A DNA stretch of 56,714 bases, filler included, from Jimgerdemannia flammicorona (GCA_003990765.1; 3 parts of 3 records of this genome joined end to end with filler, not necessarily neighbours in it); one strand, 5' to 3'. Shown: positions 1 to 56,714, numbered from the whole stretch's first letter. The notes: generated by a model from the sequence alone, not told the origin. Numbers and translations are program-made.

Positions 1-1985
1 AGTCTCATGGACTTCTTTCTTATTAATACGCCCTGTCTATCCCCTATATAATATAATGAACCCACCCCTACCCAATCCCCCTAGAGGGCCCCCTCCCTCT
101 ATACTCTCCTGATTAAAGACTATAAGATCATTAGCCACCACTATGTATCTACCCACTACTCTGTTTATAGATCCCTTTTACCAAGTGATGATGGCACTCA
201 CCCTAGGCACTCCATCCAATCTACCACCCAGTTAGCAAATCCCCCAACAACCCCTCCCAATGTAATAACTTCTCCTACAAAACCAGCTAGTATCTCTCCT
301 CAAAAACAAAGAGCCAATGTCCATCCAGCCCCACCCATATAGCTAAAACCCAGTCTACAGTAAGCTATTCATTATCTACACCATCCACCAATCTAGCTCT
401 CAAATCTTCCCAGCAACCTCTCTCCCCATCAGGTCTCCTTCTCACACCCAGCCTGTCCCCCACTGCTATCTAAAAATTCTTCAGAACCTCACACTCACAC
501 AGTCAATATTCTGGCATCTGCACAAATCCCCCAACTTATCCTATATTGTAATACTCCTCACATTCTAATTATCTGTCATCTATCAGATGACCAGCACAGA
601 AATTCAACTTGACATTTCTCTATAGTATCTGCCACCATACTACCCAGAACTTGAGAGAAAGCCACCTCTGCACCTTAACACTCCATGACCTGACTCCTGC
701 CCAGTCCCACTCCTTGCCAATCCTTACTGCCTGCCAACTGTTTGGCCAAAGGTTCTGACCAAGGCTCCACTGGTACTCCACTCCATCACTAATATCAAAT
801 ACAGCAAGTTGAGTATCCCCCAAAAGCAGTCTGTCCTATCTCTATATAGCCAGTCTCCACAGTATCTCCCTCTTATTGATATGCCAGTGCAGGCCTATAT
901 AGTATACTCTATCCACCATCCCCCACTAGAAGCCTTTATATTATAGCCACCAGCTTCCACCCGGGTCCACCAGAGACAGCAAATCACCTGAGGACCCCTA
1001 TGGGGTGAATCTCATCTCCCATACCTTCTGCATCAGCAGTACCCATTCTCCTTCCCTCAGTTCAACAGCCCATTTCAACCACTATGCTCTCAGACAGTAT
1101 AGCCTCTTAGGAAAATCCACTAGCTCTAGCCCTTCATGAACTACTAATATTGTAAGGGTGTCCCAACTAATCTGAGACTATCTCTTTGTCCAAATTTAAT
1201 TCCTAGCCATTTTCATCAGTCTCTTCACCACTCAAGCCAGAAAATTCAGATTATAAGCTATATACCATAGCTTAGAGAATCAGTAGACATTCAGAATTGA
1301 GACCTGGCCTGCAAAGGAGATGTGGCAACCTCCCCAGCCTCTCTGAGCCTCCCCCCAGAAGGCCACCCTTCTCTCCCACCATACTCATGGCAAGACAGAA
1401 CTATATACTGAAAGGAAGACACCCAAATACTGCACTGCCTCTCCTGCAGAGACAATTGTTCCAATGATATCCCTATCTACAAGTCCATTTCCCAACATCA
1501 TTGTCTCACACTTGTGCCAGTTGAGTTTTGCTCCAGAATGTGCTTCATACTATTCTACTGTTTCCTTAAGTATCTCAATATCTGCCACTAAACTAAGGCC
1601 AATCACTATGTCATCTGCAAAGGCCCCCACCTTCTACACCATACCATATATAGAGAGCCCTTCTATCTTTTGTTGAATTCTATCCAATAAAGGTTCTAAT
1701 GAAAGGGCATAAAGGATAGGAGACAGTGGATCCCCCTGAGAGACTCTTCTCTCCAGGAGAAATACCAGCCCCCAATGTTCATTACATATCAGTACTATTC
1801 TACTGACCTCCAATAGACACAAAATAGAAGTCTAAAAGAGTGGGGGAACTCTAATTCTGTCCAACACTCTGCCCAGCCACACCTACTGAATATAGTCATA
1901 GGCCTTCTCCTGATCTAAAAAGACCAGTCTCTCATCGAGTCTACTAGCCCAGACCCCTTCAATGATGCCATGATTCCAGATAGCT
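1..1985 (-). mobile_element. Degenerate L1/Tx1-like LINE, 3' part of ORF2 (RT to C-terminus)
   Basis: Minus-strand RT motifs QGDPLSPILYALSLEPL (ORF 1634-1822) and decayed FLDQEKAYD and FADD; colinear with 18941-20700; many stops. Confidence 0.9.
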
Positions 1986-4900
1986 TGAGGCAGTAGGAGG
2001 ATGTAGAGACTTGTTCAGTAATCTCAAAAGGTCTAATATACTTGGGTTGGAACTTGTTTGAAGGATGGTTAACTTAAGATCATATCTTGAGATTCTTGGT
2101 AGACATTAGAACTTAATCTCCAATAGCATAAGTGATATCACAGTATTTCTTATTAATATACTTAGCTTAATGCTGTTGAGTCTTCTGAAGATTTGCAGTA
2201 ACAATCTTAAGTAGTTTGTCCATTTTGTCTGTAAGGCTCTTAGTGGTAGGGACTTGTATTTGACTACTTTTCTATAAAGGGAATATACTTGTAGGGGTCT
2301 CAGAATCTTAACCATGGAGTAACTGGAAAGGGGAAAGACCAGTAGATGATGGGACAGTATTGTTGTATGTAAACTCTATATAAGTCTAATAGTGATCCCA
2401 ATCATCTTACTCATAAGAAATATAGTTTATAAGCATTTGTTCTAGAGTTCTGTTCATATGCTCAGTTTGTCCATCAGTTTGTAGTTTAAAGGCAGTAGAC
2501 ATAGCCAACTGAGTTCCCAGAGTCTTGAAGAGAGTTTATCAGAAGTGACTGGTGAACTTGGGATCATGATCACTGACAATTACTTATAGTAGACCATAGT
2601 GACAGAAGATGGACTTGAAGAAGATTCTTGCAATCTCAGGTGCAGTAGTATTGGTTGTGGTTAGTTCAGCAACCATAGTCTTGGTCAGATGTTCAATGAG
2701 TATGATGATAGCATTAGCACCAGATTGAATTCATAGTAGTTGAGTTATAAAGTCCATAGTGACTTGCTTGAACTTCTTAGTAGGGATTGGCAGTGGCTAT
2801 AGCAAACTGGCAGATACTTGGTTGGTAGACTTATTGCACTGGTATAGATTACAGCTAGCAATATAGTTCTTAATTTCCTTGACCATACTTGGCCAATAGT
2901 AGTAGTATTAGATATTCTTGACAGTCTTCTTGATTTCCAGATAACTGGCAAGAGGGGAGTCATAGTATTCTGTAAAACCTTATAGTGTAGGTTCATGTTT
3001 TCAGATAGATAGACTTGGTCTTGATGATAGATCAGATTATTCTTAATAGTATATGTATCCTTGAGCTTATTTGAGAAAACTCTAGTGGCAACTGTATCTT
3101 CTTTGTAAGTATACCTAATTTGGTCTAGAAATTCTAATTCCAAGGTAACCTATATGATTGTGGCAAGGTCAGGGTATCTTGATAAGGCATCCAGTACTAT
3201 AAGTATCTTACCAGGCTTATAGATGATCATTGGGTTGAAGGTTTGAAGCTTGAGACTCCACTTGTCTTATAGATATAACAGAGTAGGTTTGGTGTTGATA
3301 TACTTGAGGAATTGATGGTCAGTAATAACATCAAACTCAATACCTTCTAGATAGCATTACCAGTAGTCTAGTATATACAGTAATTTCTTCTCATAAGTGG
3401 CTAGCTTTTGTTCAGCTAGAGCCACCTTACAGAACTTGAATGTTATAGGATGATGTTCTTTGCCATCATCTTGTAACAGGACTGCTCCAATGACAAAATT
3501 TAATGCATCTATAGTGAACATAAATTTTAGGCTTTGATTTGCATTATATAGGACTGGAGCATGGGTCAGATAGTTCTTGAGTTCTTGAAAGGCTTATTGA
3601 TAGAAGATATCCCAGGTGTAGGGTACATAGTGGTCTAAGTGTGGAGCCTTCCTCATGAGGTTAGTTAGTGGCTCAGTAATGCTAGAGAAGTTTCTGACAT
3701 AGTAGCTATAGTAGTCAACTAGACTAAGAAAGAATCAGAGTTCAATGAGGTTTGATGAAATGGGTTATTCTACAATTACTTCTATCTTGTATAGGTCTAC
3801 TTGAATTCCTTATACAGAGACAATGTGGCCAAGGTATTTGACTTATTCCTTAAAGAATTCACACTTTTTGAGCTTGGTGTAGAGCTTGTGTTTTCATAGA
3901 ATCTTCAGGACTATTTGAATGTATTTGAGATATTCTTCTTTAGTTGTACTAAAGATTAGGATATTGTCAAGATATACCAATAAGAAAATAAATAGTTGGT
4001 CATTGAATATCTTATTCATCAGGGTCAGTAATGTGGTGGGTATATTGGTGAGACCAATTACTAGAACCAGGAATACAGTCTTGGGAATGTCTTCTGGCTT
4101 GATTCAGATCTGATGGTATCCTGATATAAGGTCTAACTTGGTGAAGTACTTGGCATTCTTGAGAGTATCAAAGATTTGATCAATTAAGGATAGCAGATAG
4201 TAGTTCTTGACAGTAAGCTTGTTTAGTGTATAGTAGTTTATATATATTTACAGGGTACTATCTTTCTTCTTGACAAATAGAACTAGTGAGCCATAGGAAT
4301 ATTTGCTTGGCTGAATGGCTTCTTGTGTAAGTAGTTCTTCTAGTTTCTTCCTAACTGCTTCTATTTCAAGTAGTGAAATATAGTATATGTATTTCTTAGG
4401 TAATTTAGCTCCTGGGGTTAGTTTAAATTCATGATCAACTTCTCATATAGGCAGTATATCAGGTAGCTTATCTGGAAAGATATCCTTGAATTCTTCTAGC
4501 AGTAACTTGATGCTTTCATTGACTAATAGTCCTTTGTCTTATTTCTTGAGGTGAACTATTATAATAAAGATATATATTATCTTTTTGAGTGATCTTTTGT
4601 TTTATATTGCTGATAGTATTGTAATCTGAGTCTTGCTTATGGTCTTGTCTATCTTGATTATGATGTTGACTCCATCTTGAAGTAAGGTAACTTCATTCTT
4701 GCATCAATTAATATCTAGGTTGTGTTTTATAAGTTAAGGTTTTCCTAAGATCAGATCATGATCTCCTAGTAGTGTAACCTCAAAGTCCATTTGTTCCCAA
4801 TATTTCTGAATCTTGATGGGTAGTTTGACAGCAATTGACTCAATGGGGTATAAAGTACCATCTGTAGTGACTATACTATTGTTCTTAGATGTAGGCTAAG

Positions 4901-5049
4901 TGAGGATCTTGAGACTTTCAATGAGATTCTGGTTGATGAAGTTCCCTACAGCTCTGCTATCTATAAGTACTTATACTTCTTTTCTTTTGACTAGTTCTTT
5001 TGAAAATGAGTATAGCTTGAGGTTGATTTTCACTAAAACTTGCTGCTTG

Positions 5050-5460
5050 ATCAATACTATCAAAGCCTTTTTAGTCTTACTTAGTTTTAGAGAGTTCTTA
5101 GACTTCTGTAATCTTGAGTTGACTGGCTTTTTCTAGGATTATTTGTGCAACTCAGTCTCCTTCTTTGACTGTGTAGTTTTGATCATTCTGGTTGACAAGC
5201 AGATCTTGAACTTATTCTCAAAAGTCTGGGTCAATGACACCAGGTCCTATATCTAAGTAATGTTTGATACTAAGTTCTGATTATAATGCAATCTGGCATA
5301 ATGTCCTTCAGGACATTGAATTGCAATTCCAGTAGGCACCAGAGTTTAGCCCTTAGCTGGAATGATTACTTGTTTGATAAAGTATAGGTCAAGATCAATG
5401 GCTCCTACTGTTTAATTTTGAGAAACCTGGGTCTTCAGATGAAGCTTCTTGATCTTGAGC
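5050..5460 (-). pseudogene. dut: dUTPase domain of Gypsy 1, between zinc knuckle and protease
   Basis: Decayed motifs GAIDLDLY, VPTGIAIQCPEGHYAR, GVIDPDF, GD*VAQIIL, KGFDSID. Confidence 0.85.
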
Positions 5461-5966
5461 TTAGATTGACTAGTAGTAGGGTTAACAGATGTATTTTTGG
5501 AAAACATAGTGACTGGTCTAGAGAGTTCACTGGTCTTCTTAGGATATTTGGTTGCAATGTGTCCTGTTTGGCAATAGAAGAAACAGGCTCCTGATTTCTT
5601 CAGTTGGTTCTTTTTTTCAGAGATAAGCTTGGTGTTCTTTTTGTTCATGATATCTAAGTTCATTAGTATCAGATCAACTATCCTTGGTTGGTTTCTGTAG
5701 TGGTTCTTGAAGTGGTTCTTCTTACAGTATTTTGGTTCAAAGTGGTTACCAAAGGTGATAACATCAAACCTATTGGCAATTCTCATAACTTCATCAAGAT
5801 TCTTATACTCTTTTAGCTTAATGTTGACTCATGTATTTCCTTTCAGGCCTCAGATATAGCAGTCTATCTTTTTGTCCTCAAATATTGCTGATAGTTCAAG
5901 CAGAATTGATAGGAATTATACATTATAGCTTTGTACAGACTTAAGCTACTTAATGTTCACTAGCTT

Positions 5967-7133
5967 TACCCCTTTCTCCACTACCTTACCAGTTACAATA
6001 GTTTGATAGGCAACCTTCTGAGTCCACTTTCCACAATTATTACCCCCTCTACCTTGAGTTGGTTTATTATATCTATTGTAGAGCAGTAGGAGGGAGGCAA
6101 TGATGATGAGTTGCCTCTTTATCAGTATCAGATTAGTGTCTTCTCTACTTTTTTATAGTTTCTGATACCTTTGGCTGCATCTGAAGTATATCCATTTTGG
6201 TGTAGCACCTTCTTCCTTTTGCTATCACCAATAAGATACTATCTTGATATATCTTAGACTATATAGGGAGTTGGCTGATCTTGGGTATTATATGCTTAGT
6301 ATAGATTACCTGCAGGTCCTCAGTACCTATGGTGGTGTCTGCTGGCTTTGGTGAGCTACCTGGTAAGTACAGTTCTGACATAGGTGACTGCTTTTCAGGT
6401 ATTGTTGGGATGAGAGGAGAGATGGCTATCATAGATAAGAGGAAGAGCAATAACAGTGAACCAGTAGGATATCAGGCTGGGGGTGGTCATTGAGGCTGGG
6501 GTGGGTGCTGCTTTGGTGGGGTCTTTTGATTGGTATGGAGCAGTTAGATGGTAGGTATCACTCTCAGCTTCTTTTGGTGATTCAGCAGATTGGGCCCCAG
6601 TTATTGTAGAGGGTCAGGGGGCCTGAGACTACTCATTTCAGGCATCTTGGCTGTACTCAACTGGAACTGGGAGCTGATACAGCAATGTGATTGAGGCCTG
6701 CTGGCTTAAGTAGTGGAGTATTAGGGGTCTCCTCCTGCCTCATATATAAGTCCTTTACTCATCTTGACTGAGAGAACCAGGCCCTACCCACTGTGATATA
6801 CTTTGATGAGAGTTTTTCTTTACCTGTCATTCTCTTTATTGTGATAGTGACTATTCTATTCAGCTCAGACATGGCCTTGTATATACATTGGAGTCTTGGG
6901 TATATGCTTTCAGTCATTGGCATATGGCTGAGTTCCCCCTGGTAGTAGGGAGAGCATGGTGCACAGAATGAGATACAGGCCAACTAGGCTTTACTGTGCC
7001 TAGTATAGTTGAGCTGCTAGACAATAGCTAGTCTAGATTAATGAGAGAACAGTGCTTGATAGGTGGTGGGGGAGGGTTTTGGCCTATATAGTCTAGGTTC
7101 TCTTTTAATAAAAATCTGCAAGACATTGAGTAC

Positions 7134-7178
<45 letters not shown>
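5967..7178 (+). mobile_element. Non-autonomous ~1.2-kb retroposon with LINE-derived 3' tail (SINE-like), copy 1
   Basis: Poly(A) 7137-7178; TSD tgttcactagctt (5954-5966) / tatttactagctt (7181-7193); homologous end to end to 9294-10482; last ~190 nt match the LINE 3' end at ~37600-37777. Confidence 0.85.
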
Positions 7179-7182
<4 letters not shown>

Positions 7183-7736
7183 TTTACTAGCTTATCCCTG
7201 GCTAGCTTGGTAGTATTAGCAGGCTTAAACTACTTATGAAGGGCTCTCTTGAAGGTATCCCAGTCTCTAATTCATATATATGAGTATATAGATGTAACTA
7301 TGATATAATTGTGCTAGCAAATGGCTGCATTTCCTTAAAGAAATATGGTGGCAAATTAGACTTACATATCATCTTCCATTTTTGTGATTTCGAAGTATTG
7401 GTCCAACTGGAAGATTCATATATCTATAGATAGTCCTCCTTGATGGCTAATAAAGATATCTGGCTTAAGTGGTTTGAAACTGACTAGTGTTATAGCAGAA
7501 TGTACTATACTTATAGCTTGTGTTTTCTGCTGTTCTAGCTATGCTTATAGTTCTTAAATTTGGTAGACCATAGCAGTGATCATATCTTCTATACCAAGTT
7601 ACTTTCCTTCAGCTTCTTCTGTATCAGAGGGGTCTGGCTAGTAGGCTGACTCTTTATGGCTCATTTTGGGTTGTATGACTAGTTGTAACTGGTTTCCAAA
7701 TTTGTGTGAGGTTTCTTAATAAGGTAAGGTGTAACT

Positions 7737-7750
7737 ATCTACTGCTATCA
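7737..7750 (-). promoter_or_regulatory. Primer-binding site, probably tRNA-iMet type (decayed TGGTAGCAG)
   Basis: Minus strand TGATAGCAGTAG next to the putative LTR end; matches TGGTAGCAGTGG at 48729-48740. Confidence 0.55.
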
Positions 7751-9293
7751 AGTATAATGATTCTAGTTTCTTTCAGAGGAAGTGGTTAAATCTGAAAGTT
7801 CTAGTTGGTCTAAAGTAGCTTGAAGAGATACTTAAAGATTCAAGTATTCTTGAAAGATTTCTGGGAGGAAATATTCTAAGCTTTATTTAGATAAAGAATA
7901 AGGATATTTATACAAGATCTGAAAGAAAGATCTGGAAGAATCTTGGAAAGAAAGAGAAATACCAAGAAATAGGTTTTCAGCAAGGCTGACTAATATGGTT
8001 CTACAATGTTCTGAGAAGTTCTATGGCTAGCTATGATAAGATACTTAGTGCCAAGAAAATACAAAAGTGTTCTAGTGATGTCTGGACACTGAGAGAAGAT
8101 TTCTAAGCAAGTAGAAGGTGGCAGATCATAGTAGAATGATTAAGAAATAATGAGAAAAGACTAATTAAAAAGATGCAAAAATATACTAAGACTAAATATG
8201 ACTGTGAAATTATTATATAGCTAGTAGATATTCAAAATAGAAACATGCTCTACCAGAGACTGGTGGTGGTCTCTCCAACTCTATAGGGTCTCTCCTCAAA
8301 TTGTAACCCACTGCTCCCACTAAGATCTTTGTAAGACTGATCCATATACTGAAAGATAGATGCCTAAGTATTACACTATCTCTCCAATAGGAACAATTGA
8401 TCTAATGATATCCTCTCTTATCAGACAATTGCCTAACACTATTGATTCAAACTCATACTAATTGAGTTTAGCTCCAGAGAGCATCTTATACTACTCAACT
8501 GTCCTCTTAAGTTCTTGATATTAGTGATCAAACTTAGACCAACTACCATATTATCTGCAAAAGCTCCAACTTTCCACCTAATCCTAAATACTGAAAGTCC
8601 TATTATCTTCTACTAAATTCTATCTATCAAAGGCTCCAAGAAAAGAGTATATAGAATAGATGACAATGGGTCCCTCTGGGAAACATCCCTATGTAGAGAG
8701 AATGCTCTCTCTCAATGTATATGGTATATGAGTATAACTCTACTCCCTTCTAGTAGGCTAACTATTACCACTCAGAACTGCTGAAGAACACCAATCCTAT
8801 CTAATACCTTACCAATCAGACCTATCTAATATGGTCATATGTCTTTTCCTGATCTAGGAAAACTAGTTACCTATACAGTCTATAGGCTCATATCTCTTTA
8901 ATAATACTATGTACCTAAGCTGTATCATCCCTAATGAGCTAAACTCCTATAAAGCCCCACTGCTCCTCACCAAAAACTTGTTGGGCCACTTTCTATAGCC
9001 TTACTACCATAATCTTAATAATCAACTTTCTATCTATGTTCAGCAGTATGATTGGCTGTCAGTTCTTCCAGTTCTCCCTCCTGCCCTTATTCTTATAAAG
9101 TAGTACTATTAGCCTCAGATCCAGCTTACCCACCTATCTTCCTGACTGTAGTACTAAGTCACAAAGCCCTATCAGCTCTTTCAGTACTCTAGATACTCTC
9201 ACCATCTTCTCCCAAAAGTCCCAGGATAGACTGTCCTCCCCTGGTGCTATGTCTAGCATAGTTGTGGCAAGAATCTAGTAAATCTCCTCCTTC

Positions 9294-10482
9294 TTTTTTT
9301 TTTTTTTTTTTTTTTTAATGGACTTATGTCGTGCAGATTTTTATTAGAAGAGAACCTAGACTATATAGGCCAAAACCCTCCCCCACCACCCACCAAGCAC
9401 TGCCCCTCCATTAACCTAGGCTAGCTATTATCCAGCAGCTTGACCATGTCAGGTGCAGTAGGGCCTATATTGGCCTGCACCTATTCTATGCATCACACTC
9501 TCCCTACCATCAGGGGAAATCCAACCATATGTCAATGACTGAAAGCACATGTCTGAGAACCCAATGTATGTACAAGGCCATGCCTGAGTCGAATAGAATA
9601 GCCCCTGCCACCCCAAAGAGAATGACAGGCAAAGAAAAACCCTCATCAAAGCACAATATGATGGGTAGGGCCTGGTTCTCCCAGTTGAGGTGAGTAAAGG
9701 ACTTATATGTGAGTGGGGGGAAATCTCCAATACTCCACTACTCAAGCCTGCAGGCCTCAATCACATTGCCATGTCAGCTCCCAGTTCTAGTTAAGTGCAG
9801 CCAAGATACCTAAAATGAGTAGCCTCGGGCCCCCCAACCCCCCCTGATAACTGGGACCCAACTCTGCTGACCGTCAAAAGAAGCTAAGAGTGATACCTAC
9901 TACCTAACTGTACCGCACCAATCAAAAGGCCCCACCGAAGCAGCACCTACCCCAGCCCCAATGACTGCCCCCAGCCTGATACCCACTAGTTCACTATTAT
10001 TGCCCTTCCTCCTATCTGTGACAGCCATCTCCCCTTCCATCCTGACAACATCCAAAAAACAGTCACCTATGCCAGAACTACACTTACCGGGAAGCTCGCC
10101 AAAGCCAGAGGGCCCCACTACAGGTACCAAGGACCTACAGATAACCTATACTGAGTACTTGATGCCCAAGGTTGGCTGACTCTCTACATAGCCCAAGACA
10201 TACCAAGACAACTCCTTGTTGGCAATGGCAAAAGAAAGAAGGCGTTGCACTAAAACGGGTATACCCCAGATGTAGCTGAAGGTACCAGAATCCATGAAAA
10301 AGTAGAGGAAGCACCGATCTGACACTGATAAAGGGGCAACTCATCATCATTGCCCTCCTCCCACCATACCCTTGCAGGCACAGCAAATTAACCTGAGATA
10401 GAGGGGGTAATAATAGGGAAAAGGGGACTCAGAAGGTCACCTACCAAACCTTGTGACCAGTAAGGTAGTAGAGAAAGGAGCT
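9294..10482 (-). mobile_element. Non-autonomous ~1.2-kb retroposon (SINE-like), copy 2
   Basis: Poly(T) from 9294; 16-bp TSD gtaaatctcctcc(t/c)c at 9278-9293 / 10483-10498; same 5' end as copy 1. Confidence 0.88.
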
Positions 10483-11951
10483 GTAAATCTCCTCCTCCTA
10501 TATAGGTATTACTAAGCTATCCAGCCCCTCTGCTTATAGTGGGTACCAATCCTCCAAAGCATGATCAATGATAGTAACATCAGCCCCACCCTCCTCCTCA
10601 TTCTATAAACCACTCCACCTCTTCTTTAATGAACTAAGAATGTCTTATATATCATGCTCAAGCAGACTATTAAAATCCAGTACTCCCTCCTACCTCTGCT
10701 TAACTCTCCTTACCCAAAGGGCCCTCATGAGATATCTAGAGGGCCTCTCTCCTTCCTCTAGCCCCTGTCAATGTAACTGTGCCACCAAACTCTGTATCTG
10801 TACCTTTTTCTCCTCCTATAATACCTGTTATAACTCCATAACCTCTATTTTTGCTCATATCAATCTCCAGTCCTCCATCCTCTCCAGGGCCAACAGATCT
10901 GCTAAATCTTCCAGAAGCCTAACCAGTCTAGTAGAAGCCCACCTCATCCTCTTTCTTCTCTGTCTTCTGGCTACCTTACCAGCTCACTCTAGTAGACCCT
11001 AGCAGCCTCTTTCAACCTTATCTACCAGATACTAACTGGAGCACCTTTCTGTATCCAACCCTCCACCCTATGCTAAATATTCTCAGCCCACTTGCTCCAT
11101 AGTACCTTGTCATCCAATAAAGAGAAATTAAGGTATTAATATCTAGGTCCATCCTCACTCCCCCCAAAGTGTCCTTGTCTCAGGAGCCTCTAATGATCAG
11201 ACCATGAATACCACTCAGCCTCTAGTAACTTCTAAACATCCAAACCACAGTAGTTTGCTATTAGAACTCAGTTAATCCTCATCTCCAAGCCACTTGCCCA
11301 GTATATATATACCCTCCTATTATCTCAGAACCCCCTGCCAGCATCTATCAAAGCACTCAGCCTCTCTACTTTCTCTCATACCTCTAAGCTACAACTCCTT
11401 ATCACAGCCCTCTACTCTTCATCAGTTCTATCCACCAACATATTCCTGATCATATTGAAGTCTCCTCTAAGTATATCCACTCCCACCTCTGTAAGGACCC
11501 CACTCTTTGGAAGACCCTTTACTCAATCTACATACTCACTCTGCATAGTAGAGCAGTAGTAAGAATCCACTATAACTGGCTTCTAACCTGTTTATATCCA
11601 CTCTTTCCAAACCAGCCTATCTTTATAACTCCTTATATCTAGTATCTCCCCTCTACTCCTTCAGACCAGAATCCTAACCTTATCCTTTCAAACCACCTTT
11701 TTTCACTATTTCTTTGTCCATTCCAGTCTATCTAAATTATCCTCACATTAGATATCCTGCAAAAGAAAGAGATCAGCTTCTAATCTCTTCAGCTAAGTAA
11801 AAATATTCCAATATCAAAATGAACCCCATAGCTGATTCATATTCAAAGAAAAAATAGTGGTATTACTATTTATAAGAAATGTTGTAAAATATCAAATACA
11901 TCCTCTAATGTTCCATATTTATCTCCTTCTGCACCAAGTCCAGATTATATT

Positions 11952-12110
11952 TATGGAATAGAGTGGTTTTCTAGTATAAAAGTGAGAGGGGGGGCTCCCC
12001 TATAGAGATTGGATAGTAGGAGAAGATATTGTAATAATATTTATAGACTAGTAATAAATGGTAAAGTTTAAGTGACTTAGTAAAAAAAATAAAAATAAAA
12101 ATAAAAATAA
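11952..12110 (+). mobile_element. 5'-truncated LINE 3'-UTR fragment with (AAAAT)n tail
   Basis: TSD core aagtccagat on both sides; resembles the reverse complement of the LINE 3' end at 44501-44620. Confidence 0.7.
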
Positions 12111-14154
12111 AAGTCCAGATAGTGTTCTGCTGTCACCACCTCTTCTTCAACCCTCTTATCCTCCAATCCAACCAGTAGTTCAGCAAGTTTCTCATACTTC
12201 TTTTCCTTGAAGTCCTTACAATACTCCAAACAGATCTTCTGCCAGAGCTATAATCTATATCTCTCTATCTACCAGACAGCTTGCTCACCAGCAACAATTG
12301 CCAGCTCAGCCTCCCTCACCTTATCAATCTCATACCTCTCTTTTTCCAAGAAAAAAACAAGTACCTCCACCTTCAGAGCCTCCACCACTCTATCTTTATA
12401 TAAGATCTATACCTATTGCTCATTACTAAGTACTCATAGGTCTACTTTCCCCAACTCCTCTGCTGCCAAGTTGTTTATTATTTGACATATCTACTGAAGG
12501 TTATCTACCTCCCTTCTCCTTAAAGTCATCAGCCTCTCTTCCTCCAGTATAATGTATCAGTCCCAGTACTTATCATCTTATCCCACTCCTCTTTAGAGAA
12601 ATCTACCAGTTTATTTAAACTAGCTGCTACTACCTGTATCTCTTTTGCTATTTTAGAAACTCTAAAGTATATCCACTGGGCCCTCTATATGAGCACATTC
12701 TCTGCTACTTGGCCCCTTGAGGCTAGACCTCTCCTAATAAGAGAAGGGGTATTCTCCCAGATCTCTAATATACTATCTACATACAAGTTATTGCCAGCCA
12801 TCTCCTTGTCTACTTCTGGCCCTTACTCTATATTCTCTCCATCTTTGCTAGTCCAGATACTCACTTTGGTACTCTCCATGTCCTCAGTTTCACCAGCATC
12901 CTTCTTCACCCTACTCTCCAGCTTTGTCAGTAGCTCTTTCTATCTCTTGCATCCTTGGGATCTTTCCCACCACCCCTTATCTATATAGATCTGCTTCCCA
13001 TCCACTACCTCCAAATATATCAATACCAAATACACCTTCCAAGCCTTTGTCCTTTACTCTACTATACCACTCAACTCCTCTAGTATCTCTAACAAATCTT
13101 TCTCCTCCTCCTTACTCCCCTTCACTCTCATTACCTTATATAGGAATATCCTCTATACTATTACTGAATTCCAGTCTCTAGCCTTCCCGGTAGCTTCTCT
13201 CTCTACTAACTGAATCCAAATATCAATATTCTCAATTCTGAATGAGATCCCTTCTCAGACCCAGAACCTAATATTAACTACCTCACAATTCTTAGCCATA
13301 ACTTCCTTAACTCTCCTTCTCATCTCCACAGCTATCACTGTAGATACCTCTTTTACCAGAAGTTGTATCACCCTAGGGTCTCACCTCAAGTAGTATTCTA
13401 TTAGAACATACATCTTACCAATAGTTGGTCCAGTCTTCAGCATATTCTCCAATAGCTCTATCTTCTCAAAGCCCACCTTCACTTCTTCAAATCCCTTTAG
13501 GAACTTTATAGACAATGCTCTAGCCACTTGCTTAATAATTAGTTTAATACCATTTTTGCTATTACTACTAAGCCCCAGAAGTATAAGGTAACTGTGAACT
13601 TCAAAATTAACTTCTTGAGTAATGGGGCCACAGACAGACCCAGCACACCATCTACTAGATCACTTAACCTCATATCTATCCTATGACTCAGTCTACTATC
13701 AGCAGTCATATCAAGTTTTTTTTCCAGATTATCTATAATACTCCCATCAGCAGTTACTCCCCCACCCAATATACTGCCAGACCCCCTACCATGGCCTCTC
13801 AGAGGAGCTCCTCTCTTCTCTTTAACAACTACTTTCCCCTTCTCCAGCTCCAGCTATCCCTTCAGTCTCTTTGTCTGAGCTCTCATTTTGACCTTATTAG
13901 CAAAGGTCTACTATCTATTCTCCTACTATGTATCTCATTCCACCTCTTCTACCAACTCCAGCCCCTCTTTCTCTCAGAGAGACACTTGGTATCTCTAAGT
14001 CTATACCTTGCCCCTACCCCACATACTGTCAGTTAAAGGTGCTGGAGCTATCCTACTTTATATACTTCTTAGAAAGCTTATTGCTTACTATAATATTAGA
14101 ACTTTTCTACTGAAAATGTTATAGAAGTATTGTCTGAACCTTGATAAATACCTA

Positions 14155-17100
14155 GTAGACCTCTCTCTCTCCTTAAGTCTCTGCCATCTCAATCTACCTA
14201 CTATTCTTTTTATCTGCATCTCCTCCTCCTCTCTCAATACTTATTGTAACTCTACCACTTCTAGCTTAGCTTGCACTAAACTTCAATCATCCACCTCTCT
14301 AGAATTTTTCAATTAGCTTATTCTATCTGCAATCTGACCAACCTATTGGAAACATATCTCACTCTCTTTCTTCTCTACTATCCAGCATCTCTACTAGTTT
14401 CTCCCTAGTAAACTCTTATAACCTCTTTCAACTTCATCCACTAGATATCTACTGGCAAACTCTCATATATCTAGCTAGTGATCTTTCTTTAAATGTTCTC
14501 TTTTTTTTTTATATAATTTCTTGGACTCTTTCCTTTATTAATATACCTATATATCCTATATATAAAACACTGATCCCACCTCTATCCAATCTCCCTAGAG
14601 AGGTCTCCTACACTTTCTCAGTTAAGACCACTAGATCATTAATCATTACCATCTGCTCACCACTCTGTCTACAAATCTCATCTACCAGATAGCAATAGCA
14701 CCTACTCTGGGAACTCCACTAAATATTCTCAGTTCAAAGGTCTCATGATATCTTCTCTGCCAGCAGGGAGGAGTTAAGACACCAATATCTGAATTCATCT
14801 CCACTACCTCCAAACTATCTCTGCTCTAATAATCTCCAGTAATCTGACCATGGGTACCACTCTATCTTCAAAGTTCTCCAAACATCTATGCTCTAGCATT
14901 CAGTCATCAGTATCCAGTTAATCCTTTACCTAGTCTATTCATCTAGTATATATAAATCCTCTTTTCTCCCCACTATATTCTGCTCATATCTCACAAGGAG
15001 CTAAGGTTCTCTATCTTCTCTTAAGCATTCAGGCCACCACTGCTTCCATCAGTACTCCTCTCTCTATCAGTTCTATCTAACTGAAGATCCTGCACCATAT
15101 TGAAGTTACTCTCCAGAACATCTACCCTATCCTTCAAGAAAATACCCTCCTCTAAGAGACTTTTAATTTATACAATCTACTTACCTCTAGCCATAGAGCA
15201 GTAGTAAGAGCTAACTCTCACTAGTTTCCACCCTGGTCAATGTCATTCCCTCCATACCAAATAGTCTTCCTAGCTCCAAATTCCACTCAATTCCCCTTTA
15301 TTACTCTGTATCAAGACTGCCACTTTGCCAATCCAAGCCATAGCTCCTCTCCATTCTCTAGTTCACTCTACTTGATCTATATTATCCTTGCAATATACAT
15401 CCTACAGCAGAAAGAGATCAGCCTCCAATATTTTAAGACAAGTGAATATATTCTTATACTATCTAGAGCTCTTAACCTATTCATATTCAGAGAAAAAAAT
15501 GTTAGTTATACTATTCATTAGGAATAATATTTGGAAATACTACTCATCTTTAACAAATCTACATTCATCCTCTTTCTCACTATATCTAAGTTATATTCAG
15601 TATTCACTTCCTTCTCTGCAGCTATCTTCACCTTCAATCTAATCAGAAGTTTGGCTATCTTCTTATTCTTCTTTATCTCAACTTCTCTCACTAAGCAGAA
15701 CTTCTATTAAAGCTGTAATCTATAATGCTCTATCTAACAGTATACAGTCTACTCACCAGTGACAATCACCAGCTTGGTCTTTCTCTCTTTATCTACCTTA
15801 TACATCTCCTTCTTCAGGAAAATAGGAAGTATCTCTGCTTTAGTACCTCTATCACCTTATCATAATATAGAATCTATGTTCAATGCTCCTCACTTATCAC
15901 TCTCAGGTCCATCTCTCCCAACTCTTTAGCTATGAAGTTGTTCATCATCCAGCTTATCCACAGGAGATTTCTCATCTTCTTTCCTCTAATAATACTGATC
16001 TTCTTAAATCCAATATTGTGGTATCTGCTTCTATACTTGCAGTCTTATCCTACTCCTTTTCTATTATATCCACTAGCTCATCCTCACCAACTGCCACTAT
16101 CTGAGCCCCTTTTACTATATTTGGAAATCCAAAATATACCAATTAGGTACTATATATTAGTATATTTTCTGCTGCCTAGCTCCTCATAGCAGGATTACAT
16201 CTGATAAGAGAGAGAGTGCCATCTAAGTTCTATTTGCAGACTTTAAACATACTATCTGCATATAGGTCATTGTATAGTGGCTTCCTAGCCCCATCTTGAC
16301 TCTCTTTAATATCCTCTCCACTCTTACTAGTCTAGACACTCACTTCAGTACCCCCAGATTCCTTAACACTACCTACATTCTTCTTTATACTTTCTTCCAA
16401 GCTTACCAATAACTCTCTCTGCCTCTTGTAACTCTGAGCACTCTTCTACTATCTCTTATTAGTGTGGAGATATTTTTTATCTATAATCTCCAAATATATT
16501 AACTTTACATATATCTTCCAGACCTTTGCTCTCTGCTTGACTGCTCCACTTATCTCTTCCAGAGCCTCTATCAGATCCTCCTCCTCTTTCTCACTTTTCT
16601 TTACTCTCAATACCTTACAGATGAAGGCTCTCAACATCAGTACTGAAGGCCAGGTACTTACCCTCCCAGTGATCTCTCTCTCAGTCAGTCTAATCCTGAT
16701 ATCAATATTCCTTATTCTGAAGATAATTTCCTCATACATCTAGAATTTGATATTAATTACATCACTATACTCTATCATCACCTTCTCAATCTTTCTCCTA
16801 GTTTCAGTCTTTATCATAGTAGGTACTCTCTTTACCAGGAGCTAAATCACTCTGAGGTCCTACCTCAGATAGCATACCATAGGGACCACTACTTCCTCTA
16901 CTGTTACTCTTGTCTTCAATGCTTCTTCTATTGAGCCTGCCTTCTCAAAGCCCACCTCAACCTCCTCTAGACCCTTCAGAACTTCACCAAGGCAGTCTCA
17001 GCCACCTACTTAGAGATAAGTTCCAGAACTATCCTTGCTATAACTACCAAACCCTAGAAATACAAAGTTACAGCAAACTCTGAGATCAACTTATTGAGCA

Positions 17101-17655
17101 ATATTACTACTGTTAGCTCCATTATAATATCAGTTAGATCCCCTTTCCTCTTTGGTCCCAATAGTCCAGCTCTTCTATCAATATTCACATCTAGATTTTT
17201 TTCCAGATTCCTAGTTGTGCTACCATCAGTAGTCCTCTCTCTACTCCTAGTATCTGCTCTACCAGCTCTTCTCTCTACTAGCAGAGGAGCTGCACCTCCT
17301 GCTTCTCCTTCTCTCTACTTTCTCTTCTCCTATGTCTGCTTAACATAAGCTCTAATAAGCTAACCTCTAGTCTTTAGCATATTAACAAAGCTCCTCTCTC
17401 TCTGCTCTCCTACCTCTCCTCCAGTACTACTACTACTACCTGAGCTGCTCTGCCCACTCAGATTACTGAAAGACCCCATCTCTAGTCTCTACCATCATCT
17501 AATATATTGTCAGTCAAAGACTCCAGGTCCACCTGATCTAGTACATATATCAGCTTACTTATTAGTTGTTATAACCTTTGTATCTTTCTCTAATAAATAG
17601 TTCAAAAGTATATTTTAAAGTTTATATTATATATATAAATAATAGTAGAGAAAGA
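14155..17655 (-). mobile_element. Degenerate L1/Tx1-like LINE (5' end, ORF1, endonuclease)
   Basis: ORF1 EEEDLIEALEEISGAV (ORF 16449-16739) homologous to 22504-24351; decayed GDFNMV endonuclease motif ~15100; 5' terminus tctttctct at ~17655. Confidence 0.85.
14501..14864 (-). mobile_element. 5'-truncated LINE 3' fragment nested in a LINE
   Basis: Poly(T) at 14501; homologous to window positions 1-250; degenerate TSD tctttaaatgttctc / tcttcaaagttctc. Confidence 0.65.
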
Positions 17656-17884
17656 TACATATTAGTCTTTTACTTATTTTATCTGAGAGAACTAGGTTTG
17701 ATTATCTTAATAAGAGTTTTTTCTTTGTCTCTTACTTTACTTAAAGTAATAAAAGCTATATAAATTGAATTAAGTATAGTTTTATATATATTTGAGTTTT
17801 AGGTATATACTTTTTATTATAGATATATAGTTATTTAGTTTTTAGTAGTAGAAAAAATATAGTATATAAAATGAGATATAGATA

Positions 17885-18065
17885 TTCTTACTATATTATA
17901 TCTAATATGATTGAGCTGTTAGATAATAGCTAGTTTAGATTCATAAAGGTATAGTGCTCAAGAGGAGGTAGAGGAGAGTTTTGGCCTATATAGTCTAAGT
18001 TCTCTTTTAAAAAAAATCTATAGAACTTTGAGACTATTAAAATAATAATAATAATAATAATAACT
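17885..18065 (+). mobile_element. Short LINE/SINE 3' fragment with (AAT)n tail
   Basis: Contains the ttggcctatatagtcta..ttctctt tail shared with 7080 and 37710; flanked by agatatagata direct repeats. Confidence 0.7.
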
Positions 18066-18840
18066 AGATATAGATAACTATACTATATTCAGTATTTATA
18101 TTATTTAATTATACTATATTATTTACTTATTATAATATATAACTCAATTTGTTTAAATTTTTTTTTTTTTTAGCTCTTATGTATAATTTTAAAAAATATA
18201 AACCTTTAAAATTATATCTTTAAATATAGAAATAAAACAGATAAAGAGATAACCTTTATTATATATTTTACTAAAGTAAAAATAAAGAAAGATAAGTATT
18301 CTTTATTAATCTAAATAGTTATATTTTTATATTTCTGATAATATAGCTTAAAAGAATATGTATATCCCTTTGTCTGTAGATAAGATCATCTTTTAAAATC
18401 ATTTAGCAGACAAATTAAAGTTTGAAAAAAATGATTTTTTGAAACATTGTTTTTCTGTTAAAAATATATCTCAATTTATTTAAAAACAAAAAAAAAAAAT
18501 TTGGTAAAATTTTTACCAAAGATAGAATTATTATATAAAAAATTATTGGTAAATTTTTTTTTAAAAGCTATTATGATTTTAAAAGTTATAAACTTTTAAA
18601 ATCTTGCCTCTAAATATAGGTGTAAAAGTCAAAGAGATATAAGTTATAATTATTAAGATATATAAATTTTAATAATTTTAATAATGTTTTTTATTTTATT
18701 AATATTATAAAGTTTAAATATATCTATAAATTAATAAAATTATTAATTTATATAAAATAAGTAAATAAATAATAAATTAATAATAGTTAATATAGAGATA
18801 AGTAATATATAGATAAATTAATAATTATAGATATTTTTTT

Positions 18841-18940
18841 NNNNNNNNNNNNNNNNNNNNNNNNNNNNNNNNNNNNNNNNNNNNTTAATTAATTAANNNN
18901 NNNNNNNNNNNNNNNNNNNNNNNNNNNNNNNNNNNNNNNN
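18841..18940. other. Assembly gap with artificial TTAATTAATTAA linker
   Basis: 100-nt N run with a central all-frame-stop linker. Confidence 0.97.
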
Positions 18941-21900
18941 CCCCCCACCCATCCCCCAACCCCGCCACCAGCTATTCAAAATATCCAACATCAACCATTC
19001 CCACCGGGCCATCTTGTCACTAACTCCAACCCGGCGTCCTTTCTCAAATACATAAACCCAGTACCCAGCTAGTCTAACCTATATAGCCAAAGCCCAACTA
19101 AGGGTCAGCCATTCGTCCCCAACTCCACCCACCAGTCGCCGGTGGAGCTCTCCCCATCTCCCCCCTTCCTCTCCCTCCCCAGCACCCAGCCCTGCCCTGT
19201 CCATAATACCTCTCCAAAACTCCCCCAAAACCTCATATTCACCAAGCCAATGTTCAGGCATTTGTATCACTCTTCCCTCCTGACCAAAATTGAAACAATC
19301 CTCGCACTTGAATACCCCACCATCTACCAAGTGTCCAGACCGATAGTTCAACATCACATTCTGCCATAGAACCTGCCACCACACCACTCAGAACTTGGGG
19401 GGCAGCCACTGCCACACCCATTTGCTCCAAAGCCAGAGTCCATTCCAATCCCACTCCTCCCCAATTCCAACCCTCTGCCAGGCTTCTGGCCACAGGTCCC
19501 CCCCTAGGCCTCGCAGATACTCCAGGCCCTCGCCAAGCTGAAAGTCCTCCACCAGGACCCCACCCAATAGAAGCCTGTCCCACTGCCACATCCGTGGTCC
19601 CCATACCTCCTTGACTTCATCACCTCGCCACTGAAGTCCAATCTTCTTAGCACCATCCACTACCCCCCACCAAAAGCCTGTAAACTGCATCTTCCTGCTC
19701 CCGTCCATGGCCACCATCGCAAGCAGATCCCTGGAACCACCACGTGGGGAGTACCGAACCTCCCACAACCTCTGCATGAGTGGCACCCACTCCCGCCCCC
19801 TGAGCTTGCTCACCCTTCACAGCCACCAGGCCCTCAGACATAGAAGCTGTTTGGTAAAGTCCACTAGGCCCAGCCCACCTCTTTCCAAGGGCAGTGTGAG
19901 CACCTCCCATCCAACCTGGCTTCGCCGCCCTCTCCAGATCCATGACCTCGCTATCTTCAACAACTCCTTAACCACCCAGGGTGGGAAATCCAAATGGTAT
20001 CCAATATACCACAGCTTCGGCATCCAGTACACATTCAACACCATCACCCTTCCAGTAAGGGACATATGCCAGCCTCCCCATCTCAGCAAGACATTACCCC
20101 ACTCCAGAAGTTTACAGTCCCACCATGCCCAGGGAAGAAGAGATCCAAACACCGAGAAGTAGATCCCCAAGTAGCGCACTGGTTCATCCACCAGTACCAC
20201 CATCCCAATAACATTGCCACCAACAATTCCAGTGCCCAGCACCAGTGTCTCGCATTTGTGCCAGTTAAGTTTAGCACCAGAACCCTGCTCATACCATTCC
20301 ACAGTCCTCTGTAACTCTCCTACATCTCTCAAGGAGTCCAGCCCAACCACCATATCATCAGCAAAGGCCCCCACCTTCCAGTTCACCCCTAAAATGTCCA
20401 AGCCTCCAACCTTACACCGAATCCTGTCCAGTAGTGGCTCCAGAGAAAGAGCATACAATATGGGTGACAAGGGGCCCCTTGTAGTACCCCACATCCCAGG
20501 GGAAAGGCCACCCCCCGGTGGCCATTGATGACTAATGCCATCTGACTGACCTCTAAGAGACTGATTAATGATCTTCGGACCCCTGGCGGGATGCCAATCC
20601 ACTTCAGCACTCCCTCCAGCCATATTCTCTGCACTCTATCATAAGCCTTCTCTTGGTCCAGAAACACCAATCTACCATCTACCCCTGTTGCCCGGGCACC
20701 TTCAATCACTCCATAAACCCAGGCTGTCCCATCTCTAATCAACTGACTACTGACAAACCCACATTGCTTCACACCAAGAACCTGCTGAGTGATGCCTTGC
20801 AACCTCATCACCAAAATTTTCATCACCAATTTACGGTCCATGTCAAGAAGTATAATTGGCTGCCAGTTCTTCCAGTCCTCTCACCTACCCTTGTTCTTAA
20901 AGAGCAAAGAGACCAGCCCTAAGCACTGTCCCCCAATCCAGGCACCAGACCAAAGAACTCCATCACACATAGCAGTCATTTCCTCTAGCACCTTACCCAC
21001 CCCAGTCATCTTCCTCCCAAATCCCAGGGAAGCCCATCCTCTCCCAGAGCTGTCCTCTTACTCATTGAGGCCACAACCCTGCAAATCTCCTCACTACTCA
21101 CCGGGTCCCCCAATGTCCCAAGTTCCATCACAGGGTCCGGGTGCCAATCCCCCAGCTGTCTTTCAATGTCCTGGGCATCCAATCCCCCATTCTCCTCACT
21201 CCAAAGATTCCCCCACCGGGTTCGCAGTAGGTCCAGAATCACCGGAGTCTCCACCACCAGCTTGCCATTCTTGTCCAAAACTCCCTCCCACCGCTGCCTC
21301 GTTCATCATGCTTGTAACAACCATGACAAGAATCTGGTAGGCCTCTCCCCCTCCTCAAGCCCCTGCCACCACAGGCGGGCCACCATTCCCTGCAACTGCT
21401 CCTCTTCCTCCCTGTGTAGTACCCCATTGAGCTTCTCCACCTCCTGCCGGATCCTTGCAATATGCCAATCAGTCACGGCCCTATCCTCCAGCACACCTGC
21501 CCATCTCTCCATGAGTGCTGCCAGACACTGCGAGGCCCACAGCACCTGCCACCTTCGCTGGACACACTTCCCTTTCCCTGCTTCCCTCCAATACTCCTGA
21601 GCCCTCGCCTTCAGTCCTCTCCAGCAGTCTCCAATCTCCAGTCCTTGTTCCCACCACCTGCCTATATTTCCAATCACCTCTGATTCCCATCCCTCCCACA
21701 ACACTCTATCCTCCAACAGGGAAGAATTTAGTCACTAATATCCAGGCCCATCCTCATTTCCCCCAAACCTCCCCCCTCCAAGCAGCCCCCAGTGATCAGA
21801 CCACAGACACCATATGACTTCCAGCACCGACTAGACATCTGTTCCCCAACACTCTGCTGTTAGAACCCAGTCAATCCTGGAGCCCAGTCCTGCTGCCCAG

Positions 21901-22472
21901 TGGGTGTACATCCGCTGATCCACCCAAAAATGTCTTCCTGAGTCTACTAGAGAACACAACCTCTCCATCTCCAACCAGTCACCCAACCCACCACTTTCAC
22001 TCCACATGCCTCTCCCTCCATCAGTTCTGTCCAACTCCTTATCCCATACCATGTTGAAGTCACCCCCCATAGAGTCTAACCCAACTTCTCCCAACACACC
22101 AGCCTCTTTCAATCTGTGGATCCATTTCACCCTCTCCCCTCTCTCAGCTGGGCAGTAACAGGACCCGACCATCAGCAGGCCCCATCCAGGCCTCTTTTAC
22201 ACTCCCCACACCACCCGAGACCCCCAATGTCCAATGTTCCCAATGTCCCCCATCCCTTTCTGAATGAGAATACACACTTTCCCCCTCCAAACTGCTGTGC
22301 CCCCCCATTCCTTAGTCCAATCCTGTAAGTCCACATCTGCCTCATAATGAACATTCTGCAGTAAGAAAAGGTCTGCATCCAGTCCCTTAAGCCAACCAAA
22401 TATATACTTCCTCCTAGCCAACCCCTATAGCCCATTAACGTTCAATGAGAAAATCCTAGTTGTACTGTTCAT
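18941..22472 (-). pseudogene. LINE ORF2: AP endonuclease, reverse transcriptase, C-terminal CCHC-like motif; stops and frameshifts
   Basis: MNSTTRIFSLNVNGL, LFLLQNVH, GGDFNMV, SRIDWVL, SDH; FLDQEKAYDRV, PLSPILY, AFADD; CEDC...EHWL. Confidence 0.93.
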
Positions 22473-22503
22473 ATTGAAGAAATGTTGCAATAGAGACCCC
22501 AAC

Positions 22504-24420
22504 CTATAATTCCATACTCATCTCATCCCCCGCCAGATCCAAGTGCCACTCAGTCTCCAATTCACCCTTGGCATTATCCTGAGCATCCAGTGCTCCCAAG
22601 ATTTCCTGACATTCCACCCTGTCCACTTCCTCCATATCAGCCCTGTAGTCTAAGCAGACAGCATGCCACTTCTCCAGTCCCTTCCACGAATTCCACAAGA
22701 ACATTGCTCTGTCACTCACAATCCTCCTAAGTTCCTCCTCCCGCTGATCATCAACCTGATACTCAACCGACTCCAGGAGGACTGCCAGGATCTCATTCCT
22801 CATCTTCCTCGGCACCTCCTCCTCTCGCAGGATCTCCTCCCAATGCTTCTCCTCCAACACCCTGAAGTCCTCACCCCCCAGCTCTTCAGCTGCTACCCCT
22901 TCCAAGGTCTTCCACATCCACTTCTCCTCATCCACTGCCTCCACCGCCCCCTGAGCGATCTGTCCTCCATCCACCTCAGGGTCCACCAGCATGCTCCTTC
23001 TCACCGACTCATCCCACTCCTCATCCGGTACATCCATCAGCTCCTCCTCTCCCTCTGCTCCATCCGGAACACTATACTGAGGGTGCACACCCTCACCCAT
23101 TTCGGCATCCACCTCCAAATTTCCCTCCCTCCCCTCCCCACCTCCAATCCGATCTCCGCTCTGGGTCATCTCTCCCCCCTCAGTCCAGGTGCTCTCCCGC
23201 AACCCTGCAACTCCCTCCCCTGAGCTTCCACTAGCCCCACCCCCACCCAACTTCGCCAACAGCTCCTTCTGGATCCTCCTCCCCTGCATCTTTTCCCAGG
23301 CCCTCTTCTCCATCCAGATCCTCTTTCCATCCACCTCCCCCACCACCATCCTGGCCTCAAACTCCTCCCAGGTCAATCTTCTCCTTGCCACTGCCCCTTC
23401 CAGGTCCTCCAGAGCCTCCAACAGATCCTCCTCCTCCTCCAGAGTCCCCTTCACCCTGGTGACCTTACACTCCACTGGTCCCCACCTCAGTGCTGCTGGC
23501 CAGTCCCTTGACTTCCCCATATTCTCCTTCCCAGCCAGCCTCACCCTGACATCAACATCACCAGTCCTAAGCTCCATGCCCTCCCAGACCTTGAACCCAA
23601 TATCCACAATCTCGCCATACTCCTTAACCACCTCCACAACCAACTCCCTAGTCCTTTCCTTTGACACAGTTGGGAGGTCCAATACCATCAACTGTACTAC
23701 TCGGGGGTCCCAGCGCATGCACTGGGCCATAGGGACCACCACTCTGCCAACCATCACCCCCTTCTCCATGGCTACCAACAAGGCATCTTCCTTCTCAAAC
23801 CCCACCTCAACTCCTTCCTTTCCCCTCAAGAACTTCACCGATGCTGCTCCCTTAGCCTCCTGCACCACCAGCCCCAAAATCATCCTCGCCATCACTGCCA
23901 AGCCCCGGAAGCACATCGTGACCACGAATTCAGACCTCGACTTCTTGAGTAACGGGGCCGACATCATGTCTGTCACCCCATCAGCCAGGTCCCCGGGCCT
24001 CGTGCCTTCTCCAAGTTCTGAATTGCCAACCACCGTCACATCTGGATTTTTTGCCAGATCCCCAGTCACAGCCCCATCAACAGTCACATCTCCAGCCCCT
24101 ACTCTGGCCCCCTCTCTACCACCAGAAGTACCCCGGGGTGCACCTCCCTGACCCCCAGCAGTAGCCATCGATGCCTTCCCCAGGCCCAGCCAACCATCTA
24201 GCCTAGAAGCCATCTTCTCCATTCTGACCTTGTCAGCAAAGGTCGACCTCTCCCCTCCTCTCTGCCTCAGACCGCCCCTTCCTCTGCCACCAGGGCCTTG
24301 GCTAGCCATCAAGGCCCCTGGTATCCCCAAACCATCTCCCCTCCTCCCCACCTACTGCCAGCCAAAGGCGCTATCACCCCCCTGGCCAGTATGCTCACCA
24401 GTTTGATTGTTGCCATCCAT
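22504..24420 (-). CDS. LINE ORF1 (RRM-like region plus acidic/helical C-terminus); one early TAG at 24352-24354
   Basis: 615-aa open frame extended in frame to ATG at 24420 (MDGNNQTG...WQ*VGRR); homologous ORF1 in three other copies. Confidence 0.85.
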
Positions 24421-24499
24421 GTTGTTAGTCGTCAGATACCAAAAATGTTGTAAAAAGTATTGTCTGAGTCTTGTGTCACCCAAATGTTACTGGTGAAAG

Positions 24500-24805
24500 G
24501 GTGCAGATATATCAGTCTCCTTCTACTCTCCAAAGTTCACCAGTATTTTCTTGAAATTTTCTAAAATTTCTTTAAATAAACCACTTATGAGCTGGCTGAA
24601 TTTCTTTCTTGAAGCTTCTATGATATAGGCTCCAGGTGATGAGATATAGTTCTTGGTTCATTTGGATGAGTGGGAAGCAGTCTTTTCTTATAAGAACTCT
24701 TTCTCTTCTCATTGAGTTTGTGGGATTCTTGATAGAATATCTATATTGAAATTCTTAATATCTTTCTTATAGATGATAGTGAACTGATATTCTTACAGAG
24801 ATATG
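24500..24805 (-). mobile_element. Ty3/Gypsy pol fragment (end of RNase H)
   Basis: Minus strand reads L*EYQFTIIYKKDIKNFNIDILSRIP, a decayed LQEY.F.I.YK.G..N..AD.LSR motif. Confidence 0.65.
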
Positions 24806-24809
24806 ATCT

Positions 24810-25920
24810 ATCAGGAGGCAGAGCTTGGGCCATGTGGCTCTGCTGTTTAAGAATAAGAGAAAAAGAGAGGAGTGGAAAAACTGGAGGCTGATCATGCTTC
24901 TGAATATAGATTGCAAACTGGTCATAAAGATACTAGTGGCTAGATAGCAAGGAGTGGCTCAGCAGATTTTAGGGGCTAAGTAGAGAGAATTTATAGGGAG
25001 ATATCAGATCAGAGATAGGATGGCCTGGGTGCATGGTATCATTAAGAGAGCTTATACTACTGGGGTAAATAGATGGCTGGCTTTCTTAGACCAAGAGAAG
25101 GTCTATGACAGAGTCTAGCAAGTGTGGTTGGAAGGAGTACTAAAGCATATTAGAGTCCCTACTAAAGTCTAGTGGGTCTTAGTCAGTCTACTGGAAGGGA
25201 GTCAGATAGTAATTATAGTAAATAGATATAGAGAGGTTTTATTCCCTCTAGACAGGGGTGTGCCACAGGGGGATCCACTATCACCAATTCTGTATACATT
25301 GTCTCTAGAGCCTCTTTTGGATAGGATACAGCATAAGGTAAGGAGGTTAGATATTCTGGGGGTTAATTGGAAAGTGAGAGCCTTTGCTAATAATATAGTA
25401 GTCAGACTGAGGTTAGCTGAGGATGTTGCAGCACTAAAAGGTACAGTAGAGTAGTATGAGGAGTGCTCAGGTACTAAGCTCAACTAGCATAAGTATGAGA
25501 CTTTGGTGTTGGGAGGAGGAATAGTAGATGGAGATATGATTGGAATAATTGTCTCTATAGGAGAGGCTGTTTACTATCTGGGGATTTACTTCTCAGTATA
25601 TGGCTCCTTGTTATCTTATAGATAGTGAGAGCAGTAGTTGACAGAGTGGAAAAGTACTCTCTTGAGATGGAATGGTTGTTATATATCTCTAGTGGGGAGA
25701 GTGATAGTACTGAATATATATTGGCTATCTAAGCTATAGTATCTGAAGTATTACTTAGACTTTCTTATATAGGTGATCAAGTGATTGTTGAAGATGGCCA
25801 GAATCTGAATATGGATAGGATGATAGAGTCAGATTGGTTAGGAGATATTAACCTGGCCAGTAGACCAGAGAGATCTGGGTCTGGTAGATTTTCCCAAGCA
25901 TCTTCATTGCTTAAGAGCAA
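24810..25920 (+). mobile_element. LINE ORF2 RT fragment
   Basis: FLDQEKVYDRV, PQGDPLSPILY, AFANN (decayed FADD). Confidence 0.9.
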
Positions 25921-28900
25921 GTCAATACTATAATCTTATAAATAACCCTTAGTAACAAAATATACTTTTTATTAATCTATACTTCTATCATTCTTATACT
26001 TGACTTATACTCATTATTATCCTATAGATTATTGATTGCTCAAAAGAGATATCAGATTTTATATACTATTCTCAATAAGTAAATTATACTCTTCATTTAT
26101 AGCTTACTTCTATTTTTTATTATCAGAAGAATTTATTACTTCATTACACATGTTTGACTCATCAGAAATTGCAATAAATATATATTTGTATATCTTAGTA
26201 TAACTCATATAGTTCTTACATTGAGATATCTTTGGTATATTCCAATAACTCCCTAAATTGGAATGAGTTTCTCAGTAAATATTAGAGTACTTTTGCTTAC
26301 TCTTTATAGAGAATCTCTCATTATTATCAGAGATCTCACTATCCTAAATTTCTGTTATCCTTGGCTCAGATAACTCTGGCTTAGATATATAAAGCAGTTA
26401 AAAATAATTTTACTTTATTAGAGAAGTTAGTACTGAATATTATACTTACTGAGATATTGAAGTAGAGATTCCAATAGATATATCTATATAGGGTTTCTGA
26501 TTTTCTTTTTTGTTAAACTCTATATCATATAAGATTACTATATAATATTTATATAAATTCTAGAATCAATACATCTTACTAGAATATATAAGAAATACAT
26601 ACTTGCTAGCTTTTGGTCTAAACTTATACTGATTAGTATTGCTCTTGTCAAGAATATATATATCATATCTGAATATATATAGATATAATATATCTGGCTT
26701 CATTTCACTCTATAACTCTTCAGAATAAGATTATTATCTCTAGAATACTTATTATTATTGCCAGATTTCTTGCTTAATACTTGAGATATATATTAGTTAT
26801 ATTATATATACCATTATATTAATGATCTTGGCCCAATAAGAATATAATAATCTGGCTATATTGATTATTATTTTTACCATTTCCATGGCCATATAATTAA
26901 ATCACTTAGCTATACCATTCTGCTATAGTATATATAATACTATTATCTAATAGTATATATCATATTTTCTCAGATACTGCTTAAATATACTATTGATATA
27001 TTTATATTTATTATCTGAGTATATAGTATGTATTCTATATTCTGTTTCATTCTCTATAATTACTTTAAATTCTTTAAATTTATCTAAAACTTTGCTCTTT
27101 GCTAATAGAAAATATATATATACCTTGTATAATAGCTTAAAGAATATAATGAAATATCTCTTCTCTCTGTAGAAAGTAGTATACATCAGGCTACATATAT
27201 TTATATAGATTAAATTAAGTATACTATATATATTTTATCTACTTCTTGAATAGATACCAGGATAACTTATTTACTATATATAATCTTTACAGAAGTTATC
27301 ATTAAAATATATTGCTAGTAATCCTTATATAGATCTATTTCTTATCATTCTTTTCAAGCTCAATTTTTCTATATATTCTAAGTATTAATACTATATATTA
27401 GATATATCAGATATAGTTATTATATATATAGAGGTCTTTATACTACTCAGTATACTATTGATTATATACAGATTACCTTATTTTGATACTAATATGATCT
27501 CCTTGTTATTTTTCAAACTATATATCATTGCTCTTATTAGAAGTATATATATATTTCTTTATTACTATAGACCATTATTTTACTAATTGAAAAGAGATTC
27601 TTTTCTATTTTTAGAATATATAATATATTCTAAAAAGTATCAGTGAGCTCCATAATATTCCTACAGAGATATATACTAAAATTTCCTCTTCCTTGAGTAT
27701 ATATAATATTGTTATCACCTAACTTGATAGATATGGAATATTCAAACAACTTATATATTGAGAACCATTCTCAGTAAGCTATTATATATTATATAGTATC
27801 TGAATCTCTAAGCTAAACATTATTATTATTAGTAGTATTAGTACTTTTACTAACTATATTCTTATTGATAGATATATATATAGATATTACTTATATGAAA
27901 AACATGCTACTATTATTATTAGTTTTGATAATATTTGTATTATATTATTCTTTACTATTATATTTCTTTCTACTACTCTTATATTGTCAATACTGGCTTC
28001 TATACTTATTTTCATTATTCTTCTTATCTTTATAATAGTAATCATTATATATATATCTATACTTATTATAGTAATAGTAGTTTTTATTAAATATTTCACA
28101 TTTTTGGCCTTATTAGTACTTCTTGCCTTATCTATATAACTTATAGAACACTTTCTCATTATTGTTATTACCACTATTTCCTTGATGCATCTTTTCATTG
28201 ATGAGGCTCATTATTACATAGATATAGTCTGTGAGTTTTTCACTTTCATATATGGCTACCACTATAATATTATATATCTTAAGAAGATCTCATATAAGAA
28301 TCAGAATCTTATCTTCATCACTGATATACTCTATTGATATACTTAGGAAATTTATCTGATTTATCAGATTATCAATATGATTAGTATATTTACAAATACT
28401 CTATTTGAATTTCATTTATAGATAGAATAGTTGAGATTTCTGATAGAATCAATTTGATAAGAATATTTATATATAATAATTATATAGAGTCTCTTATATT
28501 ATGGACTATTATAGTATATATTATAAGCTTTATTTACTAGTTTTATAATATAAAAATAATCTCTTATAATACTTAGTGATTATTTGTAGTATTATAATCT
28601 TGAATCTATACCTATAGTTTTATATACTCTGCTATACTCCTCCAGAAGATTGCTTATATAAAATATCTAAATAGTATATATAATTCTTACTATTAAAGAT
28701 AGGAATTAATATTTTAGCTATATTTATATTTACTACAGAAACTGTGATTATTATATCTATTCTGGAAGTACTCACACCTACTGTGTTCAGTATGCTTATA
28801 TATATACTGATCTCTTTTTGTCTATACTGATATCTTAGTATAGAGTTTTAGAGAGATATTTCTTATTAGTAAGTGGACTCATAACCTTTATTATAACTTA

Positions 28901-29015
28901 ATAGAGTAGGGAGCAGAGTAGAGAGCAGAGCATTGTTTATTATTCTAGATAGTATATATTTATATATCAAGTAATATAACTCAAAAATGATATAGTTATA
29001 TATATAAGCTATATT
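25920..29015 (-). mobile_element. Heavily decayed Ty1/Copia element (LTR remnant-PBS-gag-PR-IN), truncated before RT
   Basis: PR decayed W..DSG (~27800); IN LNLIYINICSLM, IYSDNKYKY, *QNGIAK*FN; IN follows PR as in Copia. Confidence 0.8.
28874..28886 (-). promoter_or_regulatory. Copia half-tRNA-iMet primer-binding site (GGTTATGAGTCCA)
   Basis: Matches the GGTTATG(G/A)GCCC PBS of copia/Ty5-type elements, upstream of gag. Confidence 0.7.
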
Positions 29016-29019
29016 ATCA

Positions 29020-30260
29020 AGATATCAAAATAGAATTTCAACATATTTCTTTCCACTACTTCTATAATGCCAATGCTGACTTTCATACTTATTTTCATTA
29101 TTCTCCTTATTCTTATAATAGTAGTCATTCTGCATATACTTATACTTACTATAGTAATAATAGTTTCCATTAAACTTACATTTATATTTTTGATCTTATT
29201 AATACTTACCTCATTCATATAACTTATAGAACACTTTCTCATCATCATTATTATCACTATTTCCTTTATACATCTCTTCATTGATGAGACTTGTTATATA
29301 AGTATAATTTATAAATTTTCTACTTTATATATATATAGCCACTACTATGATATTATATATCTTAGAGAGACCTCTTATAAGAGCCCAAACCTTGTCTTTA
29401 TCACTGATTAGTGCTCTGAACAAGTTAATCCAGATGGGATTTGGATGGGATTCAAATCCCATCTGGATTAACTCAGATGAGATTTGAATCCCATCTGGAT
29501 AGATTCAAATCAACCATTGTTTTGATTTCCAAATTAGACAATTAAATGTTTATATCAATAACATGATGAATAATCATCCAAATTTGATTATCTTAGTGCC
29601 ATCTGAAAGCCCTTAATAAGGCCTTTCTAATGATACTAAGAATATTAAAATCAGATTATGCCATTACCGAGATATTAAGAAAAATGTACTAATTGATGAA
29701 ATTTCCAAAATTGGCAAATCAAATAATTTCCAAAATTAGTGATTCAGATGTTTTCCTTCATAACTCAGCAATGTATAATCTGATTTCAATGTTCTTGGTA
29801 TCATTAGATAGGCCTTATTAAGGGCTTTTAAATGATACCAAGATTATCAAATTTGGATGATTATTCATTAAGTTATTGATGTAAATATTTAATTGTCTAA
29901 TTTGGAAATCAAAACAATGGTTGATTTGAATCCATCCAGATGGGATTTAATCTGAATCTATCCAAATCCAATCTAGATGGGATTTAATCCAAATCTATCT
30001 AAATCCAATTCAGATTAAATTGACTCATTAGGAGTACTATCACTGATGTACTTTTTTGATATATTTAGAGAATTCACCTGATTCATTAGATCATTAATAT
30101 GTTTAGTATATTTACAGATATTTTTCTTGGGCTTCATTTGTAAATTGAATAATTGAGATTTTAGATAGAACTAATTTGATAAAGATGCTTATATATAATG
30201 ATTATATAGAGTCTCCTATATATTGTAAGCTATTGTAGTATATATTATAAGCTTTATACT
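29020..30260 (-). mobile_element. Second Copia gag fragment interrupted by a MITE
   Basis: 29040-29408 plus 30048-30260 are colinear with ~27960-28540 (paired ORFs MKRCIKEIV...). Confidence 0.8.
29409..30039. mobile_element. hAT-family MITE, 631 bp, largely palindromic
   Basis: Perfect 8-bp TSD tcactgat (29401-29408 / 30040-30047); termini tagtgctctgaac / cattaggagtacta match the hAT TIRs at 49230 and 55598. Confidence 0.9.
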
Positions 30261-32043
30261 ATCTTTCTCTGATACAATTTATATTATACAAACTTTGAGC
30301 AATACTTTTCAATATAACTCAAAAAAAAGATCCTAGTAATATATCATTAAGCAAGAGTTCTGATGGGTCAGATAGACCTGAGATATTTAGCTAGCAGTAT
30401 ATAGAGAGAAGCTATGGCCTGGAAATAGGTACTTTTGGAGGTACAAATAATAGAGAAAGATCTAGAGGGAGGCTGATGTTAGGTAAAAATGAGAGAGGAT
30501 CTGAGTTCCCAAGTTTTGCAGACAAGGTGAAGGAGAGTGAATGGCCAGTGAGTGCTTGGGCTGGCATAGCTGAAGAGAAAGACAAAGCTAACCTGAGAAG
30601 GGTAGAGGGCCCTATACTCAGAGAAGTGAGTGTAGAGACAGGAGGAGTTATGGCTGGGGACAGTAGTGTGACTACTAATGGCAGCATGATGGCAAATCTA
30701 AAAAAAAAAAAAGATATAATAGCTGATAATAGAGTTATACAAGAGGACCAACAGAGGCAGAGAGATCTAGCTAATAGTGTAATGGGCCTGGTAGTGGCCC
30801 CATTACTCAAGAAATCAATCTCAGAGTTTATAGTCATATTGTGCTTCTGGGACTTAGCAGTGACAGCAAAGATGGTACTAGAGCTAATCTTAAAGTAGAT
30901 AGCTAGAGCTGCCTTAGTGAAGTTCCCAAAGAGGCTTGAGGGGGTTGAAGTGAGCTTTGAGAAGACTGCTCCCTTAAAGAAGACATTGAAGGCTGGGTTG
31001 ACTGTAGAAGAGGTAGTGATCCTAATGACTCACTATTTGAGATAGGACCCCAGGGTGGTCCAGCTACTGATAAAGGAAGTATCTATAGTAATGACAGTTG
31101 AGATAAGAAAAAGAGTAGAGGAAGTTATAGCTGAGTATAGTAAAGTAGTTGACATTAGTTTCTAGATCTGGGAGGGGACTTTATTCAGAATAGGTGATGT
31201 GGATATTAGGCTCTGGCTAGCTGAGAAGGAGGCTATGGGGAAGCTGTAAGACTGATCTTTAGTATTAATGTGGGGTGTATTTATCTGCAAGATAACAAGA
31301 GTGAAGAGAAGTATAGAGAAGGAGAAGGATCTGATAGAGGTACTGAAAGAGCTCAGTGGGGCAGTGGAGTAATGGGCCAAGATATGACAGATATATATAG
31401 ACTCAACACATCTGGAGGTGGTGGATATAAAATATATTTGGGTAGATAAGGAGCAGTGGGAGAGGGCTTAGAGGTGTAAGTAGTAGAAGGAGTTGCTAGC
31501 AAGTTTGAAGGAGAAGGAAAAGGCATTACTTAGTTCTGATAGAATCTCAGAGAGTGCTCAGGAGAGTATCTGGGTAGATGATATAGGGAGGAGTATAAAG
31601 ACTATAGGTAGGAGCCAGGAGGCAAGAGATTAGACTCTCTATGATAATGCTAGAGATATAGAAGAAGAGTAAAGATATGAGAGAGCAGTCTGGAGTCAAC
31701 AGCCAAAGGTTGATGAGGATGTGGAGATATTGGGAACTCACTGTATTCAATTTAGAGTATCTGAGATAATAAGTGAGGGGTAAGTAGTTGAGGTTAGGGA
31801 GGATTAGCTGGTGAATATTTCTGAGGAGGAGTGGGATAAGTCTGCAAGTGCTGAGGCAGATACTATGATACTAGGGGATGGCAGACCAGTGATCTCTAGA
31901 GGTAAAGAGATTGGTGATCTGCAGTAAATATGCTGGGTGATAAATAACTTGGTAGCTGAGGAGCTGGGGAATGTAGACCTGTGAGTTATTAGCAAAGAGT
32001 ACTGGGCAAAGATGCTATAGAGAGATAGTATTGTGGAGGCCCT

Positions 32044-34089
32044 TGTAAGCATACAACCTCCAAGCTACTGAAATCACATATGACCTCTGAACAAATCTGA
32101 AAATCATATGTAAGATTATAAAGCTGAGTCAAACTGAAGTCATAGCATATAAAGCTAAGTCAACTCAAAGTCATGAAATATAAGAATTATACAAACAGAG
32201 TCTTACCAATCAAGACTGAATGTATATATATCAAGTATCAAGATGTATCAAAATAGAGAACCAAAACAAACCAAACAAACAACTCCAACTTCTGAACATA
32301 TATATAAATATGACCACTGAGATTTATAACTATATCTATGCTGAAATTTGGAATACCATTATCAATCAAGCCACATCTCCTCTATTCCTCATGAATATCC
32401 ATAGTCTAGCACTCCTCTACTTCATAAAAGCCCAATGGAATGCTCTGAATATACTTAGCAAGGCCTACCAAATCAGACAAATCTCAAGCTACTACTAGAT
32501 TGGCTGCCTCCTAGAAGACATGGTCAAATATCACCACAATATGGACATTATCCAGATGTCTCAACACCAGAAACTCATTGTCTGCAAACATCAAGAACTC
32601 TTCTATGAGTACAGCACCTTTATTCTCTGCCTCCAAGTCACTACTGCTGAAATGGTTGCTATCCTATCCTATGACCAAATTGATGACATGATATAAGAAC
32701 TCAACTACAAGTACATTGAGTATGTTCAAACTATAGACAGAACCTTCCTATATCCCAATGACCACATTCTGTAAATGCCCCAAGTTGGATATATCATAAA
32801 GGACATCTATAATATAATCTGGTTCAATAATGATGAAGCAGAAGATAATGATCCCTCTGATACTGACATGACCTTGAGCTAAGAATCCCTGCCAACTCTG
32901 ATTACTCTGCCAACCTTACTGATGAACTTATAACAGTTTATAACCACCTACAAGACCTATTGGAATAATGACTACTGGTACAAATATCAGCCTACATTTA
33001 CTCCTGACTACTTCAACTACAATGAAGAGACTGGAGAACACAACTTGTACCTCTAGACAACTCTTGAGATTGAACCAACAACCCTACTACCTGAGTATGA
33101 GCAATATAAAGCACAATCACCAGTATACTACAACTCTGCAACTTATAGCACCATTACTTATAGAAGGTATGCAGATAGTGAATCTGATGAAAGTGAAGAT
33201 GATGCACCCCTTCTTCACCCACCAACTCCATATTCAGCATATGAGACAGATGATGCTATCATATGAAATGATGATAAAGTCCCAATATATTATTACCTTA
33301 GTGAACAAGGAGAATTAATCCATGAATAACTCTTAGATGACTACTTCATCAGAGATGAGAACATCAATAGTGATATTATCAAAGACTATCTAGACAGCAT
33401 CTAAATCTATAGATAGCTTAGCAGTCATAGTATAGTTAGATTAGCTCTATATGATGTAACTGTGAACTGACTCAGCAGTCAGATGATCTCTTGATATATC
33501 AGATCACACCTGTACTATGTGACTATATTCTGACTCAGCAAGATATTAAGTGCTATATCCATATTCAGCATAGTCCAGATAGCCCCTCACTAGTATAAAT
33601 ACCCCCTCCCCCAGACCTCAGAATCTCAGACTTGAATAGACTTGAATATACAAGAACATTCCTGAACACTTCTCCATAATATTCTTTTATACAACTACTC
33701 CTAGTATAGTAATATCATGAATAGCAAATAAACTTATTTAATAACCCACAAATCACTCTTAAGTAAATCTACTTCATATTAGGTCCCAGTCTAACTCTGT
33801 CACAAAATTTCCTAATTGGGTATTATCTGTAGTGATATGCTGATTCAACTAAGCTGGTCTTAGTTTCTTGAACTTTCTAAAATATAGAAAATTCTGAACA
33901 TCCAGAACTAGTCCAAAAAAGGACTTTAGTTGAGATGTCAACTTGATCTTAAAATAAATAAGTATAGAGGATATACTCTATACAAAATTGATCTTGACCT
34001 TAAGAAAACAGTCTTCTAGAATATCTAGAACTTTCAGAAACCCCTTTCAGAACTATATAATAGTTACCCTAACAAGTAACCTTCTTATA
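32044..34089 (+). mobile_element. Long solo LTR (family A, 2046 bp)
   Basis: TGTAAG...CTTATA (decayed CTTACA) termini; 5-bp TSD gccct (32039-32043 / 34090-34094); TATA gtataaatacccc ~33593. Confidence 0.82.
32310..33404 (+). pseudogene. U3-encoded ORF of LTR family A (helical domain plus D/E-rich tail), several stops
   Basis: ATG 32310 and TAA 33402 are in the same frame (364 codons); reads ...YY*IGCLL...KHQELF...LSYDQIDDMI... then an acidic region. Confidence 0.6.
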
Positions 34090-37000
34090 GCCCTAGTAAC
34101 TGAGGTGCTGACAGTATTCCTAGATGAGAAAGGTTATACAGTTGACAACATGAGGGAGGCTGAGATAGTGGTGACTGCTAGAGAGTATGCAGTCTTCTGG
34201 TGGAAATAGAGGTATAGACTGGAGATCTGGTAAGAGACTTGCTTGGAGTACTGAGAGGAGATGGAGGAGAAGGATGATACAGTAATGGCTGAGCTATTGA
34301 TTGAACTGAAGGCTAAGCAGATCGAGAGGGAAGAGGTGACTGTAGAATATAAATTGGACTTCGCTAGAGAGGAGATAAATATAGAGCTGTGAAGAGAATA
34401 TATCTATTTTAATATTATTTCCTATAAATAGTACAACTAATATTTTTTATTAAATATGAATAGCTTGAGGGATTCTGGGAGATGGTATAACATTTTACTT
34501 AGTTGAAGAGATTAGAAGCTAATCTCTTTCTTCTACAAGATATATATTGTGAGAAGGATCTTGATCAACAAGAGTGAATAAGGGAATGGAGAGGGGCTAC
34601 AGTTTGGAATAGTAAGGTTGGGCTACTGATATAGAAAGGATGAGATGAAATATATAGAAGCAGGAATTGGAGAGATCAACTAGTTTAGAGTAAATGACAT
34701 CAACCTAGATGAGAGCCAATTGTAGTTAGATCTTATTACTGCTCTGCAGTTAAGAGTGAGTATGTAGAGTGAATTGATGGTCTGTTGATAGTGGGGTTCT
34801 TGTAGAGATAGAAGTGAATATACTTAGAGGGGACTTTGATATAGTTCATATAGTGCAATTGAACAGGACAGATGAGGGGAGGAATGCAGAGAGTAGGAAT
34901 AATAGTCTAGAGGGTTAGAAGGAGGTAGAGTGACTTGGATCCTTAGTATATACTGATCAAGCAATATGGAGAGATAGAAGAGTCTATACTCATTGGATGA
35001 GTGGCCTTGGAATAGAATTGACTGAGTGCTAATAGTTAATTGCTGGGGTCTGAATGTCTGGAAGTCTCTGAAGATTGAGCAGTATCTATGGTTGGACCAT
35101 TGAAACTTGTTAGGATGTAGTCAGTTTGGGAGAAGTAGGAATAGACCTGGACATTAGTATCTCAATTTCTCTTTATTAGCTGAGAAGGAGTTGTGGGATA
35201 CTTGGGCTAAGAACATTAGGCAGAAGGTGGATAGTTGGATCCAAGACAGTACTCCAGTGAGTGTTCAATAGATAAGATTGAAGGAGGCTACTAGAGTTTA
35301 CTAGAGTGAGACTGGCAAGATAGCAGGAAGATAGTAGAGAAGAAAGGTGACTTGGGCCTCTACTAGATTGGTCCAGCTTTAAGAGAAATGGACTGATCTA
35401 TTGGCCTTAGAGGGGATAGAGGATTGGAGATTAATACAAGTGAAGTTGGAGATTGCAGAGTTATAAAAGATGTTGAAGAAGAAGGAGGAGACTTTTGTGA
35501 GAGAAATGGCTATATAGCTATATTGGCAAAGACTTGAGGCCCTCTAAGTACCTCTTAAGACTTCTTTAGATAAGAGTGAGACAGAGATAGGAGGGGGTTT
35601 TGGATTCTGAAAGCCTGCTGATATATGGTTTACAAAACATTTTGGACTCTCTGAAGGAGAGGTGGAGTGATCTGTGGAGTAAAAAGGAGAGTAATACTAT
35701 CATTGAATATACTTTGGAAGATTGGCATCCACCACAAGTAGATGGGCTTGATAGTTTGATACTGCCAGTTCAGAAGGAGGAGATTTGTCAGATTCTTACT
35801 ACAACTAAGCTAGGCACTGCACCAGAGAAGGATGAACTGCTCTGGGACTTCTGGAAAGACCTATGATCATATCTGAAGAGTCTAGTTGGCAAAGATACTG
35901 AATAGGATTAGAGTCTCTCAGTAGTTCTGAGTATTAATAATCAGCCTACTGGAAGGGAGTAGGACAGTGCTCATATGTAATAATTATCAGAGTGTGGTAT
36001 TCTCTCTGGATAGAGGTATTCTCCAGGATGACCCACTGTCTTCTATTTTGTATACTCTATCCTTAGAGCCATTAATGGATAGGATTCATCACAGGATAGT
36101 GGGGCTCTTGGTATTTGGAATTGTCTAGAAGGTTGGGGTCTTTCCAGATAATATAGTGGTTGGCCTTAGATCTATTACAGATGTGGGGGCACTTAAGAAG
36201 ATAGTAGAGTGGTATGAGGCTCACTTTGGGGCAAAACTCAACTGGCACAAGTATGAAATGATATTGTTGAGCAATAGTCTGGTGAGAGAGAATATCATTG
36301 GAACAATTGTCCCCACTGGAGATGCTGTATGATATCTGAGCATTTTTCTTTCAGTCTATGGGTCAGTCTTATCTAGAACTTGGTGAAAGCAGTGAGTGAT
36401 TATTTGAGAGAAGGCCCTGCAGAGCTAGGATGGCTATTATATCTCTTTGGTAGACCATATTTCAATCTTGAATATCTACTGGCTTCTGAAGCTATAGTAT
36501 TTAATAAATTATTTGGACTTTCTAATCTGGGTGGTGAAGAGACTGTTGAAGCTAGCCAAGGACTGGATCTGGGCTGGGAGATGGAGTCAGATTAGCTAGG
36601 ATATTTTGTCAATACCAGTAGATAGAGGAGGTCTTGGGCTAGTTGACTTCCCAAAGAGGCTTTATTATCTGAGAGCATGATGGCTGAAGAGAGCTGTAGA
36701 ACTAAGGAGAGATGACTGAGTTCCTCTGATGCAGAAGATCTGAGAGATGTAATTTTCACTGAGAGGCTTCTCAGGGAATCTACTATCTTTGATTGGGCTT
36801 AGAAATAGTAGATACATATAATATAGGGGCTTCTGGTGGAGAGTAGTTGATAGAGTACACTGCATTGGTATTTGTTAGTATGGTGCTAAGAGAGAGATAC
36901 TGTGGGGCTCAGTAATATGAAGATGGAATTATATATTATTGGGAGATACTCTACTAATTGACTTTGATATTGATGATGAGGTAGAGTACCAGAGAGGGTT

Positions 37001-37777
37001 AGGACAGGATGTGTGGCCTAGTGGCTAGCAGACAGCAGATATTAGAGAAGAGTAGAATTGGGATAGAGTCTGGTCCTGAAGTACTGAGATATGGTACTGA
37101 CTACCACCCAAGTTCTGAATAGTATAGTGGTACTTACTGAGGAGGAATGTTATGCTCAACTTTCATTCAGGCCATCTTGTAAAAGATAGATAATTTGATT
37201 GTAAGGATTGTTATGATGTAGGACAGAAAGAAGAGTTTGTATAAATATCAGAATATTGGTTAGAAGAGTATGAGTTACTTGGAGACTTTTGGTTAGTAGT
37301 TGGGAATAGATTGGGTGTTGTGAGGAGAAGAGATGATGAGAGAGATTAATGAGAGGATTTGAGAAAAAGATTGGTAGATGAGATTGAAAATGAGTGACTC
37401 ACTATTGAGTGGATTTTAGCTATATAGGTGAGATTGGCTGAATACTAGTTGTTTGTTTTTAAGGAGGAGAGATAGTTGAGTTTGAGAGAGTGATTGATAA
37501 GATAGAAAGAGTTGATGGGAGATATCTTGATAGGTTGGTGGCTGGGATAGAGTCTACAGAGAGATCATTAGCACTGCTTAGTAGAGAAGATATATAGATA
37601 GAGGTGTGGGTCAATATAGGCCCTGCTGCATCTGATATAGTTGAGCTACTGGACAATAGCTAGTCTAGGTTAATGGGAGGGCAGTGCTTGGTGGGTGGTG
37701 GAAGAGGGTTTTGGCCTATATAGTCTAGGTTCTCTTCCAATAAAAATCCATGGAACATTGAGTCTGTATAAAAAAAA

Positions 37778-37877
37778 NNNNNNNNNNNNNNNNNNNNNNN
37801 NNNNNNNNNNNNNNNNNNNNNTTAATTAATTAANNNNNNNNNNNNNNNNNNNNNNNNNNNNNNNNNNNNNNNNNNNN
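37778..37877. other. Assembly gap with artificial TTAATTAATTAA linker
   Basis: 100-nt N run with a central linker. Confidence 0.97.
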
Positions 37878-40800
37878 CGATCTTCATGGGGTCTGTGTGG
37901 ATTCTGGTCTGGTTGATGAGGTGTCCTAGATAGGCGATTTCTTAAGCTGCAAACTTGCATTTCTTGGGCTTGATGTAGAGGCCATGCTCCTTGAGCTTCT
38001 TGAGGGCTAGCTATATGTGATTGACATGTTCCCATGCAGTGTTGCTGAAGATGATCACATCATCAACATAGACAAAGAGCCATTTTCCAATCTCATTGCT
38101 GAAGACTCTGTTCATCATTTGCTGGAAACTTGCTGGGGCATTGTACATTCCAAATGATATTCGCAGATAGATATAGGTGGCATCAGGTGTGATGAAGGCT
38201 GATTTCTCACTAGCATCTTGAGTGAGACTGATCTGATAGAAGCCTGAGAACAGATCCAAGGTGGTGTAGTATTTGGCTTTGCTTCCAAGGGTGGTAAGGA
38301 TTTCTTGAATATTTGGCAAGGGCTGCCTATCCTTCTTGGTGATGGCATTGAGCTTTCTGTAGTCAATGCAGAGTCTTGGCGCAAACTCTCCAGGCTTGCT
38401 TCCTTTCTTCGGGGCTAGGACAATGAGTGAGGCCCAGGGGCTGATAGCTTGCTTGATGATTCCGGCTTCTTCCATTTCCTTGAGTTCTGCTCGCAGCCAC
38501 TCTCTGTAGGCAGGTGGTATGGGTCTGGCTTTCTGGTAGATGGGCTTGGTATCACCAGTGTCAACTTTGTGGTAGTACTTGGGTTCTTGATTGTGGATAT
38601 CCCTAAAGTCTGTAGCAAGTACTCCTTTGTTCTGGTACAGAATCTTGAGAAGTTGTTCCTCCAGGGGAAAGTTTTCTCCAATGGTATATATGTGCTTGTT
38701 CTGGTCCTTGTCTTTCTTGTGCTCAAGTTCAGTAATCTTGGTGGTGGCATAGGCTCCTCTTCCAGTAGATCCAAAGCCTTGTTCTCCTCTCTTGGTCTTG
38801 ATGAGTTCGATGGCTTCTATGATCTTGGGCTTCTTGATTTCGTGGATCAGCATCTGGCCAATCCTGTCATACTTCTTGACTTCAAAGGGGGTGGTGTGGT
38901 TGTGATTTCTGACTATGAGAAAGATCTCGCCAGTGTAATCAGGGTCAATCACTCCTCCTTCAACTGAGATTTCGCTTTTGGTCAGACTGCTCCTGGTCTT
39001 GATAATTCCGGCATGGTTTTCTGGCAGCTTGACTCCAATTCTGGTGCCAAGTAGGGTGGTGGTCTGTGGTTCGAGGGTAGTATCTTGAATGCTGGCAAGG
39101 TCCATTCCTATGGCTCCTTCAGTCTTGTATTCTGGGATCTTGGCTTCGGGGTGAAACTTCTTGACCTTGTGGGTGATGTCTGATTCTTGTTCCTCCTCAT
39201 CATCACTGTCAGCTTGAAGCTCTGGGGGCTGGTCATCTTCTTCTGCTTTCCTTTTTACTTTGGCGGCTTCTTGCTCATGTTTCTGTTGGTGGATTTTCCT
39301 GACTTCACTGATACAGGACCAGCAGTCATTCAGGTGTTCAGAGCAGTACATCCTAGTACCATGGGGGCATCTTCCTTAAGGGGCATAGCCATCAATAATC
39401 TTGTTATACCACTGCTCATCTGTGAGCTTGGGTGTCTTGCTCTTGTTCTTGTTCACCGAGTACATGAAGACCTCTGTGTCTTCTTCATCTCCTTCCTTCA
39501 TGTCTGGTAGGACTCCTTTGTGGACATTGATAGAGACTCGTACCTTTCTTCCTCTGTAGTTGATCTGTATCTTCTGGGCATTGAGGTCAATGATGGCCTT
39601 GGCCTTGTGAAGCCATTGGTTGCCAATGAGGATGTCATAGTTGGTAGCACTTGTAACAATCATGTCTACTGGGATGGTAGCTCCTCCTATCTTGATGGAG
39701 ACTTCTCAGATTTTGCCTAGGGGGGTAGCTTGTGTACCGTCTGCTGTGACATAGACCATCTTGGTGGACTCTTCAATATCTCAACCTAGGTGGTCAATTG
39801 TCTTCTTGCTCATGAGGCATCCTCCAGCACTAATATCAATGATGGCATCAAAGATACAGTCTTCAATCTGGCAGGGGGTATAGGCTGATGTCTTGTGCTG
39901 GTCTTCAGATTCTTCACCTGAGTTCTCAGATTCTTTCTGTGCATTGTGAGCTTCTACAATCTTGTACTCTTGATTCTTGGCTGTAGTTGCAAGTCTTACT
40001 CTCAACTGCTGTCTGAAGGCAGGGACTTCAGCTAGCTGTCCAAAAGTGGCATTGACCTTCTGTTCCTTGAGGTCCTTGTAGATGTCATACTGGTGGATCT
40101 TGGTCTTGCGCAGCTTCTGTTCCTTCTTGCTTTCACTTTCTCCTGAGACTGAAGTAGTGCCTTCAATGATTTGGCGGGCAGCTTCATCTAACTCCATATC
40201 TTGGTCAATCTCCTCGGGTTGAGTTTTGCTTTGAATAGTGACAGCTGGGGTCTTCTTTAGTCTTCCAACTAACTTGCTATTGCTCTTCTTGTCATAGGGC
40301 TTGGACTGGGTTCTGGTACCTTCAGTAGCAGGGTAGAATTCGAGCTTCTCGTAGTATTCTTCATCATCAGTATCACCAATCTCCTCGATGACTACTGCAT
40401 TGGTTTGTTCTCTGGTTCTGCTAGCATTGCTTGGTTGGGCTTTGCGTCTTGTTTTAGTCATGCAACTCTTTGCATAATGGCCTTCTTCTCCACATCTGAA
40501 GCATATGATATTGTATTCTTCTGTAGCAGCTGCAAATCTCTGCACTGGTCTCCTGTTGGCACTTTGGACTTCTCTAACAACATCACCAAGATGTGCAGTC
40601 ATCTCGGCGAACTGCTTGGCAAGTTCCTCCACTGGGTCAGCTTTGGCTATCTTGGGGGTAGGTGAGGTTGGTTGTCTGTTTACAACTGTGGCAGGTAAGA
40701 TACTAGTTGGCTTTGATGGCTCCATCTTGATGCCAGTTATTTTCTCCATTAAGTGTATCTGGCAGTCCAATATCTCTGTGCAAAGACCACTTCTGATCAA

Positions 40801-41255
40801 GGGTCAGTGCAGTTAGGGTAGACCGGATTGCTAGGGCAATTTCAGGGTGAACTCCTTTGAGGAAGGTTAAATCTACTATTTGATCCTTGAGGCAGTCATC
40901 ATAGCCAGTCAAGACAATCTGGTGGCAGATTCAGGTATAGAATGAGTTGGGATCTTCACTAAGTCCCTGGCAGATAGTATTGAGTTGATCCTTGAGAGCT
41001 TGCTTGATCTCTTCGGTATAATATGTTGTTCTGAGGAAGACCTTCATGTTGGCAAGTTTGACTGCATCAGTACCAGCAATAGTGGCTGCATTGAACTTGT
41101 CTCTAGCAGGTCCTCTAAGGCTGACTGGTAGAAGGGCCAATTGAGCATCCACATCAAGGGCTCATATGGTGGCGAATTGTTCAAAGTCTTCAATGAAGGT
41201 CAGGATTGACTCTTCAGTAGTATATCTATAGAATGTAGGGGGACGCATTTCCATC
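37878..41255 (-). pseudogene. pol: gag-pol polyprotein of Gypsy 2 with scattered stops and a frameshift
   Basis: ORF pieces 41162-41380, 40931-41152, 40703-40912, 39781-40800, 39376-39663, 38011-39351. Confidence 0.9.
38761..39168 (-). CDS. dut: dUTPase domain between protease and RT, open, with all five motifs
   Basis: AIGMDL, KTRSSL, GVIDPDYTGEI, DRIGQM, RGEQGFGSTG inside ORF 38011-39351. Confidence 0.93.
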
Positions 41256-41374
41256 TTGTCTTGAATTCTTGCAGGGGTGACTCTTGTAGTCAGGGTAGTT
41301 GTTGTGGAAGTTGTTTGTTTTTCAGCTTGAAAGTGAGGGATTTGTCTTGAATCACCAGCCAATGGGCACCAAGT

Positions 41375-42913
41375 TGTCATGTAGTGGTCACTGAGTCCTT
41401 CAAATATGCCAGATTCTCTTCAAGGTGTATCTCTTAGACTAACTCAAGTTTGTTATAAGCAAGTTCTTATTGGAGTGCCTTCCCAAGGTCTTATAGTCCT
41501 CAAACTTCTTATCTTTAACTGTCTTATTATCTCTTAGATTGCTTGCAAGAAAGTGTGTATAGGTGAACTTGACTGACTTTATTTCAAAGGAAATAAGAGG
41601 GGTATTTATACAAAATATAATTCAATAGTTGCTAAGATATAAAGCTAAATATAAATTCCAATAACTAAAACTACTGAGTTCCAGGGCTGGCATTGATGGT
41701 TGTACAGGTTCAGGATACTGGCATTATTTAGTGTCACATCAAAATGCCAATACTGGAACAATTTCATGTCACCTCAAAATACCAGTGCTGGCATTATCCA
41801 GTGTTACATGAGAATACCGGTGCTGGCATTATCCAGTATAGCAAAAGACTTAGAGCAGAAAGTTCAGGATCATGGGGACTTCATCATCATCATCATCACT
41901 GAAGGAGATGAGATCTGTGAATTCATCATGCAGGTCACGCGTTTCACGTATATCGATGTTGTACGGGATGACGTCATCGCTGATGATGTCATCACGTTCG
42001 GCTGTAGTGGGGAAATCGGGAACAAGGTCTGGAGCTCTCTAGTCTATGAGGTTCTCTTCCACAAAATAGGGAACAAATATGGGGTCTTGGAGAGGTCTAA
42101 CCTGGATGCTTGGGCCTTGGAATACTGAGAACAATCCTTGCAGGAATTGATCTGGGTTGTCCTGGAGGATAGGGTGCCAGAAGTCTTCTACTTCTTCACT
42201 GTTAAGAGTGATAGTGGACTGGGCTTCTGTAGCCACCCTGGCTTCTAGTGCATTGATATGGCAGGATGACAGGTCTCTGAAGTCTGAGACTCTAACATAC
42301 TCTAAGTTGGGGATCGACCATGGTGTATGCCTGAAGATCTGATAGATCTTCTTAGCTGTCCTTATTTTGCATATATCTATGGAAGTGGCATCTTGTAGCT
42401 CTTGGGTGCTGGCCTGTGGGAACTCCCGGCAGAGGAGGTTTCTTATTTCATACTCCTGCCACATTTGGAGGTATTTGGTAGCAATGGTGATCCTTGTTTC
42501 CATTTCACGACAGTAGAGAATGAAGTGATAAGGGTCTGTAGTATCCAGGTAGACACTAGGAGTCCTTCTTGAGCGGGTCCCCATAGCTCTTCTGATGTCT
42601 TAGAACATTCTTTCCTCGACTGAGATACCTTGGTGATTCCTTAACCTTGAGGTTTGGTGGGCAGCAGGCATTTCATTTGTGGTAAGTCTTTGAGCTATTT
42701 TGGGATTGGTGGTTCTTGTTGGTTGCTGCTACTGCGGTTCCTTAATCCTTCTTTTATATTCTTCAGGATGCTTATACTGTGGTCACAATGACTCACAGTT
42801 GGTCATCATTGCTCATCTCATATGCCGTATGATCTTCTTGTACTCCGATCTGGTAGCTTGCAAGGAAAGGCTGTCTCCTGTGCTGATGTCATCATTCTGG
42901 GGTCACCGTTATA
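41375..42913 (-). repeat. 5' LTR (family B, 1539 bp)
   Basis: Highly similar to 46675-48155; termini TATAAC (decayed TGTAAC)...TGACA; adjacent PBS. Confidence 0.9.
41850..42608 (-). pseudogene. U3-encoded ORF of LTR family B, copy 1
   Basis: 181-aa open part 42039-42584; in-frame acidic extension after TAG to TAA at 41850. Confidence 0.65.
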
Positions 42914-43059
42914 ATATATTGATTCTATAAGAGTATTATCTTGTGAAGACATATCTTTCAGTAATGTACTGATACTATTTCTGGTCTCAATCTTGAGGTT
43001 CTTCAATATAGACAATCTTTTGTATCCTGGTCTTCTTCTTGGTCTTATTAGGGTACTTT

Positions 43060-43480
43060 TTTATTGATCCAAAGGCTTTCTCTTCTCTATTAGTGAGTAA
43101 TAGATCATTTGCTTCTTCTACTTCAAGGTCATTATATATTACTTTAATAATAGCTTAGGCAATTCATTTTTTATATATAATTTCAACAGTCTTTTATCTA
43201 GTATTATATAGTAGAACCTTGATTTCACTTTTGAATTCTTGATCTATAACTCCTCTAGCTATATAGAGTCTTTCTTTCTTGATCAGACTACTCTTTTCTA
43301 TAAGATAGATATAGATTCCTTTCAGGACCTCCATTCTAATATCTATGCTGATAGTTGCTTACTTATCTGGTTTGATAGTTACTTCTATACTTGAGTAGAG
43401 GTCATAGCCAGTATCAGATTTATGTACCTTATCTGAGATTCTTATAGTATTATAAAATCTTTTGATCTTAATTTTTCTCA
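43060..43480 (-). pseudogene. dut: dUTPase domain of Gypsy 3, just after the zinc knuckle
   Basis: SDTGYDLYS, EKSSL, RGVIDQEFKSEIKVLLYN, *IA*AII, REEKAFGS. Confidence 0.82.
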
Positions 43481-44500
43481 GAGGTTCTTTTGAGATTATC
43501 TCCTATCATAGTGATGATATGTCAGAAAGATAGTTCTTTGTTATATTGATCTTCTTGTTAGAGTATTTGCAAGATATGTGTTCTCTTTTTTTATAATAGA
43601 AATATACTCTTTTCTTTATAAGTTCTTTTATTTCCTTGTCAGATAATTTCTTAAATCCTCTTTGTAGTCTTATAGATTTATTCCAGAGTTTATACTTCTT
43701 CTCAAATTGACATCATTTATCTCCTTTGTTGTTGCTTCTATTGTCTCATAGCCTTTGGGCTGCAAGAATAGTACATACTTAGATAATAGCTTATTCTAGA
43801 TACTATTATTCATATGGGCAATTATAGAGTTATTCTTATTTATGAATTTTTTTTAATAACTATCCAGAGATAGTATCAAAAAAATAAGTAGCTTAGGTTC
43901 TATTTACTATCTGTTCTTAGAGACTATATTCTGCTCTTATAGTATTCAGAAAAGTTTTAAGTTTTATAACAAATACTTTGAGGTCTTTTTTTCTATTATT
44001 ATAGAATTATAGGTTCTTGAGCTTAGTTCTGACTTCAGTAATATGAGTAGAGCTATGGAACTGCTGAATGATTAACTCTTTTAGCCCAATGGTAGCTAAG
44101 TGGGCTTCATAGTTAGAGTGATTATCATTTCCATTACTTGTAAGAATTTCAGTCTAGGTTTCTTAAGTAAGAGGATATATAGTAAATTATACTACTACTA
44201 GATAGCTATTTTTGTAAAATATATAGCAACTTTTTTTACATGCAAGCTTGTAGTTATATAAAAATCTTCAATCTCATAGTATATACTAATTTTAAGGATA
44301 TTATCTGAGTTTCAGTTATTATTCTAACTATTGATATAGTAGTTGGTATTAACTTGACCAATGAATATTGTTACTTAGTCTACTTTATCTTTTAATAAAG
44401 TAAGGTGGAGGCCTTTTGTAGACTTATTTGTTTCAATACTGAGATAAAGAACTTGAGTGAGTATGGCTACTTAGTTAGCCAATACTGCTATCTTATTATC

Positions 44501-46178
44501 TTTTTTTTTTTTTTTTATAGTCACTTGGACTTCTCTTTATTACTGCTGTCTATAATAATAGTAATATAATATCACCCCCTCCCCTCAACCAATACCCCTC
44601 AGAACTACTCCTCTATCCTCCACTCTCCTCTGCCAGAGGATAATCCAGTTGCCCACTACCTGAATCCTCCCACTACTTTTCTGAGAGATACATAGTACCA
44701 AACCCCTGTGACTCCTCCACCTGGCCCCCACCCTCACCACTAACCATTCAAAATATTCAGTATTAGCCATTCCTAATGTGCCACCCTATCCCCAACTCTA
44801 ACCCACTGGTCCTCCTCAAATACATGTACCCAATACCCCACTATCCCAACTCATATGGCCAGAGCCCAACTGAGGGTCAGCCATTCATCTCCTACCCCTC
44901 CTACCAGCCTATGGCAGAGCTCTCCCCACCTCTCTCCTTCCCCTCCCTCCAGGGCTTACAGCCCTAACTGGTCCATGATATGATACTAAAATACCCCCAA
45001 AACTTCACACTCACTAAGCCAATGTTCAGGTATTTGTACCACTCGCCCTTCCTGTCTGACATCTAAACATTCCTCACACTCAAACATACCACTGGCCACC
45101 AGTGCCCAGATCGATAGTTCAACATCACATTCCATTGTAGAACTCACCACCATCTTACCCAGAACTTGGGGAGTACCCACTACTTCACTCGCTCACTCCA
45201 AAGCCAGATACCATTCCAGTCCCACTCCTTGCCAATCTCAACTCTCTGCCAGGCTTCAGGCCAAAGGTCCCCACTGAAGCCCCACAAGCACTCCATTCCA
45301 TCACTAACCTGGAAGTCCTCCACCAAAACACTGCCCAGCAGTAGCCTATCTTATTGCTACATCTGCAGTCTCCAATCCTCCTCTCTCTTCTCACCCTGCT
45401 ACTGAAGTCCAATTTTTTTTATACCATCTACCACTCCCCACCAAAAGCCCTTATACCACATCCTCCTGCTCCCATCCATGGCCACCATCGCAAGTAGGTC
45501 ACCAGAAGCTCCATGGAGAGAATACCGGGCCTCCCACACTCTCTGCATAAGTGGTACCCACTTCTGACCCCTCAGCTCGCTTGCCCTCCTCAGCCACCAG
45601 ACTCTCAAGCAGTGAAGGTATTTAGTAAAGTCCATTAAACCTAGCCCACCTCTTTCCACTGATAGGGTAAGAACCTTCCATCCTATCTGACTTTACTGCC
45701 CTGCCCATATCCATGATCTTGCTATCTTCAACAGTCTCCTGACCACCCAAGCTGGGAAGTCCAGATGATACCCTACATACCACAGCTTCAGCAGCCAATA
45801 CACATTCAGCACTATCACCCTTCCTGCCAAGGATATAAGCTGACCACCCCATCACAGAAGTACATTATCCCACTCCAGGAGTCATTGATCCCACTAAGCA
45901 TGGAGGAGAAGAGACTCAAACACCAAAAAGTAGATCCCCAGGTAATAAACTAGCTCTCCTGCCAGCACCACCATCCCAATCATGTCACCATCAATGATTC
46001 TGCCACCTAGCACCAGAGTCTCACATTTGTGTCAATTAAGTTTAGCACCAGAGCCCCTTTCATACTATTCAACAGATCTTCTCAATTCCCCCACATCTGT
46101 CAACGAGCCCAGTCCCACCACCATATTATCTGCAAAGGCCCCCACCTTCCAATTTATCCCTAGAATGTCCAACCCCCC
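44501..46178 (-). mobile_element. 5'-truncated LINE (RT FADN to poly(A))
   Basis: Poly(T) 44501-44516; perfect 17-bp TSD actgctatcttattatc (44484-44500 / 46179-46195); homologous to 18941-20410. Confidence 0.92.
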
Positions 46179-46674
46179 ACTGCTATCTTATTATCTACTG
46201 ATGTTATTCTGCTATTTCTATTATCTATTTAGTAAGATGATTTAGATTCTTCTCCCTCTATTGTTGTAGTATGTTGGTCATAGTTTAGAGCCAATTCTTC
46301 TATAATATTGCTGAGATGGGTGAGCCTATAGGCTGACAGTATTGATAAAGTGATTTTTAGATCTGTTGTGATCTTAGATAGGCTCGATATTCTTAGTGAT
46401 AGTTCTATAATAGTACTGGGGTCACCAATATCAGATTTGGAAGTTTCTTCAATTATCTTCTTTGATCTTAACAATATAGAAAGAATTTTACTGAGTTCAG
46501 CAGCTTGTAGTTTTTATTACTGAATTATTCTTACTTATATATAGAGAATTCAGTAATAGAAGTAAGATTTCTTTTAGTAGGTATAGTATTTCTTATAGTT
46601 TAGAAAAGTCTTGGCTTTGTAGTAGTAATTATTTGAGAGATGATTTAGAAAATATTTGGTTATAGTCTTGATAG

Positions 46675-48388
46675 TGTAATGGTGACCCCAGAATGATGAC
46701 ATCAGCACAGGAGACAGCCTTTCCTTGCAAGCTACCAGATCGAAGTACAAGAAGATCATACGGCATACAAGATGAGCAATAATGACCAACTGTGAGTCAT
46801 TGTGACCACAGTACAAGCATCCTGAAGAATATAAAAGAAGGATCAAGGAACCGCAGTAGCAGCAACCAACAAGAACCACTAATCCCAAAATAGCTCAAAG
46901 ACTTACCACAAATGAAATACCTGCTGCCTGCCAAACCTCAAGGTCAAGGAATCACCAAGGTATCTCAGTCAAGGAAAGGATGTTCCAAGACATCAGAAGA
47001 GCCATGGGGACCTGCTCAAGAAGGACTCCTAGCATCAACCTGGGTACTGCAGACCCCTATCACTTCATTCTCTACTGCCGCGAAATGGAAACAAGGATCA
47101 CCATTACCACTGAATGCCTCCAAATGTGGCAGGAGTATGAAATAGGAAACCTCCTCTGCCGGGAGTTCCCACAGGCCAGCACCCAAGAGCTACAAGATGC
47201 TACTCCCATAGATATATATGAAACAAGGACAGCTAAGAAGATCCATCAGATCTTCAGGCATGCACCATGGTCGATCCCCAACTTGGAGTATGTTAGAGTC
47301 TCAGACTTTAGAGACCTGTCATCCTGCCATATCAATGCGCTAGAAGCCAGGGTGGCTACAGAAGCCCAGTCCACTATCACCCTCAACAGTGAAGAAGTAG
47401 AAGACTTCTGGCACTCCATCCTTCAGGACAACCCAGACCAGTTCCTGCAAGGGTTGATCTCAGTATTCCAAGGCCCAAGCATCCAGGTTAGACCTCCCCA
47501 GGACCCCACATTTATTCCTTATTTTGTGGAAGAGAACCTCATAGACTAGAGAGCTCCAGATCTTATCCCTGATTTCCCTGCCGAACGTGATGACGTCATC
47601 AGTGATGACATCATCCCGTGTGACATTGACATATCCGAAGCACGTGAACCGCATGACGAAGCATCCAAAGTACACGAAATGCATGACCTGCATGACGAAT
47701 TCACAGATCTCATCTCCTTCAGCGATGATGATGATGATGATGATGAAGCCCCCATAGTTCTGAACTTTCTGCTCTAAGTTCTTTGTAACACTGAATAATG
47801 CTAGCACCGGTATTCTGAAGTGACACAGATTTATTCCAGCACCGGCATTTCATTTTATTTTAGTTATTGGAGTTTATATTTAGCTTTATATCTTAGCAAC
47901 CATTGAATTATATTTTGTATAAATACCCCTCTTATTTTCTCTGAAATAAAGTCAGTCAAGTTCACCTACACATACTTCCTTGCAAGTAATCTAAGAGATA
48001 ACAAGACAATTTAAAGATAAGAAGTTTGAGGACTATAAGACCTTGGGAAGGCACTCCAATAAGAACTTGCTTATAACAAACTTGTAGTTAGTCTAAGAGA
48101 TATACCTTGAAGAAAATCTGATATATTTGAAGGACTCAATGCCCACTATATAACAATGTAGATAATATAGTCCCCACAGTCAAGTTTCAGTCAAGTTCAC
48201 TTACACACACTTCCTTGCAAGCAATCTAAGAGATAATAAGACAGTTAAAGATAAGAAGTTTGAGAACTATAAGACCTTGGGAAGGCACTCCAAAAAGAAC
48301 TTACTTATAACAAACTTGAGTTAGTCTAAGAGATACACCTTGAAGAGAATCTGGCGTATTTGAAGGACTCAGCGACCACTACATGACA
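46675..48388 (+). mobile_element. Solo LTR (family B) with tandem duplication of its 3' ~200 bp
   Basis: TGTAAT...TGACA termini; 4-bp TSD atag; ~47950-48155 repeated at ~48185-48388. Confidence 0.9.
46980..47777 (+). CDS. U3-encoded ORF of LTR family B, copy 2 (189 aa open plus in-frame acidic extension after TAG 47547-47549)
   Basis: ORF conserved in both LTR copies; the indels in the extension preserve frame. Confidence 0.65.
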
Positions 48389-49244
48389 ATAGATTCTTAG
48401 ATATATTTTTTATAGAAGTAGCTGCTAACTAGGTTGTTAAATCTCTTCTTGAGTTCTGAGATATAGGGGATATTTTTGTTAAGTATAAAAAAAATGTTGA
48501 ATATCTCTTAGATGATTTTATTATTGAGTTTATCAAACTCCTCTTAGCTGGTGTAAGTTTTGGTCTACTTAGTGATGATTCTGTTGACTTCTTCTACTTA
48601 AGTCTAAAGAGTATCTAGGGTAAAAGTATTTCTTTACTATTACTATTAATATCAGTAATATTGATCAGTATCTGATTATCTATAGTAGATTCTTAAAAAA
48701 AGATTACTTGTAGATAAGGAGAAATCAACCACTGCTACCAAATTATAATAAAACTATATATTAATAGAATTACTATATTATAGATAATCAATAGTAACTA
48801 TTAGCTCTAAGTTCTAAATTCTTAAAGAAGTACTAAGTTCTGAATCACCTATTATAATAAAGTTTAAGTATTGCTTTCAGGTTTGACTGAGTATAGGAGG
48901 CCATACTTGTATCCCAAGTTGATCAGACTTGGAATTATTAATAAGTCAGATCTGAGGTTTTTATAATAAGAATACTACTTTATTCTTATATTTAGAGAAA
49001 GTAGAGCTGAGGTTGCAATTTACTTAGTATAGAGAATATTTATACATATTTGAAACTATGACTAAATATGGTGTACTGGGTATGTCTATATATAATTATA
49101 CTACTTTGAGTAACTATGACTACTAGTCAGAAATTTCAGAGGCTTATAATGATTTATTATAATATTTTATATCAATTTAAATAATATAACCTTATATTTA
49201 TATTATATTATATTATATTATATTATATTTAGTGCTCCGAACGA

Positions 49245-49380
49245 ATGGAGTTGATCTGGATGAGATTCAATTCAGATTCATCATGTGATGGATTCGAATC
49301 AACTCAGATTGGTCTCGTGATCTGATCCGGATTGATCCATCTGGATGATCCATCCAGATTGATCCATCTGGATTGAAATC
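49245..49380. repeat. hAT subterminal repeats (left)
   Basis: Reiterated gattgatccatctgga and gattc motifs. Confidence 0.7.
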
Positions 49381-49590
49381 TTTGGTGACATCACTCTTTC
49401 TTTTGTTTATTTTGCTCTTGTTTTTTTTTTCTGCCGCACTTTGGTGACATCACCCTTTCCTTTGTTCTCTCTCTTTTCTTTGTTCTTTTCTTTGTTCTTT
49501 TTCTTTGTTCTTTCCTGCCGCATCACGAGCAAACAAAACAGCAGCCCTTAATTTGTACATTGGTCCAGTCTACTCATTTTTCACCCTGTA

Positions 49591-51606
49591 ATGATCATCA
49601 AAAGAGGGAGTATTCAAGGTGGAAACATACTCTCTGCTGACAATGTTAGATTCTTTCTTATATGGACAGCACACAAGCTGCTTATCGAGAGCCAAAGGGG
49701 CGACGGTGGTGGCAGTGGCGATGGCGATAGTGGGAATGAGGGAGAATTCCGGCAACAACTCATGGTGGCCCTTCAGACCTCGGAATTCACAGACCTCACA
49801 GCTATGTATGCGGCAGCCTTTTTGGAGCAGCTGATAGTAGATATAGGTTGCTCACTTGGCCGCCACTTGTTTACTTGTATTTATTTAAACTTCCCCAGCA
49901 TGACTCAATTCACCTCATACTTTTCTTAGGGTCCACAGCTCTATGGCGAGATCTGCCGACTTTATTCGCAACATCTGGTCAAGATGAAGAAAGGCTGGTG
50001 GACATTGTGGGGCATACCTTTGGTGGCTGAGCTGTTGAGTCAATGCATCGCGTGACAGAGGTCTCAAAAGGAACAGAAGCAAGCCTTCGTGAGCAATTCT
50101 TATGCAACTTGTGCAACTCGTCAGTGTGCAACTCATCGGCATGTAGCTCACTCACTCATGCTCTTTTTCTGAAATACCCATCTCCGTGTTTTATTTAATT
50201 TCATTTTTACGTAGTCTCCCCCTAAAAAACACCCACACCTGCACACAACCTGCATGCAACCCGTCCACACGCAACTCGCCTGCATGCAACCCGCCCACAC
50301 GCAACCTGCCCACAACTCGCCCGCATGCAACCACCTGCATGCAACCCATCTGCATACTTATCTCGGTCCCTCAGATCAGGGCTCAGTTCCATTGAAAAGG
50401 AGAGTTCAAAGTTACCTGAGTTCAACCACGTCCGGCGTCTGATCAAATAGAGAAATTCGAGGGCAAGATGTTCAGCATGAGCAGTACCAGTACTGTTATC
50501 AAGGCTTGGGGGTCTACATTCGAATCAGAGTCAATCGTACTCAACCAAGGGGTCCATTGGCCAGCAGAAGTTACCAACGATGAAGAGAACCATATCTTTA
50601 TTAATGAACATAGAGAGGTGGTTGCGATGCTGGTAAGGAACCTCTATGGTGACAAGCTTCACTGCCACATCAACGAGATTTGTGAGGATTGCGTCAAATA
50701 CCAGGTGGTGGGAAAGAGGGGGTGAAAAAAGCAATGAGGGGGGGTTTGGATGGGAATTGGGTATACTGCAACACTGGCGAAGGGTGGGTTCCGGAGTTCC
50801 GAAATCCCCCGCACTTGTCTCCCTTTTTTTTTAACCCCTCCCCAGACAAATCACACTCTTCGCCGACATACTCTTTTTGATACAATTCCAGGGATGTACA
50901 AGATTCTGTACCCCTACTGGAACTTTAGAAGTGCCGTCGAAAAGCAAACTGCGCACGAGCACGATACGGCCTGTGCGGCAATGGCGGCTATGATCTGGGG
51001 TTCTTTGAGCAGATTGGTAGAGCATACAGCAGGCCAGCTTAGTGGTGATCTTGGTGTGGCTGTACGTATGTTCTTGGCACAATTTAGCGTGCCATATGAG
51101 GTGAGGAGCTCTGCTTTTTTGGGATGCTGCAGCCTGGGGGGTTTCTGCAGCCTGGGGGGTTTCTGCCCCCCCAAACGCAAAAAGGACTGACCAGTTGCTG
51201 TCTGTTTTGGCAGGTTTCCAAGCCGGGGCTCCTGGGGCTGGACCAAGGGCAGGCATCCACCAGCACAGCCTGGCAGTATGAGGTCCTGGGCCAAGGGTTC
51301 ACCCAACCATATGCTTGTGTCACATCAGGATATGTCGGGCACAACCTTTCTCTGCCCATACACACAGACAACAATGTCACCCTGGTAATGTTTTACATCT
51401 CAGAAAGGAAGGGCCCAACCTGGGAGGATAGCGGCAGAGTCTGGTACGACCTCACCTATGGTTTCAGGGTCCTATTTGTGGCCAACACGGCCATACTATT
51501 CCAACCACATGACCACCACGGCACCGTCACCTTCGAGGAAAGCTCAGACACAATAGTTGTCGCACTCACAACGGATGATAGGCTCATCAAGGCCTGGGAC
51601 CGGTAG
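49591..51606 (+). CDS. TET/JBP-like 2OG-Fe(II) dioxygenase cargo gene, spliced; 5' exons carry TGA stops
   Basis: Phase-0 exons 50375/50468-50704, 50846-51100 and 51214-51606 join into a 294-aa open frame from Met 50468; HTD at 51361-51369; YDLTYGFRV...NTAILFQPHDHHGT with distal His at 51517; the 5' exon structure is uncertain. Confidence 0.75.
50240..50350 (+). repeat. Short tandem repeat (cctgcatgcaacccgcccacacgcaa) in a putative intron of the cargo gene
   Basis: Visible reiteration ending before the acceptor at 50374. Confidence 0.65.
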
Positions 51607-51904
51607 GTGGAGCAGTTTTTGTGAGGGTTAGGCAATCTTTTATGAGAGTTAGGCAGCCATTTTGTGCAGGTTGGGCAGTCTTATATGGGGGGGTTGGGCT
51701 GGGTGCCTCTTATGTAGCACTAGCTTAGCCGTTATGCAAGGCCCTACTGGTCCCTCGGCCCTGCTCTATAGTGCTACCAGTGCAGCGCTGCGGCGCAGGG
51801 CTGGGGTGCCCGTGGGACCCGAACTGGTGACTTCGACTGCCAGAAATGCCCTCTGACTACCAGAAGCACCCTCCGACTGCCAGAAGCACCCTCTGCCCCA
51901 GACT

Positions 51905-52390
51905 TCTTGGTGGCTTAGGGCTGCCCCTATGCCACTGGCAGAGGGCTGCAAATTTTGTGCGCTCTCTCCACCTGCCCCACCAGTCCCGGACACTTGTGGC
52001 TTGGGGCTGCCCCTTGCTGCCAGCGGAGGGCCACAAATTTTTGCGTGCTCTCTCTGCCGACCCTGCACCTGCCAACTGACCCCGCCCACTGATCTGGGCA
52101 CTGACAGCTTGGGGCTGCCCCTCACTGCTGGCGGAGGGCTGCAAATTTTGCACGCTCCCTTTGCCTACCCCCCTGACCCAGATACTTGCGGCTTGGGGCC
52201 GCCCCTTGCTGCTGGCGGAGGGCCGCAAATTTTGCATGCTCCCTCCGCTGACCTGCTCACTGACCCACCAACCCGCCCACCGACCTGTCCACTGACCCGG
52301 GCACTGGCAGCTTGGGGCTGCCCCTTGCTGCTAGCTGAGGGCCACAAATATTGCGCACTCCCTTCGCCGCCAACCCTGCCCCACTTTGGC
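51905..52390. repeat. Array of five GC-rich ~55-bp hairpin-forming units with variable spacers
   Basis: Core gcttggggc(t/c)gcccct..ctg...gcggagggc..caaattttgc at ~51913, 51999, 52107, 52191 and 52310. Confidence 0.88.
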
Positions 52391-52496
52391 CGCAAACTCT
52401 GGGTTGAGTCCTCAGGTTTTTTTTCCTTTTTTATTATTTTGAAAGGTGTTAAATATTCCATAAGGCCAACCAACTTATCCGCAGACCTGCCAAATT

Positions 52497-55082
52497 TTAG
52501 TGGCCCAAGCCCCACCAAGACTTCAGACACATACATGCCCAGATTGTCTCATCATTCAGCGCACACCTCTTTGGGGCAATGAGGTCCACCCCACCTGAGA
52601 ACACCCGCTCGATGGGAGCACTGGAGGCAGGAATCGCCAGATAGTCCCGAGCCATACCACACAGACTGGGGAAGTCTGTTTGATGCAGCTACATACTCTG
52701 GTAGGTAGAGCGGTGGTTAGATTGGTGGGTTAAATTGGCCCAATGCCCACCTGACAACCCACCTTCCACCAGTTGAGCACCTCCGTGCCCTCCAGCAGGA
52801 CCATGTGGTCGCTGGCGAGGTAAATGGTAAGTTCGTCTATTGACGGCAGCTCTTCCACTGATGGCTCCCTCTTCCTCTTTCTGCCGAAGTAAATGTGGGA
52901 CAAGAGGGATCCCTCGGCATATTCATCTAGACTTCGGCCAGAACCTTGCAGCAGTGCGTAGTTTTTCTGGTATACTTCAATTACGGCCTGCTTGGTTCTC
53001 TCAATAAAGTACTGCTCTCAGCCCTGATCTTTATGGTATTGTAGCTTTAAGCATGGGTCCAGTACTGTTCGAAGAAAAGGAGAGTGAGTTTTTGCGAGGT
53101 TTTCTCTGTTTTGGAAGGGGCAATGGCCACACACTGACATCGACATACCTATACTAATTGAGTATACGGTGGTATCTGTTTGGGAGTAGTATTTTCTAAG
53201 CTTACTTAGAGCAACCTCCACGGCATCTCTCTGATCTGGGCTTAACCATAAATCACCGCAACCCTCCAGCCAGTCCTCGAGCTTGTCCTCTAGCCGGTCA
53301 ATCAGAAGGTTATATACTGGTATCGCAGAGCTTATTGTTGGGGTCATTTGTTTGACTATATCCTTCATACAATCATTGAAACATTGGCAGTTATATGTAG
53401 TGAGGTGTTGCATTGTGTGGAGGCAGACAAAATGAGTATGAAGCCAAAGCAACCACCACTTACTTCCAAAACTCTGACAACATTCCTAAGTACATCCCAC
53501 TCACTTTCACTTAGAGCCTCAGCCCATATTTCCTTGTTAGCAGCCATCATTGAATCTATTGGCTTTTTTTTTTTTTTTTTTTTTAAAATAAATCTTCCAT
53601 CATCTGAAACAGTTGCTTCAGCCAACCAAAGAAAAAAAGGATGCATACCACAACAAACTCCAGCATGTGCTGGATCATTGCAAATGTTGAGTTCTAATGC
53701 GTACAGATGTCCAATATAAGCTCTTTCGGGGCTAAGCTGATTGCCCTACACTGCACAGCGAATTTGTCTCATCATTGTGGGGACAATCAGACTGACACAA
53801 CCAGTTTGCACAGCTTGGAAATTATACTCAGGGCCCCTCCTCTCTCGGATGTTTTGTCTATGTATGTAAGATAGTCCTGAACAGCGAGGTTCAGTACATG
53901 GGCATGGTATCGCACATAGCAGCTTTCTACACTGAAGGCCACGTTTTCCTGTTTAAGGCTGGCTACTAAAACTTGAAAAAATGTTGAGTTGTTTGTGGTA
54001 TTGTCCATCATAATGGCCAAAATCTGTACTTGAAATATTTGGTTGACAAATTTATGTGAAAATAAGCAACCAATAAAATCTGGTTTGGTTTAGGACCTCC
54101 CTCAAAATGCCGACCTGATGGCAAGCCCCCCTTTTTTACCTTGGTGGTGATCCCAAGCTCCCGAATATAACTAATAAAAGCATCTGCGATGTTGTCTCCA
54201 GAATGAGGGCCAGCAAGTTTGATGAAGTCAAGGGTGAGAGATTTAAGCTGCCAATCGAGGTCAATCCAATGACCGGTAATGCCCAGAAACGAAATTGCAT
54301 TGGGGGATGTCCATGTGTCGATCGTAAATAAAATTTTGCCTGCCAAATTCTGCTTATTGAATGTGAGGTTAAATTGGTGAGCTCTTTTATATAATTCAGC
54401 TTGCAAAGATCACGGTGCTGCCCTTATTTTACCTGAAGTGTCTGGTAGAGATTATCGTACTCCTTCCTATAGGCCTCTAGGACATCTTTGCGAATAGTAT
54501 CAGCACTTGGCAAATATAAATCATGCTTGAGGAGGCCAAAGATGCTATGCAATTGATCACTCTCAATAGTTGTGAATGGCTGATCTGTACATACAATCCA
54601 GTAAATGAGCTGATTTCGAAATTCTGCCAAAGAGTATGGCTAAATATTTTTGATTAAATGGCATTGTTGGTACAGAAATGGTAGGGCAATCGGATAAACA
54701 TACCCACTACAGCTTGGATGTCGATTTTATTTGTCTCCGTGTTCTTTTTGATTTTGTTAGAGTGCTTGTCTTTTATGTATCGATTCATGGTCGAAGTCGT
54801 ACCCCCAAGCATTTTGAACTTCTGGCTGGTGCAGTTCATGGGGGTGGATGAAACAATATCATGTGTATGTCAAAACAATATCATATGTGTGTCAAAACAA
54901 AGTGTTAATAGGTATGTCTTAATTTTTTACCTGTAATAATTACAAATAACATCATCTCCTATCTTAGTACAATATTGCCAGATTTTGGAGCAAGAATTGT
55001 GTGGAAGGTGTGGAACTATCAGGGATGTTTGACTTGAAGCATCATTGGTACTGTGAACTGTTGAAGACTGATCTGTTGACAT
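52497..55082 (-). pseudogene. hAT transposase, multi-exon, with inactivating changes
   Basis: BED finger SKIWQY...C..TTSTMNRYIKDKH; QPFTTIES; FTIDTWTS; MDNTTNN; RYHAHVLNLAVQ (CxxH mutated); TH*NSTF (decayed TRWNST); LDPCLK; dimerisation motif MARDYLAIPASSAPIERVFS; GT-AG introns. Confidence 0.93.
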
Positions 55083-55199
55083 GTGTGTTTACGTGTTTGT
55101 GTGTACATGTGTATACATGTGTGTGTATATGTGTATATGTATACATGTGTGTGTATGCGTGTGTGTATATTGTGTTGTGGACACGTCTGGCATATGAGT

Positions 55200-55580
55200 C
55201 ATGTGGAGGATTTGGATTGGAGGATTCAGTTGAAAGATTCAGATGAGAATTTGGATTAAAGGATTCAAATTGGAGGATTCAAATTGGAGGATTTGGATTG
55301 AGTGATTTGGATTGAGTGATTCGGATTGAGTGATTCGAATTGAGTGATTCGGATTGGGGTGGTTCGGATGGGTGATTCAGATGGGTGATTCGGATGGGGC
55401 GATTCGGATAGGGCGATTCGGATTGAGTGATTTAGATTGAGTGATTCGGATTGGGGTGGTTCGGATGAGTGATTCAGATGGGGTGATTCGGATTAAATCC
55501 GAGTTGATTCGGATGGTTTCGGATTTGAGATTCAGATCAAACCATCATGTGATGAATCGAATCTGGATTTGATTCGAATT
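55200..55580. repeat. hAT subterminal tandem repeats (right), 13-14-bp ggattgagtgattc / ggatgggtgattc units
   Basis: Directly visible tandem array next to the TIR. Confidence 0.85.
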
Positions 55581-55749
55581 GACTCGTTCAGAGCACTAAT
55601 TATATTATATTATATTATATTATAAATTTATTCTCAATAATTAGAGTCTAATAAATTATTATTAGAAAACTAAAAGTAGAGCTATATAAACTATAAAACT
55701 AAAATCAAAACTGGACTAGAAGATTTTAAAAGTACCATAATATATGACT

Positions 55750-56588
55750 GTTTCATCGTCAGTTGGTACGCGTGACGTCATATTTAGCAATCGTGCTCGT
55801 GAAAAAATTATAACAGACTGCCCATAAATAGGTGCAAGCATTTCATTTTGCGCTTTCTTCAAGCGTTTCCTCTTGCTCATCTTAAACTACGTTCGCACTG
55901 TTGCACTCAATGGTAAGTCTTTAACTGCGTCCTCAACTATTAACATACCAGTCTCATAAACAGGAAGACTGTGTGAACACCATTGCTGCGATCTTACCAT
56001 CATTCACTCGATCATTTACCTCCCCTACCATCACATTATTCACACGCGTATACTAGTCAAAACATTGAAGTCATGCAACTACTGTCGTACGCAACGCTAC
56101 GTTCACCCGTCATTCACTCGCATCTGTACACACTAGTCAACACAAATACTGTCGTGCGCAACACTACGCTCAACCTTTCAAGTATGTCATTGTACCCCCG
56201 ACCATTTAACGACACACTAATCTCATTAACAGGAAGAATGTATAAACACAATGCGCCGCTGTAACGAACTAACATCGCGACCTACCATCAATTCACTCAA
56301 ACGTACACACACACACACACACACACACGCGACCGAAGTTTGTTACTTTCGGGTAAGCCTCCCTAGTGTGTTTATATATATATATATATTCTCAGCTTGT
56401 GATATGGGTATTTTGCACTTCCACCTTACCATTGCTTACTAATCATTTCAACGCTTTTTCCTGCCATCGTTTCTCGACTCTCTCCTATTGTGTTCTTCAC
56501 GTGTTACGTTTATTGACTTTGTCGCATACTCCACCAATATTTTACGCACTTGACACCTAACGTTTTTGTGCTTTCCGTTTTCCTGCAA

Positions 56589-56621
<33 letters not shown>

Positions 56622-56714
56622 GATCCTGTCGTCTCGTTTTCATTTCTCTGGCGCCAAACGGCCGTTCTCATTGTAAAGTTGAGTAATTTTCATACTGTTC
56701 GATGGTGTAGATAG
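55750..56714 (+). promoter_or_regulatory. CpG-rich non-repeat DNA; possible host promoter and spliced 5' leader
   Basis: ACGCGT overlapping TGACGTCA (55768-55780); TATA-like cataaata ~55823; candidate introns 55913-55963, 56182-56232 and 56353-56621. Confidence 0.4.
56305..56328. repeat. (AC)n microsatellite
   Basis: Visible dinucleotide run. Confidence 0.9.

What the first reader, a model, noticed from the sequence alone, without database searches (positions are those of the whole stretch)
49230..55598. hAT transposon carrying a TET/JBP-like DNA dioxygenase: candidate anti-silencing transposon system
Seen: an intact TIR/TSD-bounded hAT with its transposase on the minus strand and a second spliced gene on the plus strand. 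The last exon reads GYVGHNLSLPIHTDNN...WYDLTYGFRVLFVANTAILFQPHDHHGTV...TTDDRLIKAW, an HxD...H triad in a beta-rich region. Upstream, HIFINEHREVVAMLVRNL also resembles fungal TET/JBP proteins as I recall them. Established: fungal TET/JBP genes are known cargo of Kyakuja-Dileera-Zisupton (KDZ) transposons and oxidise 5mC, and a Coprinopsis TET has also been reported to demethylate 6mA. I do not know of a described hAT carrier. Inference: the element brings its own methylation eraser or modifier into a genome whose repeats show heavy methylation-type decay.
Basis: partly seen in the sequence, partly recalled or inferred. Interest (0 to 1): 0.9.

Follow-up and report, generated by a model that had tools for sequence, protein, structure and literature searches.

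The report
Decayed hAT transposon with TET-like cargo
This is a dead copy of a cut-and-paste hAT transposon that once carried its own probable DNA-demethylating (TET/JBP-like) enzyme gene, a kind of element already described in fungi in 2025, and here both of its genes are broken by stop codons.

Summary
The element is real. It spans 49230-55598, with 15-nt terminal inverted repeats (14 of 15 matched), a perfect 8-bp target duplication (ATTATATT), and a multi-exon hAT transposase on the minus strand (Dimer_Tnp_hAT, E 1.4e-14).

The plus-strand gene is also real, and its protein family keeps an HxD...H iron-binding pattern. It hits no Pfam family or solved structure by sequence. ESM Atlas neighbours of two relatives point to a 2OG-Fe(II) dioxygenase fold and to "Tet-like" PF20515 clusters. 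By eye, it lines up block by block with the transposon-borne TET/JBP proteins in Kojima 2025.

- **The copy is not intact.** The transposase has four in-frame stops in one exon, and probably a fifth.
- **hAT carriers of TET/JBP genes are in print.** They are described in Kojima 2025, PMC12730594.

This copy differs from those published hAT7 families in its TSD length, its terminal repeats, its gene orientation and its TET subtype. I file it as a new member of a known kind, of modest interest.

The parts
49222..49229 (.). Left copy of the 8-bp target-site duplication, ATTATATT
   Evidence: Identical to 55599-55606. It lies in an (ATTAT)n microsatellite whose phase allows only 3, 8 or 13 bp.
49230..49244 (+). 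Left terminal inverted repeat, TAGTGCTCCGAACGA
   Evidence: 14 of 15 positions are complementary to 55584-55598. It begins TAGTG, which fits the hAT YARNG end consensus; that consensus is recalled, not tested.
49245..49540 (.). Left subterminal region with short repeats (ATTCGAATC, ATCCAGATTGATCCATCTGGAT)
   Evidence: families D15, D18 and D20 and inverted pairs I7, I9 and I23. The same motifs recur near the right end.
50218..50248 (.). Left arm of a weak inverted repeat bracketing the cargo gene (partner at 51660-51690)
   Evidence: I2, 74% over 31 nt. In one search, 23 of 31 positions match and 0 of 60 shuffles reach that. There is no duplication beside the arms.
50468..50783 (+). Cargo exon 1 (corrected end), with in-frame TGA codons at 50723-50725 and 50735-50737 inside the conserved block G-x-R-G-K...G-x-G-Y-T
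   Evidence: The donor is GTGGGT at 50784.
50784..50891 (+). Cargo intron 1 (108 nt, GTGGGT...TTCCAG, phase 1)
   Evidence: Same position and phase as the L001 intron 1181-1266.
50892..51100 (+). Cargo exon 2 (corrected start)
   Evidence: It begins (G)MYKILYPYWNFR, which aligns to (G)MHSCITPYRNFK of L001 and P0007.
51101..51213 (+). Cargo intron 2 (113 nt, GTGAGG...TGGCAG, phase 0)
   Evidence: The matching intron in L001 is 1452-1533.
51214..51606 (+). Cargo exon 3, holding the putative iron triad: H 51361-51363, D 51367-51369 and H 51517-51519
   Evidence: Both His columns are invariant in 7 of 7 rows. The Asp column holds in 6 of 7 rows; P0003 has Asn there.
51660..51690 (.). Right arm of the weak inverted repeat bracketing the cargo gene
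51831..52401 (.). GC-rich minisatellite-like direct repeats (spacings of 84-119 nt, plus three 20-nt units) between the two convergent genes
   Evidence: families D3, D5, D9, D12-D14 and D17. GC is 0.56.
52497..55082 (-). hAT transposase gene: about 9-10 exons with short introns, and a pseudogene in this copy
   Evidence: Dimer_Tnp_hAT at 52497-52688. In-phase GT..AG introns exist at every ORF junction examined. In-frame stops lie at 53787-53789, 53772-53774, 53769-53771 and 53694-53696, with a probable fifth at 53018-53020.
55204..55540 (.). Right subterminal array of 14-bp repeats (GATTCGGAT-type)
   Evidence: families D1, D2, D8 and D16.
55584..55598 (-). Right terminal inverted repeat (reverse complement TAGTGCTCTGAACGA)
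55599..55606 (.). Right copy of the 8-bp target-site duplication, ATTATATT

Best explanation
The stretch 49230-55598 is a structurally complete but genetically dead copy of a canonical hAT DNA transposon with an 8-bp TSD. Its family carries, tail-to-tail with the transposase, a three-exon gene for a very divergent TET/JBP-like Fe(II)/2-oxoglutarate dioxygenase.

**Inferred, not shown.** In active copies the transposase would cut and paste the element. The dioxygenase would oxidise 5-methylcytosine, or another modified base, on transposon DNA, and so counter methylation-based silencing. Kojima 2025 proposes this for TET+ transposons.

**Shown.** In this copy the cargo has two nonsense codons and the transposase has four, probably five. 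Five of these six or seven stop codons are TGA. The one TIR mismatch is CpG to TpG, and the surrounding repeats are strongly CpG-depleted. Together these fit decay by deamination of methylated CpG after insertion. The copy now makes neither protein and could move only if another copy supplied transposase.
For: **hAT identity.** It rests on the TIRs, the 8-bp TSD and the Dimer_Tnp_hAT match at 1.4e-14.

**The cargo is a real gene family.**
- phmmer of exon 3 against 1.84 billion representatives gave 6 hits at E up to 0.001. Four are true relatives: P0001 (84% identity), P0002 (53%), P0003 (35%) and P0005 (31%, full length at 374 aa). I dropped the other two, P0004 and P0006, as repetitive chance matches.
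- P0005 aligns to the window in the same order over 50561-51100 and 51223-51534.
- The corrected three-exon model aligns end to end with P0005 and with spliced L001, at 26-27% identity over about 290 positions. Both introns sit at the same places as in L001.

**Dioxygenase nature.**
- The two His of the HxD...H pattern are invariant in 7 of 7 aligned rows, and the Asp holds in 6 of 7.
- The Atlas holds its own model of P0001 (pLDDT 0.69). Eight of its 10 listed structural neighbour rows carry 2OG-Fe(II) oxygenase families or names. Row 2 is a cluster in which 28% of members carry Tet_JBP.
- By Atlas features, rank 3 for P0001 is a 'Tet-like 2OG-Fe(II) oxygenase' cluster (72% PF20515, score 0.91, 178 of 256 features shared).
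- For P0005, the best Atlas cluster scores 0.96, with PF20515 on 15% of members.

**Likeness to published transposon TETs (by eye).** Six blocks in the same order resemble PU-type rows of Table S1 of PMC12730594:
- ...VAMLVRN...
- GGVWMGIGY against GGKMWGIGW
- ...QFSVPY against ...RFNIPS
- SGYVG...HTDNN against NGFYN..HTDN
- the ...F[QR]....HGT block
- the [GV].AL[QT] block

These were read.

**Decay.**
- The stop codons and their positions are listed.
- CpG observed/expected is 0.49 in the element and 0.18 in the window, across all four NCG contexts.

**Relatives are also repeats.** L001 and L002 come from two metagenome contigs, are near-identical over the 2.7 kb they share (93% mean column identity, which counts L002's unaligned first 155 bases and the last 284 bases of L001:1-3000, past L002's end, as mismatches), and L002 carries 2 stops. 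The P0003 cluster has 28 members at 90% identity or more on many contigs.
Against: - No significant sequence match ties the family to TET/JBP. Pfam gave nothing for the window exons, P0001-P0003, P0005 or the L001 exons at E up to 10. PDB phmmer and profile searches gave nothing at E up to 10.
- Both AlphaFold models were poor (pLDDT 38 and 41). Foldseek on the second found no match at E of 0.001 or better, only weak cupin, HppE and PHD2 rows.
- The Atlas gives leads without E-values. P0005's recognition value (2142) is below its bar of 2300.
- None of six 5-residue words of the family, and only 2 of six 4-residue words, occur in Table S1. The likeness to PU and PE types is judged by eye only.
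- The C-terminal strand lacks a conserved Arg where many 2OG enzymes bind the co-substrate (the expectation is recalled).
- That the cargo belongs to the element family, and is not a one-off capture, is untested. There is no second copy and no genome.
No RNA data could be laid to exclude its use.
Confidence: 0.7

Rival explanations
1. One reading: an intact, working hAT element whose spliced TET/JBP gene actively erases methylation to protect the element.
For: The ends and TSD are perfect or nearly so. Apart from two stops, the cargo frame is open over 305 codons with the HxD...H residues in place. The element is less CpG-depleted (0.49) than its surroundings (0.18).
Against: It also uses an acceptor 46 nt upstream of the conserved one. 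The transposase has four in-frame stops inside one exon flanked by hAT-like sequence, which no intron can remove.
Confidence: 0.04
2. The cargo is a 2OG-Fe(II) dioxygenase of another kind, such as a protein or small-molecule hydroxylase captured from the host. It would have nothing to do with DNA bases.
For: There is no Tet_JBP or PF20515 Pfam hit. The structural neighbours of the Atlas model of P0001 include prolyl hydroxylase and 2OG-FeII_Oxy_3/_5 clusters at TM values similar to the Tet_JBP-containing cluster. Foldseek on my poor model lists PHD2 and HppE.
Against: Atlas feature neighbours name Tet-like PF20515 clusters for two different queries. The N-terminal blocks, which lie outside the generic jelly-roll core, resemble those of transposon TETs in Table S1. 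Relatives are multi-copy, decaying repeats like transposon genes. All the true relatives come from metagenome contigs and none carries a functional name.
Confidence: 0.15
3. The cargo region is a separate nested mobile element, or a one-off transduplicated fragment in this copy only, and not a constant part of the hAT family.
For: A 31-nt inverted repeat (23 of 31 positions) brackets the gene at 50218-50248 and 51660-51690. None of 60 mononucleotide shuffles reached 23. The relatives L001 and L002 show no hAT transposase within 3.7 kb.
Against: There is no target duplication beside the arms. The arms lie in C/A-rich and G/T-rich short-repeat DNA, where such matches come easily (D7). The gene has its own conserved introns and is full length, not a fragment. 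Kojima 2025 found whole TET genes as regular cargo of many DNA transposon families, with no signature at the capture borders (section 3.4).
Confidence: 0.1

Closest known systems
TET+ hAT7 transposons of Puccinia (Kojima 2025, Biology 14:1741, PMC12730594)
   Same: Both are fungal-type hAT DNA transposons that carry a whole TET/JBP-like dioxygenase gene beside the transposase, in a genome whose repeats show C-to-T decay. The cargo keeps HxD, as the PU type does, and resembles PU rows in several blocks. One example is HTDN at the iron site, found in 2 PU rows.
   Different: - hAT7 makes 7-bp TSDs; this element has 8 bp.
- The hAT7 ends read in Table S1 (5 rows) start CAACGGTGGGC or CAGCGATGGGC; this one starts TAGTGCTCCGAACG.
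- The three hAT7 families whose layout the paper describes (TET lineage P4) have the TET gene upstream of the transposase in the same orientation (section 4.1 passage). Here the genes converge.
- None of six 5-residue words of this cargo occurs in Table S1.
- This copy is dead.
PE-type TET/JBP-like dioxygenases of Pezizomycetes and Agaricus transposons (same paper)
   Same: Both are very divergent from canonical TETs and barely detectable by profile methods; the paper reports HHpred E of 1.4 to CMD1. The block pattern is similar by eye..VVIRNAC.., R.RK.D.G....G.SAG, GGHFF...G[IV]R......I.W.P...H.TS.
   Different: The stated hallmark of the PE type is HxE at the iron site (section 3.4). This family has HxD. 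[quoted passage not shown]
KDZ (Kyakuja-Dileera-Zisupton) transposons with AG-type TET/JBP genes, including CcTET of Coprinopsis
   Same: The idea is the same: a DNA transposon that co-mobilises a 5mC oxidase. CcTET is shown to oxidise 5mC and 6mA (as summarised in PMC12730594, sections 3.4 and 4.2).
   Different: The transposase superfamily differs. The AG-type proteins are shorter, and the two rows seen share only the word WYDL with the window's cargo.
Pfam PF20515 (2OG-FeII_Oxy_6, 'Tet-like 2OG-Fe(II) oxygenase') and PF12851 (Tet_JBP)
   Same: Atlas clusters nearest to P0005 and P0001 carry these families: PF20515 on 15% and 72% of members, and Tet_JBP on 16%, 11% and 28%.
   Different: hmmscan of the window exons and of P0001, P0002, P0003 and P0005 finds neither family at E up to 10.

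Membership tests
hAT superfamily of DNA transposons | 8-bp target-site duplication | tested here: met
   ATTATATT on both sides. The microsatellite phase allows only 3, 8 or 13 bp.
hAT superfamily of DNA transposons | Short terminal inverted repeats | tested here: met
   15 nt with 14 of 15 matched, at the exact borders of the interrupted microsatellite. The YARNG consensus it fits is recalled.
hAT superfamily of DNA transposons | Transposase with the hAT C-terminal dimerisation domain | tested here: met
   PF05699 at E 1.4e-14 and 54.1 bits (cut-off 21.4) on window:52497-52688:-.
hAT superfamily of DNA transposons | Open, catalytically complete transposase (an autonomous copy) | tested here: not met
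   There are four in-frame stops at 53694-53789 and a probable fifth at 53018. One stop lies in ..LILDICTH*NSTF.., which I take to be the conserved TRWNST block; that motif is recalled.
hAT7 (TET+ hAT lineage of Kojima 2025) | 7-bp target-site duplication | tested here: not met
   No 7-bp reading fits either set of ends; the TSD is 8 bp. The definition comes from section 3.1.2 of PMC12730594.
hAT7 (TET+ hAT lineage of Kojima 2025) | Transposase groups inside the hAT7 clade | not tested
   No hAT7 transposase sequence was available as a stored sequence. The Table S1 consensus cells are cut at 400 characters.
TET/JBP dioxygenases | Double-stranded beta-helix fold of 2OG-Fe(II) oxygenases | tested here: inconclusive
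   The Atlas's own model of P0001 (84% identical to exon 3; pLDDT 0.69) has TM 0.54-0.63 to 2OG-Fe(II) oxygenase clusters in 8 of 10 rows. My AlphaFold models had pLDDT 38 and 41, and Foldseek gave nothing at E of 0.001 or better.
TET/JBP dioxygenases | HxD...H iron-binding triad | tested here: met
   H 51361-51363, D 51367-51369 and H 51517-51519. Both His columns are invariant in 7 of 7 rows; the Asp holds in 6 of 7.
TET/JBP dioxygenases | Significant match to a TET/JBP profile (Pfam PF12851 or PF20515) or to a solved TET, JBP or CMD1 structure | tested here: not met
   There were no hits at E up to 10 in Pfam or in PDB sequences. Only Atlas leads and by-eye block likeness to Table S1 point this way.
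TET/JBP dioxygenases | Oxidation of 5mC (or T) in DNA | not testable with these tools
   This needs a biochemical assay of an intact family member.
PE-type TET/JBP (Kojima 2025) | HxE in place of HxD | tested here: not met
   In 6 of 7 aligned family rows the motif is H-[TV]-D, and P0003 has H-V-N; no row has HxE. The hallmark is stated in section 3.4.

The most novel reading that the evidence does not exclude
The cargo stands for a fourth, undescribed type of transposon-borne TET/JBP-like dioxygenase, outside the PU, AG and PE types and invisible to Pfam. It would have been captured independently by a canonical 8-bp-TSD hAT lineage. Its relatives are multi-copy repeats in AT-rich soil eukaryotes known only from metagenomes, so the transposon-TET alliance would reach beyond the three fungal lineages where it has been described.
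Probability: 0.35. Interest if true: 0.5.

Novelty: new member of a known kind. Interest (0 to 1): 0.3.

Why it matters
Transposons that carry their own methylation eraser are a counter-defence against genome silencing. Kojima (2025) showed that eleven DNA transposon lineages, hAT among them, do this in fungi. No such enzyme from a PU-like or PE-like type has been assayed.

This element adds a canonical 8-bp-TSD hAT carrier. It also adds a dioxygenase family so divergent that standard annotation misses it. All the true relatives I found came from metagenome contigs, and none has a functional name.

It also shows the other side of the conflict. This copy lost, and both of its genes were killed by what look like CpG deamination changes.

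The practical value is modest. It offers a seed for finding more such genes in repeat-masked fungal genomes, and a candidate for testing whether these divergent enzymes really act on 5mC.

Tried and rejected
**Searches and models that gave nothing**
- Pfam on all cargo exons, the longer ORFs, P0001-P0003, P0005 and the L001 ORFs gave no relevant family at E up to 10.
- PDB sequence searches with P0005 and with the family profile gave 0 hits at E up to 10.
- The word-indexed protein search with exon 3 (longer proteins) gave 0 hits. With P0005 it gave only P0007, and with the profile nothing new.
- AlphaFold of P0005 (6-row alignment) had pLDDT 38, and of window exon 3 (7 rows) pLDDT 41. Both are too poor to use.
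- Foldseek against the PDB with the second model gave no match at E of 0.001 or better. I ran no further search on such models.

**Data that could not be had**
- Whole genome: none is held.
- Other copies in the window: none.
- Sequencing runs: 7 listed, all with small shares (0.05-0.18 of words), and no RNA holder listed.
Expression, splicing and depth are therefore unknown.
- Earlier findings by place and by sequence: nothing. By words: only unrelated TET findings.

**Ideas considered and dropped**
- A frameshift in the transposase between ORFs 54424-54639 and 54008-54409. In-phase GT..AG introns exist at every junction.
- Stop-codon reassignment. The stops align to different residues in relatives (K and S/G in the cargo; apparently R and W in the transposase), so no single sense reading fits.
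- TCG-specific hypermutation of the Pucciniomycotina kind. All four NCG contexts are about equally depleted (0.11-0.25).

- A scored alignment of the cargo against the TET protein sequences of Table S1.
Full report
**1. What is there**

The stretch 49230-55598 is bounded by TAGTGCTCCGAACGA on the left and its near-perfect reverse complement on the right. They match at 14 of 15 positions, and the one mismatch is CCG versus CTG. Both flanks are an (ATTAT)n microsatellite, and the eight bases on either side are ATTATATT.

In a period-5 repeat a matching flank could be trivial, so I checked the phase. The left flank ends at phase 5 of the unit ATATT and the right flank starts at phase 3. Only duplications of 3, 8 or 13 bp give that. 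The 8-bp TSD typical of hAT therefore fits, and 7 bp does not.

Both subterminal regions hold short repeated motifs, and the right one has a 14-bp tandem array. No other copy lies in the window, and no whole genome is held.

**2. The transposase**

The minus strand from 55082 to 52497 encodes hAT-like segments in alternating frames. The last segment matches Pfam Dimer_Tnp_hAT at E 1.4e-14. In-phase GT..AG introns of 47-130 nt exist at every ORF junction I examined, so the frame changes need no frameshift.

One exon, however, reads ...KLCKLVVSV*LSPQ**DKFAVQCRAISLAPKELILDICTH*NSTFAMIQ..., with three TGA codons and one TAG (53694-53789). hAT-like sequence runs on both sides of each stop, so introns cannot remove them. 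The last stop sits where I recall the conserved TRWNST block of hAT transposases.

A further TGA at 53018-53020 interrupts ...LDPCLKLQYHKDQG*EQYF... and is probably a fifth nonsense change. The transposase gene is therefore dead in this copy.

**3. The cargo gene and its corrected structure**

Four are real:
- P0001 (84% identity, last exon only)
- P0002 (53%)
- P0003 (35%)
- P0005 (31%, 374 aa, full length)

I dropped P0004 and P0006 as repetitive proteins matched in many short stretches. A further search added P0007. A metagenome scan added two contigs, L001 and L002, which encode a 48%-identical relative of P0005 in three exons.

It shows that this stretch encodes the conserved block that reads G-L-R-G-K-A-R-A-G-T-G-L-Y-V-S-A-G-Y-T in P0005. 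In the window it reads G-K-R-G-*-K-K-Q-*-G-G-V-W-M-G-I-G-Y-T, with two in-frame TGA codons at 50723 and 50735.

The L001 intron lies directly after the ...A-S-G codon, in phase 1. The window has a GTGGGT donor at exactly that place (50784) and a TTCCAG acceptor at 50891. After the acceptor the sequence reads (G)MYKILYPYWNFR, which aligns to (G)MHSCITPYRNFK.

The corrected model is:
- exon 1: 50468-50783
- exon 2: 50892-51100
- exon 3: 51214-51606

It is 918 nt, or 305 codons plus the stop, with internal stops at codons 86 and 90. It aligns end to end with P0005 and with spliced L001 at 26-27% identity over about 290 positions, and both intron positions are conserved. The cargo is thus a real, full-length gene of a small family, but in this copy it is a pseudogene.

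**4. What the cargo protein is**

The two His of the HxD...H pattern are invariant in all seven aligned rows. The Asp is present in six of seven; P0003, a member of a decaying repeat cluster, has Asn.

Sequence methods fail to name the family:
- Pfam finds nothing at E up to 10 for any exon or relative.
- PDB searches with P0005 and with the family profile find nothing.
- My two AlphaFold runs were starved of homologues and gave pLDDT 38 and 41.
- Foldseek on the second model gave only weak jelly-roll rows (HppE, cupins, PHD2) and none at E of 0.001 or better. I count that as no evidence either way.

Two other lines do speak.

*First, the ESM Atlas.*
- It holds P0001 letter for letter, with its own model (pLDDT 0.69).
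- Eight of the ten structural neighbour rows listed for that model carry 2OG-Fe(II) oxygenase families or names, at TM 0.54-0.63. One is a cluster in which 28% of members carry Tet_JBP.
- By language-model features, rank 3 for P0001 is a "Tet-like 2OG-Fe(II) oxygenase" cluster (72% PF20515; score 0.91; 178 of 256 features).
- For P0005, the best cluster scores 0.96 with PF20515 on 15% of members, and rank 11 is a cluster with 16% Tet_JBP.
- These are leads without E-values.

*Second, the published transposon TETs.* Table S1 of Kojima 2025 prints the TET domains of transposon-borne genes.
- None of six 5-residue words of my family occurs there.
- Of six 4-residue words, HTDN occurs in two PU-type rows, at the iron site. 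WYDL occurs five times, and the two rows shown were AG-type.
- Read by eye against PU rows such as that of hAT7-5_PGr, six blocks follow in the same order. Examples are GGVWMGIGY against GG.MW..GW...QFSVPY against ...RFNIPS, SGYVG....HTDNN against NGFYN..HTDN...F[QR]....HGT, and a final [GV].AL[QT] strand.
- PE rows look similar too, but their stated hallmark is HxE, whereas this family has HxD.

I put the odds that the cargo derives from the TET/JBP radiation at about three in four. The main alternative is a 2OG-Fe(II) oxygenase of another kind.

**5. Decay**

Five of the six or seven stop codons are TGA. In the transposase they sit where I would expect Arg or Trp, and in the cargo where relatives have Lys and Ser or Gly. 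No single reassigned meaning fits them all.

The single TIR mismatch is CpG to TpG. CpG observed/expected is 0.49 in the element and 0.18 in the window as a whole, and it is about equally low in all four NCG contexts. That speaks for general CpG methylation and deamination, not the TCG-specific hypermutation described for Pucciniomycotina (as summarised in section 4.2 of the paper).

The element is thus younger or less decayed than its neighbours, but it has already been inactivated. The relatives behave alike. L002 is a near-identical copy of L001 over the 2.7 kb they share. It carries two stops, and nearly all the differences are transitions.

**6. Is the cargo part of the element?**

The gene lies between the TIRs, converging on the transposase across a GC-rich minisatellite. 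A 31-nt inverted repeat (23 of 31 positions) brackets it at 50218-50248 and 51660-51690. None of 60 shuffles reached that value, but the arms lie in short-repeat DNA and no duplication flanks them.

Without further copies I cannot show that the gene is constant cargo. The published pattern, in which whole TET genes are regular cargo with no signature at the capture borders (section 3.4), makes that the likelier case.

**7. Comparison with what is known, and verdict**

Kojima (Biology 2025, PMC12730594) reports TET/JBP genes in eleven DNA transposon lineages. They include twenty hAT families (hAT7) in six Puccinia species, and the paper proposes that they counter methylation-based silencing. 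I read the abstract, sections 1, 2.1, 3.2, 3.4 and 4.2, passages on hAT and part of Table S1.

My two literature searches for hAT plus TET in fungi, and for PF20515, found no other description.

This element is not a hAT7 member by that group's defining feature, and it differs in other ways:
- The TSD is 8 bp, not 7 bp.
- The ends are different.
- The genes converge, instead of lying in the same orientation.
- The cargo is not close to any Table S1 protein.

I file it as a new member of a known kind: a decayed copy of a TET-like-carrying hAT. A fair chance remains that its dioxygenase represents an undescribed subtype.

**8. What remains open**

The host was not identified. Expression, copy number and enzyme activity all remain open.

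Noticed in passing
window 1-56714: The whole window is strongly CpG-depleted (observed/expected 0.18, and 0.11-0.25 in each NCG context). Several repeat blocks show strong one-strand GC skew: about -0.41 to -0.52 at 11-17 kb, -0.39 to -0.55 at 19-24 kb, and +0.29 to +0.52 at 30-32 and 34-38 kb. That would fit strand-biased C-to-T decay of individual repeat copies.
   Followed up: partly
window 38011-40803 (-): A retrotransposon pol/gag region has a dUTPase domain (PF00692, 3.2e-28) directly upstream of the reverse transcriptase in one 454-aa open frame. A zinc-knuckle gag ORF lies upstream of it.
   Followed up: partly
window 19817-20880 (-) and 22504-24351 (-): Non-LTR-type reverse transcriptase fragments (RVT_1, about 2e-9 each) lie next to a 615-aa open frame with no Pfam family.
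   Followed up: no
window 42039-42599 (-) and 46860-47549 (+): Two inverted copies of the same roughly 186-aa ORF (DIRRAMGT.SRRTPS...EENLID) have no Pfam family. They are probably parts of one repeat family.
   Followed up: no
L001 1-3666 and L002 1-2870: Two metagenome contigs hold near-identical copies of an AT-rich repeat that carries an intact (L001) or stop-bearing (L002) relative of the cargo. Nearly all their differences are transitions. A roughly 155-nt unit is duplicated at the 5' side of L002. Downstream plus-strand ORFs (L001 2320-3256) have no Pfam family, and no transposase was recognised.
   Followed up: partly
window 18001-19000 and 26001-29000: These stretches are extremely AT-rich (GC 0.14 and 0.21-0.24) and lie between the repeats. 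The window also holds 176 N.
   Followed up: no
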